Assembly: GCA_016234595.1 (NCBI GenBank)
Contig: JACRBG010000011.1
Coordinates: 37,227 to 101,226 of the forward strand
Direction: 5' to 3'
DNA length: 64,000 bases
Source of the DNA: Chloroflexota bacterium
Lineage (GTDB): Bacteria > Chloroflexota > Anaerolineae > Aggregatilineales > J027
Shown here: positions 1 through 64,000 of the stretch, one piece after another
Position numbering within the stretch: position 1 is the stretch's first letter
How the letters are laid out: every line of letters begins with the position of its first letter
Notes under the pieces: model-generated
What the model was told of the DNA's origin: nothing
Database searches by the model: none
Seen by the model: only the letters and a program-made list of their open reading frames with translations
Program-made: the position numbers and the translations under genes

Positions 1-617
1 CCACCACCAGCACCCGGCCCGGTTGTGTTATTGCTAACCCGTAGGCCACCAACCAACACATTCGTGATTTGTCGCCCACCAGTCAGATAGACATGCAGGC
101 GAATTTGATAGAGGCCGTCCGGGATGGAGGCTGTATTCCACACTCCTAGCACATTATTAATGACGGGCTGGGTAATGGCTTGAGGGGTAATCGGATAGTA
201 GAGACCCCCAGTGTTCGGATCAGGGCCGAACTCTAGGGCATATTGCACAAAATCGGGGTGGCTGGCACTGCCAAAAACGCTGACATTGCCCCGAATGGCT
301 GTCCCCACAACGGGCGAGACAATTTGCATATTCTCCGGCCAACGTGAGGGTAGAGTTGGCGCTACACCCCCATTACTACTTGGGAATCCTCCAAAAGCAG
401 TTGGAACTGGCGGGTTGCCCGCTACCACTAATGGGGTGGGCGATACGACCCCCGGCAGCGGTGTGTTGATTGGCGTGACGGTTGGCAGGAAGCGCACCGT
501 TGGACGGCTACCCTCCTGATTATCCTTTTTGTTGGAACGACACGCCACAAAAACGAGCGATAGCACAAGGAGCAGCACGATCGCTGCTGTCATTCTTCGA
601 GATTTGTAAGGCGGCAT
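1..617 (-). CDS. Putative lipoprotein with Pro/Thr-rich linker and Ig-like domain (3' end runs off the window; absent from the ORF track)
   Basis: Own translation from ATG at 617: MPPYKSRRMTAAIVLLLVLSLVFVAC (lipobox-like) ...MQIVSPVVGTAIRGNVSVFGSASHPDFVQYALEFGPDP...; open to position 1. Confidence 0.75.
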   Translation of the reverse strand, partial: MPPYKSRRMTAAIVLLLVLSLVFVACRSNKKDNQEGSRPTVRFLPTVTPINTPLPGVVSPTPLVVAGNPPVPTAFGGFPSSNGGVAPTLPSRWPENMQIVSPVVGTAIRGNVSVFGSASHPDFVQYALEFGPDPNTGGLYYPITPQAITQPVINNVLGVWNTASIPDGLYQIRLHVYLTGGRQITNVLVGGLRVSNNTTGPGAGG

Positions 618-845
618 CACAGCCCCTCCACAATAAGATAGATATATTTACCTGACGACGATAAGACATCTCAAAAGAAATGCCCTACTATGAGGTTAGT
701 GAAAAGCGTAAAGTCGTGCAACCCACAATTGACCACTGATTTTCCGTTTGTGCAAGCAGGGTATTCGGCAAACATAAAACACGGTAAAATACCCAAAACG
801 CCTATCCGCAAAAACGATAGGGTCATTGTTGTATAGAGGTGCTTC

Positions 846-1427
846 ATGGCAGTACGAGAAATTATTACGCCACAAAACGCAATCTTGCGGAAAAAGGCCA
901 ACAAGGTCACTAATTTTGCCGACCCCAAACTGCAAACGCTCATCGAAGATATGGTCGAGACGATGCACGACGCGGGGGGGGTTGGTCTGGCTGCACCCCA
1001 AGTGGCTATTACTCAGCGGGTCATCGTAATTGAGCTACCCGACGATGAAGAATCGAAAGAGGAATATGGCGAAAACGCCGGGGTGTTGTTTGTGGTCATC
1101 AACCCCGAAATTGTCAAAGCGTCGGAAGAAATGGTTGAAGGGGTCGAGGCGTGCCTTTCTATTCCCGGTTATTTTGGTAAGGTGGATCGGCATGTGGCGG
1201 TGACAGTGCAAGGTCAAGACCGCAACGGCAAAGAAATCCGCATTAAATCGAGGGATTGGCTGGCGCGGGTGTTTCAACATGAAATTGACCATCTAAATGG
1301 GGTTTTGTATATTGACCATGCCAAAGAAGTTTGGAAGGCCTCGGAGATGGAACAAGGCGAAACTGACGAAGTTGCTGACGAAAATACAGTTTCCGAAACC
1401 ACCGATGGAAATACCCCGTCCAGCTAA
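846..1427 (+). CDS. def: Peptide deformylase
   Basis: Motifs GVGLAAPQ, EACLS, QHEIDHLNG. Confidence 0.97.
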   Translation: MAVREIITPQNAILRKKANKVTNFADPKLQTLIEDMVETMHDAGGVGLAAPQVAITQRVIVIELPDDEESKEEYGENAGVLFVVINPEIVKASEEMVEGVEACLSIPGYFGKVDRHVAVTVQGQDRNGKEIRIKSRDWLARVFQHEIDHLNGVLYIDHAKEVWKASEMEQGETDEVADENTVSETTDGNTPSS

Positions 1428-1503
1428 ATTGGGGTATTCAATGCTATAGTCGTAATCATTTAATAGAACCAGTCCGCGAACTCTTGGTCAAAGGGGGACG
1501 CTT

Positions 1504-2409
1504 ATGCAGCGCCTGCGTGAACTTTGGATAGCTTTTCGTAATTTTGCGATTGTGTTTTCGTTTATTATGAACTTTATTTTGCTGTTGGTTTTAATCAATG
1601 TGGTATTGCTGATTTTTCAAATTAAAAATGGCATTGCCGAGCCACTTTTACAGGGACTACACAGCAATTTTGTGGGCTTGGACGAAGCGCGTATCCAGAC
1701 GGAAATTCAAGTTAATGACGAAATTCCGATTAACTTTACCTTGCCTGTCTCGGACGAAATTCCAATCAACTTTACCTTGCCTGTCTCCGACAACACGGAT
1801 GTTTATCTAACCGAAGATGTGGTGATTGATAACGTCCCAGCCTATTTTGCTATTGAGGGCGGCGCGGGCAATATTTCGGGAACAGTAGATATTCGACTGC
1901 CTGCTGAGACCCGCCTACCCATTCGATTGTCATTGAGTGTGCCAGTTGAACAAACTGTGCCGATCAATATTAATGTGCCTGTCCAGCAAACCATACCAGT
2001 GAGTTTGACTGTGCCAGTGGATATTCCTTTGAATGAAACGCAACTGCATGAGCCATTTAACAATCTCAGAAATTTGTTTGAACCCTATGTCCGGGCGTTA
2101 GGCAACTTGCCGAGCAATTGGGGCGATGTCCCGGCGTTTGTGGGCGATGTGTTAAGCGGGAATGTCAATCTGATGAACCCGACGAACTATACCCGCGATC
2201 CATGGAAGGGATTTGAAGGCGAACAGACCCCCGAATCACCTGCGCCGGATGGTACACCCGTTGAAGGGGCAACCGTCACACCCGATGGGACAACGCCTAG
2301 TGCACCCGTCGAGGGTGGTACACCTATTACCGAAACGCCACCGCCGCCGCCCATCCAGCAGATGACCCCCACCTTCACACCATTTGGGGCAACGCCAGTT
2401 GGGGGCTGA
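1504..2409 (+). CDS. Hypothetical membrane-anchored protein with beta-rich repeats and Pro/Thr-rich tail
   Basis: 301-aa ORF, N-terminal hydrophobic helix, repeated IPINFTLPVS / VPININVPV motifs. Confidence 0.8.
   Translation: MQRLRELWIAFRNFAIVFSFIMNFILLLVLINVVLLIFQIKNGIAEPLLQGLHSNFVGLDEARIQTEIQVNDEIPINFTLPVSDEIPINFTLPVSDNTDVYLTEDVVIDNVPAYFAIEGGAGNISGTVDIRLPAETRLPIRLSLSVPVEQTVPININVPVQQTIPVSLTVPVDIPLNETQLHEPFNNLRNLFEPYVRALGNLPSNWGDVPAFVGDVLSGNVNLMNPTNYTRDPWKGFEGEQTPESPAPDGTPVEGATVTPDGTTPSAPVEGGTPITETPPPPPIQQMTPTFTPFGATPVGG
1717..1788 (+). repeat. 36-bp in-frame tandem duplication (DEIPINFTLPVS x2)
   Basis: gacgaaattccgattaactttaccttgcctgtctcg followed by gacgaaattccaatcaactttaccttgcctgtctcc; only synonymous differences. 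Confidence 0.9.
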
Positions 2410-2433
2410 TCTTTTACTAGAATAGGATTTTGC

Positions 2434-3342
2434 ATGAGCATTTCTCAGTCACATACCCCGGAAGTCATGAATTATGAGGGGTCGGGTTATAAGAAGGATT
2501 TTTGGGAAGGCAAGGGCCGCGATTATGAGGATCGCGTGGAGCGAATTGCCATTCAACGCCTGATTCCACCAACAGGTAAACGCCTGTTGGAACTGGGGGC
2601 AGGCTTTGGACGGTTGACCGATTTATATGATGGGTATGAGCAAGTGATCTTGTTGGATTATTCCCACTCCCTGCTGCAAGATGCTCAAGCCAGATTAGGC
2701 AAGGGCGAACGCTATATTTATGTGGCGGCCAATCTCTATCAACTGCCCATTGCGGATGGAGTGTGTGACGCGGCCACACTGATTCGGGTGATTCACCATA
2801 TTTCCGATGTGCCTGCTGTGTTAAAACAGATACGTTCTGCCCTGACACCCAATGCCGTGTTTGTGCTGGAATTTGCCAATAAACGGAATTTTAAGGCGAT
2901 TTTGCGCTATTTGCTGCGCCGCCAAAGCTGGAATCCATTTAGCTCGGAGCCTATCGAGTTTGTCAAACTGAATTTTGACTTCCATCCCCATTTTATGGCG
3001 GATGCACTGGGCGGGGCAGGTTTTGCAACGAAGCGACGCTTGGCCGTGTCGTATTTTCGGCTGGGCATATTAAAACGCTTTGTCCCCACGTCGGTGCTGG
3101 TAGCACTGGATAAGTGGCTGCAACCGACAGGCGGTGTTATGGCTTACTCGCCGAGTGTTTTCACTAAAAATGTCGCGGTGGGGTCGTCACCAGTCAGAAA
3201 TTTTGATGGGCCGCTTTTTAAATGTCCAGCCTGTGGTTCGACAGCGTTGATGAAACAAGAAGATCGGCTGACGTGTGGCGGTTGTGGGGCACAATGGGCT
3301 GTCCGCGATGGCATCTATGATTTTCGCGAACCTCTTAAATAA
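2434..3342 (+). CDS. Class I SAM-dependent methyltransferase with C-terminal Zn-ribbon (Trm112-like) tail
   Basis: LELGAGFG SAM motif; C-terminal CPACG...CGGCG...GIYDF. Confidence 0.85.
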   Translation: MSISQSHTPEVMNYEGSGYKKDFWEGKGRDYEDRVERIAIQRLIPPTGKRLLELGAGFGRLTDLYDGYEQVILLDYSHSLLQDAQARLGKGERYIYVAANLYQLPIADGVCDAATLIRVIHHISDVPAVLKQIRSALTPNAVFVLEFANKRNFKAILRYLLRRQSWNPFSSEPIEFVKLNFDFHPHFMADALGGAGFATKRRLAVSYFRLGILKRFVPTSVLVALDKWLQPTGGVMAYSPSVFTKNVAVGSSPVRNFDGPLFKCPACGSTALMKQEDRLTCGGCGAQWAVRDGIYDFREPLK

Positions 3343-3355
3343 ATAGACCAAAAAT

Positions 3356-3380
3356 GGGGCGAATCAAATGGGTTCGCCCC
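3356..3380. terminator. Hairpin between convergent genes, likely bidirectional terminator
   Basis: ggggcgaa-N9-ttcgcccc, A-run on the left side. Confidence 0.6.
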
Positions 3381-3391
3381 TAATCAATCGG

Positions 3392-3829
3392 TTATTTCTG
3401 CATTTTTTCCAGTGTGGCGTTCAATTTATTGAGTGATTCGATGAGCTTTTCTTCGGTGGTAGGGCCAGCCGGAGCCGCTGCTGCTTCTTGTTTCTTCATA
3501 CGATCCATCATGGCGTTGAAGGCTTTGACGACCATAAACAAGGCAAAGGCGACAATCAAAAAGTTGATGATATAGTTGATGAAAATGCCGTAATTGATGG
3601 TGGCCGCGCCTGCGTCCTTGGCTTGTTGGAGCGAGTCATATTTGCCATCGGATAGGGTGATAAACAGGTTGGTAAAATCCACATCACCCAAAATATAGCC
3701 GATGGGAGGCATGATGATGTCGTTGACCAATGAATTGACGATACTCCCAAAGGCCAAGCCCATGATAATCCCGACGGCTAAATCAAGGACGTTGCCACGT
3801 AAGATGAACTTCTTAAATTCGTTAAACAT
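3392..3829 (-). CDS. mscL: Large-conductance mechanosensitive channel
   Basis: FKKFILRGNVLDLAVGIIMG; ATG at 3829 with AGGAG upstream. Confidence 0.97.
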   Translation of the reverse strand: MFNEFKKFILRGNVLDLAVGIIMGLAFGSIVNSLVNDIIMPPIGYILGDVDFTNLFITLSDGKYDSLQQAKDAGAATINYGIFINYIINFLIVAFALFMVVKAFNAMMDRMKKQEAAAAPAGPTTEEKLIESLNKLNATLEKMQK

Positions 3830-3998
3830 TATATTTTTCTCCTGATGCCAAAAGTTCACACTAAGAGATGATACTATAACCTTTGCTCCAAAGATGCGAG
3901 TTGGTATTTGGTTAAGATAATAATTTTACGGGAGCAAAAACTTTCGGTGCGATGCGAAGTAAAATTGGCAACACATTTATTGAAGGAGGATTTTGGGC

Positions 3999-4931
3999 AT
4001 GACACAAATTGGCATCATGATTGAAGGGCAGCACGATTTAAATTGGGCACGCTGGAAAAGATTGTTACAGGCCGCCGAGGATTTTGGCTATCAATGTGTG
4101 TTTCGGTCAGACCATTTTACCAACGCGAACCCGCCCGATTATGATTCGTTGGAACTATGGGTGTCGCTGACCTATGCGGCCTCGCACACCAAAAGGATCG
4201 AGTTTGGGCCGCTGGTTACACCTGTAACGTTTCGTCATCCTGCGACGACCGTGCGGATGGCAGCGCAAGTGGATGATTTAAGCGAGGGACGTTTGGTTTT
4301 AGGGATGGGGGCAGGTTGGCAAGAACGCGAACATCGGCTGTTTGGCATCCCATTTTACGACGTGCCGACGCGGTTTGGGATGCTCACCGATGCGCTTGAA
4401 ATGACCCGACAACTCTTGTACAGCGACACACCTGTGACGTTTAAAGGCCAATATTTTTCATTGGACGAGGCCATTTTGCTGCCGCGCCCACAACGCAAGG
4501 GCGGCCCACCCATTTTGATTGGGGGGCGGGGGCCAAAACGTACCCTACCGCTGGCGGCTAAATATGCGGATGAGTGGAATGGGGTGTTTATCCCGCTGGA
4601 GCAATTTAAGGAACGCAATGCCCTCTTAAATCAGTTGTTAGATGAGGGCGGACGCTCTCGCCAAGAAGTCAAACGATCATTGATGACACAAGTAATCTAT
4701 GAACCCACTGAGGCTGAACTTGACGCCCGCCTCGCTGGAAAACCCAATGCAACCGAGTTGATTGCAAATAATGGCCTCATTGTGGGGACGGGGTCGGCGG
4801 TGGTTGACCAAATTGGGGCATGGGTCGAGGCTGGGGTCGAACGGTTTATGCTGCAATGGGTGGACTACGATAATATTGATGATTTGGAAAAAATGGCGCG
4901 GGACGTGTTGCCCCATTTTCATAAAAATTAA
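3999..4931 (+). CDS. LLM-class (luciferase-like, probably F420-dependent) oxidoreductase
   Basis: RSDHF, EFGPLVTP, GMGAGW, PILIGG motifs; RBS GAAGGAGG before ATG 3999. Confidence 0.85.
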   Translation: MTQIGIMIEGQHDLNWARWKRLLQAAEDFGYQCVFRSDHFTNANPPDYDSLELWVSLTYAASHTKRIEFGPLVTPVTFRHPATTVRMAAQVDDLSEGRLVLGMGAGWQEREHRLFGIPFYDVPTRFGMLTDALEMTRQLLYSDTPVTFKGQYFSLDEAILLPRPQRKGGPPILIGGRGPKRTLPLAAKYADEWNGVFIPLEQFKERNALLNQLLDEGGRSRQEVKRSLMTQVIYEPTEAELDARLAGKPNATELIANNGLIVGTGSAVVDQIGAWVEAGVERFMLQWVDYDNIDDLEKMARDVLPHFHKN

Positions 4932-4942
4932 CTTGTCAAAAT

Positions 4943-4978
4943 TAAGGGATGGGCCAAACCCCCATCCTTTTTATTTTT
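4943..4978 (+). terminator. Intrinsic terminator
   Basis: aagggatggg / cccatccttt stem followed by T-rich tract. Confidence 0.7.
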
Positions 4979-5516
4979 GATGGACTTCCCAATCACGACG
5001 CAGCAGGCCATAGTAGACCATATCAAGGCGCTGCCCATCCCGATAAACGGCTTCTTTTTGCGCACCCTCGTACCTAAAACCGGCTTTTTCATAGGTGCGG
5101 ATGGCGCGAGTGTTATTACTAATGACATTCAGGCCAATGCGGTGTAGGCCGAGTTCATTGAAGCCATAACGCAGTAGCAATTGCAAACCATCACTGCCAT
5201 AGCCTTTGCCCCAATAATCTGTGTCACCAATACCAATGGCTAGGAAGGCCGATTGGTTGGGCCACATGACTTCTAAATCGCCAAAGCCAATGAGGGTATC
5301 ATCCGCTAGTGTTCGAAATCTAAATAGAAAAAAATTTTGACTGGGGCTGGTTTCCCAATTATCTACTCCCTGCGCCGAAAGTGGACGGGCTGCTGCCGTA
5401 TCGAGCAAGCGAATAAACTCATCATTCTCCCACCACTTTGCCATAATTGTGTAATCGTCCGGCGTGGGGGCGGCAAGGCGAACAAGTTGGCCTTTAAAGA
5501 GGGGCTGGAAAAACAT
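4971..5516 (-). CDS. GNAT family (RimJ/RimL-like) N-acetyltransferase
   Basis: YWGKGYGSDGL acetyl-CoA motif, LHRIGLNV, YEKAGF; start moved to ATG 5516 (MFFQPLFKG). Confidence 0.88.
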   Translation of the reverse strand: MFFQPLFKGQLVRLAAPTPDDYTIMAKWWENDEFIRLLDTAAARPLSAQGVDNWETSPSQNFFLFRFRTLADDTLIGFGDLEVMWPNQSAFLAIGIGDTDYWGKGYGSDGLQLLLRYGFNELGLHRIGLNVISNNTRAIRTYEKAGFRYEGAQKEAVYRDGQRLDMVYYGLLRRDWEVHQK

Positions 5517-5527
5517 TATGGCAATCC

Positions 5528-7144
5528 TTATGCGATGAGCAAGGCGGCATGAGTAAACCATTCCATAGTCAATTCAAGCTGGTTTTCTAAAATTTCCTTG
5601 ACCTTATCGGGGTCAGTCACGGGTTCGTTGTTAATATGGAAACCAAAGGAGCCTTTGGCAAATAAATCCAGCAGGGCGTTCATCAAATCGGTGCGATTGT
5701 TGGTTCCATCGAGTTTTAGGAGCAAAAAGTGACTAATGGCGTCTAATTCAACCCGCTCATGGCGCATATTGGGGACAAGGAGCGATGATCTCGCCATATA
5801 ACGGGCAATCGGACTGATGGTGGGATATTCACTTAATTCGGTGAGGTAACGTGGGGCGACCAGTGAGAAGGCAATGAGATTGGTGCTGTAACTGTAGGCT
5901 TGCAACAAATTGGCGGCCAAAATTTGGGCTTCGCGGTTGATGCTGGCGGCATCGTCGGGTTGTGGCTCAAATTCGGCTAGGATGTTGCGGGCGGCGATGA
6001 ACAGCGACCTAAATGGAATTGATTGGGGCGAGACCTCACTCAGATAGAAAAAGGCTGCCTTAGAGAGTGGGTGGTCAGTAGTGAAGTTGGCTTTATCCGA
6101 CGCGGCAAATTTTTCGGGGGAGACGGTGGCAATATCGAGTTCTTGATTGACCGGATGGGCCATTGAACTAACCCGAAAGGTGGTGACCCGTTCTAATTTA
6201 ATGGTGCGTTCCAGTTCGATCTCGGCATGGCAGAGCAGGGTTTTCCGAAAATTGCGGTTGCGTAGGAAATCCAAATATTGTTCGGTTTCGATGATGTCCC
6301 CGGCAAACCCTTTGAGGTTTTCGATTACGGGGTCTTTAAGATTGTTCACCATAACAGTCGGAAACTCGGCCTCGACCAGATATTGTAAGCCGTGTTGGGC
6401 GGCGTGGCTGGCAAACTCATGAAAATAGAGGGCGTCGTTGATTTCGGCCAATTCATCATGCAGGATGACGGAATTGCTGCGCGAAGTGGCATGTTCGAGG
6501 CGCTGTTGCAGCATATCAGAATAGGTGTTGAGAAAGGCCGCAAAGCCACTGTCGGGGATGGTGTTGTTTTCCCGCAAAAACGCCATAAAGTCACGGGCGC
6601 TTTCGGCTTGTTCAAAGGGTGTTGTAGTGTTACGAGTGTGATAGAGCATCATCTCGCGCACCATACGGGTCATGTAGCTACCTGGATAGGTGTTGTAGCT
6701 GATATAGGCCACACCGTTGAGTGCTAGATTTTGTTTGCAGACGCGCATCACAGCATCCCGAACTTCAGGGGGAACCCATGAATAGACGCCATGCGCGATA
6801 ATGTAATCAAATTCACCAAACTCAGGCGTAATGTCTAGGATGTCGCGAGCTTCGAGACGAACATTTTTTAGACCGAGGGCCTCAATGCCCGCTAGGCCTT
6901 CTTGGATTTGGATAGGTGAGATGTCAATGCCAACAAATTGCGATTCGGGAAAGGCGTAGGCAAAGGGAATGATATTCCAGCCGCTGGCTGTGCCGAGCTC
7001 GAGGACACGGCATTTTTCGGGCGAGGCAGGATTGAGACCAAGCAAAGTGGCAAGAGTGGCTAGATGGTCGGGATGGGTATGACTGTAGCCTAAATTGGGA
7101 TAGGGTATGGCGTCGTAACTGGCAGCGATTGTTGATTGAGTCAT
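5528..7144 (-). CDS. Class I methyltransferase with regulatory domain and C-terminal winged helix (PKMT-like)
   Basis: VLELGTASG, FDYIIAHGVYSWV, YISYNTYPG, RNFRKTLLC motifs typical of MethyTransf_Reg-containing proteins. Confidence 0.82.
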   Translation of the reverse strand: MTQSTIAASYDAIPYPNLGYSHTHPDHLATLATLLGLNPASPEKCRVLELGTASGWNIIPFAYAFPESQFVGIDISPIQIQEGLAGIEALGLKNVRLEARDILDITPEFGEFDYIIAHGVYSWVPPEVRDAVMRVCKQNLALNGVAYISYNTYPGSYMTRMVREMMLYHTRNTTTPFEQAESARDFMAFLRENNTIPDSGFAAFLNTYSDMLQQRLEHATSRSNSVILHDELAEINDALYFHEFASHAAQHGLQYLVEAEFPTVMVNNLKDPVIENLKGFAGDIIETEQYLDFLRNRNFRKTLLCHAEIELERTIKLERVTTFRVSSMAHPVNQELDIATVSPEKFAASDKANFTTDHPLSKAAFFYLSEVSPQSIPFRSLFIAARNILAEFEPQPDDAASINREAQILAANLLQAYSYSTNLIAFSLVAPRYLTELSEYPTISPIARYMARSSLLVPNMRHERVELDAISHFLLLKLDGTNNRTDLMNALLDLFAKGSFGFHINNEPVTDPDKVKEILENQLELTMEWFTHAALLIA

Positions 7145-7409
7145 GAAAGGTCTCTTGGGGGACTAAAAATAAAAAATTTAGGGTAAGGCAATTTCTGGCC
7201 CCGCCTCACGGTAAGTAGTCTAGCGTTTCCCTCTGCTGTTGGCAATTGAGGGGTTTGGTCGGTCATATCCCTATAGAATGTACGTTCTATTATTGATATT
7301 TATATGCGCCGGAGTTGAATTCGTAACTGTAGTTACGGATTTATGGATACTGGTTATATTTAGAAAGCAGGAAATGGCCGTTATTTATGGTATTGATTGG
7401 AGTGTGGCC

Positions 7410-8033
7410 GTGAAACTGAGAAATCTTTTGGGGTTGAGTGCGGTTCTGGTGTTTGTGGGGTTGGCCCAAATAATCTGGCGTAACCATGAGCCATTTTGGG
7501 ATAGAAGCCTGATGCTGGAGATACATCAACATCAGGCGGCGTGGCTGGACACGGTTATGAAAGGCATTACGCTGACGGGCAGTGGCTATTGTGTTGATCT
7601 TGTGGCTTTTGGAGTAGCGATGTGGTTGTGGTGGAAGGGGCAAGGGCACAAATTACAAGCGTTTATTTTACTTATCACGGTAGTGGGGCTAAGGATAGGT
7701 AATGGCTGGTTAAAGCAACTATTTGAGCGACCACGTCCTGAAGTTTTTCCACCCTTAACGACTGCCGGAGGATATAGTTTCCCAAGTGGACATACGATGA
7801 ACGCGATGGCATTTTATGGTCTTGTGGCGGTATGGTTATGGCGAACCCATTACCGAGGCTGGGCGATTGTCGCAGGAGCATGGGTGGTGATGGTGGCGAT
7901 CAGTCGGGTTTATTTAGGGGTGCATTATCCGAGTGATGTTATTGGGGCAATCGCGTTTGGGGCGATTTGGATTGTGGTTGTGACGACTGGGCAGGATATG
8001 TGGCAAAAACGGAATAATGAGGGTAAAGATTAA
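7410..8033 (+). CDS. PAP2 family phosphatase (membrane)
   Basis: KQLFERPRP, SFPSGH, SRVYLGVHYPSD; start uncertain (GTG 7410 with GGAG upstream). Confidence 0.9.
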   Translation: MKLRNLLGLSAVLVFVGLAQIIWRNHEPFWDRSLMLEIHQHQAAWLDTVMKGITLTGSGYCVDLVAFGVAMWLWWKGQGHKLQAFILLITVVGLRIGNGWLKQLFERPRPEVFPPLTTAGGYSFPSGHTMNAMAFYGLVAVWLWRTHYRGWAIVAGAWVVMVAISRVYLGVHYPSDVIGAIAFGAIWIVVVTTGQDMWQKRNNEGKD

Positions 8034-8060
8034 ACCCGGTATCGTTGAGCAATACCGGGT
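8034..8060. terminator. Hairpin between convergent genes
   Basis: acccggtat-N9-ataccgggt. Confidence 0.5.
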
Positions 8061-8073
8061 GTGATTGGCTGGT

Positions 8074-9222
8074 TTAGGCAACGGCGACCCGCTGCAAATT
8101 TTTGACGGCGATGGCAAGGGTCCGGATGGTTTCTTCAATATCGCGCTGAGTGGTGTGTGTGCCGACCGTCAAACGCAAACTGGCGGAGGCTAATTCGGGA
8201 GAATAACCCAGTGCCAATAGAACACTGGATGGGGCCTGACTGCCTGCTTTGCACGCCGATGCACCACTGGCTGCGATGCCCTTTTCATCGAGATAACTAA
8301 TCAAGAACGAACCATGAATTTCTTCAATCACGAAACTGGCATGGGAGGGCAAGCGATCATGGGGATGCCCGGTCAGAACCGCCCCCGGAATGGTATTGAG
8401 GACACCTTTAATTAGAGCATCACGCAAGGTTTGGAAATGGGCATTGCGGGTTTCCAATTCTTGATAGGCCAGTTCTAGTGCTTTTGCAAAACCAACAATA
8501 AGCGGGGTTGCGTGAGTGCCAGCGCGTAGACCGCGTTCGTGTCCGCCGCCTGTTTGGGCAGGGGCAATTTCGATGCCATCGCGGATATAGAGTGCGCCAA
8601 TGCCCTTTGGTCCATAGAATTTGTGGGCGGAGAGGCTCATTAAATCCACCCCCAGTTTTTGGACATCTAAAGAAAGCTGCCCAGCAGCTTGCACGGCATC
8701 AGTATGAAAAATGACACCGCGTTCGTGGGCAAGGTCGGCTAGTTGCGGGATGGGTTGAATCGTGCCGATTTCATTGTTGGCATACATCACACTCAACAAA
8801 GTGGTGTCGAGGCGTAAGGCATTGGAGACTTCATGGAGGGAAACTTTGCCGGTACTATCAATGGGGAGGATGCTGCATTCAAACCCCTGTGTATCGGCTA
8901 ATTGGGTAATGGTTTTGCCGACCGCACCATGTTCAATCGCGGTAGTTACGAGATGTTTGCCGCGTTTGCGCTGTGTCCACGCTACGCCACGTACCGCCAA
9001 ATTATCACTTTCCGAGCCACCACTGGTAAAAATGATTTCGTGGGGTTGGCAATTGAGCACCCCGGCGATGGTTTCACGCGCTTGTTCAATGGCGGATTGG
9101 GCTTGATGACCGATGCGGTGAGCCGAAGACGCATTGCCAAAAACAGTCGTGAAATAGGGCAGCATTGTTTCGACAACGCGCGGGTCGGTGGGGGTAGTTG
9201 CGGAATGATCGAGGTATATCAT
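8074..9222 (-). CDS. iscS: Cysteine desulfurase (IscS/NifS family)
   Basis: YLDHSATT, FGNASS, HTDAVQ, SAHKFYGPKG (PLP Lys), SGASAC catalytic Cys loop. Confidence 0.92.
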   Translation of the reverse strand: MIYLDHSATTPTDPRVVETMLPYFTTVFGNASSAHRIGHQAQSAIEQARETIAGVLNCQPHEIIFTSGGSESDNLAVRGVAWTQRKRGKHLVTTAIEHGAVGKTITQLADTQGFECSILPIDSTGKVSLHEVSNALRLDTTLLSVMYANNEIGTIQPIPQLADLAHERGVIFHTDAVQAAGQLSLDVQKLGVDLMSLSAHKFYGPKGIGALYIRDGIEIAPAQTGGGHERGLRAGTHATPLIVGFAKALELAYQELETRNAHFQTLRDALIKGVLNTIPGAVLTGHPHDRLPSHASFVIEEIHGSFLISYLDEKGIAASGASACKAGSQAPSSVLLALGYSPELASASLRLTVGTHTTQRDIEETIRTLAIAVKNLQRVAVA

Positions 9223-9249
9223 TGGAATTGTTCTCCTAGGCTATAGAAA

Positions 9250-9283
9250 CAAAAAACCACTCACTAGGCATCAAGTGAGTGGT
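9250..9283 (-). terminator. Riboswitch-controlled intrinsic terminator upstream of the desulfurase
   Basis: Minus strand ACCACUCAC-loop-GUGAGUGGU followed by UUUUUGUUU. Confidence 0.85.
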
Positions 9284-9307
9284 AGAACAATCCACCATTG
9301 AGTTGTT

Positions 9308-9411
9308 GTTGCCACGCCAAATCGTGACCACATCTCCACAGGTGGTGGAAAGGCACCTTGGGCCGTTTAGACCGAGGTTGCCGGACTCCCTATCGGAGCC
9401 ACTCTTGATGC
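9308..9411 (-). ncRNA. SAM riboswitch, SAM-I/IV variant-like aptamer
   Basis: Minus strand GCAUCAAGAG-UGGCUCC/GGAGUC-CGGCAACC...AAGGUGCC-UCCAC/GUGGA-GAUGU, then P5 GUCACG/CGUGGC; SAM core conserved, P2 short with no kink-turn. Confidence 0.85.
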
Positions 9412-9547
9412 TTCACGATAAAATTAGCAGACCGATTGCGTTTTGTCAAAAAACTCCTTTGGGTCATTCGCACAATTACCTTACCCCCAACGTCCTCTCC
9501 AACGTGGCGAAAGGCGATAAATCAGCACGTATGACTTGAATGGCGTG

Positions 9548-10219
9548 TTAGATATGGTAGTCCATGACAGCCATTTCATGAGTGAGCAGCATGTCTAGGG
9601 ATGCTTGAGACTCGAGCTGTTCCAAGCGGGCTATGATCATTTCTATTCTTTCGGAAATCACGTCGGGCAAATTGCCATGTTGAAAATCTAAAGGTTCGGG
9701 CAGGATAGTGGATTCCATACGCACGATTGGTTTGCCGGGGATGCCAACCACCACTGAATGGGCTGGGGTATCTTTGATGACGACTGAATTAGCGCCGACC
9801 CGTGTGCCTTCGCCAATCGTAATCGCCCCTAGGATTTTGGCCCCAGCCCCAACGACCACGCGCGATTCTAAGGTAGGATGGCGTTTACCATGCGTCAGGC
9901 TGACCCCACCCAACGTAACCCCGTGATAGAGGGTGACATCCGCACCGATTTCAGCCGTTTCCCCAATCACCACCCCCATGCCATGATCAATGAACAGGCG
10001 CGGCCCGATTTTGGCGGCAGGGTGGATTTCGATGCCCGTTATAAAACGACTCATCGCAGCGATGGCTTCGGCCAAAAATCGCCGTCTTCTAAGCCATAGC
10101 CAATGGGATAAACGATGGGCCCAAACCGCATGGATGCCGGGATAAAACAACACGATTTGCAGCCAATGACGGGCGGCAGGGTCACGTTCTAGTACCGAGC
10201 GGATGTCTTCACGAAACAA
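9548..10219 (-). CDS. cysE: Serine O-acetyltransferase
   Basis: [36 protein letters not shown]; TTG start right after the cysK stop. Confidence 0.95.
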
Positions 10220-10222
10220 GAG

Positions 10223-11155
10223 CTAGTCCTCCAGATGGGCATACAACGCGGTTGATAGATAACGTTCGCCGAAGGAGGGGATGATGACGACCAGCAATTT
10301 ACCAGCATTTTCGGGGCGGGCAGCAACTTGTAACGCGGCCCAGACGGCTGCACCAGAAGATATGCCCACCAGCAGCCCTTCTTCGGTTGCCAGACGACGG
10401 GCGAGGGTGAAAGCATCATCCCCGGCGACAGTTACGATTTCATCATAAATATGGGTGTTCAAAATCCCCGGCACAAAACCCGCCCCAATGCCTTGAATGG
10501 GGTGTGGCCCTTTTTGTCCACCGGATAGGACGGGTGAGGCGGCTGGTTCGACGGCAATCAACTGGATGGAAGGTTTGCGGGCTTTGAGGACTTCACCTAC
10601 ACCCGTAATGGTTCCACCAGTGCCAATGCCGGAGACTAGAAAGTCAATTTGCCCGTCGGTATCGCGCCAGATTTCTTCGGCAGTGGTGGCCCGATGAATG
10701 GCGGGGTTGGCGGGGTTTTCGAACTGCTGGGGAATCCAGACATTGGGGTCGGCAGCGGCGAGTTCGTTGGCTTTGGCAATCGCGCCCGCCATGCCATTGG
10801 TTCCCGGCGTCAGGATGAGTTCAGCCCCATAGGCCCGTAGTAATTTGCGACGTTCCTTGCTCATGGTATCAGGCATGGTCAAAATGAGCCGATAGCCGCG
10901 TTGGGCACAGACCATTGCCAGCGCGATGCCCGTGTTGCCGCTGGTGGGTTCGACGATGATGGTATCGGGGTTGATTTTGCCTTCGCGTTCACCTGCCTCA
11001 ATCATAGCAACGCCGATGCGATCTTTGACGCTGTGGGCTGGATTAAAAAACTCCAATTTCGCTACCACCTGCGCGGATAGGCCGGATGTTACTTTGTTCA
11101 ACTTGACGAGGGGGGTATTGCCAATCAGTTCTGTGACATTATTTGCGATTTTCAT
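10223..11155 (-). CDS. cysK: Cysteine synthase A
   Basis: [36 protein letters not shown]. Confidence 0.97.
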
Positions 11156-11174
11156 GTGATCTCCCGAATGATGG

Positions 11175-11210
11175 AAAATAAAAACGAGCCACCCATATTT
11201 GAGTGGCTCG
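11175..11210 (-). terminator. Attenuator terminator upstream of cysK
   Basis: Minus strand CGAGCCAC-UCAAAUAUGG-GUGGCUCG followed by UUUUUAUUUU. Confidence 0.85.
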
Positions 11211-11242
11211 CTGTTTACCGATGGTTATCCAATCAGCAGTAT

Positions 11243-11323
11243 TCATCCCACCCAATGGGTGCGTCTGGTGTCACTTTCACAAGAACACATACAGAATAGT
11301 TGTTGATGAAACATGCTGCTCAT
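11243..11323 (-). CDS. Cys-rich leader peptide of the cysK-cysE operon (26 aa; 23 aa if started at ATG 11314)
   Basis: Own translation MSSMFHQQLFCMCSCESDTRRTHWVG*; three Cys codons in five positions; stop about 30 nt before the terminator. Confidence 0.75.
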   Translation of the reverse strand: MSSMFHQQLFCMCSCESDTRRTHWVG

Positions 11324-11434
11324 TGATTGATTTGATTGAAATTACTCAGGCAAGTATAGCTGAGAGATGCTAGGTCGCCAATTAGGATAATCATCCAAAT
11401 ATAGGGTTGTGGAAAAAAACGAGCCACCTGCGCT

Positions 11435-12316
11435 TTACACCACGCCTCGATCACGAGTTTGGCTCATGAGATGGATATAACCATCTTCCAAACTTGGTTC
11501 AGTGGGTATGGCATTTGGAAAAGCCGCCGCATCGCCAATAACACGATATTGGGTTCCTTGGGCTAATTGCAGCATGGAGACCACATTCAAACCATGATTG
11601 GGTCGCTGCCCGTCTGTTACAATATTCCAGACCTGCCCGCGCGTTTTTTGAATCAACTCGGTAGGCGCTCCACGAAACAGCACGGCTCCGTTATACATGA
11701 TGGCGAGATCATGGCAGCTTTGGCTGATGTCTTCAATGATATGGGTGGACAAAATCACGGTGGCGTTTTCGGCTAGTTCAGAAAATAAGTTGCGCAGTCG
11801 TACCCGTTCTTCGGGGTCAAGTCCGGCTGTTGGTTCGTCCACAATAATGAGTTGGGGGTTGCCAATAAGCGCTTGGGCGATGCCGATACGCCGTTTCATA
11901 CCCCCCGAATAGGTCTTGAGTCGCCGTTCAGCCACCTCGGTGAGATGAACTTTTTCCAGAACGGCTTGGACTTGGTGTTGGCGTTGCTGCCGATGGGTCA
12001 CACCTTTAAGAATGGCGACATAGTCTAAAAACTCGGCTCCAGTCAGATGAGGATAGAGGCCCAATTCTTGGGGGAGATAGCCTAACAGAGCTTTGGCGGC
12101 CTGTTTGCCTTTAAGGGTGTGAATATCGTACCCATTGACCTCGACTCGACCGGCTGTCCAATGCAGTAACCCAGCGATAATGCGCATTAGGGTGGTTTTG
12201 CCTGCGCCATTTGGGCCAACCAAGCCAAACATGCCCGTTCCGATTTCAAGGGAAACATCGTGTAAGGCTGTAATGTTGCCTTTATAAACTTTGGTGAGGT
12301 GTTCAATTTTGATCAT
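11435..12316 (-). CDS. ABC transporter ATP-binding protein (DrrA/CcmA-like exporter)
   Basis: GPNGAGKTT, YSGGMKRR, IVDEPT. Confidence 0.95.
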   Translation of the reverse strand: MIKIEHLTKVYKGNITALHDVSLEIGTGMFGLVGPNGAGKTTLMRIIAGLLHWTAGRVEVNGYDIHTLKGKQAAKALLGYLPQELGLYPHLTGAEFLDYVAILKGVTHRQQRQHQVQAVLEKVHLTEVAERRLKTYSGGMKRRIGIAQALIGNPQLIIVDEPTAGLDPEERVRLRNLFSELAENATVILSTHIIEDISQSCHDLAIMYNGAVLFRGAPTELIQKTRGQVWNIVTDGQRPNHGLNVVSMLQLAQGTQYRVIGDAAAFPNAIPTEPSLEDGYIHLMSQTRDRGVV

Positions 12317-13132
12317 TTAATGCTGCTCCTTCCAACGTAGCCAGCACCACATCACAATTCCAATCATGATGAGTTCTCCGATACCGACTACCGCTGTAAC
12401 AATGGCATCGGCGAGTGCGCCGGATTGGTTAACCCGCGTATAGTAGGCAAAAATCGGCCAACGCAGCGGACTCATAAAATCCCAAAGGCTATTGGTTGCG
12501 TTCGTATTGGCATCGAGGCCAAGAAAATTTGGCAGGATAAACATAACCCCGATTGTCAGCAGCACAGCCCTAAGACGATTGGGTTGGGTTGCCCCTAACA
12601 AAACACCTAACCCGCCATTGAGCACGGTCAGTGCACCAAGACCCAACACCCACATGCTGATATAGGGCAGAGGTTGGTAGCTCCCTAGGAAAAACCACCA
12701 CAACACCCCGGTGATGACCATGAGGACAAAATTACCCCACAACACAGCAGCCCATACCCCCATGACTTTGCCTAATACATAGGTGCCACGGGTCACGGGG
12801 AAACTATGGAACAATTCTGAGACCCCGCTTTGGCGATCAAGGGGAATGGTATCTGCGATGCCAATGGGCAAAATAAAGCCGAGGGTTGCCGCGCCAACAA
12901 ACCATGTCGAAAAGATGGTGAACCACGTGTTCAATTCGGCATCCGACAGACCGGTCTCGTCTTTGACTGGCTCATAAACGTTTTTCTCAAAGTCCTCCGT
13001 GTGTTGTAGCAGGCTGGTGATGACGATGAGGACAAAGAGAGCAAGCATCATGACTTTTAAGGCCCGCCGCCGCCAGTGCATTTTCAATTCATACCAAATC
13101 ATGCCACGTAGCTGATATAGTGTTGTGCTCAT
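12317..13132 (-). CDS. ABC-2 type permease
   Basis: About six hydrophobic segments, ELFHSFPVTRGTYVLGKV, adjacent to the ATPase. Confidence 0.8.
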   Translation of the reverse strand: MSTTLYQLRGMIWYELKMHWRRRALKVMMLALFVLIVITSLLQHTEDFEKNVYEPVKDETGLSDAELNTWFTIFSTWFVGAATLGFILPIGIADTIPLDRQSGVSELFHSFPVTRGTYVLGKVMGVWAAVLWGNFVLMVITGVLWWFFLGSYQPLPYISMWVLGLGALTVLNGGLGVLLGATQPNRLRAVLLTIGVMFILPNFLGLDANTNATNSLWDFMSPLRWPIFAYYTRVNQSGALADAIVTAVVGIGELIMIGIVMWCWLRWKEQH

Positions 13133-13944
13133 CGTCCCTCCGTTGCTTTTGAGCCTGTAGAGCTTTGTTTGGAAGTCGCCCCCAAAAGAACGGCTTCTTC
13201 ATCGCGTAGATAGGTCACGGCCCGACCGATTAAAAACCACCCGATCAGAGCTATCAGGGCGCGGTTAACCCAATAATCGTGCCAGCCTAAGTCATGTGGC
13301 TGTAAAAAGGGGTGGATTGCCCACAAATAGGGCTGAGGATAATGCAACAGTGAAATAACCCGCATACCGGGGAGCAGCAGCGGGCCAAACAATAGCCCGG
13401 TGAACCATACCACTGCCGTGATTGCCACACCAAAAGCGAGTACACGCGATTTGAGAGTTGTGTAGGCTCCTACACCCATGAGCAAAATGGTGGGAGGTAA
13501 CCAACGAACAAGGGCCAAACCTAGCATATGGTCATTGAAAAACAGAAAACCAATCAGGACGCCGAACAACACCGCTATTATCTGAAATAAGAAGGCAAGG
13601 CCTAACCGCTCGGCCAATATCCATGCGACGGGCCGGGGATAGGTCAATAGGATTTCGAGGGCATTTTCATCGGCTGGGGAAAACAAAACGGCGGCTTGAA
13701 TACCCATTATCAAGGGGATGACGGCCTCCACGATGCGACTTTTATCATGCCAAAGCCCAAATTCGCTATTGCTGGAAAAGAGCAAAGTCATGCTCCCCAT
13801 ACTGATCAACAACCCCCAGATACCCACCGTGCGGAACGCGGCTCGTACAGTAAGTTGGGTGCGGTATTGTTGGAAGGTCTGGAAAGCCAGCCCGCCGTTC
13901 CAGACGGCTAGGGTAGCCAACCCAATTAAGGCAAGATAAATCAT
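13129..13944 (-). CDS. ABC-2 type permease-like membrane protein
   Basis: True start at ATG 13944 (MIYLALIG), overlapping the upstream TGA; EILLTYPRP...ERL motif; multiple TM segments. Confidence 0.75.
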   Translation of the reverse strand: MIYLALIGLATLAVWNGGLAFQTFQQYRTQLTVRAAFRTVGIWGLLISMGSMTLLFSSNSEFGLWHDKSRIVEAVIPLIMGIQAAVLFSPADENALEILLTYPRPVAWILAERLGLAFLFQIIAVLFGVLIGFLFFNDHMLGLALVRWLPPTILLMGVGAYTTLKSRVLAFGVAITAVVWFTGLLFGPLLLPGMRVISLLHYPQPYLWAIHPFLQPHDLGWHDYWVNRALIALIGWFLIGRAVTYLRDEEAVLLGATSKQSSTGSKATEGR

Positions 13945-14774
13945 GCTAACTCCCGGTCGGATTTTTCGAGAAACAAAAACGTTGTCAAGAGGGCCAGCGC
14001 GGCTGCTACCAATAGGAATGGGCGGGTACTTGCTTCGCGCAGACCGGGCATCGAAAGGGCATAAATAATGGCTTGGGTAGGCTTCGCTTGGGTGAGCAGG
14101 ACATGGGCGCTCCATATGACCAATGATGTCGCTATGCTGAAGGGTGTGTTGCGCAGAACGACACTCATCAGAAAGGCGATGGATGATAAAAAGGTCATGG
14201 GCAGCAGCCAAGCCAAAATCAGGGGGCCAAGTGAGATTTCAGACCGCGTCAGGGCCAAGAGAATGCTGCCACCTAAGGTCATCACCAGATTGAAGCTAAA
14301 GATGAGCAGCAGACGAGCTAACAAGATTAAAAGGATACCCGCCGGGGTTGCATCTTCGATTTCAAGCTGGGTTTCGTATTCAGCGTCATAGAGCAAAGCC
14401 ACACCAATTGCCGCCATGACTGGAGCAAAAATAACCAGCGGAGCAAAAGTGTCGGTGTTGGGTTGATAGGATACGAAAGTGACCAAGGTGCCCAGTAAGA
14501 TAACCAAGGCTGAGGCGGCCCATAGTTCTTTGCGAATAATGCGCAACTGACTTTGCAATATGAGCCACACCCAACGTGAATTGAGTCGTTGGCCGGTGGT
14601 TGAAGCTAGGCTCTCGTTGGAGAGTTGATGGAGTAGTTTTTGAATTTCGGTATTAGAAGCTGGTGGATTAGGCCATTGTTGCAAGGCTTGCATAGCGCTG
14701 ATGAGGGCCTCTGCTGCTTCATCCGAGCCAGTATCTTCGATTAACATAGTGAGTAAATGATTGGGGGCGGTCAT
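13941..14774 (-). CDS. Membrane protein, putative anti-sigma factor / permease-like
   Basis: Coupled (ATGA) to the ECF sigma gene; soluble N-terminus then about six TM segments. Confidence 0.65.
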   Translation of the reverse strand: MTAPNHLLTMLIEDTGSDEAAEALISAMQALQQWPNPPASNTEIQKLLHQLSNESLASTTGQRLNSRWVWLILQSQLRIIRKELWAASALVILLGTLVTFVSYQPNTDTFAPLVIFAPVMAAIGVALLYDAEYETQLEIEDATPAGILLILLARLLLIFSFNLVMTLGGSILLALTRSEISLGPLILAWLLPMTFLSSIAFLMSVVLRNTPFSIATSLVIWSAHVLLTQAKPTQAIIYALSMPGLREASTRPFLLVAAALALLTTFLFLEKSDRELA

Positions 14775-15319
14775 GCTGATTCCTCCATCAACTCACGCAG
14801 GCGTCGCAGGCCAATGCTCAATCGTGATTTGACTGTGCCTTCGGGGATTTTGAGCACCTCCGCGATTTGGGCCAACGGCATCTCTTCGTAATAGCGCAAG
14901 ACGATTGCTTCGCGTTGATGCAGAGGCAGTTGGGCGAGGGCATGGGTGACTTGGCGGGTTGCTTCACTTATGACCAACTGCGCCTCCGGTAAGGGCGCGG
15001 CGTCGGTTAGGTTATGCCAATCCATTTCCGATGCGGTGATCGTATGACGGGTATCGGCTTGTTCAAAATGATGGCGCACAAGGTTGGTGGCAATCGCGTA
15101 GAGCCATGCTTTAAAAGGGCGTGGATATTGATATTGATGAATATTCCGCAGGGCACGCAAAAATGTTTCTTGGGCCATGTCTTCACTCAGCAGCAAATTT
15201 CCATTGGTCATGCGATAGAGATAGCCTTTTAACAGGCTGTAATGGCGTTCTACCAGCACCCCCAAATCCGGAGTACGCCCTTGTTGGATTCCTTGTGCCA
15301 GTGCTTCGTCGGTTTGCAA
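14771..15319 (-). CDS. ECF (sigma-70 group 4) RNA polymerase sigma factor
   Basis: EDMAQETFLRA, FKAWLYAIATN, LPLHQREAIVLRYYEEMPLAQIAEVLKIPEGTVKSRL; TTG 15319 with AGGAG RBS. Confidence 0.93.
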   Translation of the reverse strand: MQTDEALAQGIQQGRTPDLGVLVERHYSLLKGYLYRMTNGNLLLSEDMAQETFLRALRNIHQYQYPRPFKAWLYAIATNLVRHHFEQADTRHTITASEMDWHNLTDAAPLPEAQLVISEATRQVTHALAQLPLHQREAIVLRYYEEMPLAQIAEVLKIPEGTVKSRLSIGLRRLRELMEESA

Positions 15320-15393
15320 ACCCGATTTACTCCTATGGGCTATCAACACCCTATATCGGATGACCGCGAAAAAGTTCACATAAATATACAAAC

Positions 15394-15423
15394 AAAAAAT
15401 GGGAAGCGAGTGGTGCTTCCCAT
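15394..15423 (-). terminator. Terminator of the sugar ABC operon
   Basis: atgggaagc / gcttcccat stem, U-tract on the minus strand. Confidence 0.6.
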
Positions 15424-15453
15424 GGGGTATTTTTATTTAGGGACGGAATTTGT

Positions 15454-16401
15454 CTAACCCTTCACTGCTCCTGCGGTAATGCCTTTGATGATTTCACGTT
15501 GGGCAAGGAAATAAAAGGCCAATATGGGCAGGGTCGCCATCGTGAGGACACTAAACATGCGGTCAAAATGGGTAATGCCCAAGGCTGAAACCATTGATAA
15601 CGTGCCAAGCGGTAATGTGTAGGCGTCGTTATTGGCCCCAATGAACGTCAGAGCAAACAGATATTCGTTCCACGCACTCACTGCGCTTAAAATGACAACC
15701 GTGGCGATGGCTGGTCGGGCTAAGGGTAGCATGATTGACCAGAAAATACGGGCAGAGGAACAGCCATCTACCCGGGCGGCGTCTTCGAGTTCGCTAGGGA
15801 TTTTGGTGAAAAAGTCACGCAAGATGAAGATTGAGACGGGCAGGTTGAAACTGATAAATGGCACAATCAGGGCCGTCAGGGTATTTAACCAATGCAAATC
15901 GCGCAGCATGGTGTAGAGCGGAATAAGGGTGACATGCACGGGAATCATTGTGCCTGCGAGGAACATATAGAATAGCAGGTTACTACCCTTGAATTTTATC
16001 CGGGCAAAAACAAAAGCAGCCATAGCCGCAATTATCGTGAGCAAGGGCACGCTGACCAATACTACAATCAGGTTGTTTTGATAGTAGTTTAGGAAAGTAT
16101 CATTGTGAATCAATTCGCGATAGTTATCGAAAGACACCCCCGTCGGCAACGCCCACACATTTTTGACCAATTCGCGGGTGGGTTTAAAAGATGAGTAGAC
16201 CATCCAAACTAACGGATACCCAAAAATCACCGCAAAAAACATAGCAATTGGATACATCCACAGACTCATCAATGTATTTTTAAATAGCCGCCTGAAAAAG
16301 CGTTTCCAGTGCATGTGTCGCAATAATTCACCGAGGTTACTCAGCGGCAAGAGTAGCTTCTTGGTTAGAGTATTCGCACTTTGCTGTTTGGTTAACGACA
16401 T
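15454..16401 (-). CDS. Carbohydrate ABC transporter permease
   Basis: EAA loop ELEDAARVDG; CUT1-type TM pattern. Confidence 0.93.
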   Translation of the reverse strand: MSLTKQQSANTLTKKLLLPLSNLGELLRHMHWKRFFRRLFKNTLMSLWMYPIAMFFAVIFGYPLVWMVYSSFKPTRELVKNVWALPTGVSFDNYRELIHNDTFLNYYQNNLIVVLVSVPLLTIIAAMAAFVFARIKFKGSNLLFYMFLAGTMIPVHVTLIPLYTMLRDLHWLNTLTALIVPFISFNLPVSIFILRDFFTKIPSELEDAARVDGCSSARIFWSIMLPLARPAIATVVILSAVSAWNEYLFALTFIGANNDAYTLPLGTLSMVSALGITHFDRMFSVLTMATLPILAFYFLAQREIIKGITAGAVKG

Positions 16402-16414
16402 AGGTGGCTCCAGA

Positions 16415-17329
16415 CTAGGTGTCTTTTTTCTGACGGGTGAAAAAGATAAATGTGATGGCGATTACGAACGCAATCAAAAACAGAGCAAAGGCGACGGTGC
16501 TGCCATAGCCCCAGTTGTTGGAACTGAACGCCTCTTTAAACATATAGGTCGCCACTAGTTCGCTGGCGTGCGAAGGGCCACCTTGACTTAACACCCAGAC
16601 TAGATCAAATGATTTGAGCGCCCCTACGATGATGAGCACCGATGAGACGCGGATGGTCGGGATTAACTGGGGAATAGTGATATAGCGGTGACGCTGAAAG
16701 GCATTGGCCCCATCAATGCTGGCCGCTTCATAATATTCATCAGGGATGCCTTGGATAGCCGCGATAAAAATGACGATATAAAAACCGAGATAACGCCATG
16801 TTGCCACCACCAAAATACACATCAAGACTAGTTTTTCATCACCCAGCCAGCCTTGTTTGTCGAGCCCTAATTCAACAAGGGCCGCATTCGCCATACCAAA
16901 AAAGGGCTGGTAAATCCATCGCCAAATGACGCCCACAATCACCTCAGATAAGACCATTGGGGCAAAATAGAGGGTGCGAAAAAAGGATGACCCCTTAAGA
17001 CCGCGAGTGAGCAACAAAGCTAGACCAATACCCAGTGGAATTTGAGTGCCCAACGACCAAATTACAACGATGCCATTATTTTTAAGGGCCTTCCAGAAAA
17101 TTTTGTCGTGGAGCAGTTCCTGATAATTGCTGAGGCCGATGTAATCCGACAATGGCCCAACGCCGTTCCAATCATAGAGGCTGTAACGCACGGACTTGAC
17201 GATAGGCCAGAGGACAAAAATGCTAAAAATTAGTATGGCGGGCGCTAAAAACACGATAGCCGTCTTTTGCGGCTCACTTAATCGAATGGTGGGCTTTCGA
17301 TTCTTTAAGACTTGGCTGATGGTTGCCAT
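16415..17329 (-). CDS. Carbohydrate ABC transporter permease
   Basis: EAA loop EYYEAASIDGA; YIGLSNY, RTLYFAP. Confidence 0.93.
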   Translation of the reverse strand: MATISQVLKNRKPTIRLSEPQKTAIVFLAPAILIFSIFVLWPIVKSVRYSLYDWNGVGPLSDYIGLSNYQELLHDKIFWKALKNNGIVVIWSLGTQIPLGIGLALLLTRGLKGSSFFRTLYFAPMVLSEVIVGVIWRWIYQPFFGMANAALVELGLDKQGWLGDEKLVLMCILVVATWRYLGFYIVIFIAAIQGIPDEYYEAASIDGANAFQRHRYITIPQLIPTIRVSSVLIIVGALKSFDLVWVLSQGGPSHASELVATYMFKEAFSSNNWGYGSTVAFALFLIAFVIAITFIFFTRQKKDT

Positions 17330-17346
17330 GGATTGCCTATCCTCTC

Positions 17347-17378
17347 AAAAAAAGGTGGGGCGCATTGGGATACGCCCC
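17347..17378 (-). terminator. Internal hairpin between binding-protein and permease genes
   Basis: ggggcg / cgcccc stem followed by a U7 run on the minus strand. Confidence 0.45.
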
Positions 17379-17400
17379 TGTGTCAAAACTAACGCAGTTT

Positions 17401-18693
17401 TTATTCGGCTCCGAGGATTTCGGCAGCCGCTGCTTCAGTCGCATCAGCCGCTTCTTCGGGCGTTGTGCTGAGACCGAATAGTTGTTGCGTGGTATCGAGG
17501 TGTACTTGGGCAAGCTCCGGCGGCAGGAATTGGTCATAGGCGAGTTGGACAAATGAGGCCTGACCGAGTAAGGAGGCCATCTTTTGCACAATCGGAACTT
17601 CGATGTTTTGGTCGAAACCCTTCAGAGCTGGGATGAAGCCGTTTTCGGCGGCTGCCAGACCAAATTCATCACTCCCCAACAGTTCCAACAAGGCAACATT
17701 GGCTTCGGCAGGTGCATCAGCCGAGATAGCGAAGGCCTGACCCGTACCACCAACCAGTGCATTGGGGTCGCCCCATTCGCTGTCGAGCAGCGGGAAGGGT
17801 ACGACATCTACACTATTTTCGGCAATTTCAGCGTCAACGTTGAGCAAACCGGCATAGTTCCAATCCCCTTGGAGTTCCATCGCGGCGAGACCCGTGCCAA
17901 ACAGCAGTTGCTCGTCGGGATAGTCTACCCCATTGAAGCCTTCACCAAAGCAACCCGCTTCAACCGCTTCTTGAATCTTGGCGCCCGCTTCAATAAAGGC
18001 TGGATCGGTGAACGAAGCACCTTCAACACGGTTATAGGCGTTCATGAAGGGTTCCGAACCCCCCGCGCGCAGCACGAGATTCATAAACCAGAACGAGCCA
18101 GTCCAACGGTTCACATTGCCCAAGGCAATCGGGATGATGCCGTTGTCACTGAAGGTTTCGCATGAGGAAATGAGGTCGTCCCATGTGGCAGGAGCGGTAA
18201 GGTCGAATTGTTCAAATAGGTCTTTGTTGTAGTAGAGGAATACACCAGCCAAGTTCGCGGGAACGGCATAGTGCTTGCCATCAAAAGTGGATGGGGCGAA
18301 GCCGCCAGCGATGAAATTAGCACCCAAATCGGTGTCCAATTCGGGAATATCCCGCACTACGCCACCCTCAACATAACTTTGCAACAACCCACCACCCCAC
18401 GTCATAAAGATGTCAGGTTGTTCACCAGCGGCAATTGCCACCTGAATTTGGGTTTTGAAGGCATCATTTTGGATGGCTTGGGCTTCAATTTGAACGTCCG
18501 TATGGGTGGCATTAAAGCGTTCAATCGCTGGGGGCAGCACAGAATAGAATGAATCTGATTCAACCGCGATATGCCACATGGTAATGATGGTGGGCGATTG
18601 TCGTGCTTCCACATGCCCTGCCGAAAGGGTAAGGATCATGCTCAGCGCCAGCGTACAAAAGAGAATCATCTTACGAGTTTTTTTCATGGTCAT
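17401..18693 (-). CDS. Sugar ABC transporter extracellular solute-binding protein
   Basis: Signal peptide, PDIF..WGG, DGKHYAVP, LYYNKDLF; start ATG 18693 after AGGAG. Confidence 0.92.
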   Translation of the reverse strand: MTMKKTRKMILFCTLALSMILTLSAGHVEARQSPTIITMWHIAVESDSFYSVLPPAIERFNATHTDVQIEAQAIQNDAFKTQIQVAIAAGEQPDIFMTWGGGLLQSYVEGGVVRDIPELDTDLGANFIAGGFAPSTFDGKHYAVPANLAGVFLYYNKDLFEQFDLTAPATWDDLISSCETFSDNGIIPIALGNVNRWTGSFWFMNLVLRAGGSEPFMNAYNRVEGASFTDPAFIEAGAKIQEAVEAGCFGEGFNGVDYPDEQLLFGTGLAAMELQGDWNYAGLLNVDAEIAENSVDVVPFPLLDSEWGDPNALVGGTGQAFAISADAPAEANVALLELLGSDEFGLAAAENGFIPALKGFDQNIEVPIVQKMASLLGQASFVQLAYDQFLPPELAQVHLDTTQQLFGLSTTPEEAADATEAAAAEILGAE

Positions 18694-18922
18694 AGTCTCC
18701 TGACTCCTAGCCGGAAAAAATAAAGGGTTTAGGGAAGTTGGCTTCAACGGCAATTTGCGAATGGCTCACCTCCTCGCCTCATCCAAAATGGGATGGGGTA
18801 TAATTTGTTGACTACCCTCAAGGATAGTGGGTGGAGGCTGCAATTCGACTGCCATCGTTCTGCCATAGTTATGTCAGGGGCGGTGTCAGAAATTTGAGTT
18901 TAGGGGTCAATCGTAGCGTGTT

Positions 18923-20137
18923 ATGAAAACCGAAGAGCCGGGTGTCCCTGAGTCCTTTGAGCAAGAAGTACGCGAGTGCTTGGCGCATCTGTACGATTTT
19001 ACGGCCATGCAGAGTGACCCTTTGGTACACAAACTGGCCCCGCATCTCAGTGGCTTGGAACGAATTCAAACCGCCCGTAAAATCCTTGTCGAGACAATTG
19101 AACGGTTGAACGAAGCAGAACGGGCTAATTTACAATCCCGGCAATCACGGCTTTATAATATTTTGCTGCTGCGGTACATTGAAGAGCATTCTACCCCCAC
19201 CGTTTTACAACAATTGGCTCTCAGCGAACGCCAATACTATCGTGAATTGCAGCGGGCTATTTGGATTTTGAGCCAGTTGCTCTGGGAACGGATTGCCCAA
19301 ACGCCGAGTAGCCCCGAACCGGCTCATTTGGATTCTATTTCGGTGCAATCGGAAATTGAGCGGGCCTATCAATTGGCGAGCACTGTTGAGACCAACTTGG
19401 CGACGTTTATTGCTACGGTGATGCATTCAATTGGCCCCCTTGCCGAACAGCACCAAGTTGCCATTCAAAGTGATGTGGCTGACCCGGCTATCATCGTCAA
19501 TATCCCACAGGCCTCATTAAAGCAGGCGGTTTTGTATATCATCAATGAAATACTCAAAGTCATGCGGACGGGTGGAGAGATTATTTTAGGCGCGTCACGG
19601 ATTAAGGCCGAGACCCAAATTAGTTTGATGGTCGCCGCTAATGACTATGATCTCGCTGCTATTCAAACCAGTCTTGAGGCTGATAAAACGGTGGAATATT
19701 TGGTGGGGGCGGTGGGGGCCAAGCTATTATTTGAGCAGGCTGAACCGGATGGATTGATTGTCCATTTAAGACTGCCCCATTATCAGAAAAATATTTTGGT
19801 GATTGATGATAACCCTGACTTTATTGCTTTGGTGGAGCGGTATCTTACTAACTCTAGCTATACGGTTTTAGGTATACAAGATGGCTTTGAGGGCATTCAA
19901 CTTTCTCAAAAATTACAGCCCCTTGCCATTATTTTGGATGTGATGATGCCAGAATATGACGGTTGGGATGTTTTGCAGCATCTTAAAAATCACCCCGATA
20001 CCCAACATATCCCTATTTTAGTGTGTTCGGTGTTGGACATTCCCGAATTGGCCCTTTCGTTGGGGGCGGATAATTATCTTAAAAAACCACCGGGCCGAGT
20101 GGACTTGCTTACGATCTTGGCGCAGTTGGAATTATAA
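18923..20137 (+). CDS. Response regulator with N-terminal HTH-like region and C-terminal receiver domain
   Basis: C-terminal ILVIDDN...IILDVMMP...DGWDVL...YLKKP; N-terminal VLQQLALSERQYYRELQRA. Confidence 0.85.
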   Translation: MKTEEPGVPESFEQEVRECLAHLYDFTAMQSDPLVHKLAPHLSGLERIQTARKILVETIERLNEAERANLQSRQSRLYNILLLRYIEEHSTPTVLQQLALSERQYYRELQRAIWILSQLLWERIAQTPSSPEPAHLDSISVQSEIERAYQLASTVETNLATFIATVMHSIGPLAEQHQVAIQSDVADPAIIVNIPQASLKQAVLYIINEILKVMRTGGEIILGASRIKAETQISLMVAANDYDLAAIQTSLEADKTVEYLVGAVGAKLLFEQAEPDGLIVHLRLPHYQKNILVIDDNPDFIALVERYLTNSSYTVLGIQDGFEGIQLSQKLQPLAIILDVMMPEYDGWDVLQHLKNHPDTQHIPILVCSVLDIPELALSLGADNYLKKPPGRVDLLTILAQLEL

Positions 20138-22277
20138 GATTGCTGGCTAAGGCCTCGATACAACTGACCAGCTCGATTGGCTGGAAGCCAATTTCGCGTT
20201 GAATTGTAATTTTCCCCGCAACAGATTGAGTAATGGCTTCGGTTGCTCCTCGCGCTGATACTACAATAACCGGAATATCTTTTAGGAATGGGTCGGCTTT
20301 CATATGCTCGATTACGGTAAAACCGTCTACATCAGGCATCAGAATGTCCAATACCACCACATCGGGCGGGTCTTGGCGCATGACATCGAGGCCGGCCAGC
20401 CCACCAGAAGCAGTGTTGACAGTGTATTTTTGTTTGGCCGTTTGCAAAAAGCGCGTGAGCATTCGCAAAACATCCCAATCGTCATCCACAATCAAGACCT
20501 TTTCAAGATCGTTGCCTATATGGTCAAGGGCATCTGAGATGGCTTGGCGGGAAACGGGTTTGACCAAATAATCGGATAGGCCGATGGCTTGAACAGCGCG
20601 TCGTCCGCTTGGCATAGGGCACTTGATAAAGGCTGTTTCGGGGCTGACATGTTGAATCATGGCTTCAAGGTCTTCGGTTGGCATATGTGCCCCTGCGATG
20701 ACGGCAATTGGATGTAGTTCCACCACTGATTGAATGATACCAGCGGCATCGGTGCAGCCCTTGACATGATGTTCCTGTGAATAGCCTTTAAAAAGCTGAA
20801 GGATGGCGGGGTCATCATCCCATATCAGAATATTGTGGACAATAGTACTGGGTTGGGGGGTATGTTCGGGGTCGTGGAGGGGGTAATAGACGGTATCGGC
20901 TAGTGGTAAGGTAAAGGAACAGGTTGCACCCTTGCCCGGTATACCCTCACTTTCAATCCACATACGGCCACCATGCTGAATAATGAACTGTTTGCTAAGG
21001 GCCAACCCTAAACCTGTGCCGCCATTTTTGCGTGAAAAGTTGCCATCCACCTGATAAAACTCTTCAAATACACGGTTGAGCTCATTGGCCGGAATACCTT
21101 GTCCAGTATCTGACACACTTACGGTCATTACATGTTCATCAATGGTAGCGCTCAATGTAATAGTACCCTCCGTTGTAAATCGGACGGCATTGGCTAGTAG
21201 GTTTAAAATCACCTGCCGAATACGTGTACGATCTATCCGAATACGAGGCAAGCTAGGGGGCAGGTCAACACGAAAGTGAAGTTTTTTGCTTTCGATGAGG
21301 CTACGGGCGATGAGGGCAGCTTCCTCGATCACCTGCTTGGGTTGGCTTTCTTCTTTAATAATGGCTAACTTGGCGGCTTCGATTTGCGAAATATCCAAAA
21401 TGTCGTTGATTAGATTTTGTAGATGGGTGGCATTGCGATAGATGGTTTGAATATCGGGGCGATAGGCCGAGGGCAGTTGAGTCCCATAGGCTTCGGGGGC
21501 CATTGCAATCATTTCGCTAAAACCGACAATAAGATTAATAGGGGTGCGAAGCTCATGGCTGACATTGGCAGCAAATTGGGCCTTTAGCTTACGGGCTTCC
21601 TCTGCCGAATCACGCGCATAACGTAGTTGGGCATTCACATTGCGAAGGTTTTCCTGCGATGACAGTAAGGCTTGGGTCATTTTGGCGAGTTCGGCGCGTT
21701 GTTCACGGGCTTTCCTCATCTGGTCAATCGCATAGAGTTGATAGCGGTTGGAAATATCCAAGGCATGAATTAAGCCGCGCTGACTGAGAAAGCTCGTTGT
21801 CAGGCTAATCCAAATAAAGATAAAAGGGCCAAAGGTTTTTTCATCTAGGCCGTAAAACCGGGCAATGAAAAGCGTGGATAGCATAGCCACGGCTAATTGC
21901 ATGGGTAGGGCGGTCAAATTGCTAGAAAGAATAATGACCACCGCGAGGCCAAATAAAATCAGAGAGTCATGAATGAGTAGCGACCCCATGATCGTAAATA
22001 TCCATATGGTGGTAATCAATAGATAGGGTGTCCAATGGGGGATGGTGCCATTGAGCCACCAAATGACCCCACATAACATCATGAGCAAAATATCGAGCCA
22101 TAGCAGATCACGTGGGGCGTCGGGCAGGAAGGTGATTAGGACAATGGTGGTTAGCCATGTCGCAATATATAGTAGCAGCAGAATGTTTTTAAAAGATTCC
22201 TGCCGAATATCATCAAGGTCGTATAGGGTGTTTGCAAGCGGGACGGGAATATCAATTTTTTGAGGGGAAGCCGCCAT
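20109..22277 (-). CDS. Membrane-bound hybrid sensor histidine kinase (HisKA-HATPase plus two receiver-like domains)
   Basis: NVSHELRTP, NLLANAVRFT, DTGQGI, GGTGLGLA; C-terminal VLIVDDD...VLDILMP. Confidence 0.93.
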   Translation of the reverse strand: MAASPQKIDIPVPLANTLYDLDDIRQESFKNILLLLYIATWLTTIVLITFLPDAPRDLLWLDILLMMLCGVIWWLNGTIPHWTPYLLITTIWIFTIMGSLLIHDSLILFGLAVVIILSSNLTALPMQLAVAMLSTLFIARFYGLDEKTFGPFIFIWISLTTSFLSQRGLIHALDISNRYQLYAIDQMRKAREQRAELAKMTQALLSSQENLRNVNAQLRYARDSAEEARKLKAQFAANVSHELRTPINLIVGFSEMIAMAPEAYGTQLPSAYRPDIQTIYRNATHLQNLINDILDISQIEAAKLAIIKEESQPKQVIEEAALIARSLIESKKLHFRVDLPPSLPRIRIDRTRIRQVILNLLANAVRFTTEGTITLSATIDEHVMTVSVSDTGQGIPANELNRVFEEFYQVDGNFSRKNGGTGLGLALSKQFIIQHGGRMWIESEGIPGKGATCSFTLPLADTVYYPLHDPEHTPQPSTIVHNILIWDDDPAILQLFKGYSQEHHVKGCTDAAGIIQSVVELHPIAVIAGAHMPTEDLEAMIQHVSPETAFIKCPMPSGRRAVQAIGLSDYLVKPVSRQAISDALDHIGNDLEKVLIVDDDWDVLRMLTRFLQTAKQKYTVNTASGGLAGLDVMRQDPPDVVVLDILMPDVDGFTVIEHMKADPFLKDIPVIVVSARGATEAITQSVAGKITIQREIGFQPIELVSCIEALASNLIIPTAPRS

Positions 22278-23721
22278 TCACCAACTCCATGAGATTTTTT
22301 GAATGCCTCACTGCGAAATAGCTGAGACTTAACACAAGACTACCCAATAGCATTATTCCCAGCGACCCATCATGCTCGATGTCCACATTCCAGCGAACAA
22401 AAATGTCTTGGTTGGTGATACCGTAGATGCGATGAATCTCACTCCCATCGGGGCGAATTTGCCAATAAGTGCTGGGTTGAGCGCTGCTGGGTCGGCTTTG
22501 CACAACCAGCCATTCATCGCCATCCCAGTGCCGTAGCTGGATAGGCATATCAAAAGAGTGTAGGGTTTGAATGAGGCCATCACGCAAGCGCACCCGCCGC
22601 AGATTGGATTTGCCAGTTTGATTATCGGCACTGGTAAATAACAGCCACTGGTGATCCGGGGTATAACCCCATATTTGTTCTAAGAATGGGTCAGTCACAA
22701 GATCAGCAATAGCACTGCCATCTAAGGCTACCTGCACCAAGCGAGTTCCGCCATCACGCCGCGCAATGACAGCTTGTTGGTTAGGGGTGAAATCCACAAA
22801 AGCCGCATCTTCTAATATCCAGCGCGGGGTCGCACCATCCGTAGAAGCCAGCGCAAAAAGGCCTGTCATGCTATTGGCATTCTGAATGGTCGAGGCAACT
22901 AAAAGATCGCCGTTTTGTACCCAACCCGAAATATCACTATGGTTAGAAGGTTCAGCAGCACTGAGGGCGGTTAATTGCGAGCCATCGGTTTGCAGGCGAT
23001 ATAAGACGCCATTTCGCACCACCAACATCCATGCTTGGGTAGGCCAACCCCGCAGGACAAAATGCCCCTCGAAATTTTCGGTAAGGTTAGTAATGTCTGT
23101 CCCATCTAGGCGCACGCGATAAACCCCAATATTACTTGCCCCTTGGCGCCGCCCACTAAAGGCTACCCATGTGCCATCGGGTGAAAAAAACAACCCCGGC
23201 CCATTTTGTACCCCGATATAGCCATTAAAGCCGTCCGTTAGATTACGCTGGTCTGTACCATCGGCGCGAATGGCCCATAGACTGGGGCGAAAACCCGCCC
23301 GATTCCATAAAAATAGCAACCATTGGCGGTCGGGAGTCCAGACGATTGTCCCCACTTGAATGCGTTGATCCCCTAATTGTTGCATAGCAGTCCCATCGGG
23401 GTGAATACGATAGAGCCTACCTGTTGGCCTACCCGCAAAATCAAAACGGATTTGAGGGTCTTGTACTTGAAAATATAACCACTCCCCCGCTTTGTCCGAT
23501 GCTGCCCCAACGAAATAGACTAAATTGTGGTCATGGGTCAATCGCTGTGAAATACCGGTACTAGTGCCGACCAGATATAGCCGCCCTTCGCCCTCCCGTT
23601 GCGACAAAATCATGGCCGTATTAGACGGATTGGATAGGGCACGGATGAACATCATCCCGCCACTTGAGACGAGGAGAATCAAAGCAAAAACAGAGCAGAG
23701 TGTCCGCCCTAAAAAAGACAT
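22252..23721 (-). CDS. TolB/PD40-like beta-propeller protein, membrane anchored
   Basis: Repeated W/F-S/T-PDG..(W)L and (I/V)R.DG..(Q)LT motifs; N- and C-terminal hydrophobic segments. Confidence 0.75.
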   Translation of the reverse strand: MSFLGRTLCSVFALILLVSSGGMMFIRALSNPSNTAMILSQREGEGRLYLVGTSTGISQRLTHDHNLVYFVGAASDKAGEWLYFQVQDPQIRFDFAGRPTGRLYRIHPDGTAMQQLGDQRIQVGTIVWTPDRQWLLFLWNRAGFRPSLWAIRADGTDQRNLTDGFNGYIGVQNGPGLFFSPDGTWVAFSGRRQGASNIGVYRVRLDGTDITNLTENFEGHFVLRGWPTQAWMLVVRNGVLYRLQTDGSQLTALSAAEPSNHSDISGWVQNGDLLVASTIQNANSMTGLFALASTDGATPRWILEDAAFVDFTPNQQAVIARRDGGTRLVQVALDGSAIADLVTDPFLEQIWGYTPDHQWLLFTSADNQTGKSNLRRVRLRDGLIQTLHSFDMPIQLRHWDGDEWLVVQSRPSSAQPSTYWQIRPDGSEIHRIYGITNQDIFVRWNVDIEHDGSLGIMLLGSLVLSLSYFAVRHSKNLMELVNGGFPSKN

Positions 23722-24188
23722 CTTTATGACCTCCTAAAAACTGTAACCTTTAATTTTTTCTCTTTTATATCATGCAACAAATTTACTGTCTTAGGCCTGC
23801 CAAACTTGTGCCATGTTGGAAATCTCATCCATATAGACCTATTTGGGTGGGTGGCATAGCTTGTTTATTGAGGATGAGAAAAAAAGTAGACGAGTGCCCA
23901 CAGTGAAACAGACCCTGAACCGCTAACACGCGCTCCCCATCAGGGTCTTGCCCACTTGTTAGAGTCAATAGCCTATCCACAACGATCACAATTGGAGATT
24001 TCGATAACGACTGCCTAGAGAGGGGTTTGGCAGGGAGAGTTTTGAATTCCCCCTGCACCATCTGAAGTCAGCCATTACCAGTGACTTCAATCGGTAGTGT
24101 ACCACACCTTTTGGTACAGCCGATTTTTGAAGGAATCACTGAAGGCAAATCGCAAGTGTATTCGGGGTTTACCATCAGGAGGATAGCT

Positions 24189-25019
24189 ATGACCCCAGTT
24201 TTTGTACTCACCAATCATAAGGGCGGCGTGGGGAAATCTACGTCCGCGACAAATATCGCGTTTGGCATCGCACAGATGCTGGCGCAGTTCGGCGTTGCCA
24301 ATCATCGGGTGCTGTTGATTGACACCGACAGTCAAGGGCACGCCACCCTCGTCACTACCAGTCGGAATGATTTCGGACGTGAGGATAGTCTGTATACCGT
24401 ACTCAATGCTGATCGCAAAGATGCCGCCACTGTATTGAAGCAATGTATTGTGGCAAGCGAATGGGACGCCGATTTGCATGTCCTCCCCGCCTCCCCACTA
24501 CTCGAAGCCGCCGAACGGGAATTAATCGCCGTGCCCGGTGCGCCCTACCGATTATCAGAACCCCTCGCTCAGCTTGCCAGTCACTATGCAGCCATCGTAA
24601 TTGACACCCGCCCTTCCTTCTCCCTACTCACTGAAATGAGTCTAATCGCCGCGACGGATGCGCTTATCCCAATTGAGCCGCGTTATCTAGAAACAGTCGG
24701 TTTGGAATCAGTGGTCAATAAGATTGAGTCCATTCGGCAGGGCTGGCGTTGTCCGGATTTGAAGGTGAGTGGCATCGTCGTCACCAAACTCGACAAACGC
24801 ATGAAGGGCCATGTCGAGATGGTCGAAAGCCTCAAAGCCCATCCGGTACTGGGGCGGTTGCTGTGTGGGGTCATTCCGGCCAACGAAGCAGTGGCCTATG
24901 CCCATCATGCCCATAAAAGCGTGTATGCGTACAACCCCGAATGTCCCGCCAGCCAAGCCTATGCGGTGTTGGCAGCCCGTCTCATCAAAAAAACAATGGC
25001 GATTAGGGGAGGTGCGTGA
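24189..25019 (+). CDS. parA: ParA family partition ATPase
   Basis: Deviant Walker A KGGVGKST, LIDTDSQG, VIDTRPS; ATG 24189 after AGGAGG. Confidence 0.93.
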   Translation: MTPVFVLTNHKGGVGKSTSATNIAFGIAQMLAQFGVANHRVLLIDTDSQGHATLVTTSRNDFGREDSLYTVLNADRKDAATVLKQCIVASEWDADLHVLPASPLLEAAERELIAVPGAPYRLSEPLAQLASHYAAIVIDTRPSFSLLTEMSLIAATDALIPIEPRYLETVGLESVVNKIESIRQGWRCPDLKVSGIVVTKLDKRMKGHVEMVESLKAHPVLGRLLCGVIPANEAVAYAHHAHKSVYAYNPECPASQAYAVLAARLIKKTMAIRGGA

Positions 25020-26224
25020 TGGCAAAAAAAGCCGATACTCCCAATCGGATTAATGCCCTGCTGCAAGATGTGGGGCAGATGATGATTTTGAATGCTGATC
25101 CCGCTGAACGGTTGGATGATAGTCAACTCCGTGTTGAAAACCTGCCCATCCAACTGGTGCGGCCTGATCCGGCCCAACCCCGGCGAGTGTTGCCCGAAGG
25201 GATTTACCAAGCGTTTCACCAAGAACACCTCACGCCGTATCAAGCCCTGAAGGAACTTGTTCAATTGGTGCAAATCGCGGCGCGGCAAAAGGGGCGACCC
25301 TTTACCCATGTGCTCGATTTACTGCCGAATCCGAATGACGAAACTGAGGCGGAAGTCACGACGACACTCTTGCCAGAGGAAACTCTGCTGCGGGATTTGG
25401 TCAACTTGGCCGTGACGATTCGGGATGATGGTCAGGTCAATCCGCTGACCGTGGTGGATAAATCCGAAGGGGTGAGCCACATCTATCAAATTGAGACAGG
25501 CGAACGGCGCTACTGGGCGACATGGCTGATGATGGAATTCCTACCGGGGTATCAAGGCAATGGTTCTATCCCTTGCATCATTGTCCCCTCCAATCGAGCC
25601 TCGGTTTTTCGTCAGGCTAAAGAGAACACCTCGCGGGCTGGTCTGAACGCCATTGCGATGGCACGGCAGGCGGCACTGTTGTTGTTAGCTGTACATGGTA
25701 TTGTGCCACCCCTTGAAGGGCCAATCTCCAACGATTTCTATCGTCTGGCTCTCGAATTTACCCTGAGAGATAAGCGCGACTATGCCAACGATATTCTTGC
25801 CGCGATGGGTGGAATTACCCGTAGCTACTTCAGCTACTACAAATCCTTGTTGCGCCTTTCTGATGACGCGCTGGAATTGGCGGATCGTAACAGCATTGAT
25901 GAAAAGAAACTCCGCTATGTTGTTTCACTGCCGGTGGAAGCTCAGGTTGAAATGGTGCGCCAGATCATAGACTTTGGCTTGACTAGTGCGCAGGTGAAAG
26001 AACTCTGCTCAGATGAAGCAGGGCTGGATAAGTCAGTGGATGATCAATCTCCTAAAAAAGCAAAGCAATTAATCAAACTCATCCGCGCCACAATGGACAC
26101 CACCCCAGCCCAATTTGCACAGGCTTTAGTTGATCAAGAAAAAACCGTGCACATGGCAAAAGCTCGCCTCAATGAGCTTCGTGAGCTGTTTGACGAGGTA
26201 GAGGAATTTCTGAGCAGGCAATAA
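25019..26224 (+). CDS. parB: ParB family partition protein (CTPase N-domain)
   Basis: VRPDPAQPRR, GQVNPLTV, IETGERRYWA (GxxR motif); coupled to the parA stop. Confidence 0.85.
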   Translation: MAKKADTPNRINALLQDVGQMMILNADPAERLDDSQLRVENLPIQLVRPDPAQPRRVLPEGIYQAFHQEHLTPYQALKELVQLVQIAARQKGRPFTHVLDLLPNPNDETEAEVTTTLLPEETLLRDLVNLAVTIRDDGQVNPLTVVDKSEGVSHIYQIETGERRYWATWLMMEFLPGYQGNGSIPCIIVPSNRASVFRQAKENTSRAGLNAIAMARQAALLLLAVHGIVPPLEGPISNDFYRLALEFTLRDKRDYANDILAAMGGITRSYFSYYKSLLRLSDDALELADRNSIDEKKLRYVVSLPVEAQVEMVRQIIDFGLTSAQVKELCSDEAGLDKSVDDQSPKKAKQLIKLIRATMDTTPAQFAQALVDQEKTVHMAKARLNELRELFDEVEEFLSRQ

Positions 26225-26248
26225 ATTGTTGACCCGGGTCAACAATTT
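26223..26248. promoter_or_regulatory. Perfect 26-bp palindrome, candidate parS centromere
   Basis: aaattgttgacccgggtcaacaattt, no spacer, directly at the parB stop codon. Confidence 0.7.
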
Positions 26249-26261
26249 TGAGGAGCAACCC

Positions 26262-26366
26262 ATGACTAACCGATCACGTGACCCGCCGAAAAAAGAAAAA
26301 CCGCCTTACCAGTTAGGGCAGGCGGACAGGTCAGGTCAATCAATTAATCAAAATCAATTGCAATAA
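26262..26366 (+). CDS. 34-aa leader ORF upstream of the replication protein
   Basis: GAGGAG RBS at about 26250-26255; MTNRSRDPPKKEKPPYQLGQADRSGQSINQNQLQ*. Confidence 0.5.
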   Translation: MTNRSRDPPKKEKPPYQLGQADRSGQSINQNQLQ

Positions 26367-26375
26367 ACCGTAGCA
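26288..26375 (-). ncRNA. Predicted counter-transcribed antisense RNA (ctRNA-like, about 85 nt)
   Basis: Minus-strand promoter TTGCAG-N17-TACAAT and terminator CCGCCU-N13-AGGCGG-UUUUUCUUUUUU. Confidence 0.65.
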
Positions 26376-26381
26376 TGTTTC

Positions 26382-26410
26382 ATTGTAATTGGTTCGTGAC
26401 CTGTCTGCAA
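26382..26410 (-). promoter_or_regulatory. sigma70-type promoter of the antisense RNA
   Basis: -35 TTGCAG (26410-26405), 17-nt spacer, -10 TACAAT (26387-26382). Confidence 0.65.
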
Positions 26411-26465
26411 GCACCGTCAACCACTATTTGACATTTGAAAACTTAACCCGGACAGGAGCAACACT

Positions 26466-28814
26466 ATGGCTAGTGTGTCACAGGAATCGCTGATCGTTCA
26501 GGCCGCCCAATCCAGTAGCCTCTTGGATGCGGCATTGATGTATGCTCGTTTAGGGATGAGTGTTATCCCCCTGAAAGGGAAACGCCCTTCACTGTCTAGT
26601 TGGACGCAACTTCAACAAGTTCGCGCCGATGCCGTTGTAATTCATCGCTGGCAGCGGAATGGGCTGCTGCATAACGTGGGCATCGTCTGTGGAGCAGCCT
26701 CACAAAATCTGGTTGTTTTGGATACCGATGGTGCAGCCAGCTATCCAGCTTTTGCTGCTATGTTCCCTAAACTAGCGGAGACCTATACCGTTGCGACGGG
26801 CAGCGGCAAAGGCCACCACGTCTATTTCTATGTGGAAAAACTGCCTGAGAGTATCAAGGCTATGGGTCTGCCGATTGGCAATCTTGAATTGTGCGCGAAT
26901 GGGCGACAGGTGGTCGCTCCGCCAAGTTTGCATCCAATCACGGGTAACCCCTATCGGGTGCATAAGGCCTTGGATATTCTGCGGGTCGAAACGCTTAATG
27001 AATTGGCTGAGTGGATTAAGTCGTTCAAGGCCAAACCTGCGTTTGCACCAGTCCACTTTTTGCCAGTGTCACCACATGATTCTGCCAAATTGAATCCAAA
27101 GGTAATGGAGGAAATTGAACGACATTTTCTGCGACAGGGGTATCGAGAAGTCGGCGAATGGCTGCATGGGCCGTGTATTTATCCCCATCGGCATCAGCAT
27201 GGCGACCGCAACCCTTCCTTTGGATTCAATCGCTTCAGCGGATTTGGCTCGTGTTTTGTGTGTGGCACGATTCTGGCGAAAGACATCTGTGCAGCGGTTG
27301 GGATTGATGTCAGTGTGCTAGGCGGGTTGGTGGAAAAGTCTTTTAACACCAACCCCCATCACCAGCCCACAGCCGTTAGGCTGTCTTTACCACCTACGGA
27401 ACCTCCGATTCCAAGTGAAACCAAGCTATCTAGTATTGCATTGCCACCAAGCACCCCGCCACCTTCTGAACCGAGTCAGGGATTTGCGATGAATGATCTC
27501 AAACTCCCAGAGTGGCTCAAACTCTATGTGGAATGGGCCGGGGCGACGGGTAATCAGACACCGTTATCTTTCCATCTTGCGGCGGGATTGTGGCTGTTGT
27601 CGGTCGCGGTGGGGCGACGTTTGTATGGTGCTGCCCCTTGGGGAGTGAAGATTTTCCCCAATCTGTATTTGATGCTCATCGCGGCGACGACCTATTATCG
27701 CAAATCCACCGCTTATAAATTGGCGGAGGGCATCGCACATGAGGCCATTCCACATATGCTCATGCCAACACCGGGTTCACCCGAACGTTTTCAAGAGGCT
27801 CTGGCGGGCCAACTACCGGGTAATTTTGACAAGCTCAATCCAACCGAACAAGAACTTTTTCGCAAGGCACAGCCGTTTGCAGCCCAGCGCGGGTTGCTTA
27901 AGGATGAGGTCGCTGGATTATTTGGGGTCATCAACAAGCGGGATTATATGGTCGGCATGAAAGATTTGTTGATGGAACTCTATGACTGCCCTGATCGCTC
28001 TAGTAAAGAAACACAGGCGGGAGTCACGATTGTTGAGAAGGCGGCTTTATCCATCTTGGGCGTGACGACTCCGGCAGGTTTGGCGGCTGGGGTGAGTGAG
28101 GCGGATTGGGCGAATGGCTTGCTGGTACGCTTTGCCTTGATTACACCTGAAACAGATTATGCCGAGCGCCCCGCAGCCATCGCCTTTCAGTCACCACCAC
28201 CGAAGCTCATTGAGGGCTTACGTCGTTTACACGAGCGCCTGCCAAATCCTGTCCGGACAGAACGCGGATTGACCCCACCGAGTGCCCTGCAATTGGATGT
28301 CACCTGCTGGCGTGAATGTCAAAATTATGGCGATCATCTGCGCCGCCTGTGTGCACCGCAGCAAGACACTGAATTAGATGAGCGACTCAAGGGCGTCTAT
28401 GGGCGGCTGCATGTCCAAGCCTTCAAACTTGCTACCCTGATGGCTGCCTTAGATTGGCTAGATACCGACACCTCGGCGCCAACACTCACAGTTGACCATT
28501 GGGTGATGGGGGAGACTATGGCTGAAACATGGCGTATGAGCGCTCATCGTTTGCTTGAACAAATGGATCGGCGGGGTGAGGCTAGTCATGAACGTCGCCA
28601 GCAAGATACATTGTTACGGGCGATTCGACAGGCAGGGGCTGAAGGGGCGAGTCTACGGGTGTTATATCGTAATCTCCACCTGACTGCCCAACGTGCGCGA
28701 TTGTTGGCCCAAGAATTAGCGCGTGCAGGCTTGGTGGTGGAACGGCGTTTTAGTGGCATTGAGTGGTATGTTGCTAGTGAATATGCCACAGATGAGACTC
28801 CTGCCATCGGGTGA
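26466..28814 (+). CDS. Putative replication initiator: bifunctional primase-polymerase + Zn-binding domain + DUF3987/YfjI-like NTPase + winged helix
   Basis: N-term LGMSVIPLK, NVGIVCG, LVVLDTD, TGSGKGHHVYF, QVVAPPSLH; CIYPHRH...DRNPSF...CFVC; NLYLMLIA....RKST and GLLKDE. Confidence 0.82.
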   Translation: MASVSQESLIVQAAQSSSLLDAALMYARLGMSVIPLKGKRPSLSSWTQLQQVRADAVVIHRWQRNGLLHNVGIVCGAASQNLVVLDTDGAASYPAFAAMFPKLAETYTVATGSGKGHHVYFYVEKLPESIKAMGLPIGNLELCANGRQVVAPPSLHPITGNPYRVHKALDILRVETLNELAEWIKSFKAKPAFAPVHFLPVSPHDSAKLNPKVMEEIERHFLRQGYREVGEWLHGPCIYPHRHQHGDRNPSFGFNRFSGFGSCFVCGTILAKDICAAVGIDVSVLGGLVEKSFNTNPHHQPTAVRLSLPPTEPPIPSETKLSSIALPPSTPPPSEPSQGFAMNDLKLPEWLKLYVEWAGATGNQTPLSFHLAAGLWLLSVAVGRRLYGAAPWGVKIFPNLYLMLIAATTYYRKSTAYKLAEGIAHEAIPHMLMPTPGSPERFQEALAGQLPGNFDKLNPTEQELFRKAQPFAAQRGLLKDEVAGLFGVINKRDYMVGMKDLLMELYDCPDRSSKETQAGVTIVEKAALSILGVTTPAGLAAGVSEADWANGLLVRFALITPETDYAERPAAIAFQSPPPKLIEGLRRLHERLPNPVRTERGLTPPSALQLDVTCWRECQNYGDHLRRLCAPQQDTELDERLKGVYGRLHVQAFKLATLMAALDWLDTDTSAPTLTVDHWVMGETMAETWRMSAHRLLEQMDRRGEASHERRQQDTLLRAIRQAGAEGASLRVLYRNLHLTAQRARLLAQELARAGLVVERRFSGIEWYVASEYATDETPAIG

Positions 28815-28816
28815 AT

Positions 28817-29003
28817 GCGACAAATGCGACACACGCGACATGCGACAGTGCGACAGCGATAAAAAATATGGCTTTGGCTATTATCATGCTCACGGCGTTT
28901 TCCGGAATGACACTGAAGAAAATGCTATGAAGCACCATAAGTCTATATCGCTATGAGATATATTTGTCGCGCTGTCACGTGTCGCATCTGTCGCGTTTGT
29001 CGC
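28817..29003. repeat. Two inverted arrays of GCGACA hexamers, candidate replication origin
   Basis: GCGACA at 28817, 28826, 28835, 28842, 28850; TGTCGC at 28965, 28980, 28989, 28998 and TGTCAC at 28973; about 110-bp spacer. Confidence 0.75.
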
Positions 29004-29091
29004 ATAAATTTGAGGGCCACATGGAAAGGTTAGTAAGGACGAGTATAATCAGCAGGTCAGTTTGGCTGGCTCACGAAAAGGGGCATTTTTT

Positions 29092-30042
29092 ATGACAGTT
29101 TCATTGGTTACAGGCGGCGCTGGCTTCATCGGTTCGCATCTTGTTGAGGCCCTGCTTGCTGAAGGGCATGAAGTACGTGTGGTGGATAATTTTGCTACAG
29201 GCAAGCGCGAGAACTTATACCCATCCATAAACAAGATCAAGTTATACGAAATTAGCATTACCAATGCTGCTGCGCTTCAAGAAGCGATGGAAGGAGTCAA
29301 TTACGTTTTCCATCAAGCTGCTATCCCATCTGTGCCGCGTTCGGTGGCTGACCCAGTCACTTGCCATGAGGTCAATGTAACGGGGACATTCAATGTGTTG
29401 AATGCCGCACGATTGGCAGGTGTCAAGCGAGTAGTCTATGCCGCGTCGTCATCAGCGTATGGCGATATTGAGGGTGATTATAAACAGGAAGATATGGCCC
29501 CGCGACCATTATCCCCCTATGGTGCGGCAAAATTGGCGGGTGAATATTATCTGCAGGTGTTTTATCGGGTATATGGCTTAGAGACTGTCAGCCTGCGCTA
29601 TTTTAATGTTTTTGGCCCACGCCAAGATCCTAACTCTGAATATGCGGCGGTCATCCCTAAATTTGCAACTGCGATGCTAGAAGGCCAGTCTCCCACGATT
29701 CATGGTGACGGTACGCAATCTCGTGATTTCACCTATATTGAAAATACGGTAAAAGGCAATCTACTGGCTGCAAAGAGCCCACATGCTCCGGGGCAGGTCA
29801 TTAATTTGGCCTGTGGGCAGCGCTACACATTGTTGGATTTGGTGAACGCGATTAACGATTATCTTGGCACGAATATTAGGCCGACATTTGCTCCAGCCCG
29901 TACAGGTGATATTAAGCATTCGCTCGCGGATATTTCGAAGGCGGAAGAATTATTGGGTTACGCCCCTGCAACACTGTTTAAAGACGGCGTATCGAACACA
30001 GTGGACTGGTTTGCCGCGCAACCCAAGAAGGAACAGAGTTAA
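29092..30042 (+). CDS. NAD-dependent epimerase/dehydratase (extended SDR, WbpP/GalE-like)
   Basis: VTGGAGFIG, YGAAK, YFNVFGPRQ. Confidence 0.93.
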   Translation: MTVSLVTGGAGFIGSHLVEALLAEGHEVRVVDNFATGKRENLYPSINKIKLYEISITNAAALQEAMEGVNYVFHQAAIPSVPRSVADPVTCHEVNVTGTFNVLNAARLAGVKRVVYAASSSAYGDIEGDYKQEDMAPRPLSPYGAAKLAGEYYLQVFYRVYGLETVSLRYFNVFGPRQDPNSEYAAVIPKFATAMLEGQSPTIHGDGTQSRDFTYIENTVKGNLLAAKSPHAPGQVINLACGQRYTLLDLVNAINDYLGTNIRPTFAPARTGDIKHSLADISKAEELLGYAPATLFKDGVSNTVDWFAAQPKKEQS

Positions 30043-30050
30043 ATCACCGA

Positions 30051-31370
30051 TTACAAACTAACGATGTGCGAATATTGAGGGAAACGGCGGGTAGCATTGC
30101 GGGTATCCACAATCAGCGGGCTATGCTTCACAATGGTCTCCCAATCGTAGGCGGTATGATCGGTCACGATCACCAAACAGTCCAATGATTTAAGCCATTC
30201 AGCCGAAAATGGAGTGGACTGCGAAACCTCATTATTCTCTAATCGGATGCTTGGGACATGGGGATCATTCCACTCAACCTCGGCCCCTTTTTCAGTGAGT
30301 AAATGGATAATGTCCAGTGCTGGACTCTCACGCACATCATCAATATCACGTTTATAGGCGACGCCCAGCACCCCAATGCGTGAGGATCGAATCGGCTTAA
30401 CGACGTTGTTTAATGCCTCCGCTACTTTGTTTACCACATAGAAAGGCATATAGGTATTGATCTCGCTGGCAAGTTCAATGAATCGGGCATTATAGTTCAG
30501 AGCCTTAAGTTTCCAGCTTAGATAGTGAGGGTCAACCGGGATGCAATGCCCACCGAGGCCCGGCCCCGGATAAAATGGCATAAATCCAAAGGGTTTGCTC
30601 TTAGCTGCCTCAATAATTTCCCACACATCCAGATTTAGCTTATCGCACATCAGGGCCATTTCATTAACCAGTCCGATATTCACCGCTCGGAAGGTGTTTT
30701 CAAGTAACTTTACCATTTCGGCGGCGGTGGGGGACGAGACTTTAACGACTTTTTCCACGATAGTTTGGTAATAAGCTGTCACGATTTCGGTACAGGCTGG
30801 GGTTATACCACCCACGACCTTGGGCGTGTTGTAGACGGTGTATTTTTCATTGCCCGGATCAATGCGTTCCGGCGAAAATGAGACAAACACATCCTGCCCA
30901 ACCGTGAATCCGCGTCTTTCAATCTCTGGGGCAACAATTTCTTCGGTTGTTCCGGGGTAGGTGGTGCTTTCTAGAACGATGAGCATTCCGGCGTGGCAGA
31001 TTTGCGCCACATTGGTAGTGGCATCCAAGACGAAGGACATGTCAGGGTCTTTGGTTTTGCGAAGAGGTGTGGGTACACAGATGCTCACTGCGTCGGCGGT
31101 TTCAAGGGCGCGATAATCCGTAAAGGCTTGTAATTTGCCGTTTCTGACTAGCGGGGCTAATTGGCTGGTTGGAATGTCGGGAATATAGCTTTCACCCGAG
31201 TTGAGTTTATTGACCTTCCATTCTGAAAGATCAATGCCAATCACTCTAAACCCAGCCTCAGCAAATGCTACTGCCAATGGCAATCCTACGTAACCCAAGC
31301 CGACAATACCAACGATGGCTGTGCCTTCGTTAAATCGAGATAATAATTGCTGACGATAATCGGTACCCAT
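30051..31370 (-). CDS. UDP-sugar 6-dehydrogenase (WbpA/TviB-like, UDP-GlcNAc type)
   Basis: GLGYVG, ICVPTP, ESTTYPGTT, GGHCIPVDP, DVRESP. Confidence 0.93.
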   Translation of the reverse strand: MGTDYRQQLLSRFNEGTAIVGIVGLGYVGLPLAVAFAEAGFRVIGIDLSEWKVNKLNSGESYIPDIPTSQLAPLVRNGKLQAFTDYRALETADAVSICVPTPLRKTKDPDMSFVLDATTNVAQICHAGMLIVLESTTYPGTTEEIVAPEIERRGFTVGQDVFVSFSPERIDPGNEKYTVYNTPKVVGGITPACTEIVTAYYQTIVEKVVKVSSPTAAEMVKLLENTFRAVNIGLVNEMALMCDKLNLDVWEIIEAAKSKPFGFMPFYPGPGLGGHCIPVDPHYLSWKLKALNYNARFIELASEINTYMPFYVVNKVAEALNNVVKPIRSSRIGVLGVAYKRDIDDVRESPALDIIHLLTEKGAEVEWNDPHVPSIRLENNEVSQSTPFSAEWLKSLDCLVIVTDHTAYDWETIVKHSPLIVDTRNATRRFPQYSHIVSL

Positions 31371-31418
31371 CAAACCTATCTCCCATCTTTTGCAGATACT
31401 CTCATGAATAGTTGATCT

Positions 31419-32009
31419 CTATTTGAATAAGCTCAACAGTGTTTTCACGATGATTTTGATGTCTAGCCAAAGACTTTGATTTTCGACGTAGGACAGGTCA
31501 AGCGTGAGCTTATCTGGCATGACTTTTTCAACATATAATTTTTCCCAACCATTGCCCTGCAAAATCTTTTCTTCGTTCCGATACTCCACCGAGGCTAGAC
31601 TAGTAATTCCAGGGTGGACGGATAATACAACGCGCTGATTTTCGCTATAGAGGGCAACGTAACGGGGGTCTTCTGGGCGAGGGCCGACTAAGCTCATTTC
31701 ACCACGTAACACATTGATGAGCTGGGGCAATTCATCGAGTTTAGTACGACGTAGAATCCGACCCATTGGAGTAATTCGACTGTCTCCTGATGCCGTGATG
31801 CCGGGGCCTTGTTTGTCCGCGTTATTGACCATCGTCCGAAACTTATATAGACGAAATTCTTGTCCATCTTTACCCACACGTTTAGCCTTATGGAATATTG
31901 GCCCCGGTGAACCAAAACGTATTGCAATGGCAAAAATGATGAAAAATGGGGCGAGAACAACTAAACCCATTAGGCTCGCCGTTATGTCTAATATTCGCTT
32001 CAGAATCAC
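31419..32009 (-). CDS. Initiating sugar (phospho)transferase, Bac_transf family
   Basis: KRILD, YKFRTM, DELPQLINVLRGEMSLVGPRPE. Confidence 0.93.
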   Translation of the reverse strand: MILKRILDITASLMGLVVLAPFFIIFAIAIRFGSPGPIFHKAKRVGKDGQEFRLYKFRTMVNNADKQGPGITASGDSRITPMGRILRRTKLDELPQLINVLRGEMSLVGPRPEDPRYVALYSENQRVVLSVHPGITSLASVEYRNEEKILQGNGWEKLYVEKVMPDKLTLDLSYVENQSLWLDIKIIVKTLLSLFK

Positions 32010-33199
32010 AGGCGAAATGTCTCCACAATGTCTGTAACAGCCGCAATTACGCTTTCAATATCTTCATCCGAAAGAGTTGAATTGAGCGGCAAGGACACCA
32101 CTCGTTGAAACTCATGATAGGCGATAGGAAAATCTTCAGGTTGCCAACCATATTTATCAGAATAATAAGGATGCATGTGGACTGGAATAAAGTGGACGCT
32201 AGAGCCAATATTACGCTCTTTTAGTTCAGTGATAAATTGACCCCGATCAATACTTAGTCGGTCAAGATTTAGGCGCAGGACATATAAATGCCAAGCGTGT
32301 TCAACTTCAGGTTTTTCAATGGGGACTTGGAGTTCAGGCATGTTTCCAAAAGCGTCAGTGTATTGTGTTACCACATGTCGGCGATGAGCTTGCATCTCAT
32401 TAATCCGTTGGAGCTGGACAAGACCAAGAGCCGCTTGAATATCGGTCATGTTGTATTTGAAGCCCGGACTGACCACTTCATAGTACCAAGAACCATTGGC
32501 GCTATAGCGATTCCAAGCATCGCGGCTCATCCCATGTAATGAGAGCATACGAGCACGAGTCAGCAATTCAGGATCACCTGTCAGCATCCCGCCCTCAGCA
32601 GTCGTGAGATTCTTGGTGGCATAAAAGCTGAAGGCCGTTAGATTGTTTAATCCGCCAATCATCTTACCTTTGTATTTTGCGGGTAAAGCATGGGCCGCGT
32701 CTTCAATAATGGCAAGGCCATGTTCTTCGGCTAATTTTTGAAGGGCATCCATTTCACACGGATGGCCTGCATAATGAACGGGCAAAATGGCTTTCGTGCG
32801 AGGTGTAATCGCGACTGCCACTTGATCGGGGTCAATTGTCAGAGTGTCGGGCAAAACATCTACCAAAATAGGCGTTGCGCCAACATGCTCGATGACATTG
32901 ACCGATGAGCAAAAGGTCATGGGTGTCGTGATTACTTCATCACCGGGGCCGATATTTATGGTCGCTAACGCAAGATGAAGGCCCGCTGTACAAGAGTTTA
33001 GGGCAAGGCCACCGGGCGACTCTACATAGGCGGAGAACTTACCCTCAAAATCTTTTGTCTTAGGCCCTGTGGTGATCCAACTTGAGCGAAGGGTGTCTAC
33101 TACCGCTTCAATCTCTTGTTCCGAAATGTCAGGCGGCGAAAAAGGCAGAAAAGTATCGCGCTTATAATGACTGGCGGAGGGTTTTATTGGATGATTCAC
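32006..33199 (-). CDS. DegT/DnrJ/EryC1/StrS family sugar aminotransferase
   Basis: IEDAAHA, FSFYATKNLTTAEGG, GFKYNMTDIQAALG. Confidence 0.93.
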   Translation of the reverse strand: MNHPIKPSASHYKRDTFLPFSPPDISEQEIEAVVDTLRSSWITTGPKTKDFEGKFSAYVESPGGLALNSCTAGLHLALATINIGPGDEVITTPMTFCSSVNVIEHVGATPILVDVLPDTLTIDPDQVAVAITPRTKAILPVHYAGHPCEMDALQKLAEEHGLAIIEDAAHALPAKYKGKMIGGLNNLTAFSFYATKNLTTAEGGMLTGDPELLTRARMLSLHGMSRDAWNRYSANGSWYYEVVSPGFKYNMTDIQAALGLVQLQRINEMQAHRRHVVTQYTDAFGNMPELQVPIEKPEVEHAWHLYVLRLNLDRLSIDRGQFITELKERNIGSSVHFIPVHMHPYYSDKYGWQPEDFPIAYHEFQRVVSLPLNSTLSDEDIESVIAAVTDIVETFRL

Positions 33200-33314
33200 A
33201 GAGTACCTCTACTTACCATAGTTATTGTCGAAATACCTTCATGATTATGTTGCGATTAAATCAAAAATACAAAAATGGTTATGATAATCCACAATTGTTG
33301 TACTTTTTGTCATC

Positions 33315-34679
33315 TTATGACTCAACTGGCTCAAGATAATACAAATCGGGTTGCCCTTCGGCGACCCAGCCGGTTTGACCACTATCCAGTTTGACTTCCC
33401 ACCATAAGATGTCATCCCGGCAGACAGGTACACTAATGGTTTGAACGATAGCCCCCGCTGCTACCATATCCAAAATCGCTCCACTGAAACCGGGCATTTC
33501 TCTCAACCGAACACCCTCAGGATAGATGATTCGTGCCGATTGATTAATCTGCAAGCGAGTCTTCGGCGCTAAATCACACACGATTGTCTGCACATCAATT
33601 GTGGGCGTTAGGGTAGGCACAGGGGTAAATGTCAATGTTGGCGTATTGCTGGGTGGGAGTGTGTTGGTTGGAATCAGCGTTAGGGATGGCGTAAATGTTG
33701 GTGTCCGTGTCGGACTTGGTATTGGCGTGAACGTTCTTGTTCTAGTTGGCAAAGGAGTTGAGGTTGCTGTTGAGGTTCTACTAGGCCAAGGCGTATTAGT
33801 GGGACTAGAAGTGGCCGTTTGAGTTGGCGTGCGGCTTGTCGTTGCCCCATGGGTCATGGTAGGGCGGGGGTTTAATGTATTTGACGGGTGAGCAGTTGCC
33901 GACTGTGTTGAGGTACGAGTGAGAGTGGCAGTAAGTGTTGGCGTGAGACTCGGCGCAACGGTGTAGACCTTGGTTGATGATGGACTGCTCGTTATGCTTG
34001 GGGACGATGTCGGGCTAGGTGTGATAGTGTTGGTAGGTTCAGGCGTTTCCGTTGCAAGCGTTCGGCTAGATGTAGCAGTTACTGTTGGGGAGCTAGGACT
34101 GACGGCTAGTGCCACTTGCGTAGCGAAAACAGTCTGGGTAACCGTTTTTTCAACCAGCCGTTCCACATGGTCTGAATCATTACCGTTTTTTAGCAGAAAC
34201 CCTGCCCCCAAAGCCGCAAAACTAATCACAATAATCATGACCACAAAAATCGGGACCCGATTGGGAGGTCTAAGCTGGATTTCGGTCTGCTGTAGCCGTG
34301 ATAGCGCATCTAGCAAAGCTGGGCTGGTTTCTTTTGTAATTCCTCGGGTCATATCTATGGGGGCAAAACGTCCCGGCAATGCAAACAGATTTTTCGTGCT
34401 GCGAACCTGAATCGGTTGCATGGCTTTCCCAAGCCGAATAGCCTCTTGGACTTGAGCTTCCCATCGCCCTGAGCCTAAAGCCGGGGGGCTGATAAGATAG
34501 ATAAAAACCTCACAACGATCAATCTTGGCTAACAAGTCATCGGTGCTAAATTTCTGCTCACTGAGTTCGATGGTAGCATTTTTGAAAGCTTGCTTAAGTA
34601 AATCAGCAAGCTGCTGTGCAAAACCATCCTCTTGGGGCGAATAACAGATGTAAAAATATCGCATGGGCTGTTCAAACAA
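33315..34679 (-). CDS. TIR-like domain - TM helix - Thr/Ser/Pro linker - SH3-like domain protein
   Basis: N-term FYICYS..D.GFAQQL...IDRCEVFIYLISP; TM IFVVMIIVISFAALGAGFLL; C-term VRLREMPG...WWEVKLDSGQTGWVAEG. Confidence 0.75.
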   Translation of the reverse strand: MFEQPMRYFYICYSPQEDGFAQQLADLLKQAFKNATIELSEQKFSTDDLLAKIDRCEVFIYLISPPALGSGRWEAQVQEAIRLGKAMQPIQVRSTKNLFALPGRFAPIDMTRGITKETSPALLDALSRLQQTEIQLRPPNRVPIFVVMIIVISFAALGAGFLLKNGNDSDHVERLVEKTVTQTVFATQVALAVSPSSPTVTATSSRTLATETPEPTNTITPSPTSSPSITSSPSSTKVYTVAPSLTPTLTATLTRTSTQSATAHPSNTLNPRPTMTHGATTSRTPTQTATSSPTNTPWPSRTSTATSTPLPTRTRTFTPIPSPTRTPTFTPSLTLIPTNTLPPSNTPTLTFTPVPTLTPTIDVQTIVCDLAPKTRLQINQSARIIYPEGVRLREMPGFSGAILDMVAAGAIVQTISVPVCRDDILWWEVKLDSGQTGWVAEGQPDLYYLEPVES

Positions 34680-34869
34680 TTATTGCTGAATAGGAGACGA
34701 CAACTTCGACTGCTTTCCTCACCCTCAATGAACGGGGTCTTCGACGGGTCGCATTGTTATGTCTCACAACTGGCAGGTGAGGTTGGTTGAAACAAATTCT
34801 AGCTGCTTCAGAATAGCGGGGTCACAATTGGACCCCACTATCTTACTTTATCTAAGCCTAACTGCCCGT

Positions 34870-36165
34870 TTATGGGAGTAGACCTAAGTAACGGCATACA
34901 GCAGCTGGAATCTTACCTTCTTGGCACAAGCGCTGCGCAATAGCCAGCAAGGTTGGATCGTCAAATATGATCTGCTGGATGACACCGCCAATACCAGAAG
35001 CAATGATAATCACAGGAATACTAATGGGATGATTAGTGATATTGGTTGGCAAATTGCCTAGTGGAGTCAAAGCCAAAGCATCCGCCCGTGTCATTCGTAA
35101 TAACCTTGGACGCCCGCAACGTTGATCAAGACCTTTGTCGTCCTTGTCCCCTTCAACCCCGAGGTCTTCAGGGGCACGCAAGCACAATCTTGCTTTGTGA
35201 CCCGGCGGGATAATGAGTTCATTGGATGTGCCGGGGAATAAGGTCGTCAAACCACCCAATGTATAAACTTCCAAGACACGGCTTGAGGGAAGGCGGAAAA
35301 CTGAGGTGGCTTCCTCTAACCGCACATCGACTTCATTGACGCGCATGTCTACCTGTTCGAATTCGGATGGACTCTGGGCAACCATCAGCGGTGGTAGTGT
35401 TTGCAAACGGCATTGTTGGCTGAGAGCAGATGTTGTTAGATAATATTCCTGCATGGGGGTGCGGCTATCGGGGCCAATCTTGGGTAGGCTGCTAATATCA
35501 GGTGATCCCAAATCTTCGACTTTCACCCAGCCATTTTGTTTCTCAAATAGGACGCGCACGTAGTTACCATCTAAACTAGCTGCATCGGCAAATAAATTCT
35601 CACCAACGGCTAGAGTGCCTAAAGTTTCCGAAAAATCGAAACCTTTAAATACTTGGGTCTCAGCGCTCGTGCTCACAAAGCTTGGCTCAGCTGGAACATA
35701 TTCTGTTTCTGGCTCAACCTCAGATTCGATTTGACCATCCCCAATCAGTACAAGGGACGCGGCATCCACAGAGCTATGGATATTGGCCTGTGGCTTGACG
35801 ACGGTAATGCCATATTCGGAAATCGAGGTGTTGATGGCTGAAGTCACCAATGATTCAATCTTGGTTAATTCAGCTCGGTCACCGGGGTCACTGATGAGAG
35901 CATTATCTGCCAGATTTGTGAATGCTGGGGTGACCTTTTTAAAACCATAACAGGCGGAATTGCGGTCTAGATTGCCACAATTGGTGCCTGCTTGAGCAAA
36001 TGCATCTTGAACCAGCTTGGCACAGACATCAGTTTGTAGTGATGAAATAGGCAATAATGGAATTTCGGACTGTGCATGACTGGATTGAGGTATATTGACT
36101 AGAAATAATACAATTACAACAAATACAAGGGTTAAATGTCTTAATCTCATCTCTAACGTCCTCAA
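34870..36165 (-). CDS. Secreted hypothetical protein (paired Cys, SH3-like segment)
   Basis: 431-aa ORF with signal peptide ending in SHAQ; YVRVLF...GWVK segment. Confidence 0.7.
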   Translation of the reverse strand: MRTLEMRLRHLTLVFVVIVLFLVNIPQSSHAQSEIPLLPISSLQTDVCAKLVQDAFAQAGTNCGNLDRNSACYGFKKVTPAFTNLADNALISDPGDRAELTKIESLVTSAINTSISEYGITVVKPQANIHSSVDAASLVLIGDGQIESEVEPETEYVPAEPSFVSTSAETQVFKGFDFSETLGTLAVGENLFADAASLDGNYVRVLFEKQNGWVKVEDLGSPDISSLPKIGPDSRTPMQEYYLTTSALSQQCRLQTLPPLMVAQSPSEFEQVDMRVNEVDVRLEEATSVFRLPSSRVLEVYTLGGLTTLFPGTSNELIIPPGHKARLCLRAPEDLGVEGDKDDKGLDQRCGRPRLLRMTRADALALTPLGNLPTNITNHPISIPVIIIASGIGGVIQQIIFDDPTLLAIAQRLCQEGKIPAAVCRYLGLLP

Positions 36166-36346
36166 CCTCTCCTAAAATAATATGTACGGGTGAGTTTCAT
36201 TGAATTAGCACATAGAATAACATATCAATTGTGCCACAGATTTAATTTTAGTACAATTTTACACTAGGCAGTTTTCTCAAAAAAAGACCATAATGTCTTT
36301 AATAATAACTATAATTCATCGGCATCTTGGCTAGAAACTAAACTCT

Positions 36347-38065
36347 ATGGAGCTTACTCAATACATTCGTCTTTTCAGAAAGTGGTTATGGCTTATTCTT
36401 TTGGTAGCGTTTTTGGGTGGAAGTAGTAGCTTTATCTTCCGCAGCCGCCAAGAAAAAACCTATCAGGCACAAGCCACCATTTTTGTTGGTAGTTTCCGCG
36501 AAGACCCCAATCCGGGTAGTGGTGAAATTAACACAGGTACCCAACTGGCAACGACCTATGCAGCGTTAGCCACGACCTATAGCATTGCCCAAGCTGCGGT
36601 CGAGGCTGGAGGATTTCCAATTTCTCCTGATGGCCTGCGCGGCAGTATTACGACCAGCATTGTTCCTGATACCTCTCTTTTGGTTTTGAGTGTTACCTAT
36701 ACCGACCCTATCTTAGCTGCGGATATGGCGAATCAGGTTGCAGAACAGCTTATTCTGAATAGCCCAACAAATTTGACATCCGACCAGCAAAGCCAACTTG
36801 ATTTAGCCAACGCTGAAATATCACGGCTGACAGGTGAGCTTGAAAAAGCCCGTCAAGACTTGAATGTGATAGATGGTCAAATATCAACTGCAACTGATCC
36901 TGAGGAAATTCAAAGTTTAACTGATCGTCGGGACACGTTAGTAGCCCAAATTACCGATATTTCTTCAACCATTGCGCAATATTCTAGTACCGTCGAGAAT
37001 TTGCGTCGGCGGACCAATTCCCTCGAAATCATTGAGCGGGCACGTGTACCTAGTAGCCCCACTGGTACAGGAACACTTCAAGTTACTTTACTTGGTGCAA
37101 TGGTAGGAGCAGCTTTGGCTTTTGGGGCAGTTCTACTCATTGAATATTTGAATGACACCATTAAAGTGCCGGAGGAAGTAACCCAACTTATATCCGTGCC
37201 AGTTTTAGGGACAATTTTTCGGTTTGGGAAATCGAGCGAAGGCTATTCAAAACGCTTGATTACGTATTTACAGCCGAACTCACCTGTCTCAGAAAGTTAT
37301 CGTTCTCTCCGCACAAACCTCCTCTATACTGCACAAAATGGCTCAAAACAAGCCTATATTGTGACGAGCCCCGGCCCAGAGGAGGGCAAGTCTGTTACTG
37401 CTGCCAACCTAGCTGTGGTGATGGCAACTGCCGGACTACAAGTATTGTTGGTAGATGCAGATTTGCGCCGACCCAAAGTTCATGAAATCTTCGATTTGAA
37501 GAACGAAATTGGTTTAACGACGCTGTTGTTCGCCGATCCAACAAATCCCTCAAAACCTTCAGACGTAGATGCTGAAAAGAGTAACGCCGAATTCGCTACA
37601 CGGTTACGTCAATGTATTCAAAGCACATCTATCCCACGCCTGCGTGTCATCACTAGTGGTTTTATTCCCTCTAATCCCGCAGAAATTTTGGGATCGGCTT
37701 TGATGAAACGTTGGTTTGATCTCTTTCAATCTTCTACCAATATTGATGTTATAATATTCGATACACCACCTGTGTTGGTGGTAGCAGATAGTGCCGTTTT
37801 AGCTGCGACTATCAATGTTCCAATTTTGCTGGTTCTCCAAGCAGGGCGAACACGCCGGGGTGCAGCCTTACGCACTAAGGCACAACTGGATACGTTGGGA
37901 GCCGAGTTGGTGGGGGTTTCGTTGAATCAACTGAATCCTGCCGAACAAAATTATGGCTATGGCTATGGTGGTGGCTATTACTACTACTATGCCAACTCCG
38001 AAAACGGACAAGGTCAACTTTCGGCGTGGAGGCGTCTAGTCAATCGTTTTAAAAAGCCCAATTAG
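36347..38065 (+). CDS. Polysaccharide co-polymerase / tyrosine autokinase (Wzc/CapB-like)
   Basis: Wzz-like N-term, SPGPEEGKS, DADLRRP, IFDTPP, Tyr cluster YGYGYGGGYYYYY. Confidence 0.93.
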   Translation: MELTQYIRLFRKWLWLILLVAFLGGSSSFIFRSRQEKTYQAQATIFVGSFREDPNPGSGEINTGTQLATTYAALATTYSIAQAAVEAGGFPISPDGLRGSITTSIVPDTSLLVLSVTYTDPILAADMANQVAEQLILNSPTNLTSDQQSQLDLANAEISRLTGELEKARQDLNVIDGQISTATDPEEIQSLTDRRDTLVAQITDISSTIAQYSSTVENLRRRTNSLEIIERARVPSSPTGTGTLQVTLLGAMVGAALAFGAVLLIEYLNDTIKVPEEVTQLISVPVLGTIFRFGKSSEGYSKRLITYLQPNSPVSESYRSLRTNLLYTAQNGSKQAYIVTSPGPEEGKSVTAANLAVVMATAGLQVLLVDADLRRPKVHEIFDLKNEIGLTTLLFADPTNPSKPSDVDAEKSNAEFATRLRQCIQSTSIPRLRVITSGFIPSNPAEILGSALMKRWFDLFQSSTNIDVIIFDTPPVLVVADSAVLAATINVPILLVLQAGRTRRGAALRTKAQLDTLGAELVGVSLNQLNPAEQNYGYGYGGGYYYYYANSENGQGQLSAWRRLVNRFKKPN

Positions 38066-38215
38066 TGAGTATTTATGGAGAACAAAAATAGGATTCAAAT
38101 GATTCTGGGTTATTTATGAAATTGAAATTGCACTTTGATCATTTGGATTTGTTTTCATTTCTCCATTAGTGATTCACAACGTTTTGATAAAAGTGTTCAG
38201 GAGATAGATATCCTA

Positions 38216-40126
38216 ATGAAAGGGTTTTTCCGAGGACTTTTTTATGCCATTCGGATTAAGCGCTTTGCAGCTTGGGCCACTATCGACGCACTCATCATCT
38301 TATTTGCGTATCTCATTGCTTTTTCCGTTCGTGCTGTTACTACCCCTCTATCGCCGTTTATTGATAGTTTCCCCTTCATAGCTCTTTCGGGTTGCATCAT
38401 AATCTCTTCCCTGTATATTGCCCGTGTGTATCCTCGCGTCTGGAGCAAAACCGGGGTACATGGCCTGACGAACCTAATGGGGGGGGTCATTATTGCAACT
38501 GCGGTGATATTGTTTATTGATATCATCGCATTCCGACACGACCGCCCACTTCCTCTTAGCGTTGTGATGGTGGCAAATGCGCTGGCTTTTGTTGGTTTTA
38601 CCGCCATCCGCTATAGATCACGTCTAGTCACAGGTGTTCGTTGGCGCTGGAACGCCATTTGGAATCAAGAATTCCCAATTAAAGCGTCTGAGCGGGTACT
38701 TCTTGTCGGAGCAGGTGAGTCGGGACAAATCCTCGCTATTCGGTTTAGAAATCGAGAGGTGAATAGTCACGACTATAAGGTGGTCGGGTTTGTAGATGAT
38801 GATCCTGCTAAACAGGGCTTCATGATTGAGGGGTATCGAGTATTAGGTGCTTGTGAAGATATTCCGACGATTGTGCAGAACTACCAAATTGATCTGGTTG
38901 TGATTACCATCCATAACATTTCGAGCAGAGACCTCCACCGTATTCTCACCCTTTGCGAGAAAACAGATGCCGTAATTAAGCTTGCTCCTGATGTACTTGC
39001 CTCGATTAGTAAAAAAACACATACTCCTCTACTACGCGACATGGAGGTAGAGGACTTTATTGGCCGAAAGCCCATTGGTAAGAACGAAGCAGTGGATTTA
39101 TCCGCTGTCTCAAAGAAAGTCATTCTAATCACCGGTGCCGCTGGCTCTATTGGTTCTGAACTGAGTCGTCAAATTTTGGATTACGAACCGGCTTGTGTGA
39201 TTTTGCTTGATAACAACGAAAGCGGCCTGCATGACCTTGTGATTGAGCTAAAAACTCGGTCAGGTGACTTAAAGCTGATTGATATTTTGGCCGACATCAC
39301 TCATCGGTCATCTTTAGAGTGCTTATTTGGGCAATACAAACCCCAGGTGGTGTTTCACGCTGCTGCATATAAGCATGTACCTCTATTGGAGAAGTATCCT
39401 GATGAAGGGGTACGAGTCAATATCGGCGGCACCCACAATCTAGCGGGGCTGGCTCAAGAACACCATGTTGAGCGTTTTGTTTTGATTTCGACAGATAAGG
39501 CGGTCAACCCAGCTAGTGTGATGGGTGCCACCAAACGGATTTGCGAATTACTGATGTATGGCTTTTCCAAACGACATGAAAATCGTACACTGTTTACTTC
39601 CGTTCGGTTCGGCAATGTCCTAGGTAGTCGGGGAAGTGTGGTGCCGACCTTTAACAAGCAAATCGACAATGGTGGGCCTGTAACCGTCACACATCCTGAG
39701 ATGACACGCTATTTCATGGCGATTCCGGAAGCGGTCAATTTGGTTATTCACGCGGCCTGCCTGACACAAGGCAACGATCTCTTCATGCTTCATATGGGTG
39801 AGGTGGTTAAGATTGTGGAACTGGCTGAACGCATGATTCGGATGCGTGGCCTTCGACCCCATAAAGATATTGTGATTGAATTCAGTGGTATTCGACCCGG
39901 CGAGAAATTGCATGAAGAATTGCATGCAGGCGGGGAAGCCACCGAAGGGACTATTCATCCCAACATTGAAAAAGTGATGGGTGAAGAGGTGAATTTTGAT
40001 TGTAATTTGTTTTTTGAAAGAGTTCTGTTGCTACTTGAACAAGGTTTACTTCCTAAAGCTAATCCCTTATCACAACTTCAGGGAGTTGTAAGTTCTACTG
40101 ACTTAATGGACAATGCAGCAGACTAA
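38216..40126 (+). CDS. Membrane-bound UDP-sugar 4,6-dehydratase (CapD/PglF-like)
   Basis: GAGESG, GAAGSIGSEL, STDKAVNP, RFGNVLGSRGSV, GIRPGEKLHEEL. Confidence 0.93.
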   Translation: MKGFFRGLFYAIRIKRFAAWATIDALIILFAYLIAFSVRAVTTPLSPFIDSFPFIALSGCIIISSLYIARVYPRVWSKTGVHGLTNLMGGVIIATAVILFIDIIAFRHDRPLPLSVVMVANALAFVGFTAIRYRSRLVTGVRWRWNAIWNQEFPIKASERVLLVGAGESGQILAIRFRNREVNSHDYKVVGFVDDDPAKQGFMIEGYRVLGACEDIPTIVQNYQIDLVVITIHNISSRDLHRILTLCEKTDAVIKLAPDVLASISKKTHTPLLRDMEVEDFIGRKPIGKNEAVDLSAVSKKVILITGAAGSIGSELSRQILDYEPACVILLDNNESGLHDLVIELKTRSGDLKLIDILADITHRSSLECLFGQYKPQVVFHAAAYKHVPLLEKYPDEGVRVNIGGTHNLAGLAQEHHVERFVLISTDKAVNPASVMGATKRICELLMYGFSKRHENRTLFTSVRFGNVLGSRGSVVPTFNKQIDNGGPVTVTHPEMTRYFMAIPEAVNLVIHAACLTQGNDLFMLHMGEVVKIVELAERMIRMRGLRPHKDIVIEFSGIRPGEKLHEELHAGGEATEGTIHPNIEKVMGEEVNFDCNLFFERVLLLLEQGLLPKANPLSQLQGVVSSTDLMDNAAD

Positions 40127-40144
40127 AAGATTTTTGAGGAATTG

Positions 40145-42187
40145 ATGGCAACTACCGATATTGAAAAGAGCGTTTCCGCAGAAACGCTCCAACCCGAGAA
40201 ACTGCATAAGCGACGTAGACGACGCAGCAGCCAATTTAAGATTACTCGTCGAGTTCAAAAACGCCTCCGTAAATTTAGATGGCGAGTCATAGTGATTACA
40301 TTTGTAGTGGTTGTTCTGGTGGCAATTGCGGGAAGTGCGGTACTGGTTGTTGATTCCCTAAGCCGAGTACAAACATCGCAAACAAGCCTGAACCGATTAT
40401 TGGATTCGCTCAATACTAAACCTGCTAATGAATGGACATATACCGATTTTGAACGTCTGCAGGGGGCGATCACTGAACTGCTGAATTCATTGGAATCGGC
40501 AGAGCAAAGGGCTTTTTTGGCGCGCCCCTTCGCCAGATTCAATGATGATCTCGCTGGTGTTATGGACATGCTGGATGCTGCCCAAGAATTAGGCACCGCT
40601 ACCAACGCTATGCTAACGGGGTTGCAGCCAACCTTGTTTTATCTAACGGAAGGCCAACAAGATGATTCCCTTGCTGTGCAAGGCTCATCGGGAGAACGTG
40701 CCGTTGAATTGTTGACTCTTGGTCGTGGGAGTTTTGCAACCGCTAATCAGCATCTGACAAGTGCCGATAATATCCTCAATTCACTTAACTCAGGCGGGTT
40801 TTCTGCTGACCTTTTATTGGTGGAACAAGACCTGTTGGCGTATTATGACCAATTGCTGGAAATTAATCAGATTTTATTGGAATCACCAGAGCTTTTGTCA
40901 GTGGCGCTTGGCCTGAATGACACGCAAAGCTATTTGGTTCTGGCTCAAAACAGCGACGAAATCCGCCCATCCGGTGGTTACATCAGCACATACGGTTGGA
41001 TGACTGTCCGAAATGCTCGTGTCGTTAATTATGATTACAGCCCAACTACGGAAACTAGCCCTAATCCACCCCCTGCATCAATGGCAAGCGAATTAGATAT
41101 TCCTTCATGGTGGATTCAATATGGTCAACCGATTTATGAGGCATGGGATGCCAGTTGGTATGCCGACTTTCCAGCCACTGCAAAAATGGCAGCTTGGTAT
41201 TATGACAATGGCAACAATCCACAATCACCAGTAGATGGGGTAATTGCCATTGATATGGTCGGCTTTGAATATCTGGTGGAAGCGCTCGGAAGTGTGGTTG
41301 TCCCTGAATACAATGAGGTCGTGACCGCCGAGGATTTCCGGGATGTCATTTATCGTATCCGTGCCGAGGGAGAGGGATCACTTCCTCACAAGCAATTCTT
41401 GGTAGCCCTTTACAAGCAAATCATTAATGACTGGCAGAAGGCCCCAGCCGAGAAAAAAGATGATTTGCTAGGTGCCCAGCTTCGCGCCCTCCGCGAAAAA
41501 CACATCATGTTATATTTCGGCGATGAATCATTAAATAATGCAGTGGAAATCTTGAATTGGGCAGGGCAGGTTGATGCAGGGACTGAGAACGATTATTTAT
41601 TGGTGGCCGACGCCAATGTTGGGGCAAATAAGTCGGGACGATCAATTCATCGTCAAATCACCTATGATGTCGAGATTAAATCGGATGGAACACTCAATAG
41701 TCGCGTGACGATTGCCTATGATTATTCTGCGGCTGTTGCTGAACTCGATCCGGCGGTGCGACCAGAGCATTATCGGGATATTGATTATTACAACACCCTT
41801 CAAGTGATTACCCCTGCTGGAAGCACATTGGTAGATAGCTCAGATATGCTCAATATCGTTCACACCGTGAATCAGCTCGAAAATACAACATTTGTCACTT
41901 TGACCAAAATTCCCTACGATACCGCAGAACGGCTTCAGTTCTCTTATTCGACGCCTGCATTGGTTGAAATATTCGGCTCCTATCGACGTTATCGGTTGCA
42001 CATTCAAAAGCAGCCAGGTATTGTTAATGATCTAGTGAGCGTGCAGGTTCGCTTGCCAGTAGCTGCAAAAATTATTGATACGTCCATTGAACCCAGTGCC
42101 AGTTTTACGTTAGAGCAACCAATATTGGAATTTCGTACCGATTTGAGTCGGGATCAGTGGATTGAGATTATTTTCCAAGAGCATTGA
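40145..42187 (+). CDS. DUF4012-like membrane-anchored protein of EPS loci
   Basis: YLVLAQNSDEIRPSGGYIST, VDGVIAID, ANKS motifs; N-terminal TM. Confidence 0.75.
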   Translation: MATTDIEKSVSAETLQPEKLHKRRRRRSSQFKITRRVQKRLRKFRWRVIVITFVVVVLVAIAGSAVLVVDSLSRVQTSQTSLNRLLDSLNTKPANEWTYTDFERLQGAITELLNSLESAEQRAFLARPFARFNDDLAGVMDMLDAAQELGTATNAMLTGLQPTLFYLTEGQQDDSLAVQGSSGERAVELLTLGRGSFATANQHLTSADNILNSLNSGGFSADLLLVEQDLLAYYDQLLEINQILLESPELLSVALGLNDTQSYLVLAQNSDEIRPSGGYISTYGWMTVRNARVVNYDYSPTTETSPNPPPASMASELDIPSWWIQYGQPIYEAWDASWYADFPATAKMAAWYYDNGNNPQSPVDGVIAIDMVGFEYLVEALGSVVVPEYNEVVTAEDFRDVIYRIRAEGEGSLPHKQFLVALYKQIINDWQKAPAEKKDDLLGAQLRALREKHIMLYFGDESLNNAVEILNWAGQVDAGTENDYLLVADANVGANKSGRSIHRQITYDVEIKSDGTLNSRVTIAYDYSAAVAELDPAVRPEHYRDIDYYNTLQVITPAGSTLVDSSDMLNIVHTVNQLENTTFVTLTKIPYDTAERLQFSYSTPALVEIFGSYRRYRLHIQKQPGIVNDLVSVQVRLPVAAKIIDTSIEPSASFTLEQPILEFRTDLSRDQWIEIIFQEH

Positions 42188-42392
42188 AATTTAACCTAAT
42201 CACAGATCTCATAAAATTACAATATAGGTGTTATTGATATTTGCCTCCTTGTTCAATGGTAGTGAATAATTTCTATTGTTTTCCCTAATTGACATGGACC
42301 CTATGCATCTAAAATCGAGGTGTTTGCAAAAATCTAAGCCGGAACTTTTATTCTTTTGATTAATACTCAATAGGGATTGAGGAATCGTAATA

Positions 42393-44270
42393 ATGTGTGG
42401 CATCGTTGGAGAGTTTGTATTTCAATCCCATCTATTCGATCACAATTCTACTACCATAAAACATCTCAGTAACTTGATGGTACGGCGCGGGCCAGATGAC
42501 GAAGGATTTTGGACGGACGGGATTTGTTGTAATTTTGGATTTAGGCGATTATCAATCCTTGATCTGTCTCCAAATGGACACCAACCTATGCTCACACCTA
42601 ATGAGCGTTTTGCGTTAGTCTACAATGGCGAGCTTTATAACTATCAAACCATCAGAAACCGATTAGTTCAAAGAGGAGTGCGCTTTCGCTCGACTGGTGA
42701 TAGCGAAGTTATTCTCTATGCATTAGTAGAATGGGGGCCTTCTATACTAAATGATTTTAATGGTATGTTCGCTCTTGCATTTTATGATCGAGTGGATCAA
42801 AAGTTATTATTAGCCCGTGATCATGCGGGCATTAAGCCTCTTTATTATATGGCGACAGAGCAAGGTGTTGTCTTTGGCTCTCAATATAACCAGTTGCTGA
42901 CCCATCCACTTTCCCAAAAACTATCCGTCCGCCCCGAATGTCAAGCTTTATATTTACAATTAGGCTATCTCCCTGCGCCATACGCGCTGCTCGAAAATAC
43001 TCATATGGTTTCACCAGGAACATGGATTGAATTTAACCGAGAAGGGCAGCGAGAAGGTCGTTTTTTTTCTTTTCCATGCTATCAAGCGCCTGACTTACAT
43101 GGAGAAGAGGCTTTTGAAGCGGTTAATGCGACTATTACTGAAGCAGTCCGGCGCCAAATGATGAGCGATGTTCCGCTTGGAGCTTTTCTGTCTGGCGGCA
43201 TAGATTCTCCATTAGTGACAGCAAAGATGGTGGACGCATCTAATAAACGAGTTAAGGCATTTACTATCAGTAACTCTTTTGATGCACTGGATGAGACTGA
43301 GGATGCAAAGGCCTATGCACAGGAGCTTGGCGTAGAGCATATTTGGGAAGATATCACTCCCCAAAAAATCCTTGTACTACTCGAGCAAGTCACATCTGCT
43401 TGCGGAGAACCACTGGCAGACTATTCTATTTTCCCTACTCTTTTAGTTTCTCAATTGGCTCGACGGCATGTTACCGTTGTTTTATCTGGTGATGGAGGAG
43501 ATGAATTATTCTGGGGATATGTAACCCGATTTGGAAAAATTCTGTGTAATGCGGAAGCTTTTGCCCAACCACACTGGCTGCGCCTCGCGCGATGGGGCTT
43601 CCAAAAAGCGATAGATGGCGGAACAGCGGCTACCCACAATTTAAGATGGAAGACGATAGGACAGCGTTATCAAGCCTCGCATAGCACATTACCGTTAAGT
43701 AGGTATAGAAAAATTTTCCCAGATTTACCTGACCTGCCTGTTGATTTTTCGTTGTTTGATTATGCGGGTCACGATATAGGAGAAACAGCACAGTGGTTGC
43801 GCTGGAATGAGATGACAGGTCACCTAACCAGAATTTTGCTGAAGGTGGATCGAGCTAGTATGTATCATTCCCTCGAGGCGCGAGTACCCCTCCTTGATAA
43901 AGAGGTTGTTCAGGTGGCTGCTCGAGTAGATTGGGCCTCTTGTCTAGATTTGAGGACTTCTACTGGTAAGCTGCCATTGCGTCAAGCATTAGAACAGCAT
44001 GTGAAGTATCAGACCCATGTCAAACGGGGATTTTATATTCCTTTTGGAGAATGGCTACGAGATGACCTAAAGGCACTTTTTGAAGAGAAAGTCATTCAAA
44101 GAAATTATCTTTTGGGGCTACCTATTAATCATCTGGCTCTCCAGAACTTGTTTGATCAACACTGTGCCAACCGGGGTAATTATATTGTGTCGTTATGGAC
44201 ACTTTTGAGCCTTGCTTTATGGGAAGATTCGCATTATATCCAACGTGGTGCCCTATGCGCCTCACTCTAG
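42393..44270 (+). CDS. asnB: Asparagine synthase-like glutamine amidotransferase
   Basis: N-term MCGI, RRGPD, SGGIDS, SGDGGDELFWGY, LEARVPLLD. Confidence 0.93.
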   Translation: MCGIVGEFVFQSHLFDHNSTTIKHLSNLMVRRGPDDEGFWTDGICCNFGFRRLSILDLSPNGHQPMLTPNERFALVYNGELYNYQTIRNRLVQRGVRFRSTGDSEVILYALVEWGPSILNDFNGMFALAFYDRVDQKLLLARDHAGIKPLYYMATEQGVVFGSQYNQLLTHPLSQKLSVRPECQALYLQLGYLPAPYALLENTHMVSPGTWIEFNREGQREGRFFSFPCYQAPDLHGEEAFEAVNATITEAVRRQMMSDVPLGAFLSGGIDSPLVTAKMVDASNKRVKAFTISNSFDALDETEDAKAYAQELGVEHIWEDITPQKILVLLEQVTSACGEPLADYSIFPTLLVSQLARRHVTVVLSGDGGDELFWGYVTRFGKILCNAEAFAQPHWLRLARWGFQKAIDGGTAATHNLRWKTIGQRYQASHSTLPLSRYRKIFPDLPDLPVDFSLFDYAGHDIGETAQWLRWNEMTGHLTRILLKVDRASMYHSLEARVPLLDKEVVQVAARVDWASCLDLRTSTGKLPLRQALEQHVKYQTHVKRGFYIPFGEWLRDDLKALFEEKVIQRNYLLGLPINHLALQNLFDQHCANRGNYIVSLWTLLSLALWEDSHYIQRGALCASL

Positions 44271-45469
44271 TTGTTACAATGTTTCCAAGCGTTTCAGAGA
44301 CCTTCATTTTTCGTAAAGCAGTGGGATTAGCAGCACGTGGTCATGAAGTCCACCTGATTACCCACATACTCGGTGATTGGAAACCTTTTCAATCCGAATT
44401 ACCCTTGCCGCCAACCCTCTCGATAATCGTGCTTCCCCAGTGGAAACCGTACAATGTTAGGGCTTCCTTTATTACGACACGGCAAATTGTTCTGTTATTT
44501 TTAAGGCTAGGGTGCTATCCTGTATCAGCATGGAAATTATGGTTGCTCTGTTATCGGAAAGCGAGACCGAAGTCAGCACTCCGCCAATTTGTAAAATATC
44601 TACCTTTCCTTGGTCTACAACCGGATATAATCCACTTTGAATTTTTGGGGGTTGCAGCTAATTATCCATTAATGGGTGAATGGCTGAATGTTCCAATCGC
44701 ACTGAGTTGCCGAGGAGCTGATTTACATTTGTTGGAGCAGCGCCATCGCTTGATAATTGAAAAATATACTGCATGTCTCCGTCAAGCGAATGCTGTCCAT
44801 TGTGTATCGGATGAGATGGCTTTGGAGGTAACTCGCTTAAGTGGGCGCACCGAAGGTATTTGGGTCAATCGGCCAGCGGTCGCAGTAGAGCAAATCTCAA
44901 TGCGACCCATGGAAGTAAATGGGGTTCCGCCAAAAATAATTGCCGTAGGGCGGCTGGTCTGGAAAAAAGGATTTGATTATTTGTTGGCCGCATTGCTGAA
45001 AATAAAACAGCAACAAATTGATTTCATTGCCGAAATAGTTGGCGGCGGCCCTTTATATGAAGGGCTCAAGGCAACTGTCTCCTCACTTGGCCTCAGCGAG
45101 TGCGTCATATTAAGTGGGCCACTGCCCCCGGTTCAAGTAGTGCAACGGCTTCAACAATCTGATATTTTTGTTTTAAGTAGCCACGAAGAAGGAATTAGCA
45201 ACGCTTTCTTAGAAGCAATGGCAGTTGGCTTACCCGTTATTACCTTTGATGTCGGAGGGATGCGTGAGGCTATATTGGATGGCAGAGAGGGCTATATCGT
45301 ACCCGCACGAGATGTGGCACGTTTGGCTGAAAGAATAGCTGACCTACTGAAAGATAATGAGCAACGCAAGCAAATGGGTATGGCCGCCCGTCAACGAGTA
45401 GAGACGGAATTTGCGTTGCAACGACAGGTGGAAACTTTTGAACAGATGTACTTTATTTTGACCCAATAA
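44255..45469 (+). CDS. Glycosyltransferase family 4
   Basis: AVGRLVWKKG, EEGISNAFLEAMAVG; start ATG 44255. Confidence 0.92.
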   Translation: MRLTLVVTMFPSVSETFIFRKAVGLAARGHEVHLITHILGDWKPFQSELPLPPTLSIIVLPQWKPYNVRASFITTRQIVLLFLRLGCYPVSAWKLWLLCYRKARPKSALRQFVKYLPFLGLQPDIIHFEFLGVAANYPLMGEWLNVPIALSCRGADLHLLEQRHRLIIEKYTACLRQANAVHCVSDEMALEVTRLSGRTEGIWVNRPAVAVEQISMRPMEVNGVPPKIIAVGRLVWKKGFDYLLAALLKIKQQQIDFIAEIVGGGPLYEGLKATVSSLGLSECVILSGPLPPVQVVQRLQQSDIFVLSSHEEGISNAFLEAMAVGLPVITFDVGGMREAILDGREGYIVPARDVARLAERIADLLKDNEQRKQMGMAARQRVETEFALQRQVETFEQMYFILTQ

Positions 45470-46178
45470 AACACAATCGATTGGCTTCTAGCCCAAAACG
45501 ACGGAGGTGATTTGCTCCCACGATTTCAGCAGCACTGAACCTTCGGACTGTGAAACCAACGCTAGTAAGGCGATCTGGATAATCTTGGCCATAGCGTCGT
45601 ACATGATCTTCTTGTCCAAATAGCCGCAATCGCTCGTTAGGATCGGTTATAGATGGGTCTTCAGTCGTAATCTCAGCAGTAATTGGGACATCCAATGCAG
45701 CCCAACCGCCCGCCTTTAGTACACGCCAAATTTCTTGCATAGCTTTGTAATCATTATGTATATGCTCTAATACATGGCTGCAATATACCACATCGAATGT
45801 ATTGTCTGAGAAACTTATGGCTGTGATGTCCATGTTGACATCTACATGATTGCCAACTATATCTGACGTGATAGAGTCCAAATGCTCTAGTTTGCGAAAA
45901 CCCTTTTCCAAATAGCCCTCTGGTGCAATATGCAACATTTTTTTAGGTTGCCCGTCAAATAAACTCGTATGTTTTTCTAGTACCAACCACGCTAAACGAT
46001 GTCTTTCTAATGAACCACAAACTGGACACTTAGCATTTTGGCGGCGAATAATTCCAGCCTCTTGAAGCAAGCGAATATGACTTTTGCATATTGGGCAGTA
46101 ATATCTATTGCCTAAATAAAAGAGCTTCTTAAGGGGATAACGTAAACGAGTTTTGAGTGTGTCAACGAGATACATCAT
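45453..46178 (-). CDS. Methyltransferase type 11-like protein with N-terminal Cys pairs
   Basis: CPIC..CPVCGSLERHR, MDIT, FDVVYCSHVLEH. Confidence 0.85.
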   Translation of the reverse strand: MMYLVDTLKTRLRYPLKKLFYLGNRYYCPICKSHIRLLQEAGIIRRQNAKCPVCGSLERHRLAWLVLEKHTSLFDGQPKKMLHIAPEGYLEKGFRKLEHLDSITSDIVGNHVDVNMDITAISFSDNTFDVVYCSHVLEHIHNDYKAMQEIWRVLKAGGWAALDVPITAEITTEDPSITDPNERLRLFGQEDHVRRYGQDYPDRLTSVGFTVRRFSAAEIVGANHLRRFGLEANRLCFIGSK

Positions 46179-48334
46179 AGTTTCCTATTATAAGCAGATT
46201 GACCCAATTTGAAACGAAGTATTGGGCTACGGACAATCTCAATCAGCCGAGCAGCAATGGCTTCCGGGTCGTGACTTGGCACAACAACAACCCCCATTTT
46301 TCCTAGGAGTTTCTCTTGGGCTGTGGCAACCACAGTAATCCCGGCCATTTGTGCTTTCTCCAATATTTCAATTGAGTTACCGTCAAAGGGTAAATGCAAA
46401 TAGACGTCAGCCCTGTACCATAAGTCGCGTAGGATTTCTGGGGAAGAATCGGTAAAGAAACGAATATTGCCTTTTTGCAACAAGTGATGTTGGCGGGCAG
46501 CGTAAACAAGTGCTTCTTGGTACTCTCCTTTCCCAACAATTGAATAGATGACTGGTAGGCCAGCCCGACATACCGCCGCAATTGCATCAATGGCAAATTC
46601 GTAACCATTTTCTCGGGTAAGATCACCAATAGAGAGAATATGTAATGGGGTTTGGGTTGTGGCAAAACCCATTTCGCGCAATACTCCAGTCTCAAGTGAT
46701 GGGATTTGAGGAAAAGTTTCGAGCATCGCTAGGGCTTGTTGTCGTCGGTGGTACAATCGCCAAATACTATTAGGTAGTAGCACTAATCCTATTAATACTT
46801 TTGCTGCTTTCCTCAGTATATTGCCTCGCACACTAAAGGTTGTCAGTAGACTCAAAAGCATCATTTCATTGGCTTGGAGCACCCCAAAATAGCGGCGGGC
46901 AAGATACATTTCTGAGGCCGCTTGTAGGTTGCGATGAAATAGTTTTCGCCGACTCGAATTTCGTGTCACCTGTCTTGCATGGTGAGTCCGTAAACCACCA
47001 CGTGGAGCATGGTGATGTAAGATGGGAGTTGATTCATCACACACCATAACCGCGCCGCTGAGATAAACTCGCATTCCTAAATCACCGTCTGCTCGAGGAA
47101 GATGATCATAGGCCATATCAAAAAGACCACTTGCAAATAGGACTTCCCGACGAATCATTGTATTATTTGTTGGAAAAACATCACTGGCTCGAATACGGTC
47201 TGTTTGTATCGATTTAGCAGACAAGGGTGGTTCAAATACAACACCAGATGATACCTCCGCTCGAAACTCATGCAATCTTGTTAAATGATGCTCAATAAAG
47301 TTCGAGGTAATCTCAACATCATCGTCTATAAACAAAATATAATCGCCGCTAGAGTGCTGTAAACCTAAATTGCGTGAGCTGCACTGACCAGCCTGATTGA
47401 GATAGAATAATTTTATGGGTAAATCTGTGAAATCTTGAATTAAGGCCATGTCTCGTTGCCTAATTGGAGTTTGGTCTACGATGATAATTTCAAATGGCTG
47501 GATTGTTTGAGTACGTATCTGATCAAGTAGGACTCGCAGATAAGGATAACGCTCTACTGTAGGAATAAGAATGCTAACTCGTGCATCAGGTGGGGTATGC
47601 CCATTGACCTTATGTTGATATAACTTGACAGGCTCGATTAATATATTCTGCCGAGTTTGGATCCATGCACGAATAGCCTTTATGGGTGATACAGTTTGAT
47701 TTAATGATGCTCGTATTAATCCCCAAGTCATCCAATGTTGCCCTCTAAGTTGTGAGATAAATTGAGCTTCGTCCTCAAGCGGCAGTTGAACACCGGGCTG
47801 AATTTGCCCACTTTCAACTAACTCAGGGGTATTTCTAATAAATACTCCTGCTTGAATAAAACGAATTCCCATATCTAAGGCAGCTACTTCCAATGACCGA
47901 TAGACTCGCTTTATACCCCCAAGTTGATTTAGCACATCTGTCAATATCAGACACGCATTCAACGACAATCGCCATGAGGTTGCCTCTTGGTGAGGATTTG
48001 GGTCACAATTCATCATCCATATAGGGTTTACATAATTCAATAGATTGGGTAATCCCCCCATACCTAGCTTTAGTCCCGCGTGCCATACGTGCCCCGGTCC
48101 CTCTAGGATATGTTGAATTACTTCTGGTCGCGGGGTTCCTGCTGAATCTCCCCAGAACAACCATGCCTTGGCTCTTGTTTTGTGGAGATGCTCGTCAATG
48201 AAATTCTGCACTGCCATAGGAGATGGCGCCACTGCCCAAACTTGACCCAATGGCCATAGGGGAGCGGTGCCTTTCCCAAGCCAAATAAGCTCGACAGACT
48301 GTGCCAAGAGCATGATTTCCTTATCTTTTCTCAC
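46175..48334 (-). CDS. Fused glycosyltransferase: N-domain + GT2 + GT4-like C-terminal half
   Basis: SILIPT, IIVDQ, ILFIDDD (GT2); C-term SIGDLTRENG...ADVYL...EKAQMAG. Confidence 0.82.
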   Translation of the reverse strand: MRKDKEIMLLAQSVELIWLGKGTAPLWPLGQVWAVAPSPMAVQNFIDEHLHKTRAKAWLFWGDSAGTPRPEVIQHILEGPGHVWHAGLKLGMGGLPNLLNYVNPIWMMNCDPNPHQEATSWRLSLNACLILTDVLNQLGGIKRVYRSLEVAALDMGIRFIQAGVFIRNTPELVESGQIQPGVQLPLEDEAQFISQLRGQHWMTWGLIRASLNQTVSPIKAIRAWIQTRQNILIEPVKLYQHKVNGHTPPDARVSILIPTVERYPYLRVLLDQIRTQTIQPFEIIIVDQTPIRQRDMALIQDFTDLPIKLFYLNQAGQCSSRNLGLQHSSGDYILFIDDDVEITSNFIEHHLTRLHEFRAEVSSGVVFEPPLSAKSIQTDRIRASDVFPTNNTMIRREVLFASGLFDMAYDHLPRADGDLGMRVYLSGAVMVCDESTPILHHHAPRGGLRTHHARQVTRNSSRRKLFHRNLQAASEMYLARRYFGVLQANEMMLLSLLTTFSVRGNILRKAAKVLIGLVLLPNSIWRLYHRRQQALAMLETFPQIPSLETGVLREMGFATTQTPLHILSIGDLTRENGYEFAIDAIAAVCRAGLPVIYSIVGKGEYQEALVYAARQHHLLQKGNIRFFTDSSPEILRDLWYRADVYLHLPFDGNSIEILEKAQMAGITVVATAQEKLLGKMGVVVVPSHDPEAIAARLIEIVRSPILRFKLGQSAYNRKL

Positions 48335-49187
48335 TTTCTAGGGCAATAGCTATCTCAGCTTTTTCAGGGATACTCCTAAGCCATTCAGGGTATTCCCACT
48401 CCGCCGGTTGAAGTAGTAGGTGACAGCGCCCTCTATGTGCGATAGGTTCAGGATTCTCTAGTGGAAAGGCTTCTTTCATATACCATGCTCTATAACCAGC
48501 CTCACCGCACCAGCGGAGAATACGGGTCGTATTTTCTTCCATAGAGATTTCTGGATTAGCATGGACTTCGACCAAATACCGGGTTTTATTATGGCTAGCA
48601 CACTGCGAGCTCCCTTGAACCACCAACGCCTCCGCGCCCTCAACATCAATTTTGACTAAATTAGGGATGAGGCCATAACAAGTGCATAGATCATCAATAG
48701 TTGTTGTCGTTGCTTCTAAAGATTTGTTGAGAGTGGAAGCAGTGATTGCATGGCTTTTGTACATACTTCCTGCTGCTCCAACATCTACTGTCCAGAGACG
48801 TACGGTTTCATTGCTATGGTCGCTGACAAAGGCACACACAAAGTGAACATGAGCTGAAAGATGATTAGTTATGAAATTCTCGGCAGCTATACTTAATGCC
48901 ATCGGATTTGGATCGACAAGAACTAGGTTACGCACAGTTGATGAAAACGTTGTTAGTAGGGCTGTGAGCCCTAAGTTGGCACCAATATCAAATACGACCT
49001 CTGAGCGTAGAGCTAAGGCAACGAACCATGCATCATCGTAATCAATTCGATCGCTCAGTCCAACATTTCGTAATACAAATCCTCGGTCGTGTATTTTTCG
49101 CGCGACATGGGGGAAAAATGCTTGCCGTAAGTGGTATCGACACATAGAAAGTTGATAACGTAGTTGTTTTTGCCATCTCTTTGGCAT
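48321..49187 (-). CDS. FkbM family methyltransferase
   Basis: VFDIGANLG, VKIDVEGAE. Confidence 0.9.
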   Translation of the reverse strand: MPKRWQKQLRYQLSMCRYHLRQAFFPHVARKIHDRGFVLRNVGLSDRIDYDDAWFVALALRSEVVFDIGANLGLTALLTTFSSTVRNLVLVDPNPMALSIAAENFITNHLSAHVHFVCAFVSDHSNETVRLWTVDVGAAGSMYKSHAITASTLNKSLEATTTTIDDLCTCYGLIPNLVKIDVEGAEALVVQGSSQCASHNKTRYLVEVHANPEISMEENTTRILRWCGEAGYRAWYMKEAFPLENPEPIAHRGRCHLLLQPAEWEYPEWLRSIPEKAEIAIALESEKR

Positions 49188-49196
49188 TTGTGCACC

Positions 49197-50606
49197 TTAA
49201 TCCGTTTTTGCCAGAATGACTTTACAAACGACCAGTCGAAATTTGCCATTGGATTCACGTGGCACTTTATCCACCTCTTCAAATTGCACATTAACTTTCC
49301 CCATACGATCATACAACCGTTTGAGAATAAGATTTTTGTGGTTTTCGTGGAAGTCTCTCGCAGGAACATATAAAATTCGTACTTCGTTAATTTGTTCTTG
49401 GACTACCTGTGCCTCAACGATAGGGAGACCAGAAAACAAGGGGTTAAAATACCAAACTCGATGACCTTCAGGCGAAATCAACATATCAGTCTGCCGCCCT
49501 TCAATGCGGCTAATTTGTGGGTAGGCAAATTCGGAAGTATTTGAAGATACAGCTTTAACGGAGCCTCGATCGCCTACTTCGTAACGAATAAGAGGCATAT
49601 CTGGATTTAGCAATCCAGTACAAATAAAGCGCCCGACTTCGCCTGATTTTGCGGGAACATCAATTTCGTCTTGGAAAACTTCTATAATGCCCATTTCGGG
49701 CCAAATATGCAATAAATCAGCCCCGGTATTCGGATGCTCACTAGCGCAAGCCACTAATTCCACCATACCATACGTTTGGCAGGTCCGACAATTTAACCCC
49801 CATTCGATAATTTGACGTTGCCACGAGTTCAATCCCTCTGCGTTGGTGACCACTAATTTCAATGTTGGCGGTGATAATAGGCCTAGTTCATGAATTTGCT
49901 GAGCCAGATAAGTGATTGAGGCAGTGTAGGCGACTATGTTGGTAATCTTATGTTGATTAATGGTATTCAAATAGACTGGAGCCGTATGGCGACTAATATG
50001 GTTGGTTGAAAAATAAGTTTGGTGAAGTGCATAGTTTTTTACCCAGTACGGGGGGTGACTTGCCTGAGCCTTAATTACTAATTGCCCTCCCATTGTGGCC
50101 CACGGCTCGTAACGACTTACCCCATGCCAGCGTCGTGTACGGGCCTCAAATATGGCATAACTCATGATGTTGGTCTCACGACTCAGCCACACTTTGAGAG
50201 GGGTGCCTGTAGTGCCACCTGTGCGATCTGCAAGTAATGCTTTGACAGATTGGTCATCTGCAATAAAAGCTTCTGGATTGGCGCGGATATCCTCTTTTTT
50301 TAAAATCGGCCAGTTTTCAAGAATTTCCCAAGAAGCTTTGTCTCCCAATCGACGACGGTCTGACCATTGGCGCTTGTAATAGGGTACCTGTGTTGCTGCA
50401 CGATGTAAGATAGATGCCATTCGGTCTTCTTGGTAACATTTCCACTGTATTGCTGACCATTTATCCCGATCAAGGATTTCTGTTACTAGGGCTTCTGCTC
50501 GCGAGCTATATCGCTGGTGAGCTAATGCTACTCCGCGTCCAGTGGCTATTAAATCGCGCATAAACGAGGGTGAACGATGATATAGTGGCAACAAGCGGTT
50601 TATCAT
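49197..50606 (-). CDS. CapK / phenylacetate-CoA ligase-like adenylating enzyme
   Basis: TGGTTGTP, YGMVE, PLIRYEVGD, IEGR. Confidence 0.9.
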   Translation of the reverse strand: MINRLLPLYHRSPSFMRDLIATGRGVALAHQRYSSRAEALVTEILDRDKWSAIQWKCYQEDRMASILHRAATQVPYYKRQWSDRRRLGDKASWEILENWPILKKEDIRANPEAFIADDQSVKALLADRTGGTTGTPLKVWLSRETNIMSYAIFEARTRRWHGVSRYEPWATMGGQLVIKAQASHPPYWVKNYALHQTYFSTNHISRHTAPVYLNTINQHKITNIVAYTASITYLAQQIHELGLLSPPTLKLVVTNAEGLNSWQRQIIEWGLNCRTCQTYGMVELVACASEHPNTGADLLHIWPEMGIIEVFQDEIDVPAKSGEVGRFICTGLLNPDMPLIRYEVGDRGSVKAVSSNTSEFAYPQISRIEGRQTDMLISPEGHRVWYFNPLFSGLPIVEAQVVQEQINEVRILYVPARDFHENHKNLILKRLYDRMGKVNVQFEEVDKVPRESNGKFRLVVCKVILAKTD

Positions 50607-51667
50607 TTTGTTATTACCTCTTCAAGGAGATTTTCCCATTGAGGCAAGACCACCGACCAATCAAATTGCTCCGCTTTTTTTCGACCAGCATCAGAAAGTT
50701 TCTCTGCTAGGTTTGGCTCATCCAAAATCCGCTTGACCGCCTTTACCATCTGATTTGAATCGTCAGCCGGTGTGAGGAGTGCGTCTATTTCATCGGTGAG
50801 AAGGTAGGGAATCCCTCCCACAGCTGTACTGATGACGCATAAACCGCAGGCCATTGCCTCGATTACGCTAATGGGAGTGTTATCTATACGAGTTGTATTT
50901 AGAAAAATATCACCTTGTGCGAGCAACTTTGGGACCTCATGTCGGGGCACGCCTCCTACCAACTCAAGGTGTTCATATATACCCAAATCCTTTGCCATTT
51001 GCTCAACTGCTTCTCGTGAATTATCTCCCTTGTCAGGGCCTATCATTGTTAATGTCACATTGGGTATATCTTGAGCCAATTTTTCTAGGACTTTCAAAGC
51101 TAGCATTGGATTGTACATTTGATGAAAAGCCCTTAGCCAGATGAGGGTGGGTTTTGGTTTAACTCTTTGGCGATATGCATAAAAACTAATCTCTAAAGGG
51201 TTAGGCAATACACGGAGTTCCCCATGATAATATGGTTGCATCTTTTCCTTTAAATAGACAGATGGTGTAGTGACTACCTTGGCATGCTTTAACAAGTTTC
51301 CAACACGTTTAGGATGGGATACCGCGAAATCTGGTAACCCACCGCCATGCAAGGTCAAGACATAGGGTTTTGACAGTCGACGGAGTAACCATATGACTGC
51401 CTCGGCCCATCGGAAGGCCATCCCACTAAAGATATCTACTTGCGCGACCTGATAATTATGACGTTGTATCCAAACCGTCATAACCATATCTAACAACCGA
51501 CCAAGGCGATTGACACGATGGGAGGTCGTAGATACTTGCCAACCTGCAGCACACAGTTGTTCAGCTAAATCTTCTGTTACAGCGCGGTTAAAGCCCGATT
51601 CCGACAGGAAATTGCCGACTAAGAGTACAGCTTTCTTATAAGTTTGGTGGTTAGGGGTTTGATTCAA
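50603..51667 (-). CDS. Glycosyltransferase family 4
   Basis: DNTPISVIEAMACG; start uncertain (TTG 51667 limits the overlap with the upstream gene; track ORF reaches 51751). Confidence 0.9.
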   Translation of the reverse strand: MNQTPNHQTYKKAVLLVGNFLSESGFNRAVTEDLAEQLCAAGWQVSTTSHRVNRLGRLLDMVMTVWIQRHNYQVAQVDIFSGMAFRWAEAVIWLLRRLSKPYVLTLHGGGLPDFAVSHPKRVGNLLKHAKVVTTPSVYLKEKMQPYYHGELRVLPNPLEISFYAYRQRVKPKPTLIWLRAFHQMYNPMLALKVLEKLAQDIPNVTLTMIGPDKGDNSREAVEQMAKDLGIYEHLELVGGVPRHEVPKLLAQGDIFLNTTRIDNTPISVIEAMACGLCVISTAVGGIPYLLTDEIDALLTPADDSNQMVKAVKRILDEPNLAEKLSDAGRKKAEQFDWSVVLPQWENLLEEVITK

Positions 51668-53030
51668 TGCTATGTTTCTCTGGTTTGATAAGCTTAAACT
51701 GAGCAAACGCCACGCCAAAAATAAAAGGAATGGCGACAATTCGGGTTGCATTGATATACATATTAATAAGAGACCATAAACTGAAGCCCATAATTAAAGC
51801 TCTTTCTTGAAAACCCTGCGCCCTGAATATTGCCTCAATCCATTTTGAGCCGATCAATAGCATCGCAATAAGCCCTAAAACCCCATGCTCGGCCAATAAG
51901 CGGCTATATTCATTATGGGCGGCAGTTTCAAAACCAACGATGTTAGTAATTTTGGACTTTGAAAGCCCCACTCCCACTCCGAATGGATTCCTTTTGAACA
52001 ACTGTAATTCAGCATTCATGATAATTCCTCTACGGCTGTCGGCTGGGTCTTGGAAGCGCTCTCTCAGTTGATTATCGGTGTAGTTATCCAGAATCGGAAA
52101 TAAATACTGGTACGCTAATAATAATATAAATAATAAGATCAATATAACAAGTAAATGACGTCTAAGTAAGTGCGCTGCAATGACGAAAATAACTACCGTA
52201 GCTGAAAATATCCCGCCGCGAGAAAAGGTAAGAAGAGTTTGACCTGTAATCCAAATTACTAGAAATATCCATAACAATTTCATTTTTTTGTTTTCAAACA
52301 ATAATACTATTAAAATAAATATAGCAGTAATTGCCAGACTGAATGATGCTGACACCTGATTTGGCCCAAAACCGCCACTTGCCTGCCAGTTTGACTCTGT
52401 TGTCCATGTAAGGTTTTCATTGGTTAATAGCCCATAAAGTGCATAAACGCCCATGGAAATTGCTGGTGCTATAAGACATATTAGAAATAATTTGAGGTTT
52501 TTTGAGTTAATCGTAACTTCAGAAAAAAACCAAATGCTCATTGCAAGCACAATAGGCCCAGAAAGATTTGCAGCCAATAATTCCCGTACGTCAAAAAAGT
52601 CACCGCTTGAGAGCGTTAGGAATGCGGCGGGCATAAGCATCATTAGATACCCAAATACAAATATAGGCATTTTGATAGACCTGTACCGGAAAATTTCGAT
52701 GATCAGAGTGAGTAGAACGAGGTATTTGCCAGACTCCCAAAAGATAATACTATGAGTAGCTCTCCAGAAAACCTCAGACCCTGCGACATAAAACAAAAAA
52801 GCTGTTACATAGGTTTTATTTGGATACAGCAATACCCGTGTTAACCCTACGGCAAAAATCGTGATATAGATGGGGCGTGCGAAAGAGGGAGCAACAGACA
52901 CTAATATACCTAGCCCAAAATGGGCTATTAGCACAGCAATTACGACCAAATCGGAGTCAAGACGATTCAAGGAAGGGATTTGAGTTTTGGCGTCAATTTG
53001 GGCATGTGGGCTTAACGTGCGTTCGGCCAT
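51651..53030 (-). CDS. O-antigen ligase / Wzy polymerase-like membrane protein
   Basis: More than ten TM segments, TFSRGG, FGVGVG, AHNEY...LAEHGVLG. Confidence 0.85.
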   Translation of the reverse strand: MAERTLSPHAQIDAKTQIPSLNRLDSDLVVIAVLIAHFGLGILVSVAPSFARPIYITIFAVGLTRVLLYPNKTYVTAFLFYVAGSEVFWRATHSIIFWESGKYLVLLTLIIEIFRYRSIKMPIFVFGYLMMLMPAAFLTLSSGDFFDVRELLAANLSGPIVLAMSIWFFSEVTINSKNLKLFLICLIAPAISMGVYALYGLLTNENLTWTTESNWQASGGFGPNQVSASFSLAITAIFILIVLLFENKKMKLLWIFLVIWITGQTLLTFSRGGIFSATVVIFVIAAHLLRRHLLVILILLFILLLAYQYLFPILDNYTDNQLRERFQDPADSRRGIIMNAELQLFKRNPFGVGVGLSKSKITNIVGFETAAHNEYSRLLAEHGVLGLIAMLLIGSKWIEAIFRAQGFQERALIMGFSLWSLINMYINATRIVAIPFIFGVAFAQFKLIKPEKHSIESNP

Positions 53031-53031
53031 A

Positions 53032-54162
53032 TCAGATCTCCAATAATTTCCTTACTGCTTGCAAGTAAGATGTGTAGCTAAATTCACTAGCAAAGCTCAT
53101 GGCTCGGCCAGACTCCTCTTTCCAAACAGCGGGATACCGCAGATAATACTGAATTGCTTTTACAAAGCTCTCAATTTCAGTTGGTGTAAAAAACCGCCCT
53201 GCCTGTATCTTATTCAAATAATGTCCAATACTACCAACATTACCCGCCAAGGGTACTACTCCGTATGCCATTGCCTCGCTCAAAACTTTAGGCCAACCTT
53301 CTGTATCACTTAACAAAAGAATAAAGTGACCTTTCCCATAAAACTCGCCAAGCAGAGGACGTGGCAATCCCCCATGGAACTTTACCCAATTCTCTATGCC
53401 TAGTTCTTGCGCTGATCGCTGAAACTCCAGTTGGTTTTTGCCCTCACCTATCAGGTCTAATTGGAAGTTTACCCCAGCATCACGTAGGAAAATTGCTACT
53501 TGAAGGACTCGGTCGATCCCTTTGGGCTTTATCATATTTCCAACGAATAGCAATCGTAGAGGGGTTGCCAATTGTTTTAAATCCCCTAGTTTTTCGCCCT
53601 CAATCAGTTCTTCATCTGTTAAACACGGATTATGGAAAGAATAAACATGCTGGCTTTGATTAGGCCACTCACCGTTTACGGTGACTTTTGAACGTGGCAG
53701 ATTTAAATTAAGCCATATGCGTTGAAAGGTATAGGACAAGGCTTCACGTTTTCTAGGTTCCCAAGTTCCGGCATATTTTACCCATCGTTTTGTAGGATGA
53801 TGTACTACTGTGAGCAGTATAATGGCTATCAAGGGAATATTTGCCGGACATCGCACATGAATTACATCTGCTTTCTGGATTTCTCTCAAAATGGTACTAA
53901 CATAAAGTGGAGTCGTCCGCAAAATATTGAGTTTTTCACGTAGAGTCGTTCCGCCCGTAGGTGGTAGAGGAACAAGTTGAATATTGGGGGCGTTATACGG
54001 AAGCTCACTGGAAGGGGCGGGTTCATCATGCAAACATCCGATATGCCTAACTTCATCGAATAGTGTCGCTAAGATGCTCAACTCTCGTGCAGTTGCACCG
54101 TGCCCGACTATCATTCCGTTGTTCCGGTGGTGCGACATATTGGAGATAATTAGCAGTTTCAT
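53032..54162 (-). CDS. Glycosyltransferase family 4
   Basis: LFVGNMIKPKG, TEGWPKVLSEAMAYG. Confidence 0.92.
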   Translation of the reverse strand: MKLLIISNMSHHRNNGMIVGHGATARELSILATLFDEVRHIGCLHDEPAPSSELPYNAPNIQLVPLPPTGGTTLREKLNILRTTPLYVSTILREIQKADVIHVRCPANIPLIAIILLTVVHHPTKRWVKYAGTWEPRKREALSYTFQRIWLNLNLPRSKVTVNGEWPNQSQHVYSFHNPCLTDEELIEGEKLGDLKQLATPLRLLFVGNMIKPKGIDRVLQVAIFLRDAGVNFQLDLIGEGKNQLEFQRSAQELGIENWVKFHGGLPRPLLGEFYGKGHFILLLSDTEGWPKVLSEAMAYGVVPLAGNVGSIGHYLNKIQAGRFFTPTEIESFVKAIQYYLRYPAVWKEESGRAMSFASEFSYTSYLQAVRKLLEI

Positions 54163-55280
54163 ATGCTCTCATCTTTGCCCAAGCATTGGGCATAAACTGC
54201 ATACCATTGAGGCATGACATGTTGAATATCGAAATATTGTGCAACGATTGCTTGGCCGTGCTCACCACGCTTTTTTCGTTGTTCTGGCGAAATACTTAAT
54301 AATTCGTTGAGAGCTGTCACAAATTCATTGTCGCTTCCAACAGAAACGAATTTTTCTACTCCCAATTCATCTAGCCTTTTTGAGATGCCCCCCACGAGAG
54401 TGCTGACTATTGGCAACCCTGCACTTAGATATTCAATTAGCACTAGTGGTCCAGATTCAGAACGCGAGGACATCAGCGCAAAATCACATCCTTTGATTAA
54501 TGCCGGAACGTCCGTACGCGCGCCAGTGAAAGTTATTTTATCCGTGAGTCCCAACTCGCCTATTTGGGTACGACAATATTGGGCATAGATTGGGTCAGAA
54601 TCAGCCCCTATTAGTAGTAAATGGAAGGGATACTCTACTTTGACTAAAATAGGCAATAGGAAATCAACAGCTTTTTCAAAACGTATGCCACCCACCAATA
54701 CTCCAATGGGAACTTCCGCGGGTAGATTAAAGAGAGATCGTACATTTGAGGGTGTCGAATCAAAAATGCGCCGCAATTGCAGTGCATTATCAATAACAGT
54801 GGTCTTGTGCGAGGGAATACCAGCCTTCTTCGCCCAAGATATTTGCCGGGAATAAACAGCAACATAGCATGATAAAGAATATTTTCCCCATAGGCGAAAC
54901 CAAAGAGGGATAGATGGGTCATTTTCAATTCCAAAGTGATCGTGCAATATATATGGTAGATTTCTTCTTATTAATTGGAAGGTTTTCAAAAACGTTACAA
55001 ACGAAAGGCTTGATCGCCCGTGAACATGGAGGATATCTACTAAATTTGCAAGTTGGGCAAAACGCCTCATAGGTTGTATATCGAATCGATAGCGCCGTTG
55101 AAGGATATATAGGTGGATTTCCGAGTCTAACTGGCTTGCTAAGTCAGTGCGATTTCGTGTCACACAAACAGATACCTGATAGCCATCTTGAAGCGTGGCA
55201 TTAGCAATTTCGACTAACATACGCTCTGCGCCGCCAGGAGCAAGACTATCAATGACATGCATTATATGAATTGGCGACAT
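54159..55280 (-). CDS. Glycosyltransferase family 4
   Basis: GGAERML, SESGPLVLIEYLSAG. Confidence 0.92.
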   Translation of the reverse strand: MSPIHIMHVIDSLAPGGAERMLVEIANATLQDGYQVSVCVTRNRTDLASQLDSEIHLYILQRRYRFDIQPMRRFAQLANLVDILHVHGRSSLSFVTFLKTFQLIRRNLPYILHDHFGIENDPSIPLWFRLWGKYSLSCYVAVYSRQISWAKKAGIPSHKTTVIDNALQLRRIFDSTPSNVRSLFNLPAEVPIGVLVGGIRFEKAVDFLLPILVKVEYPFHLLLIGADSDPIYAQYCRTQIGELGLTDKITFTGARTDVPALIKGCDFALMSSRSESGPLVLIEYLSAGLPIVSTLVGGISKRLDELGVEKFVSVGSDNEFVTALNELLSISPEQRKKRGEHGQAIVAQYFDIQHVMPQWYAVYAQCLGKDESI

Positions 55281-55404
55281 GAAAATATCACCCCGGTCTG
55301 TATATTAAGAAACCATCAGATCTTATTTCGCTTTTCCTAAATGTTTTTATTATAATTTGAGATGGAATATTAAAGAAACAATCAAACTGTCATTGAAAGT
55401 ACAA

Positions 55405-56064
55405 ATGGATCAGTCTATTGTTCAACGAGAAATTGTTGTTCAAGATCTCACTCAAATTGCTATTGTACACCAAGCGGCATTCCCAGATAGTGCCCTAACC
55501 GGATTAGGTCGCCAAACGATTCAACGTTACTACTATTGGCTGTTGTCAGGCTCACACCCCCTAATAATTGCACGTGGAGTTGAGGTGGATGGTAAAATAG
55601 CGGGTTTTATTTTTGCAGGCAAATTTCAGGGGGCGACCACAGGATTTGTTTTGCGAAACAAGTTTTTTCTTGCTTTTTCTGTTTTTTTCCACATTGGCTT
55701 GCTTCGTAAACCGATTTTCCGCCGACGGCTGCGGACGGGATTAAGGCTGTTGCGCTATCGGTTACTAAAAAAACCCTTGCCTCGAGCAGAAATATCAGGT
55801 CATCCTGAATCATTAAAATTTATGCACATTCCATATTGCAGTGTCCTAGCCATCGCTGTTGACCCAAATCAACAACGTGAAGGATTGGGATGGTCTTTGA
55901 TGAAGTACGTAGAGAGAATAGCTCACGAAAAGCATTATTTACAAATGCGTTTAACTGTTTTTGAGCACAACAAATCGGCAATCCAGTTTTATCAGAAGCA
56001 TGGGTATCAAGTATTTTATCAAGATGGAGAATATCTTGTTTTAGGTAAAAACTTGGTACACTAA
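55405..56064 (+). CDS. GNAT family N-acetyltransferase
   Basis: LAIAVDPNQQREGLG, FYQKHGY. Confidence 0.85.
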   Translation: MDQSIVQREIVVQDLTQIAIVHQAAFPDSALTGLGRQTIQRYYYWLLSGSHPLIIARGVEVDGKIAGFIFAGKFQGATTGFVLRNKFFLAFSVFFHIGLLRKPIFRRRLRTGLRLLRYRLLKKPLPRAEISGHPESLKFMHIPYCSVLAIAVDPNQQREGLGWSLMKYVERIAHEKHYLQMRLTVFEHNKSAIQFYQKHGYQVFYQDGEYLVLGKNLVH

Positions 56065-56076
56065 GCATGGTTATAT

Positions 56077-56634
56077 TTATTCGGAAGGAGGCCTATTGAC
56101 TAATTTTGCAGGGACTCCTACCAGTACACCATCACTCTCGGCATTATTTACTACTACTGCCCCAGCTCCAATCCGTACATTATTTCCAATCTGAACTGGC
56201 CCAATGATTATGGCATTAGCGCCCAAGTCAACATTATCCCCGATTTTAATATCTCCTAAATTTAGTCGTTTGCTTGCCCCAATACAGTTGCCCCCAGTTA
56301 GAATCAAGTTATGGCCTGCTATAGTATATTTGGAGACTACAACACCCAGTGTGGGATGCAGCACGACCAATCCCGGACCAATTTCAGCCTCATAGTGAAT
56401 TTCACAGTTTCCACGCCAAGGCCGTGTTAAGAATAAAAGTGGAGATATTGCTAAACGAATTATTTTCCATTTGTTGCCAAATATAAGGTAACAAAAGCGG
56501 TCAACGCGATAACTGCAGACCACCCAAAAAGCACTAGTGAACCAGATCGTAAACCATCGCCACCAATGATGATTTATTATGAAGCCTACCTCATAACCAA
56601 GGTGGCTCAATTGCTCAAAAGGGCGCGGTTTCAT
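56077..56634 (-). CDS. Hexapeptide-repeat (LbH) O-acetyltransferase, CysE-like
   Basis: IGDNVDLGANAIIIGPVQIGNNVRIGAGAVV, GVPAK. Confidence 0.88.
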   Translation of the reverse strand: MKPRPFEQLSHLGYEVGFIINHHWWRWFTIWFTSAFWVVCSYRVDRFCYLIFGNKWKIIRLAISPLLFLTRPWRGNCEIHYEAEIGPGLVVLHPTLGVVVSKYTIAGHNLILTGGNCIGASKRLNLGDIKIGDNVDLGANAIIIGPVQIGNNVRIGAGAVVVNNAESDGVLVGVPAKLVNRPPSE

Positions 56635-58606
56635 GGGGCAATTCTCTTTTAGCAATATCCTCTGCCAACAGATTGCCACTCAAGCGATGGTAATCTAGGG
56701 CTTGAGCGGGTGTGCCACAGGCGGGGAGTCCTTCTATAGCGAATTTATGAAACGATTTTCTTTCTAGAAGATTTAAGCGTACAAGAGCATTTAGAAGAAA
56801 ATCTCCCAATCCCCCAATAGGAGCATGGTCATCCAGAACGTAAATCGCTGGACATTCTGCCACCGTAACCATTAACCATTCATCGTCCACTCGGTTCAAC
56901 CACGCCATATTTACCACTTTGAGGCGAATGCCTCGTATTGCTAAAATATCGCTTGACAAAAGTGCCTCGTGCAGCATTACTGGGCCGTAGGCAAATAAGA
57001 CAGCATCCGCCCCATCGCGTAGAATTGCACCACGGCCCACTTGGCATTGATAATCTATTGGTAGGGCAATTAAGCGGGGTGACGGCCCAATTGCCAAACG
57101 AATCATAACGCTTTCAGATGTTTGGTTGATAGCATAATCGACCATGAGGCGAGTTTCAGTGGCATTTCCCGGTTGAACAATTACCATGTTGGGCAGTGCT
57201 CCAAATAAGGAAATATCTCGGATGCTCTGATGGGATCTTCCTGGCCCCGCTGGAATTAATCCTGCAAAATTGCAACCATAAATGATTTTGCGTTTTTCAG
57301 TAGTGGCATTATAGATTTGCTCGTTAGCACGTGCGGCAAGAAAGCTGGCAAACGAATTGACTACTGGCAACAAGCCTTGTGAGGCGATACCCGCTGCCAT
57401 CGAAACCATGTCTTGTTCCGCGATACCATTTTCAACAAATCGCGCTGGGTAGGCTGCCTCAAACTCCCGAATTTTGCAGTCAATCGCAAGGTCAGCATCC
57501 AAAACAACCAAATCTTTTCGTTTGGCCCCAATTTCTACCAGTGCCTCGCCGTAGGCTTTGGTGACATATTCATCGGATACCGTGCTAGTTGTTTTAGGTT
57601 CGGGGGATACGCTTTCTAAGGTGACAGGCTCTAACCCCGCCTCTTGCAGGCGTTCATTAATTCTCAATAGCACTTCTCGATAGGCGGCAGTAAAGGCCTC
57701 ATCATCTGGTGCACCTGCGTGCCAAGGATATAACCCTCCGTTGTTGGCTAGGGCAAACGGGTGTTCCATAAACGACACCCCGCGCCCCTTGATGGTATCG
57801 GCAATCAGGATTTTGGGGCGGTCATGAATGTTCGCAAAATCTTCAAAAACTTGGGCGAGGGCTGCGAAATCATGCCCGTCACACCGCGCTACCTGCCAGC
57901 CAAATGCTGCAAATTTGGCCTCAAGGTCGCCAATGTTGATAATCTCGCTCACTAATTTATCGGACTGGACTTTATTGTTATCCACAATCACGGTGAGGTT
58001 GCCGATGTGTTGATGGGCCGCTGTCTGAAGCGCCTCATAATTTTGGCCCTCTTGCCATTCTCCATCCCCTGTCAAAACAAAAACCCTGCTCGGAAGGCCC
58101 TTCAATCGTTTGGCCCATGCCATACCCTTGCCTTTGGAAATTCCCATGCCTAGAGAACCAGAATTGGCTTCTATACCGGGTATACCGACATCAGGGTGCC
58201 CATCTAAGCCACCCAAGCGGCGCAGTTTCAAAAATTTGTCAGTGGGAATGATGCCAAGTGAAAACAAAACGGCATATAAACCGGGGACATCATGGCCCTT
58301 AGAAGAAAAATAAATATCACGGTCAGGGTCGGTGAGACCAATTTGTACTGTATTCATGACATGATAATAAAGCCATACGACAATATCCATCGCGCTGAGG
58401 CTTGACCCCAAATGGCCTGAACCAGCCCGTTTGACCCCTGCCAAGGTGTTTGCCCGGCACATATCTGCAATCAGGTTTAGCTGTTCAAAAAGGTCAATTT
58501 TTGAGGCCCATATACGGTCAAATTCCGTTTTGGGAATCAGGCTAATTTCAATGGTTTGGGGGATGATGTGAATATCTTCTGCACCGATGGTCGGTAGATT
58601 GCTCAT
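56615..58606 (-). CDS. Transketolase-like TPP enzyme, N- and C-terminal modules fused
   Basis: SGHLG, SKGH, GSLG, GDGE...DNN (TPP motif), ENGIAEQ; start ATG 58606. Confidence 0.9.
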   Translation of the reverse strand: MSNLPTIGAEDIHIIPQTIEISLIPKTEFDRIWASKIDLFEQLNLIADMCRANTLAGVKRAGSGHLGSSLSAMDIVVWLYYHVMNTVQIGLTDPDRDIYFSSKGHDVPGLYAVLFSLGIIPTDKFLKLRRLGGLDGHPDVGIPGIEANSGSLGMGISKGKGMAWAKRLKGLPSRVFVLTGDGEWQEGQNYEALQTAAHQHIGNLTVIVDNNKVQSDKLVSEIINIGDLEAKFAAFGWQVARCDGHDFAALAQVFEDFANIHDRPKILIADTIKGRGVSFMEHPFALANNGGLYPWHAGAPDDEAFTAAYREVLLRINERLQEAGLEPVTLESVSPEPKTTSTVSDEYVTKAYGEALVEIGAKRKDLVVLDADLAIDCKIREFEAAYPARFVENGIAEQDMVSMAAGIASQGLLPVVNSFASFLAARANEQIYNATTEKRKIIYGCNFAGLIPAGPGRSHQSIRDISLFGALPNMVIVQPGNATETRLMVDYAINQTSESVMIRLAIGPSPRLIALPIDYQCQVGRGAILRDGADAVLFAYGPVMLHEALLSSDILAIRGIRLKVVNMAWLNRVDDEWLMVTVAECPAIYVLDDHAPIGGLGDFLLNALVRLNLLERKSFHKFAIEGLPACGTPAQALDYHRLSGNLLAEDIAKRELPHETAPF

Positions 58607-59373
58607 GAGGAAGTCTCCGCTTGGTAAGGGGAATGCGCGAGGGCAGGCAGGGTTGCATCCCCTCGCCGTATTAACTCTTCTGCGTATCCCCAATCATACT
58701 CATCATTAATGTCAAAACCTTCGGTGTCGCTGGTCAAAAAAGGCGTGAGGATTTCCCCGGCAATCGAATCTTGCTCAAAAACGACCCGTGACCATGCGAT
58801 TTCAAGACTGGCGTTCTGAATATAGACTTTGGGCAATGCTTGATATGGCGTGCTGTGCCACGGCACCCCGATGGGATTCAATAAAAGCGGTGTCATACGG
58901 TTGCCCCGTATCACCCACATTTTACCGGGGTGTTGTTTGCATTTTTCAACTGCTCGCAATGAATCCACGCCCTCTGCTGCCAAAAACTGTGCCCATGCCC
59001 GTTGAATAGTCTCGGCTTGGCGAAAAGGGCTGGTGGGGCGCAAGATACTAAACGCATCAAACGAGCGCCCCTCGTCTTTAAGGCGATGTAAGGCATAGCG
59101 TAGCCATTCAATATCAGGTGATTTGTCGCCAGCATACTCGGATGGGCGTAAAAATGGCACTTCTGCCCTATAATGACGGGCGATATTTGCGATTTCAGGC
59201 CCATCGGTCGAGAGAATAATCGCTGAAAAAATGCCACTGTGTTGCGCCGCCGCGATGGTATAAGCCAATAAAGGGTGGCCTGCAAGCGGGCGGCTGTTTT
59301 TGCCTTGTACCCGCTTAGAGCCAGCACGGGCAGGAATAAGTGCGACAATGGTTGGGGTCGTTAGCGTGGTCAT
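58603..59373 (-). CDS. neuA: Acylneuraminate cytidylyltransferase family (CMP-nonulosonate synthetase)
   Basis: IPARAGSKRV.GKN, LRPTSPFR, DIN...D. Confidence 0.9.
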   Translation of the reverse strand: MTTLTTPTIVALIPARAGSKRVQGKNSRPLAGHPLLAYTIAAAQHSGIFSAIILSTDGPEIANIARHYRAEVPFLRPSEYAGDKSPDIEWLRYALHRLKDEGRSFDAFSILRPTSPFRQAETIQRAWAQFLAAEGVDSLRAVEKCKQHPGKMWVIRGNRMTPLLLNPIGVPWHSTPYQALPKVYIQNASLEIAWSRVVFEQDSIAGEILTPFLTSDTEGFDINDEYDWGYAEELIRRGDATLPALAHSPYQAETSS

Positions 59374-60839
59374 AATTGGGCCGGGTCAATGTTAAGATAG
59401 ACATCTTTGAGGTTGGAGTAGATGTCGAGCGCCTCAGTGCCAGGTTCGCGGGTGCCATTCCCCGATTGCTTAACCCCACCAAATGGCATATGCGGTTCGC
59501 TGCCATACGTCCCCGCATTGACCACCACCACCCCCGTCTGCACTTTGTCACAAAATCGTATGGCACGGTGCAGGTTGCATGTGTGAATGCAGGCAGTTAG
59601 CCCATAGGGGGAATCGTTTGCCAGCGCCAACGCCTCTTCAAAATTCTGTACTCGATACAAAATAGCAATCGGCCCAAACAATTCGGTGCAAGAAATTTCG
59701 GCGGTAGGACTGACATTCTCAATCAACGTCGGGGAGAGGTAAAAGCCGGCGCGGTGAATTGAATCCATTAGGCGTTCTCCTCCATGCAAAATAACTGCCC
59801 CTTGCGTTTTGGCACGCTTAATCGCCTTTAGCATGTTATTTAATTGACCCTCATTAATCACCGGGCCGAAATCGTCTTCATCCGTTGCACCAATTTTCAG
59901 ACGGCGGATTCGCTCAATGAGCATTTCACGGAATTGGTCGTAGACGGAATCAAAAATCAAAATGCGGCTGCCCGATGCACAGCGTTGTCCCGCATTACTA
60001 AAGGCGGAAAGTGTCACCCATTTGCTGGCATTTTCCAAATCAGCATCGTCGCAAACCACCAATGGATTTTTACCGCCTAGCTCCAATGAGATTTTGGTAA
60101 GGCGCTCCCCCGCAAGCCGTTGAATAATTCGCCCAACCTCGGTTGACCCGGTGAAGCTAAGGATGCCTACATCGGCATGTTCAACTAAGGGCTGTCCGGC
60201 TTCCGGGCCAAAACCTTGCACAATATTCAGCACTCCTGACGGCAACCCAGCTACCTGTGCGATTTCCCCGAAAATCCATGCAGTGGCAGGCGTATCCTCA
60301 GCCGCTTTCAAAATCGCCGCATTGCCACAAATGAGCGCCGGAAAAACCTTCCATGCAACATTGGCAATTGGCGTGTTGGCGGCAATAATTAGCCCCGCGA
60401 TGCCGACGGGTTGGCGCACCGTCATCGCGTATTTGTGGGCCGTGCCACTGGTGGTGGTTTTTCCGTATAATCGCTGCCCCTCACTGGCATAAAACAAGCC
60501 ACATTGGATTGCCCCACCCGTTTCGCCAAACGCATCTTTATGGGATTTGCCCGTTTCGGCGGCGACAATTTGGGCGATTTCGGCTTGGTGGGCCATCATG
60601 CCCATCACTATTTTATGTAATAACAAGCCGCGCTGCACGGGTGGGGTATCTGCCCATTGAGGTTGAGCGCGTTTAGCTGCCAGCACTGCATTTTCAATAT
60701 CGGCCTTGCCAGAACGGGCCGATTGACATAACACTGAGCCATTGGCAGGATTTATTTTGTCAAACCATGCGCCTGTTTGGGCAGGCTGTTGTTTGCCATC
60801 AATCCAATTGGGGATTCTTTCAGGGATATTGATTACCAT
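59370..60839 (-). CDS. Aldehyde dehydrogenase
   Basis: KAAEDTP, FTGST, ELGGKNP, GQRC, ELFGP. Confidence 0.93.
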   Translation of the reverse strand: MVINIPERIPNWIDGKQQPAQTGAWFDKINPANGSVLCQSARSGKADIENAVLAAKRAQPQWADTPPVQRGLLLHKIVMGMMAHQAEIAQIVAAETGKSHKDAFGETGGAIQCGLFYASEGQRLYGKTTTSGTAHKYAMTVRQPVGIAGLIIAANTPIANVAWKVFPALICGNAAILKAAEDTPATAWIFGEIAQVAGLPSGVLNIVQGFGPEAGQPLVEHADVGILSFTGSTEVGRIIQRLAGERLTKISLELGGKNPLVVCDDADLENASKWVTLSAFSNAGQRCASGSRILIFDSVYDQFREMLIERIRRLKIGATDEDDFGPVINEGQLNNMLKAIKRAKTQGAVILHGGERLMDSIHRAGFYLSPTLIENVSPTAEISCTELFGPIAILYRVQNFEEALALANDSPYGLTACIHTCNLHRAIRFCDKVQTGVVVVNAGTYGSEPHMPFGGVKQSGNGTREPGTEALDIYSNLKDVYLNIDPAQL

Positions 60840-61648
60840 GCCGTCCATCCGCCATCTACCACCAAATTTGAGCCTGTCATGTATGAGGAGGCACCCGAAG
60901 CCAAGAAAATAATTGCCCCATTGTATTCGTCTTCATTCGCCATTCGCCCTATTGGCATGTGAGCACAATAATTGGCGAGAAATTGGGCATCCTGATGATT
61001 GAAAACCCCAGCCAATGAGAGCGTGTTGACACGCACGCCTTGTCTGGCCCAATAGGTTGCTAGATAACGAGTCAGATTGAGCAGGGCCGACTTTGAAATA
61101 GAGTAGCTCACTGGTTTAAAAAATGGCTCGCCGTTTTTGGCCCGATACTCATAAATCTCTTGGCGCGGGGATACCAGCCCGTAAATTGAGCCGATATTGA
61201 TGATTGACCCTCGCCCTGCCGCTGCCATTTGTTCGCCAATGATTTGGCAGCAGAGCATCGGGCCTTTAACGTTGACCTCCATTACCTGGTCAAATGAGGC
61301 TTCGGGATAACTTTCAAATGGGCCATTTTCTTCAATCGGGGCATTCGGTGGGGAATCGAGAGCGGCATTGTTGATGAGGACATGCGGAGTGCCCCATTTT
61401 TGATTTACTTGCCGAAGGGCATTCACAATGGAGTCGTGCTGTGTGACATCTACTGCATGAAATGACAAAACGTCTTCATTTGGGGTATCGGGAAATCGTT
61501 GCGCAATCCATTCAACATCTACTCGCCTATCAAAGATTGCGACCTTCGCGCCTTGCTCAATGAGGGTTAAGGTATATTGTCGCCCCAATTGACCCATCCC
61601 GCCTGTAATGATGACAATTTTATCTTGCACACTAAACAGGTTTTTCAT
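60833..61648 (-). CDS. Short-chain dehydrogenase/reductase
   Basis: TGGMGQLG, NNAA, YSISK, VVDGGWTAW. Confidence 0.92.
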   Translation of the reverse strand: MKNLFSVQDKIVIITGGMGQLGRQYTLTLIEQGAKVAIFDRRVDVEWIAQRFPDTPNEDVLSFHAVDVTQHDSIVNALRQVNQKWGTPHVLINNAALDSPPNAPIEENGPFESYPEASFDQVMEVNVKGPMLCCQIIGEQMAAAGRGSIINIGSIYGLVSPRQEIYEYRAKNGEPFFKPVSYSISKSALLNLTRYLATYWARQGVRVNTLSLAGVFNHQDAQFLANYCAHMPIGRMANEDEYNGAIIFLASGASSYMTGSNLVVDGGWTAW

Positions 61649-62154
61649 GATGCCGTTGCTCGCTTGATGATCCGTTCAAATAAATCGCACACTTCGCGCA
61701 CTGCCCCAAAACCTCCGGGTTTCTCCGTGCGATAAAGCGCATAGGGCAGCACGTCTTCATGGGCATCTTGCACCACCATCGGTAATCCGACCACTTGGAG
61801 ACAAGGCAGGTCATTGATGTCATTACCCAAAAAAGCCGTTTGCGAAAAGGATGTATCAAATTCATTGATGATGGTAGCTAAGGCAATATGTTTATCTTCA
61901 ATGCCTTGTATACATCGGATATTAAGTTTGCGGCTGCGGACAGTTACCACCGGATTGACTTCACTCGAAATAATCACTGACATCACCCCTAACGAATCCA
62001 ATTTACGTAGACCTAGTCCATCGCCCCGCCAACAGCGCACACTTTCCGTGCCATCCTCTGCGACATAAACTGTATTATCGGTAAATACCCCGTCAAAATC
62101 AAAGGCGATTAACCGAATATTGGGAACAAGGGCCTTTATCTCGTTATGCGCCAT
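61645..62154 (-). CDS. KdsC/KDN-9-P phosphatase-like HAD hydrolase
   Basis: FDFDGVFTD, DGLG, GNDINDL, GGFGAVRE. Confidence 0.92.
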   Translation of the reverse strand: MAHNEIKALVPNIRLIAFDFDGVFTDNTVYVAEDGTESVRCWRGDGLGLRKLDSLGVMSVIISSEVNPVVTVRSRKLNIRCIQGIEDKHIALATIINEFDTSFSQTAFLGNDINDLPCLQVVGLPMVVQDAHEDVLPYALYRTEKPGGFGAVREVCDLFERIIKRATAS

Positions 62155-63211
62155 TTAGAATCTCAAAGGTGATGTTGTCGTCTTCATCCAAGTCTTGTAG
62201 TAGGGTGCGCCCAATGATTTTATCCATTTCATAAGGAGGCAGGCCATCGCCGGGGGACTTGATGGCAATATCTTCAGGGCGCAGCATTGTTCCAGCCAGC
62301 AATGGGCGGGCTGCCACTAATTTTTTGCGCATTTTGGTCAGCGGGTCGATTTCGCTCGGATAAGTACGTTTCACGCCATCGCCAAACGCGACATGCGTGC
62401 GTCGCAAATCTCGTACCATCTTACGCAAGCCGATCGGCTCCAATGAAAAAGCCTGATCTGTGCCCTTCCATGTATGATTCAACGTAAAATGTTTTTCTAT
62501 AATACGTGCCCCCAAAACATAGGCCGCGACTGCCATCGCAATGCCATTGTCATGAGCCGAAAAACCAATGACCGCATTCGGAAAACGATCTCGAAATGTG
62601 CGAATGACCTGCAAGTTCAATTCTTCAAATTCCGCAGGATAGCCAGAAGTGCATTGTAAAATCGCCACCTGCGGATTAATGGGCATAATAGCATCATAGG
62701 CACGTTGCACATCCAGCATTGTCGCGCCACCGGTGCTGATAATAAGGGGTTTTTGAAAATAGGCGACATGTTTTAGCAAGGGGATGTTGATAATGTCACC
62801 AGAGGCGATCTTGAAAATTGGCATATCCAATTCTGCCAAAAAATCAGCACTAGCAAAATCAAAGGCCGTTGCAAAAAAGGTGATGCCAATTTCTTGGGCA
62901 TACCGTTTTAGCTCGGTATATTCCCTGATCCCAAATTCCAAGAACTCTCGATGTTCACCATACGTTTTGCCATAACTATTGCGGTGCTCGTAGGGTTTGT
63001 TATACATCGCGCGGGTATATAGAGTATGGTTTTCTCGTTTTTGGATCTTAACAGCGTCTGCCCCGCACTCTTTAGCGACCTGAAACATTTCTTTGCATTT
63101 TTCTAGGTCACCTTGATGATTGTGCCCAATTTCGGCGATAACATAACAAAAACTTGTATCATCAATGTAGGTTGACCCTAGGTGGATACTGCGCTGCATT
63201 GATTTCACCAT
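62144..63211 (-). CDS. neuB: N-acetylneuraminate synthase family (NeuB) with C-terminal SAF domain
   Basis: IAEIGHNHQG, KIASGD, ISTGG, GFSAH, IEKHFT, IKSPGDG; start uncertain (63211 or 63199). Confidence 0.92.
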   Translation of the reverse strand: MVKSMQRSIHLGSTYIDDTSFCYVIAEIGHNHQGDLEKCKEMFQVAKECGADAVKIQKRENHTLYTRAMYNKPYEHRNSYGKTYGEHREFLEFGIREYTELKRYAQEIGITFFATAFDFASADFLAELDMPIFKIASGDIINIPLLKHVAYFQKPLIISTGGATMLDVQRAYDAIMPINPQVAILQCTSGYPAEFEELNLQVIRTFRDRFPNAVIGFSAHDNGIAMAVAAYVLGARIIEKHFTLNHTWKGTDQAFSLEPIGLRKMVRDLRRTHVAFGDGVKRTYPSEIDPLTKMRKKLVAARPLLAGTMLRPEDIAIKSPGDGLPPYEMDKIIGRTLLQDLDEDDNITFEILNGA

Positions 63212-63347
63212 TCCTAAGAAGTAGACGCCTAAAGGCAATTTTCTGAGTTGATTTTATCAATTTTTGTAAATAATAAAATCCTCAAATAGTATAATATAGC
63301 TTATAATGATCCTGAAAATCTTAAAGATTCGTTGAGGAAATTAACAT

Positions 63348-64000
63348 ATGTTTATTCGGCAGGGTGGGAATCGCGAGGAATTTGTGGTAGATAGCCGATT
63401 TATTTCCCGTACCTCAATTTTCTCAACCCATTGGCTTCTGCGTAATATGCTTATGACACGCCATTATGCAAACGGATCTTTACTCGACGTGGGGTGTGCA
63501 ACTAAGCCATATCAGGCTATATTTCCTGATGTGACATATTATGTCGGCGCAGATTGGCCGAAAACATTGCATGATAATAATAAGATAGATGTATTTGCTG
63601 ATATTAACTCTCTGCCTTTTCCTAGCGAAACATTTGATGCTGTTCTTTGCACTGAAGTTCTAGAACACATAAATAACCCTAAGATGGCGCTAGCAGAAAT
63701 ATCCAGAGTTCTGAAGTATAATGGTTTTTTAATACTTTCTGTGCCATTTCTCTACCGTATTCATGAAGAACCCCATGATTATTATCGTTATACCCCATTT
63801 GCCTTAGAAGATTTATTTTCGCATCAGTCTTTAGAACTTTGTCATTTATGGCCGCGCGGAGGTATCTTGAGCGTTTGTCTAGACATAAATTTGCGTTTTG
63901 TAGGGGGACTTGCCAAACAAGGTATTGATAAGCTTAAAGTTCTTCCACATTGGATTCGTGAGCCCCTTCTATGGATATTTGTTAATTTGCCCCAATATTT
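63348..64000 (+). CDS. Class I SAM-dependent methyltransferase (3' end runs off the window; absent from the ORF track)
   Basis: Own translation from ATG 63348: ...LLDVGCATKPY...LPFPSETFDAVLCTEVLEH...HEEPHDYYRYT. Confidence 0.85.
   Translation, partial: MFIRQGGNREEFVVDSRFISRTSIFSTHWLLRNMLMTRHYANGSLLDVGCATKPYQAIFPDVTYYVGADWPKTLHDNNKIDVFADINSLPFPSETFDAVLCTEVLEHINNPKMALAEISRVLKYNGFLILSVPFLYRIHEEPHDYYRYTPFALEDLFSHQSLELCHLWPRGGILSVCLDINLRFVGGLAKQGIDKLKVLPHWIREPLLWIFVNLPQY

Follow-up and report, generated by a model that had tools for sequence, protein, structure and literature searches.

A predicted countertranscript RNA cassette and a switch-type leader hairpin in front of a Prim-Pol initiator gene in Chloroflexota

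Organization of the Locus

The DNA analysed here, which we call the window, is a stretch of 64,000 nucleotides from a bacterium of the phylum Chloroflexota. One of its loci carries, in this order, parA, parB, a perfect palindrome at the parB stop, a leader ORF of 34 codons, a large leader hairpin that we named P2, and rep, whose product joins a Prim-Pol domain to a DUF3987 domain (Table 1). On the opposite strand, the leader of rep contains the elements of a predicted antisense RNA: a promoter, located in the 3' arm of P2, and a terminator hairpin, named P1. A promoter for rep was also looked for between P2 and the Shine-Dalgarno sequence (SD), but this interval gave no consistent pair of -35 and -10 elements; TATATA boxes, which some clades of relatives possess, were discarded as rep promoters, since the transcript would then start inside or after the SD.

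Table 1. Features of the leader of rep and of the neighboring genes; positions are those of the window
Feature	Position	Strand	Basis or remark
parA	24081-25019	+	Pfam AAA_31/CbiA
parB, upstream gene of the operon	25016-26224	+	Pfam ParB_N + HTH_ParB
Perfect palindrome AATTGTTGACCCGGGTCAACAATT at the parB stop	26224-26247	.	read from the sequence; candidate protein-binding site (parS or operator)
Leader ORF, 34 aa	26262-26366	+	preceded by a strong SD, GAGGAG; stop codon within the P2 5' arm
A-tract AAAAAAGAAAAA (letters of the + strand)	26289-26300	-	U-run of the predicted antisense terminator
P1, CCGCCT...AGGCGG	26301-26325	-	predicted antisense terminator hairpin, followed by UUUUUCUUUUUU
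Predicted antisense RNA, ~85 nt	26290-26375	-	promoter and terminator geometry; 5' stem-loop and terminator hairpin
P2 leader hairpin	26322-26408	+	5' arm (a) 26322-26368; loop 26369-26376; 3' arm (b) 26377-26408
Predicted antisense promoter in the P2 3' arm	26382-26410	-	-35 TTGCAG 26410-26405; 17-nt spacer; -10 TACAAT 26387-26382
Segment b, CCUGUCUG	26400-26407	+	pairs with 26323-26330 (P2) or with 26449-26456 (alternative)
Segment c, CGGACAGG	26449-26456	+	direct repeat of 26323-26330; overlaps the first 3 SD bases
rep SD AGGAG; start codon ATG	26454-26458; 26466-26468	+	read from the sequence
rep, 782 aa, Prim-Pol + DUF3987	26466-28814	+	PF09250 1.7e-23; PF13148 3.4e-11

Homologous Leaders

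Homologs of Rep were found at 43 loci in Anaerolineae and Aggregatilineales genomes, and a large collection contained 246 homologous proteins. For the comparisons described below, we assembled 46 leaders from these homolog loci, from protein look-ups and from a paralog co-resident with the window on contig C25 of the same genome. All 46 leaders possess P1, P2 and the A-rich run before P1. The genes that precede them distinguish a near clade, with a Rep identity of 70-86%, which has parAB and the leader ORF upstream, from a distant clade, in which an actin-like ParM/Alp gene is found together with a gene of the CopG type (ribbon-helix-helix) whose stop codon lies in P1. A pattern search across the class, in 400 genomes, returned the window as its sole match, and a metagenome pattern scan for further near-clade leaders gave four matches which turned out to be unrelated coding sequence.

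The palindrome at the parB stop is present at the same position, with a variable core, in all near-clade loci. In the window and in L006-L009, L029 and L054-L061, its arms are conserved (TTGTTG/CAACAA), the cores vary (ACCCGGGT, CCCCGGGG, CCACGTGG, ACGCGCGT), and two of these loci (L009 and L029) have two copies. The palindrome is probably an operator or a parS site.

The Leader Hairpin P2

P2 is built from a base of 12 bp with one G.U, formed by GCGGACAGGTCA (26322-26333) and TGACCTGTCTGC (26397-26408), i.e., in RNA letters, GCGGACAGGUCA (26322-33) with UGACCUGUCUGC (26397-408); from an inner stem of 10 bp, likewise with one G.U, formed by CAATTGCAAT (26355-26364) and ATTGTAATTG (26382-26391), or CAAUUGCAAU (26355-64) with AUUGUAAUUG (26382-91) as RNA; and from an apical pairing of AAAC (26365-26368) with GTTT (GUUU in RNA, 26377-26380). 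The pairing segments that a preliminary description of this DNA had quoted for 26322-26408 are all found at their places, and RNAfold returned this same hairpin both as the minimum free energy (MFE) structure and as the centroid, with an energy of -40.6 kcal/mol and a z-score of -6.64. None of 200 shuffled sequences was as stable, and the stability of P2 is clearly beyond chance.

P2 is conserved in all of the approximately 46 homolog leaders despite the divergence of their sequences. In an alignment of 13 near-clade sequences, the core of the a:b helix was 93.5% paired, with one pair changed from GC to AU on both sides; its covariation score was matched by none of 500 shuffles, and controls in which the pairing was slid along the same alignment all dropped to 29-44% paired. 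Outside the aligned core, the stems of P2 can be wholly different and yet paired, as illustrated by GUCA/UGAC in the window and ACCUUCAAAA/UUUUGAGGGU in L009. These comparisons argue that P2 is under selection. Its default helix a:b is conserved as well as covarying, as in two-state switches of the pre-emptor type, and the assignment of P2 to the switch-type hairpins is well supported.

The P2 5' arm of the window also has an insertion of 13-14 nt (26336-26351) which is absent from its closest relatives. On the sense strand this insertion forms an unpaired internal loop, and on the antisense RNA a stem-loop of 9 bp with two G.U pairs, a possible toehold or kissing loop specific to one strand.

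The Predicted Antisense RNA

On the minus strand, P1 and the run that follows it constitute a textbook intrinsic terminator. The P1 arms, CCGCC...GGCGG, were found in every homolog leader, the A-rich run before P1 has a mean of 8.2 A per 12 nt over the 46 leaders and, on the sense strand, the 3' arm of P1 overlaps the base of P2 by 4 nt. In 46/46 leaders, the best sigma70-like site of the minus strand between P1 and rep predicts a start about 2 nt away from the middle of the P2 apical loop, the elements of this promoter being TTGCnG and TACAAT separated by 17-18 nt in the near clade, and TGGACA or TAGACA and TATCCT separated by 17 nt in the distant one. A small RNA bounded by an opposite-strand promoter and an intrinsic terminator, as in replicons controlled by countertranscripts, is therefore predicted in the window and in all 46 leaders. 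This fixed geometry is the strongest result of our analysis, and it makes the presence of an antisense cassette in front of rep a well-supported prediction. The preliminary description had supposed an antisense RNA binding over 26288-26375; the conserved promoter and terminator support the proposal and place the predicted RNA at about 26290-26375.

The predicted antisense RNA folds into a 5' stem-loop followed by the terminator hairpin (z = -3.2), and the 5' stem contains two G.U pairs that exist on the minus strand only, the corresponding positions of the sense strand being A.C mismatches. Because this RNA is predicted to start at the apex of P2 and to terminate at P1, it would cover P1 and the 5' arm, never the 3' arm; in all 46 leaders it thus covers a and not b, as in pre-emptor switches. 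It would therefore compete with the 3' arm of P2 for one partner, the 5' arm.

Evidence for transcripts of this region, sought in metatranscriptomes, is weak. Contigs from relatives 95-96% identical to the window, in two datasets, contain only the leader, from 26289 to 26445, and one of them also 26451-26583; a soil metatranscriptome contains the equivalent portion of an L006-like leader. All of these are unstranded Logan contigs of low depth, none of which reveals the antisense RNA. Runs X5, X10 and X19 gave unstranded contigs of ~150 nt over the leader, with or without the 5' end of rep, and X12 and similar runs recorded as possible RNA are effectively DNA because they contain contigs of 54 kb. 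A search of Rfam with cmscan over 25500-27200, on both strands and with E-values up to 10, gave no ctRNA match and one weak, unrelated match to a CRISPR-DR; in the same interval, no covariance-model match was obtained to ctRNA_p42d, ctRNA_pT181, ctRNA_pGA1, ctRNA_pND324, CopA or RNAI.

Primase-type plasmid initiators can use hairpin initiation signals, and Rep is itself a primase-polymerase. The inverted repeats could then function as DNA, either as single-strand initiation or origin hairpins for the Prim-Pol protein or as operators, and CGGACAGG, with two direct copies and one inverted copy in a span of 135 nt, would suit such a role. We regard this explanation as highly improbable: the geometry of promoter and terminator is conserved in 46/46 leaders, both P2 and the antisense stem accept G.U pairs, a sign of RNA rather than of DNA, and GGACAG is not enriched elsewhere in the window. 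With 16 copies on both strands of the 64 kb, this motif was accordingly rejected as a repeated protein-binding motif.

The Alternative Helix over the rep Ribosome-Binding Site

The preliminary description had also noticed that CCUGUCU (26400-06), in the 3' arm of P2, is complementary to GGACAGG (26450-56), at the rep SD. This pairing exists and is one base pair longer, forming a helix of 8 bp with one G.U (26400-26407 with 26449-26456), because CGGACAGG is an 8-nt direct repeat present at 26323-30 and at 26449-56. Only 3 of the 5 SD bases (AGG of AGGAG) lie inside this b:c helix. Folding with and without the antisense RNA gave the two states that had been anticipated: P2 forms when the leader is alone, and the b:c helix appears on co-folding with the antisense RNA, as it does in the MFE structure once the antisense target is masked.

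The strength of this second helix was evaluated through the cost of opening the rep translation-initiation region (TIR, -14 to +5 around the start), which rises from 7.3 kcal/mol in the free leader to 11.7 kcal/mol in the masked one, a difference of +4.4. With shuffled arms the opening cost was 7.5 +/- 1.5 (z 2.7), and 8.0 +/- 2.0 (z 1.9) in a repeat. The isolated b..c hairpin has an energy of -12.6 kcal/mol, and the contiguous b:c helix, compared with windows from the same gene, gave a p of ~0.05 for the 48-nt arm and of ~0.03 for the 15-nt base segment. These two tests replaced an RNAduplex comparison of the 48-nt arm with the TIR, which was uninformative because large internal loops give a background of about -19 kcal/mol. 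The TIR is partly paired already in the free state, and the pairing probability of the SD in the masked leader of the window (0.67) does not differ from that of the shuffled control (0.63). On these figures, the b:c helix of the window is a borderline case as regards chance. In a strain 95% identical to the window (run X5), G26450 is replaced by A, so that the wobble G.U of the b:c helix becomes an A-U pair.

Upon the observed structures, the geometry of the cassette, the covariation in P2 and the thermodynamic prediction, the following mechanism may be built. P2 would be the sense half of a countertranscript copy-control cassette inserted between parB with its leader ORF and rep. The antisense RNA, of about 85 nt, would start in the apical loop of P2, copy the complement of the 5' arm and stop at the P1 terminator. 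When P2 closes first, the ribosome-binding region of rep would stay comparatively open and Rep would be made. If instead the 5' arm is taken by the antisense RNA, P2 would let go of its 3' arm, whose CCUGUCUG (26400-07) could pair with CGGACAGG (26449-56); the resulting hairpin, at about -12.6 kcal/mol, would cover the SD in its 5' half and reduce the translation of rep. Production of the antisense RNA, its binding and the drop in translation caused by the freed arm are inferred here, the drop in translation being the least certain of the three. A two-state leader driven by a countertranscript, in which the freed 3' arm partly covers the rep SD as the output in the window, is the reading that we prefer, at a likelihood that comes close to an even chance and stays slightly below it. 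The hiding of the ribosome-binding site, considered by itself as the output, is plausible but unproven, and we would put it just under the halfway mark.

Evidence from the Relatives

The evidence that the b:c helix is under selection is mixed. In the near-clade alignment there is no compensatory change in b:c, and its observed pairing was reached in 500 of 500 shuffles; the covariation across homologs, which the preliminary description had proposed as a check, is thus found in a:b and is missing from b:c. When the released state of 13 near-clade leaders was folded with RNAalifold, b:c was the only shared structure, with a consensus energy of just -4.0 kcal/mol and a covariation term of +0.2. 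Two relatives (L055 and L061) have changes in both b (CGGUC, GUGUC) and c (AACAGG), which break the helix without compensation. The predicted change in opening cost is close to 0 in subclades N3 (71% identical) and F4, and mixed, from -0.4 to +3.9, in the 85%-identical subclade N2. For the contiguous helix, the p-values were 0.07-0.6 in the relatives of the window and 0.7-1.0 in clade F1, with a median of ~0.58 over all loci, and Fisher combination of the representative subclade p-values from the test on the 15-nt base segment gave ~0.14. By exchanging the arms between subclades, we observed that the own arm occludes its own TIR at least as much as the arms of other subclades do in 10/10 subclades (with one tie), the difference being 0 to +3.7 kcal/mol. 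In the co-resident paralog, an anti-SD-like CCCUCCCUCUGCUGUCC facing GGACAGGGAG is predicted to be paired with the TIR in both states, with opening costs of 7.1 and 7.6 kcal/mol. Across the family, these sequence comparisons amount to a small, weak trend in favor of occlusion by b:c. The central claim of the preliminary description, that antisense binding frees the 3' arm which then hides the ribosome-binding site, is consequently upheld by co-folding and opening cost in the window, but it loses ground in L055 and L061, where the helix is gone, and in N3 and F4, where it would change almost nothing.

Several of these results speak for the main rival explanation, possible although in our opinion rather doubtful, which accepts the cassette and P2 but sees the 8-bp anti-SD helix as incidental and lets the antisense RNA lower Rep by another route: RNase III-type cleavage of the ~85-bp duplex and its decay, blocking of ribosomes in the leader or the upstream ORF, or collision of convergent transcription. 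P2 would then be only a timer or a decoy which limits when the antisense RNA binds. In addition to the lack of covariation in b:c, its loss in two relatives and the absence of a predicted effect in two subclades, the complementarity does not exceed background in most relatives, and both segments may be conserved for other reasons: b because it belongs to the base of P2 and to the antisense promoter region, and c because it is part of the SD context ACAGGAG, common even to the distant L010. Against this explanation, a conserved and covarying hairpin that hides the antisense target is hard to understand if nothing follows from the release of its 3' arm; an antisense RNA starting at the hairpin apex, as predicted in 46/46 leaders, is the geometry of known refolding switches; and the arm-swap and opening-cost tests display a small, consistent trend towards occlusion.

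Comparison with Known Copy-Control Systems

The repABC plasmids of alphaproteobacteria use a small antisense RNA called ctRNA, RepE or incA (PMC3155836; PMC6090056). Without it, the intergenic mRNA is one large stem-loop in which the SD and the AUG of the initiator are single-stranded, and pairing with the antisense RNA refolds the leader into an intrinsic terminator, a stem followed by a U-run (PMC3155836). The window resembles these plasmids in the order of a parA-like gene, a parB-like gene, an opposite-strand small antisense RNA gene (predicted here) and an initiator gene, as well as in the large leader stem-loop that leaves the initiator SD free. It differs from them in several respects: the initiator is a Prim-Pol (PF09250) and DUF3987 (PF13148) protein and not RepC, the host belongs to Chloroflexota, Rfam gives no ctRNA match, a leader ORF runs across the antisense target, and the predicted antisense RNA is longer, ~85 nt versus ~50 nt in repABC. 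Above all, the refolded state has no U-run: after 26456 the window reads AGCAACACUAUGG, and the sequence following the b:c helix (...GGACAGGAGCAACACUAUGG) contains none, which is not the terminator of the repABC S element. The parallel with this S element that had been drawn for the window therefore holds for the large stem-loop and the free SD and fails for the refolded leader, which forms no terminator. Since there is no U-run after the b:c helix, any output of the switch would have to be translational and not a termination of transcription.

In plasmids pT181, pIP501 and pAMbeta1, the antisense RNA is transcribed from within the leader; a:b is the default pairing, but once a is bound by the antisense RNA, b is free to pair with c, which forms a terminator with a U-run. 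The three segments a, b and c and the pre-emptor logic are found again in the window, whereas its b:c helix overlaps the SD, lacks a U-run and has no comparative support. A conserved, covarying hairpin that hides the target, combined with an antisense RNA that starts at the hairpin apex, is how the pre-emptor switches of pT181, pIP501 and repABC are built.

The geometry shared with those systems (PMC3155836) would also agree with attenuation, the released 3' arm acting as an intrinsic terminator before rep, and U-runs do exist between P2 and rep in some relatives (GAUUUUUU in subclade N2 and GUUUUAC in clade F1). We nevertheless give attenuation hardly any likelihood: the window has no U-run after the alternative helix, the U-run segment of N2 being deleted there; inspection of the folds of the relatives revealed no consistent stable stem ending at a U-run; and for the U-run of clade F1 a better explanation is an A-rich, UP-like element that precedes the antisense -35. 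An activating pseudoknot between the P2 loop and the ribosome-binding region, of the type of IncB/ColIb-P9, was rejected as well, inspection having given only 5-bp A/U matches.

The distant clade, including the copy on C25, recalls another system, the CopG and RNAII control of pMV158/pLS1, through its CopG-type gene, its antisense cassette and rep. RNAII of pMV158/pLS1 pairs directly at the translation-initiation region of repB, whereas in the present family ~75-90 nt separate the end of the antisense target from the downstream rep start, and where the distant clade has the CopG-like gene, the window has parAB and a leader ORF.

The Leader ORF and Its R-[D/G/A]-P-P Motif

The leader ORF encodes an R-D-P-P motif whose codons (26277-26288) lie 18 nt before P1. 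In 12/12 near-clade leaders with enough sequence, the ORF has an SD, a start ATG and, in frame, R-[D/G/A]-P-P, the motif being located at residues 6-9 (8-11 in L029) and reading RDPP in the window and RGPP or RAPP in the relatives. In this ORF the third-position changes are synonymous and the indels upstream of the motif are multiples of three; after the A-tract the frame drifts, and the ORF is 17 to 54 aa long depending on the leader. In all 12 leaders, 17-20 nt separate the first Pro codon from P1. RAPP and RGPP are the strongest known ribosome-arrest cores, while RDPP is partially permissive and strongly avoided in proteomes, and small upstream ORFs with RAPP-type motifs precede genes of diverse function (PMC12992588). 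The window thus possesses a RAPP-like core, in the weaker RDPP form, in a small ORF upstream of rep. A ribosome arrested at R-D-P-P would directly adjoin P1 and the 3' end of the antisense target; we present this as a lead rather than as a finding. Compared with the arrest peptides of the RAPP type (ApdA, ApdP, SecM-like), with which it shares the motif, the leader ORF has this motif at residues 6-9, whereas in those longer secreted or membrane peptides it lies close to the C-terminus; the leader ORF also precedes a gene for a replication initiator, and any arrest in it is a prediction from sequence.

The switch could then be driven by the ribosome, the leader peptide stalling at R-D-P-P, the place of the stalled or released ribosome deciding whether P1 and P2 fold and hence the expression of rep, and the antisense RNA having only a modulating role. 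Such a mechanism would account for the presence of the motif in 12/12 near-clade leaders, for the synonymous changes, for the fixed distance of 17-20 nt to P1 and for the drifting downstream frame, and the arrest strength reported for RAPP and RGPP, with RDPP partially permissive, also speaks for it (PMC12992588). We judge it quite improbable, since the nascent chain has just 8-9 residues at the stall point and the distant clade possesses P1, P2 and the antisense cassette with a CopG-like gene ending in P1 and no such ORF. Because this clade lacks the motif, R-[D/G/A]-P-P cannot be the core mechanism of the family.

A combination of the two regulators may also be imagined, in which a very short arrest peptide and a countertranscript RNA abutting the stalled ribosome with its 3' end would jointly set the fold of P2 that gates translation of the Prim-Pol initiator. 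We consider this improbable; at the same low level of confidence, it would be a pairing of regulators that had not been described together before. If true, this would be the first arrest peptide wired into the copy-number control of a replicon, regulation by arrest peptides would, through the RAPP-like leader peptide, reach the control of replication as well, and the antisense RNA would represent a new ctRNA family for multi-replicon Anaerolineae genomes.

Significance and Co-Resident Copies

To our knowledge, almost nothing is known about the control of extra replicons in Chloroflexota. Antisense-RNA copy control with a refolding leader is a known kind of regulation, of which we found no description for this phylum and this type of initiator. 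The cassette reported here is conserved with a fixed geometry in 46/46 leaders, is absent from Rfam and precedes an initiator unlike those of the classic systems. It occurs moreover in two contexts, one similar to repABC (parAB and leader ORF) and the other similar to pMV158 (CopG-type gene). If the switch works as proposed, it would provide these replicons with a compact determinant of copy control and incompatibility, and it would be useful for the construction of vectors in a phylum with few genetic tools.

Several observations concern the copies of these modules and their repeats. The genome of the window contains a second copy of the distant-clade type, L062 (G000:C25:166500-169560), and the same layout is seen in L027 and other distant-clade loci. 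Several Anaerolineae genomes carry two or three diverged Prim-Pol modules, some of them in megabase contigs; examples are QMIT01 and JBGSUK01, with 3 copies each, and the 6.2-Mb contig CBDCXQ010000001. These modules could be integrated elements, chromids or assembly joins. Copies residing in one genome have different P2 sequences, which would be expected of incompatibility determinants. Finally, the coding region of rep contains a 12-nt palindrome, CTGTCCGGACAG (28249-28260), with the same GGACAG motif as the leader repeat, a coincidence that may be due to chance.

Follow-up and report, generated by a model that had tools for sequence, protein, structure and literature searches.

Directly behind the rep gene of a replication module in a Chloroflexota bacterium lie two arrays of a GCGACA hexamer, set in mirror image on either side of an AT-rich spacer, and the comparisons described below make it very probable that these arrays are the binding sites of the adjacent replication protein, Rep, presumably contacted through its C-terminal winged helix. 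An origin is the most likely role of such a structure. The fuller reading, in which each hexamer is an iteron read by one Rep winged helix and the arrays and spacer together form the origin of a Rep-dependent replicon, is held with moderate confidence, and with scarcely less confidence the arrays and spacer are taken, by analogy with characterised systems, to be an active origin. The stretch of DNA analysed, hereafter the window, is 64,000 nucleotides long and corresponds to positions 37227–101226 of contig C57 in a 59-contig genome that is 97% complete and is assigned by its homologs to the Anaerolineae within the Chloroflexota.

Layout of the arrays and the surrounding module

The left, rep-proximal array (28815–28855, plus strand) consists of five GCGACA copies starting at 28817, 28826, 28835, 28842 and 28850, that is, at steps of 9, 9, 7 and 8 bp with gaps of 3, 3, 1 and 2 bases. 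The right, rep-distal array (28965–29005) carries four GCGACA and one GTGACA on the minus strand, which read on the opposite strand as TGTCGC at 28965, 28980, 28989 and 28998 and TGTCAC at 28973, and its steps of 8, 7, 9 and 9 bp are the exact mirror of those on the left. The two arms, of 41 nt each and 109 nt apart, are 85% complementary, and a degenerate extra hexamer pair, GCGATA at 28856 and TATCGC at 28946, is located just inside them. Both sets of five copies, the left-hand spacing and the one deviating hexamer had been listed in the initial annotation and are confirmed in the sequence, as is the placing of the arrays right behind the rep stop: the left array follows one base past the TGA at 28812–28814. 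GCGACA occurs at a frequency of 0.57 per kb over both strands of the 5.2-Mb genome, in which the array cluster is unique, with at most three hexamer copies per 60 bp elsewhere.

The intervening 109-bp spacer (28856–28964), a candidate unwinding region, has an AT content of 62%, compared with a mean of 52.5% (sd 5.9) over the window; this ranks it in the top 5.7% of 109-bp windows, and 30-bp stretches within it reach 67–70% AT; its earlier description as a spacer of about 110 bp with AT-rich stretches was therefore fair wording for an enrichment that is only moderate. The spacers of the three closest relatives, whose Reps are 84–85% identical to that of the window, measure 83–84 bp and are 71–77% AT. 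Comparison of the window with these three relatives shows the left array to be 85–88% and the right array 95% identical, against approximately 50% identity at synonymous-type sites of rep, while the spacer is only ~34% identical yet AT-rich throughout. Judged by these identities the arrays are under purifying selection, and conserved arrays beside a diverged but AT-rich spacer are what one would expect where binding sites lie on either side of an unwinding region.

The module begins with a gene for a parA-type partition ATPase (24081–25019, plus strand; Pfam AAA_31, E 1.8e-31, and CbiA), whose product matches the NCBIfam models ParA_partition and partition_RepA below their cut-offs, followed by a gene for a ParB-like protein with the Pfam domains ParB_N and HTH_ParB (25016–26224, plus strand) and weak matches to NCBIfam parB_part and noc. 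A perfect 26-bp palindrome (AAATTGTTGACCC/GGGTCAACAATTT, 26223–26248) stands at the parB stop and occurs once in the genome. Type-A relatives have a palindrome at the same place with compensatory changes in both arms, and in loci L004 and L042 there are two copies that are close to canonical parS, of the TGTTTACGCGCGTAAACA type; on this sequence evidence the palindrome is a parS-like candidate site of the ParB-like protein. Between parB and rep lies a conserved leader (26249–26465, plus strand), with a small ORF from 26263, a hairpin (CCGCCT..AGGCGG), a long-range pairing or inverted repeat of 26322–26333 with 26397–26408, and the blocks 'cattgtagt' and 'gtctg.ctgcaa' that are kept in all type-A loci. 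It is a possible control region for copy number, antisense or translational, and an Rfam search of 23600–29200, leader included, returned no relevant family. The rep gene itself occupies 26466–28814 on the plus strand, and downstream of the arrays follows the gene for an NAD-dependent epimerase, part of a polysaccharide locus.

A synteny breakpoint coincides exactly with the left edge of the module (23814–23895), and the module and the polysaccharide genes occur together in three congeners (G306, G307 and G308). As a separate observation, in congeners G304 and G307 the flank bearing histidine-kinase and PD40 genes runs into DNA that in the present genome is found on contig C3. The genome carries a normal dnaA and, at 169440–171662 of contig C25 (locus L082), a second intact Rep of 62% identity to that of the window, associated with GTGACA arrays, a 75-bp spacer holding a hairpin, and then an HU-like gene; two Reps with different hexamer 'addresses' thus reside in the same cell. 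The 'satellite' context originally proposed does not fit these surroundings: ParA and ParB belong to the module, no integrase was noted, and a search of IMG/VR viral contigs yielded no close relative. A phage-inducible chromosomal island was likewise dismissed, as ParA/ParB and ordinary metabolic genes flank the module, no tRNA is present, and the viral contigs gave no relative.

The Rep protein and its hexamers

Rep (782 aa) combines a Prim-Pol domain of the AEP type (residues 23–181, E 1.7e-23), a Cys/His cluster, a P-loop ATPase region matching DUF3987 (residues 476–685, E 3.4e-11) and a predicted winged helix at its C-terminus. Prim-Pol and DUF3987 are the only Pfam domains detected in Rep, and no RepC or Rep_3 domain is present. 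PHROG phage 'DNA primase' families match the protein in its two halves, no NCBIfam model covers it, and a sequence search of the PDB gave the prim-pol domain of pRN1 ORF904 as its sole, weak match (E 0.018), with no sequence match to the solved SaPI Reps. Among 26 Rep homologs the motifs RKST (412–415) and LLKDE (477–481) are invariant. The former lies within an invariant A-x-T-T-x-Y-R-K-S-T (residues 406–415, window 27681–27710) located where a Gly-rich P-loop would be expected, and the latter within an invariant RGLLKDE (residues 475–481, window 27888–27908); the AlphaFold2 model is of very low confidence for residues 475–535 in spite of their high conservation.

Modelling of residues 340–782 with AlphaFold2 gave a helix-helix-helix-hairpin arrangement for residues 705–770 (coding region 28578–28775, plus strand) with a block pLDDT of ~85–89. 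A Foldseek search with this model matched many winged-helix DNA-binding domains (target-normalised TM 0.5–0.83, rmsd 1.2–2.5 Å), all matches being limited to the last 60–75 residues and none having an E-value better than 0.1, whereas the ATPase part is modelled with low confidence and matched no helicase structure. The C-terminal domain of Rep is accordingly predicted to be a winged helix, in which residues N736, H738 and T740 would occupy the turn and the beginning of helix 3, with G764 at the tip of the wing. Recognition of origins by the C-terminal winged helix of PrimPol-DUF3987 proteins has itself been predicted (Kazlauskas et al., PMC5862659).

Similar arrays behind homologous genes, the presence or absence of which had been named as a check on the initial proposal, were indeed found in two sets of loci. 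Eighty genome loci with Rep relatives of 50–86% identity were assembled, 72 of them usable, and at least five copies of one hexamer occur in the 200 bp past the rep stop in 58 of the 72, whereas only 23 of 3859 control windows taken from these loci reach that number; in a separate, previously unused metagenome set, arrays of at least four copies were present in 61 of 64 loci. The hexamer differs by lineage, being GCGACA, GTGACA, CCGACA, CTGACA (with ATGACA) or GCGAAA, and in 42 of 43 loci the block nearer to rep runs forward, reading NNGACA on the rep strand. The two blocks usually lie next to each other (median gap 9 bp), and no gap is as large as that in the window; the AT-rich spacer is particular to a small clade, being present here and in the three close relatives. 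Three types of neighbourhood can be distinguished: parA-parB-rep-array (type A; 14 loci, including the window), RHH-rep-array-HU-like (type B, the majority), in which neither ParA nor ParB is encoded within 6 kb, and rep-array-ParM-like. Across these types Rep is the sole constant partner of the arrays.

Several features of the relatives may be recorded in their own right. An RHH (CopG-like) gene precedes rep in the majority of them, and a small HU/IHF-like gene (Pfam Bac_DNA_binding) stands directly 3' of the arrays in most of the loci L007–L080 (e.g. L062:8335–8634), with a solitary extra forward hexamer beside it, ~20 bp past the reverse block. In the deepest-branching clade (L044:3046–4065, L046, L048 and L065) the arrays are followed by an actin-like ParM/ALP gene, and since they are longer and more complex there, they may double as a type II centromere. 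The subclade of L010, L012, L017, L063 and L075 has a one-sided degenerate row of hexamers (CTGACA, ATGACA, TCGACA, CTGACGACA) that has no inverted partner and is succeeded by a terminator-like hairpin. Insertion sequences or transposase genes occur in or beside the arrays of L026, L037, L043 and L074, just past the rep stop; L026 and L037 share an element end (agatgctg.tggcgaatcga), suggesting that their insertion sequence targets or tolerates the arrays.

Hexamer class is best predicted by Rep alignment columns that without exception fall within residues 707–775, and on the Rep tree the class switches at least 13–16 times. In the training set, on a tree from which the C-terminal domain had been left out, the first base switches between G and C with His or Asn at residue 738 (9 of 9 phylogenetically independent pairs, p = 0.004) and the second between C and T with Asn or another residue at 736 (8 of 8 informative pairs, p = 0.008). 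As the array adjoins the C-terminal domain and the two are apparently exchanged together, for example in L077 versus L056, covariation is in part cassette inheritance and the truly independent events are fewer than the pairs. Residue 764, at the wing tip, also follows the hexamer class. The held-out metagenome loci conform to the same scheme: His738 goes with a first base G (18/18), Asn738 with C or A and never G (41/41), Asn736 with a second base C (25/25), and Lys or Gln736 with T (33/33). In addition, the His/Asn 738 rule holds across very different C-terminal backgrounds, and the HU-like gene, although an equally close neighbour of the array, has no link to the hexamer; indeed, neither the HU-like nor the RHH protein, nor two other neighbour proteins, offered a clean column discriminating hexamer class. 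On these correlations a recognition rule is probable in which the first base depends on whether residue 738 is His or Asn and the second on whether residue 736 is Asn or Lys/Gln. The persistence of this rule in held-out loci, the lack of a comparable link to neighbouring proteins and the existence of arrays without ParB together provide good computational support for binding of the arrays by Rep.

Replicon status and competing explanations

GC skew is informative in this genome, as shown by its change of sign from negative to positive at dnaA on contig C44, yet at the array, for which a skew analysis had been suggested with the initial annotation, an origin-type switch is absent and skew is positive on both sides to ~85 kb of C57. 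Nor was a switch seen at the C25 copy or in genome G003, where a 1.8-Mb contig bears two intact copies. In the source metagenome the module was assembled at a depth of 9.0, as was the C25 copy, against 7.8–8.4 for the dnaA contig; the module DNA therefore equals the dnaA contig in depth and is single-copy, and nothing shows it to be extrachromosomal. No terminal overlap was found in 22 whole short contigs or in C57, a protein search of PLSDB returned three weak hits to the Prim-Pol domain only and no related plasmid, and the placement of Rep relative to dnaA on two long-read contigs of ~1.9 Mb is ambiguous.

The Rep family is accessory, with 0–8 copies per genome within one genus and presence in 20 of 61 relatives, and among 301 genomes sampled evenly over the phylum it was found in the window's own genome only. 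Many Rep/iteron modules of this Anaerolineae order are present in single copy inside chromosome-sized DNA, and copies, whether intact or decayed, are found on chromosome-sized contigs as well as in one complete chromosome. In the latter, the 6.1-Mb chromosome of G001, several broken or fragmentary Reps are located, for example at C1:963420–965637, 612724–622319 and 1673528–1674163, suggesting repeated integration and decay of the module. The replicon may be integrated, or else a chromid or megaplasmid present in one copy. A bolder proposition, that some modules serve as active accessory origins, be it of large chromids or of the chromosome proper, making these multi-origin replicons with orthogonal initiators and not plasmid leftovers, is judged improbable.

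If the arrays are an origin, a Rep oligomer would dock on each arm, with several winged helices occupying consecutive hexamers 7–9 bp apart; the two Rep assemblies would face each other, the DNA between them would melt, ATPase rings would load on the single strands, and the PrimPol domain would lay the first primers. The scheme is modelled on the self-loading helicases of SaPIs; physical Rep–hexamer binding, origin firing, bidirectionality, helicase activity and current autonomy of the replicon are what we infer. Melting of the middle would not be a general step, given that an AT-rich spacer separates the blocks in only a minority of the family. The parA gene, the parB-like gene and the parS-like palindrome would furnish partition for the same replicon. 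The origin reading draws on the location of SaPI and pRN1 origins just downstream of rep and on the conservation of the arrays beside a diverged AT-rich spacer. The initial proposal is supported in part. Its core, cognate sites of the adjacent Rep in a SaPI-like arrangement, draws strong support from array conservation and from covariation of the hexamer with the winged helix; the missing skew switch, the clade-specific nature of the AT-rich spacer and the ill-fitting satellite context count against other parts of it.

An alternative accepts Rep as the ligand and holds that its sites do not serve initiation now, acting instead in copy control or handcuffing, as a transcriptional barrier or regulator between rep and the gene downstream, or persisting as a silent integrated origin. 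The unswitched GC skew, the chromosome-like depth of the module, the synteny breakpoint on its left side and the copies, intact or decayed, on chromosome-sized contigs and a complete chromosome are all consistent with it, as is the common position of arrays directly upstream of the HU-like gene with a solitary hexamer beside that gene. Yet the arrays persist unchanged where an unrelated epimerase is encoded downstream, and operation on the downstream gene was rejected as their main role since that gene varies among module types; their position downstream of rep means that they cannot be a rep operator, strong purifying selection speaks against a dead relic, and the module offers no other repeat, AT-rich candidate origin or cis element that could take their place. 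To our knowledge, a PrimPol-helicase with a sequence-specific domain has no role besides origin-directed initiation. The same view of such domains is taken in PMC5862659. On balance, a present role other than initiation appears rather unlikely.

Folded as single-stranded DNA the region forms a long hairpin (−48.4 kcal/mol, z = −5.8), and the functional element might be a stem-loop of the two arms, as proposed for pRN1, whose origin is a stem-loop of ~100 nt downstream of its PrimPol-helicase gene. Over 18 loci, however, complementarity between the arms is concentrated in the hexamers (86%) and near background at the positions between them (41%), and some clades keep a single block, indicating that selection acts on words and spacing; the one-sided arrays and the covariation of hexamer identity with Rep residues further render a stem-loop very improbable, and an origin consisting of the hairpin only was rejected on the inter-hexamer figures. 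Arrays of short repeats are the centromeres of type Ib and type II partition systems. The arrays might accordingly be a partition centromere for the ParB-like protein or another adaptor, given the ParA and ParB in this module and the ParM-like gene right behind the array in a few relatives. This too is highly improbable, and was set aside: arrays occur without ParB, most array loci having no ParA/ParB within 6 kb, a separate conserved parS-like palindrome is available at the parB stop, and hexamer class follows Rep residues and not those of the neighbour proteins tested. Finally, inverted 41-nt arms around a short core, and the insertion sequences found within or beside the arrays in several relatives, could recall a miniature inverted-repeat transposable element whose terminal inverted repeats would be 41 bp long, if not a chance repeat. 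The structure is unique in the genome, on which ground such an element was rejected, and the fixed position behind rep in more than 100 loci with lineage-specific hexamers leaves both notions with practically negligible probability.

Binding of the arrays by Rep, with an origin as their most likely role, has several implications. The replication systems of secondary replicons in Chloroflexota are essentially uncharacterised, and a 2026 study of chromid-like replicons in Ktedonobacteria found no canonical Rep initiator on them (PMC13289182). A large Anaerolineae family of PrimPol-DUF3987-winged-helix Reps, unnamed by NCBIfam, can now be paired with a probable cis site. No paper linking DUF3987 proteins with iterons was found in the literature, and the new content lies in the residue–base rule and in the arrangement of multiple orthogonal modules. 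The rule is falsifiable, as residues 738 and 736 are predicted to set the first and second base, respectively. By this rule every module would answer to its own Rep through a two-base 'address' recognised by two residues of the winged helix. The manner in which genomes hold several Rep modules becomes a testable question. The collection represents a natural set of orthogonal initiator/origin pairs, and the module is a minimal-replicon candidate for genetic tools in a phylum almost without any.

Relation to known replication systems

Among characterised systems, partial counterparts exist for both the protein and the site. Phage P4 alpha is also a primase-helicase fusion whose C-terminal winged helix binds short repeated octamers at the origin; P4 differs in its bacterial-type primase domain, in a second cis element, crr, and in an origin that is not directly behind the gene, and no homology between alpha and Rep was detected. 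In the repABC replicons of Alphaproteobacteria, too, a partition ATPase, a partition adaptor and an initiator follow in that order, the last two genes are separated by a conserved regulatory leader, and a palindromic centromere is found nearby, but RepC is unrelated to Rep and the repABC origin is located inside repC. Classical iteron plasmids (Rep_3/RepA/pi/TrfA) similarly place repeated initiator sites, whose specificity defines compatibility, beside an AT-rich stretch. Their iterons are direct repeats of 17–22 bp served by WH1-WH2 initiators that recruit the host DnaB, unlike the 6-bp words arranged here as two inverted blocks and an initiator that brings its own primase and ATPase. A classical Rep_3-type iteron origin was therefore discarded, Rep having only the Prim-Pol and DUF3987 domains.

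The plasmid pRN1 is similar in a Rep that joins Prim-Pol, helicase and C-terminal domain, in the position of its origin, contained within 166 bp downstream of orf904 (PMC4234260), and in a small RHH/CopG-type gene upstream of rep in the majority type-B relatives, reminiscent of orf56. Its origin is described as a stem-loop (PMC4234260), whereas selection in the present arrays acts on hexamers and spacing and not on a stem, and a small multicopy archaeal plasmid contrasts with single-copy DNA of at least 119 kb.

A further parallel is provided by the SaPIs, whose origins lie just downstream of rep and consist of opposed penta- or hexanucleotide iterons around an AT-rich region (bioRxiv 10.64898/2026.10.17.759575), in agreement with the origin architecture on which the initial annotation had drawn. 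The iterons are read by the C-terminal winged helix of the SaPI Rep, and PriRep5 is a fusion of primase, SF3 and winged-helix domains (bioRxiv 10.64898/2026.10.17.759575), a primase-ATPase-winged-helix fusion likewise found here, where the winged helix is a predicted one. The likeness extends to an array directly 3' of rep, to two opposed sets of hexamers with mirrored spacing, to an iteron period of ~8–9 bp and to a central AT-rich region of 102 bp in SaPI5 and 109 bp in the window. Conversely, the primase here is an AEP Prim-Pol, the ATPase is of the DUF3987 kind and the host is a Chloroflexota bacterium; ParA/ParB and a parS-like site take the place of island genes, no viral-contig relative exists among those searched, and most members of the present family are without a central spacer. 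By analogy, then, the arrays would work like an origin of the SaPI or pRN1 type, yet they stand outside both families.

Follow-up and report, generated by a model that had tools for sequence, protein, structure and literature searches.

A conserved ulosonate-type operon with a transketolase-like enzyme in a Chloroflexota bacterium

Gene content of the operon

The minus strand of the window, by which we mean the whole 64,000-nucleotide stretch of Chloroflexota DNA that was analysed, carries seven intact genes between 56077 and 63238, and open reading frame calls place every neighbouring pair in overlap (Table 1). From neuB to the O-acetyltransferase gene the overlaps are 11, 4, 16, 4, 4 and 20–65 nt, the CMP-transferase stop being shared with the transketolase start in an ATGA overlap. 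The probable start of neuB is the ATG at 63211, which is where the original prediction had ended the operon. That prediction had listed the same genes, described them as tightly coupled and remarked on the lack of NeuC and of Pse/Leg enzymes; the reading frames, overlaps and Pfam matches bear out the list and the coupling, and no gene for NeuC, a dehydratase or an aminotransferase lies inside the operon.

Table 1. Genes of the operon and the putative glycosyltransferase gene beyond it
Feature	Position	Strand	Domains
neuB, PEP-condensing ulosonate synthase	62144-63238	-	NeuB + SAF
HAD phosphatase, KdsC/YrbI-family (ulosonate omega-phosphate phosphatase type)	61645-62154	-	Hydrolase_3
Classical SDR oxidoreductase, PtmA / gluconate-5-dehydrogenase-like	60833-61648	-	adh_short_C2
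Aldehyde dehydrogenase (ALDH), NAD(P)-dependent	59370-60848	-	Aldedh
CMP-transferase (CMP-ulosonate synthetase, cytidylyltransferase)	58603-59373	-	CTP_transf_3
Fused single-chain transketolase-family (TK) ThDP enzyme, P0001, 663 aa	56615-58606	-	Transketolase_N + Transket_pyr + Transketolase_C
Hexapeptide-repeat O-acetyltransferase, EpsC/WcaB-like	56077-56679	-	Hexapep
HP-motif GT-B protein, ~170 nt beyond the window end	C57:101392-103101

Three of the proteins recall the Kdn 9-phosphate route. NeuB matches the Pfam families NeuB (9.4e-79) and SAF (1.9e-9), scores 307 bits against TIGR03569 (cut-off 399.65) and 237 against PseI (cut-off 340), and has B. subtilis SpsE (1VLI) as its closest solved relative. 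The HAD phosphatase (Hydrolase_3, 4e-6) carries DxD and GNDxND motifs and reaches 112.7 bits against the NCBIfam KdsC model (cut-off 208), 99 bits against the YrbI subfamily and 82 bits against the Kdn-9-P phosphatase model (cut-off 180). The CMP-transferase matches CTP_transf_3 (9.7e-19) and the PseF model at 129.5 bits, below the cut-off of 205.7. In Bacteroides thetaiotaomicron the route comprises the Kdn-9-P synthase BT1714, the KdsC-family phosphatase BT1713 and a CMP-Kdn synthetase, with NANS/NANP/CMAS as the vertebrate counterpart. In the window, too, one operon unites a NeuB-family synthase with a KdsC/YrbI-type HAD phosphatase and a cytidylyltransferase of the CTP_transf_3 family and contains neither a NeuC-type epimerase nor amino-sugar tailoring genes, and the likeness to this route that had been predicted holds at family level. 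No member of the Epimerase_2 family (NeuC/WecB) was found in the whole genome (97% complete), which makes ManNAc-type or Leg-type precursors unlikely. The cassette departs from the Kdn route in that the three shared enzymes all fall below curated equivalog scores, its NeuB orthogroup is confined to TK-carrying genomes, and an SDR, an ALDH and a TK-like enzyme are integral and co-inherited.

Conservation of the cassette

We collected TK relatives from 82 loci (80 species genomes and 2 additional contigs) and identified the genes upstream of each in BLAST searches with proteins of the window. The same set of genes, in the same order, flanks the TK relatives in most of these loci, in several phyla. 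Of the loci, 54 are well covered, with 6.5 kb or more of upstream sequence; 49 of these have NeuB, 50 the CMP-transferase, 44 the ALDH, 32 the SDR and 23 the HAD phosphatase, the last only where the SDR is also present; in about 50 of the 54 the CMP-transferase adjoins the TK (61–75% identity). The six-gene cassette from neuB to TK keeps one order, with 57–77% identity per protein, across at least five phyla, the phyla and groups concerned including Chloroflexota, Acidobacteriota, Desulfobacterota, Pirellulales and others. The operon is genuine, tightly packed and common to bacteria of many phyla, and its genes are grouped far beyond chance. We found no description of the cassette in the literature searched.

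At genome level, 301 genomes of the phylum were compared. Cassette-type NeuB (58–69% identity) and the TK occur in exactly the same 9 genomes, the next NeuB match elsewhere reaching at most 43% identity. Cassette-type ALDH orthologues (71–73% identity) occur in 6 of the 301, all adjoining the TK, with the next best at 43% or less. The SDR family is wider, being found in 35 genomes that include all 9 with TK; in the other 26 it belongs to TK-less cassettes with a fused CMP-transferase-HAD protein and a short NeuB, and none of these 26 has the ALDH. Co-occurrence of the extra genes with neuAB elsewhere, on which the original prediction had staked itself, is strong across the 82 loci and 301 genomes. 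The same data already contradict an ordinary operon for Kdn or sialic acid with unrelated metabolic neighbours. All six core proteins do belong to very common families, none passing an NCBIfam equivalog cut-off, but the fixed order and identity across phyla, the strict co-occurrence and the overlapping genes of the window leave that explanation very improbable.

The cassette also varies. The full six-gene type looks ancestral, since it is scattered over the TK tree and over the phyla. A large Anaerolineales clade has NeuB-ALDH-CMP-transferase-TK, with SDR and HAD missing from the cassette. ALDH is missing in a Caldilineales clade and in the type-2 TK loci G098 and G206, and of the genomes that lack it, the 8 checked (those of Caldilineales type, L012 and the Chloroflexia pair) have no ALDH orthologue anywhere. 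Two Chloroflexia genomes retain NeuB, CMP-transferase and TK only. These three, the most constant trio, remain at L067 and L070, where SDR and ALDH are absent. In one Bacteroidales locus, the single case found, a class-III (omega) aminotransferase holds the ALDH slot beside the TK.

None of the 82 related loci has a homologue of the O-acetyltransferase (Hexapep 2.9e-8; EpsC 89 bits, WcaB 69 bits, both under cut-off), which is coupled to the operon but is part of this locus and not of the conserved cassette.

The oxidoreductases and the transketolase-like enzyme

The SDR (adh_short_C2, 2.4e-42) carries the TGxxxGxG, NNAA and YxxxK motifs; its best NCBIfam matches, both under cut-off, are PRK09186 (163 bits) and gluconate 5-dehydrogenase (154 bits). 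Its closest kin, gluconate 5-dehydrogenase and the KduD-type enzymes, act on sugar acids by oxidising their penultimate carbon. The ALDH (Aldedh, 7e-150) has the catalytic motifs ELGGK and GQRC and lies closest, below cut-off, to the alpha-ketoglutaric semialdehyde (425 bits) and 2,5-dioxovalerate dehydrogenase (414 bits) models; its nearest relatives are the 2-keto-3-deoxy semialdehyde dehydrogenases. The two enzymes had been predicted to oxidise a terminal carbon as one unit. Their distributions argue otherwise: the ALDH is found only beside the TK (6/6) and the SDR in 26 genomes with neither TK nor this ALDH, so that the aldehyde apparently requires the TK step and does not come from the SDR alone. 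Members of the SDR family serve a role that does not involve the TK, and the SDR's assignment as maker of a ketol for the TK is not secure.

The TK-like enzyme matches Transketolase_N (8e-32), Transket_pyr (2e-27) and Transketolase_C (4e-11), and among solved structures it comes closest to human TKT 3OOY/4KXU (E 5e-60). With human TKT (3OOY/3MOS/4KXU) and the split Carboxydothermus TK (6YAK/6YAJ) it shares the three-domain fold signature, the GDG...N ThDP motif, the activating Glu and the catalytic His. In an alignment of 83 family members (E. coli numbering), His26, His66, His100, His473, Glu411, Asp155, Asn185, Phe434 and Phe437 are kept in all 83. Unlike in the human and Carboxydothermus enzymes, the phosphate contacts Arg358, Ser385, His461 and Arg520 and the acceptor-orienting Asp469 are replaced in all 83; at Arg358, Ser385, His461, Asp469 and Arg520 the replacements are Glu, Asp, Cys/Leu, Ala and Ile. 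Judged from the alignment, the enzyme keeps every ThDP and catalytic residue and has lost all five canonical sugar-phosphate/acceptor contacts. It further differs in a two-residue insertion ahead of the SHQ motif, in new conserved arginines (R463 and R503, in both TK subtypes) that could bind phosphate in a new geometry, and in always lying with NeuB and CMP-transferase genes rather than pentose-phosphate genes. The window's TK has Asn446-Phe447 where type-1 relatives have His-Tyr (82/82 and 80/82) and type-2 TKs of the same cassette have Ser-Leu.

The original prediction had the TPP enzyme supplying or branching an aldose phosphate. On that model the TK would act upstream, making or remodelling an aldose (phosphate) for NeuB, and the SDR and then the ALDH would oxidise the terminal CH2OH after dephosphorylation to give a full-length ulosaric acid, C8–C9 or longer. 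The constant trio, persisting without SDR and ALDH, is in keeping with it, and so is a cassette-type NeuB never found without TK (9/9), as if specialised for a TK-made aldehyde. Oxidising the end of a free ulosonate ahead of CMP activation also has a precedent: in Shewanella oneidensis, the Kdo8N pathway employs the oxidase KdnB and the aminotransferase KdnA on free Kdo at that stage. The model is nevertheless unlikely. The lost contacts (two of them replaced by acidic residues), the separate canonical housekeeping TK encoded in the same genome and the lack of a NeuC/WecB epimerase leave aldose-phosphate supply by the TK unsupported, and the cassette has no kinase, yet its KdsC-type phosphatase implies a phosphorylated substrate and product of NeuB. 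It is also at odds with the absence of ALDH from the SDR-positive, TK-negative genomes, with a clade that lacks the SDR and still keeps ALDH with TK, and with the secondary alcohols on which classical SDRs of this kind usually act.

A candidate route to a doubly acidic sugar

We tentatively prefer, at somewhat less than even confidence, a reading in which the six genes from neuB to TK form one unit that makes a 3-deoxy-2-ulosonic acid with a modified tail, activated as its CMP derivative. By a Kdn-type 9-phosphate route, NeuB would join PEP to a non-aminated hexose 6-phosphate (Kdn-9-P type), and the KdsC-type phosphatase would free the terminal hydroxyl. The SDR would then oxidise the penultimate carbon, C8, a role that its homology fits, to create a terminal HOCH2-CO-CHOH ketol. 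With this ketol as donor, the TK-like ThDP enzyme would cleave C7–C8, so that two carbons leave as a unit and C7 becomes an aldehyde; a TK without the phosphate pocket, in a cassette without a kinase, fits a step after dephosphorylation. The ALDH, with a homology that again fits, would convert the aldehyde to a second carboxylate, the product being a Dha-class 3-deoxy-hept-2-ulosaric acid, and the cytidylyltransferase would form the CMP sugar. This full sequence of steps, too, is put forward as a possibility a little short of even, and we infer every substrate, the order of the steps, the C7 product and the fate of the C2 unit. Counting against it, our own stereochemical derivation indicates that a product from Kdn would have the L-arabino, not Dha's D-lyxo, configuration, and in the Anaerolineales clade without cassette SDR and HAD the route needs enzymes acting in trans from a second cassette 30–60 kb off. 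Also unfavourable to it are the loci and genomes that have no ALDH, the two Chloroflexia genomes reduced to the trio, the occurrence of the SDR family in TK-less cassettes, the new arginines as candidate phosphate ligands, the Asn-Phe pair peculiar to the window's TK and the restriction of the aminotransferase exchange to a single locus.

As in the Kdo8N pathway, the tail of a dephosphorylated ulosonic acid would be tailored through an aldehyde before CMP activation, and an aminotransferase variant of the window's cassette exists as well, as would be expected if the TK step releases a free aldehyde. Kdo8N synthesis differs in using a metal-dependent alcohol oxidase in place of SDR and TK-like enzyme, and involves neither carbon-carbon cleavage nor a second carboxylate.

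The TK might instead act as a carboligase, transferring two carbons of a donor, either a ketol or a 2-keto acid, onto an aldehyde of the sugar acid and so producing a chain-extended or branched higher ulosonic acid. Transketolase-family reactions are reversible, DXS-type relatives ligate, and neither the catalytic His set nor the Glu has been lost. ALDH and TK would then compete for one aldehyde, however, and both the strict dependence of ALDH on TK and its exchange for an aminotransferase fit an aldehyde that is product rather than substrate; we rate carboligation slightly below the upstream model. Of the product originally proposed, the dicarboxylic (ulosaric) part was a good guess and stays plausible, and the higher-carbon or branched part, with which no result conflicts, is without specific support.

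Less probable again is that TK and ALDH leave the ulosonate skeleton alone and make a small decorating acid for the sugar or polymer, for example glycolate from ketose-derived glycolaldehyde. The intermediates of TK are equivalent to glycolaldehyde, glycolyl units enter natural products by way of split transketolases, and acetyltransferases and GDSL/SGNH proteins are frequent neighbours. Against this, no CoA ligase, carrier protein or acyltransferase is conserved with the TK, in the other loci the PaaK-like ligase (49197-50606) is not conserved, and an omega-aminotransferase in place of ALDH makes little sense for glycolate supply.

For the preferred route, the sugar would be added by the HP-motif GT-B protein to a polysaccharide built by the surrounding locus. 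Two related families of such proteins (hhalign probability 96.6%) sit after the TK in more than 40 loci. Like the KpsC/KpsS beta-Kdo transferases (GT107), the protein of the window genome has a GT-B fold, an invariant His-Pro and a T-x-x-G-x-E motif, and KpsC is its best target-normalised structural match (TM 0.50, 17–19% identity) for a model of only moderate confidence (pLDDT 63). Unlike them, it has no Pfam Capsule_synth match, and its KpsC sequence matches are not significant (E 0.3–0.7). This conserved protein is the likely transferase for the product sugar.

Taken from sequence, the operon probably builds a sialic-acid-like sugar whose tail is trimmed and oxidised by a remodelled TK and an ALDH. 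If this trimming and oxidation are true, the product would be a new, doubly acidic surface sugar.

The operon and its polysaccharide locus

Seven open reading frames occupy the minus strand from 56077 to 63238, with successive overlaps of 4–16 nt (20–65 nt for the last pair, depending on the start chosen). Their Pfam and NCBIfam assignments, collected in the table, confirm the gene list and the coordinates of the original prediction. All the catalytic motifs that can be read in the seven proteins are intact, while none of the proteins attains the curated score of any named NCBIfam equivalog. NeuB matches the whole of PF03102 (2–241 of 241, E 9.4e-79) and has a SAF domain (1.9e-9), as is expected of the NeuB family, and scores below the equivalogs for N-acetylneuraminate synthase NeuB/NnaB (TIGR03569; 307.3 bits against a cut-off of 399.65) and pseudaminate synthase PseI (TIGR03586; 237.5 against 340.25). 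The HAD phosphatase likewise falls below the KdsC (112.7 bits against 208) and Kdn-9-P phosphatase (82.4 against 180) equivalogs, and the cytidylyltransferase, with a CTP_transf_3 domain at 9.7e-19, scores 129.5 bits as PseF (cut-off 205.7). The aldehyde dehydrogenase (ALDH) covers positions 7–461 of 461 of PF00171 (Aldedh; 7e-150) and carries the catalytic ELGGK and GQRC motifs of its superfamily; the alpha-ketoglutaric semialdehyde (425 bits against 770) and 2,5-dioxovalerate dehydrogenase (414 against 750) equivalogs are its nearest models only.

A synthase, a KdsC/YrbI-family phosphatase and a CMP-synthetase, the three enzyme families of a Kdn-type 9-phosphate route, are all present and translationally coupled. 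Enzymes for Neu5Ac, Leg or Pse precursors (a NeuC-type epimerase, or the dehydratase/aminotransferase/N-acetyltransferase set) are absent from the operon, and the Epimerase_2 family (NeuC/WecB) has no member in the genome, a 5.2-Mb, 97%-complete assembly of a Chloroflexota (Anaerolineae) bacterium, of which the window covers G000:C57:37227-101226. A PglF-like dehydratase gene and DegT genes belong to other operons, over 15 kb away. Promoter and terminator scans gave sites no more numerous than in shuffled sequence. Elsewhere in the genome, a 384-aa ORF also matches the NeuB family, though weakly (45.5 bits).

The operon sits within a polysaccharide locus beginning near 30 kb and continuing past the window end. 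Parts of a Wzy pathway and an ABC-2/Wzt exporter occur together in this locus, so two assembly routes are encoded side by side. The G+C content is 0.41–0.46 over the glycosyltransferase genes (36000–56000) as against 0.50 in the cassette, i.e. the first six operon genes (58000–62000), a value near the 0.48–0.53 of the window's opening 30 kb; by this measure the locus appears to be a mosaic. Mid-locus lies the gene of a protein that begins with a TIR domain and ends with a bacterial SH3 domain; the next ORF, of 431 aa, has no Pfam match. A PaaK/CapK-like adenylate-forming ligase, recognised by its match to PDB 4R1L (E 8e-19) and without a Pfam match, suggests that the polymer is decorated with acyl or amide groups.

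Features of the operon, the surrounding locus and related sites (window positions unless a contig or fetched locus is named)
Feature	Position	Strand	Assignment or size
NeuB with SAF domain	operon gene 1	-	Pfam, NCBIfam
KdsC/YrbI-type HAD phosphatase	operon gene 2	-	Pfam, NCBIfam
Classical SDR	operon gene 3	-	Pfam, NCBIfam
Aldehyde dehydrogenase	operon gene 4	-	Pfam, NCBIfam
CTP_transf_3 cytidylyltransferase	operon gene 5	-	Pfam, NCBIfam
Fused three-domain transketolase	operon gene 6, 56615-58606	-	Pfam, NCBIfam; 663 aa
Hexapeptide O-acetyltransferase	operon gene 7	-	Pfam, NCBIfam
Transketolase Asn446-Phe447	57266-57271	-	AAT TTT
UDP-sugar dehydrogenase, PglC-like initiating transferase, DegT aminotransferases, PglF-like dehydratase			
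TIR/SH3 protein	33315-34679	-	454 aa
Wzz/BY-kinase-like protein, Wzy_C protein	36347-38065, 51651-53030		
Several GT4 and GT2 enzymes, several methyltransferases			
AsnB-like amidotransferase	42393-44270		
PaaK/CapK-like ligase	49197-50606	-	469 aa
HP-motif protein	C57:101392-103101 (L003:1393-3102)		569 aa
ABC-2/Wzt exporter pair (Wzt C-terminal binding domain)	beyond window end (L003:3099-5249)		
WbpB/E/D-like trio	beyond window end		
Second NeuB-family match	G000:C25:84414-84998 (L002)		45.5 bits

Conservation and co-occurrence of the cassette

In a search for relatives of the window's transketolase, 8,000 candidates were scored and all passed, the best 120 listed being 61–71% identical to it. 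With each species represented by a single genome, 396 relatives were obtained, from which 80 loci were kept and labelled by BLAST with the window's proteins. These come from Chloroflexota, Acidobacteriota, Desulfobacterota (including the cultured strain NaphS2), Pirellulales, Gemmatimonadota, Bacteroidales and Fimbriimonadales. Most repeat the gene set and order of the window, with identities of 57–77% for NeuB, 48–70% for the HAD phosphatase, 39–73% for the SDR, 57–76% for ALDH and 61–73% for the CMP-transferase, and the cassette described in the original prediction is therefore a conserved unit across phyla. The O-acetyltransferase has a counterpart in none of the loci compared and is a local decoration.

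Where 6.5 kb or more of sequence precedes the transketolase (54 loci), the full set of NeuB, HAD, SDR, ALDH and CMP-transferase precedes it in 16, and NeuB, ALDH and CMP-transferase in 17. Six loci lack only the HAD phosphatase and another six only ALDH, two have NeuB and CMP-transferase alone, and the remaining seven have other architectures. In the transketolase tree the full set is dispersed over the tree and over phyla, while the type without SDR and HAD forms a single Anaerolineales clade, the type without ALDH one Caldilineales clade plus locus L012, and the minimal trio one Chloroflexia pair. Because the variants are clade-bound and the full set is scattered, the six-gene set looks ancestral, with the variants arising by a few losses; the tree is also at odds with taxonomy, which indicates horizontal spread. 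The Gemmatimonadota locus L006/L023 was considered as a case of the transketolase joined to a legionaminic-type set and set aside, as its transketolase lies 413–443 nt from the contig start and the usual upstream partners are cut off. GDSL/SGNH proteins were likewise dismissed as ALDH substitutes in the ALDH-less clade, since locus L007 has both.

Co-occurrence was counted in 301 genomes sampled evenly across the phylum Chloroflexota, a sample in which counts are not phylogenetically independent. The transketolase is present in 9 of them, eight found by a protein search at E 1e-150 or better and one (G256:C12; L095:7413-9407) that this search missed, added by BLAST at 61% identity; counts from the protein search are accordingly lower bounds. 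NeuB of the cassette type (58–69% identity) occurs in exactly these nine genomes, the next best match in the 301 being at most 43%, so that the expected co-occurrence of the extra genes with neuAB elsewhere was found. Cassette-type ALDH (71–73%; next best at most 43%) occurs in 6 of the 301 and is adjacent to the transketolase in all six, whereas the SDR family occurs in 35, including all nine. NeuB, CMP-transferase and transketolase act as one unit and ALDH depends on the transketolase, while the role of the SDR family is wider. This asymmetry argues against SDR and ALDH as a self-contained pair oxidising a terminal carbon, as had first been proposed, and fits an aldehyde that arises only after the transketolase has acted.

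In genomes without the transketolase, the SDR belongs to another cassette, whose other members are a cytidylyltransferase-HAD fusion and a short NeuB of 293 aa and which adjoins sulfotransferase and PAPS-synthesis genes; this cassette may make a sulfated glycan with another ulosonic acid. It also occurs 30–60 kb from transketolase loci in Anaerolineales and Chloroflexia genomes (L088, G001:C1:4158000-4174000, and L089), where the SDR is 42–44% identical to the window's, NeuB lacks a SAF domain and the neighbours are a sulfotransferase, a PMT-like glycosyltransferase and a bifunctional ATP-sulfurylase/APS-kinase. All ten genomes whose main cassette lacks an SDR carry the second-cassette SDR, which might have suggested that it is supplied in trans. 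On its own, that count is uninformative, as it reflects the Anaerolineae background: the second-cassette SDR is near-universal in those families with or without the transketolase.

The active site of the cassette transketolase

The closest solved relatives of the cassette enzyme are the short human-type transketolase (E 5e-60) and the split Carboxydothermus transketolase. It falls below the NCBIfam transketolase equivalogs (best NF004559, 403.3 bits against 488) and well below the DXS equivalog TIGR00204 (179 bits against 465.95), and some public records label its relatives 'DXS'. Elsewhere the window genome has one canonical transketolase and two split N-terminal halves. We aligned 83 cassette transketolases of the window's type (type 1) with E. 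coli TktA and this canonical enzyme. In E. coli numbering, His26, His66, His100, His473, Glu411, the GDG Asp155, Asn185, Phe434 and Phe437 are kept in 83 of 83, so the ThDP/metal motif, activating Glu and catalytic His of a transketolase (EC 2.2.1.1) are in place. The residues that contact the sugar phosphate (Arg358, Ser385, His461, Arg520), together with Asp469, are replaced in all 83 and in four transketolases of a diverged subtype (type 2). In the 83, Arg358 has become Glu, Ser385 Asp, His461 Cys or Leu, Asp469 Ala and Arg520 Ile; the window genome's canonical enzyme retains all five. The canonical GEDGPTHQ motif reads PAGPGKSHQ in these type-1 enzymes. The cassette enzyme is very probably an active ThDP catalyst in which the canonical sugar-phosphate pocket has been dismantled, and the loss of these contacts does not bear out the earlier idea that it supplies the precursor.

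Type-2 transketolases (L096, L097, L098 at G309:C3 and L099 at G277:C121) are 45–50% identical to the window's enzyme and occupy the same position in the cassette, among partners that are 65–75% identical; they show the same contact losses with different replacement motifs. Such divergence relative to the partners suggests that the transketolase was displaced or has evolved much faster. Arg463 and Arg503 are new and conserved in both subtypes; they may bind an anion, either a carboxylate or perhaps a phosphate, two cases that look alike from sequence.

The window's copy has Asn446-Phe447 where type-1 relatives have His (82 of 82) and Tyr (80 of 82), each one base change away from the relatives' residue. 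Decay of this copy was considered and rejected: type-2 transketolases carry Ser-Leu there, so the position is not catalytic, and each of the five partner proteins has 1–3 deviations at strongly conserved positions, all of them conservative.

A predicted trimming reaction and the fate of its product

Transketolase donors require a free HOCH2-CO-CHOH end, and gluconate 5-dehydrogenase and KduD-type enzymes, which oxidise the penultimate carbon of sugar acids, are the nearest models of the cassette SDR. The nearest models of ALDH are dehydrogenases of 2-keto-3-deoxy semialdehydes. As a KdsC-type phosphatase is present, NeuB would make an omega-phosphorylated ulosonate; the phosphatase would remove the phosphate and the SDR would then oxidise the penultimate carbon, creating a HOCH2-CO-CHOH end on the nonulosonic acid. 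From this the transketolase would cleave off C8-C9, and oxidation by ALDH followed by activation by the CMP-transferase would give CMP-3-deoxy-heptulosaric acid. By our own derivation, 8-keto-Kdn has the threo configuration that transketolase donors need, and trimming that starts from Kdn would yield the L-arabino isomer rather than the D-lyxo isomer known as Dha.

In one Bacteroidales MAG, a class-III (omega) aminotransferase (L075:11979-13316) follows the transketolase in the place of ALDH; next come an SDR, a HAD protein, a short NeuB and a metallophosphoesterase. Such a replacement points to a free aldehyde as the transketolase product. The trimming order is weakened by the single locus on which this swap rests, by the independent presence of the SDR family in cassettes without a transketolase, and by clades without an in-cassette SDR and HAD or without any ALDH orthologue.

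We think it likely that the product of the cassette is an undescribed acidic sugar, activated with CMP, and that a re-purposed transketolase helps to make it. The particular sequence of NeuB, phosphatase, SDR, transketolase, ALDH and CMP-transferase leading to CMP-3-deoxy-heptulosaric acid is offered tentatively, at a little under an even chance, and the ulosaric (dicarboxylic) product suggested in the original prediction stays plausible. More doubtful still is the full proposal, in which the cassette would be the first biosynthetic route to CMP-activated 3-deoxy-heptulosaric acid (C7, Dha class) by an enzymatic 'periodate-like' trim: a specialised transketolase would strip two carbons from the end of a nonulosonic acid oxidised at omega-1, and an interchangeable ALDH or omega-aminotransferase would set the new terminus.

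A transferase for the activated sugar may be encoded close by. Two families without a Pfam match follow the transketolase, one of ~465 aa in Anaerolineales and one of ~565 aa in Acidobacteriota and other phyla, and are homologous to each other (hhalign probability 96.6%, E 5.5e-10). Such genes follow the transketolase in more than 40 other loci. The window genome's member, distantly related to them, lies ~170 nt beyond the window end, and its family has an invariant His-Pro (HP) and a T-x-x-G-x-E motif. The AlphaFold model of this 569-aa protein has a GT-B fold at moderate quality (pLDDT 63), and its best target-normalised match is to the KpsC beta-Kdo transferases (6MGB; TM 0.50, 17–19% identity); by sequence the link to KpsC is not significant (PDB matches at E 0.3–0.7). 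As a possible member of GT107 KpsC/KpsS, the protein has the HP motif and, in its model, the fold, but no Pfam match, Capsule_synth included. The protein is a plausible candidate, and no more, for the transferase that uses the CMP sugar. The PaaK/CapK-like ORF was ruled out as the equivalent of the ~465-aa gene, being an adenylating enzyme.

An ABC-2/Wzt exporter with a Wzt C-terminal carbohydrate-binding domain is present in many loci, the window's included. Beta-Kdo is a chain-terminating cap in some Klebsiella O antigens, and by analogy the exporter suggests that the cassette sugar may be such a cap.

Neither the cassette nor a pathway to ulosaric acids in bacteria turned up in the full-text literature searched, and the ulosaric-acid papers among the matches listed concern plants or plant pectin. 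Sialic-acid-like sugars influence the recognition of bacterial surfaces; to our knowledge, what varies among their known pathways is the precursor rather than any editing of carbon-carbon bonds once the acid is complete. In a 2025 review, the biosynthesis of Dha in plants and its nucleotide form are given as unknown (PMC12168206).

The cassette is widespread and compact at six genes. A transketolase-family enzyme that is dedicated to such a pathway and found in many phyla suggests that environmental bacteria, among them Chloroflexota, Acidobacteriota and sulfate reducers, make an undescribed acidic sugar, and that ThDP chemistry has been put to a new use. Should the product be a heptulosaric acid, the cassette would define the first route to this class of sugars in genetic terms, and the pathway could provide the missing standards and nucleotide sugar. 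If the trimming is true, it would be a new class of transketolase reaction, the editing of finished sugar acids, and a template for the origin of Dha in plant rhamnogalacturonan-II.
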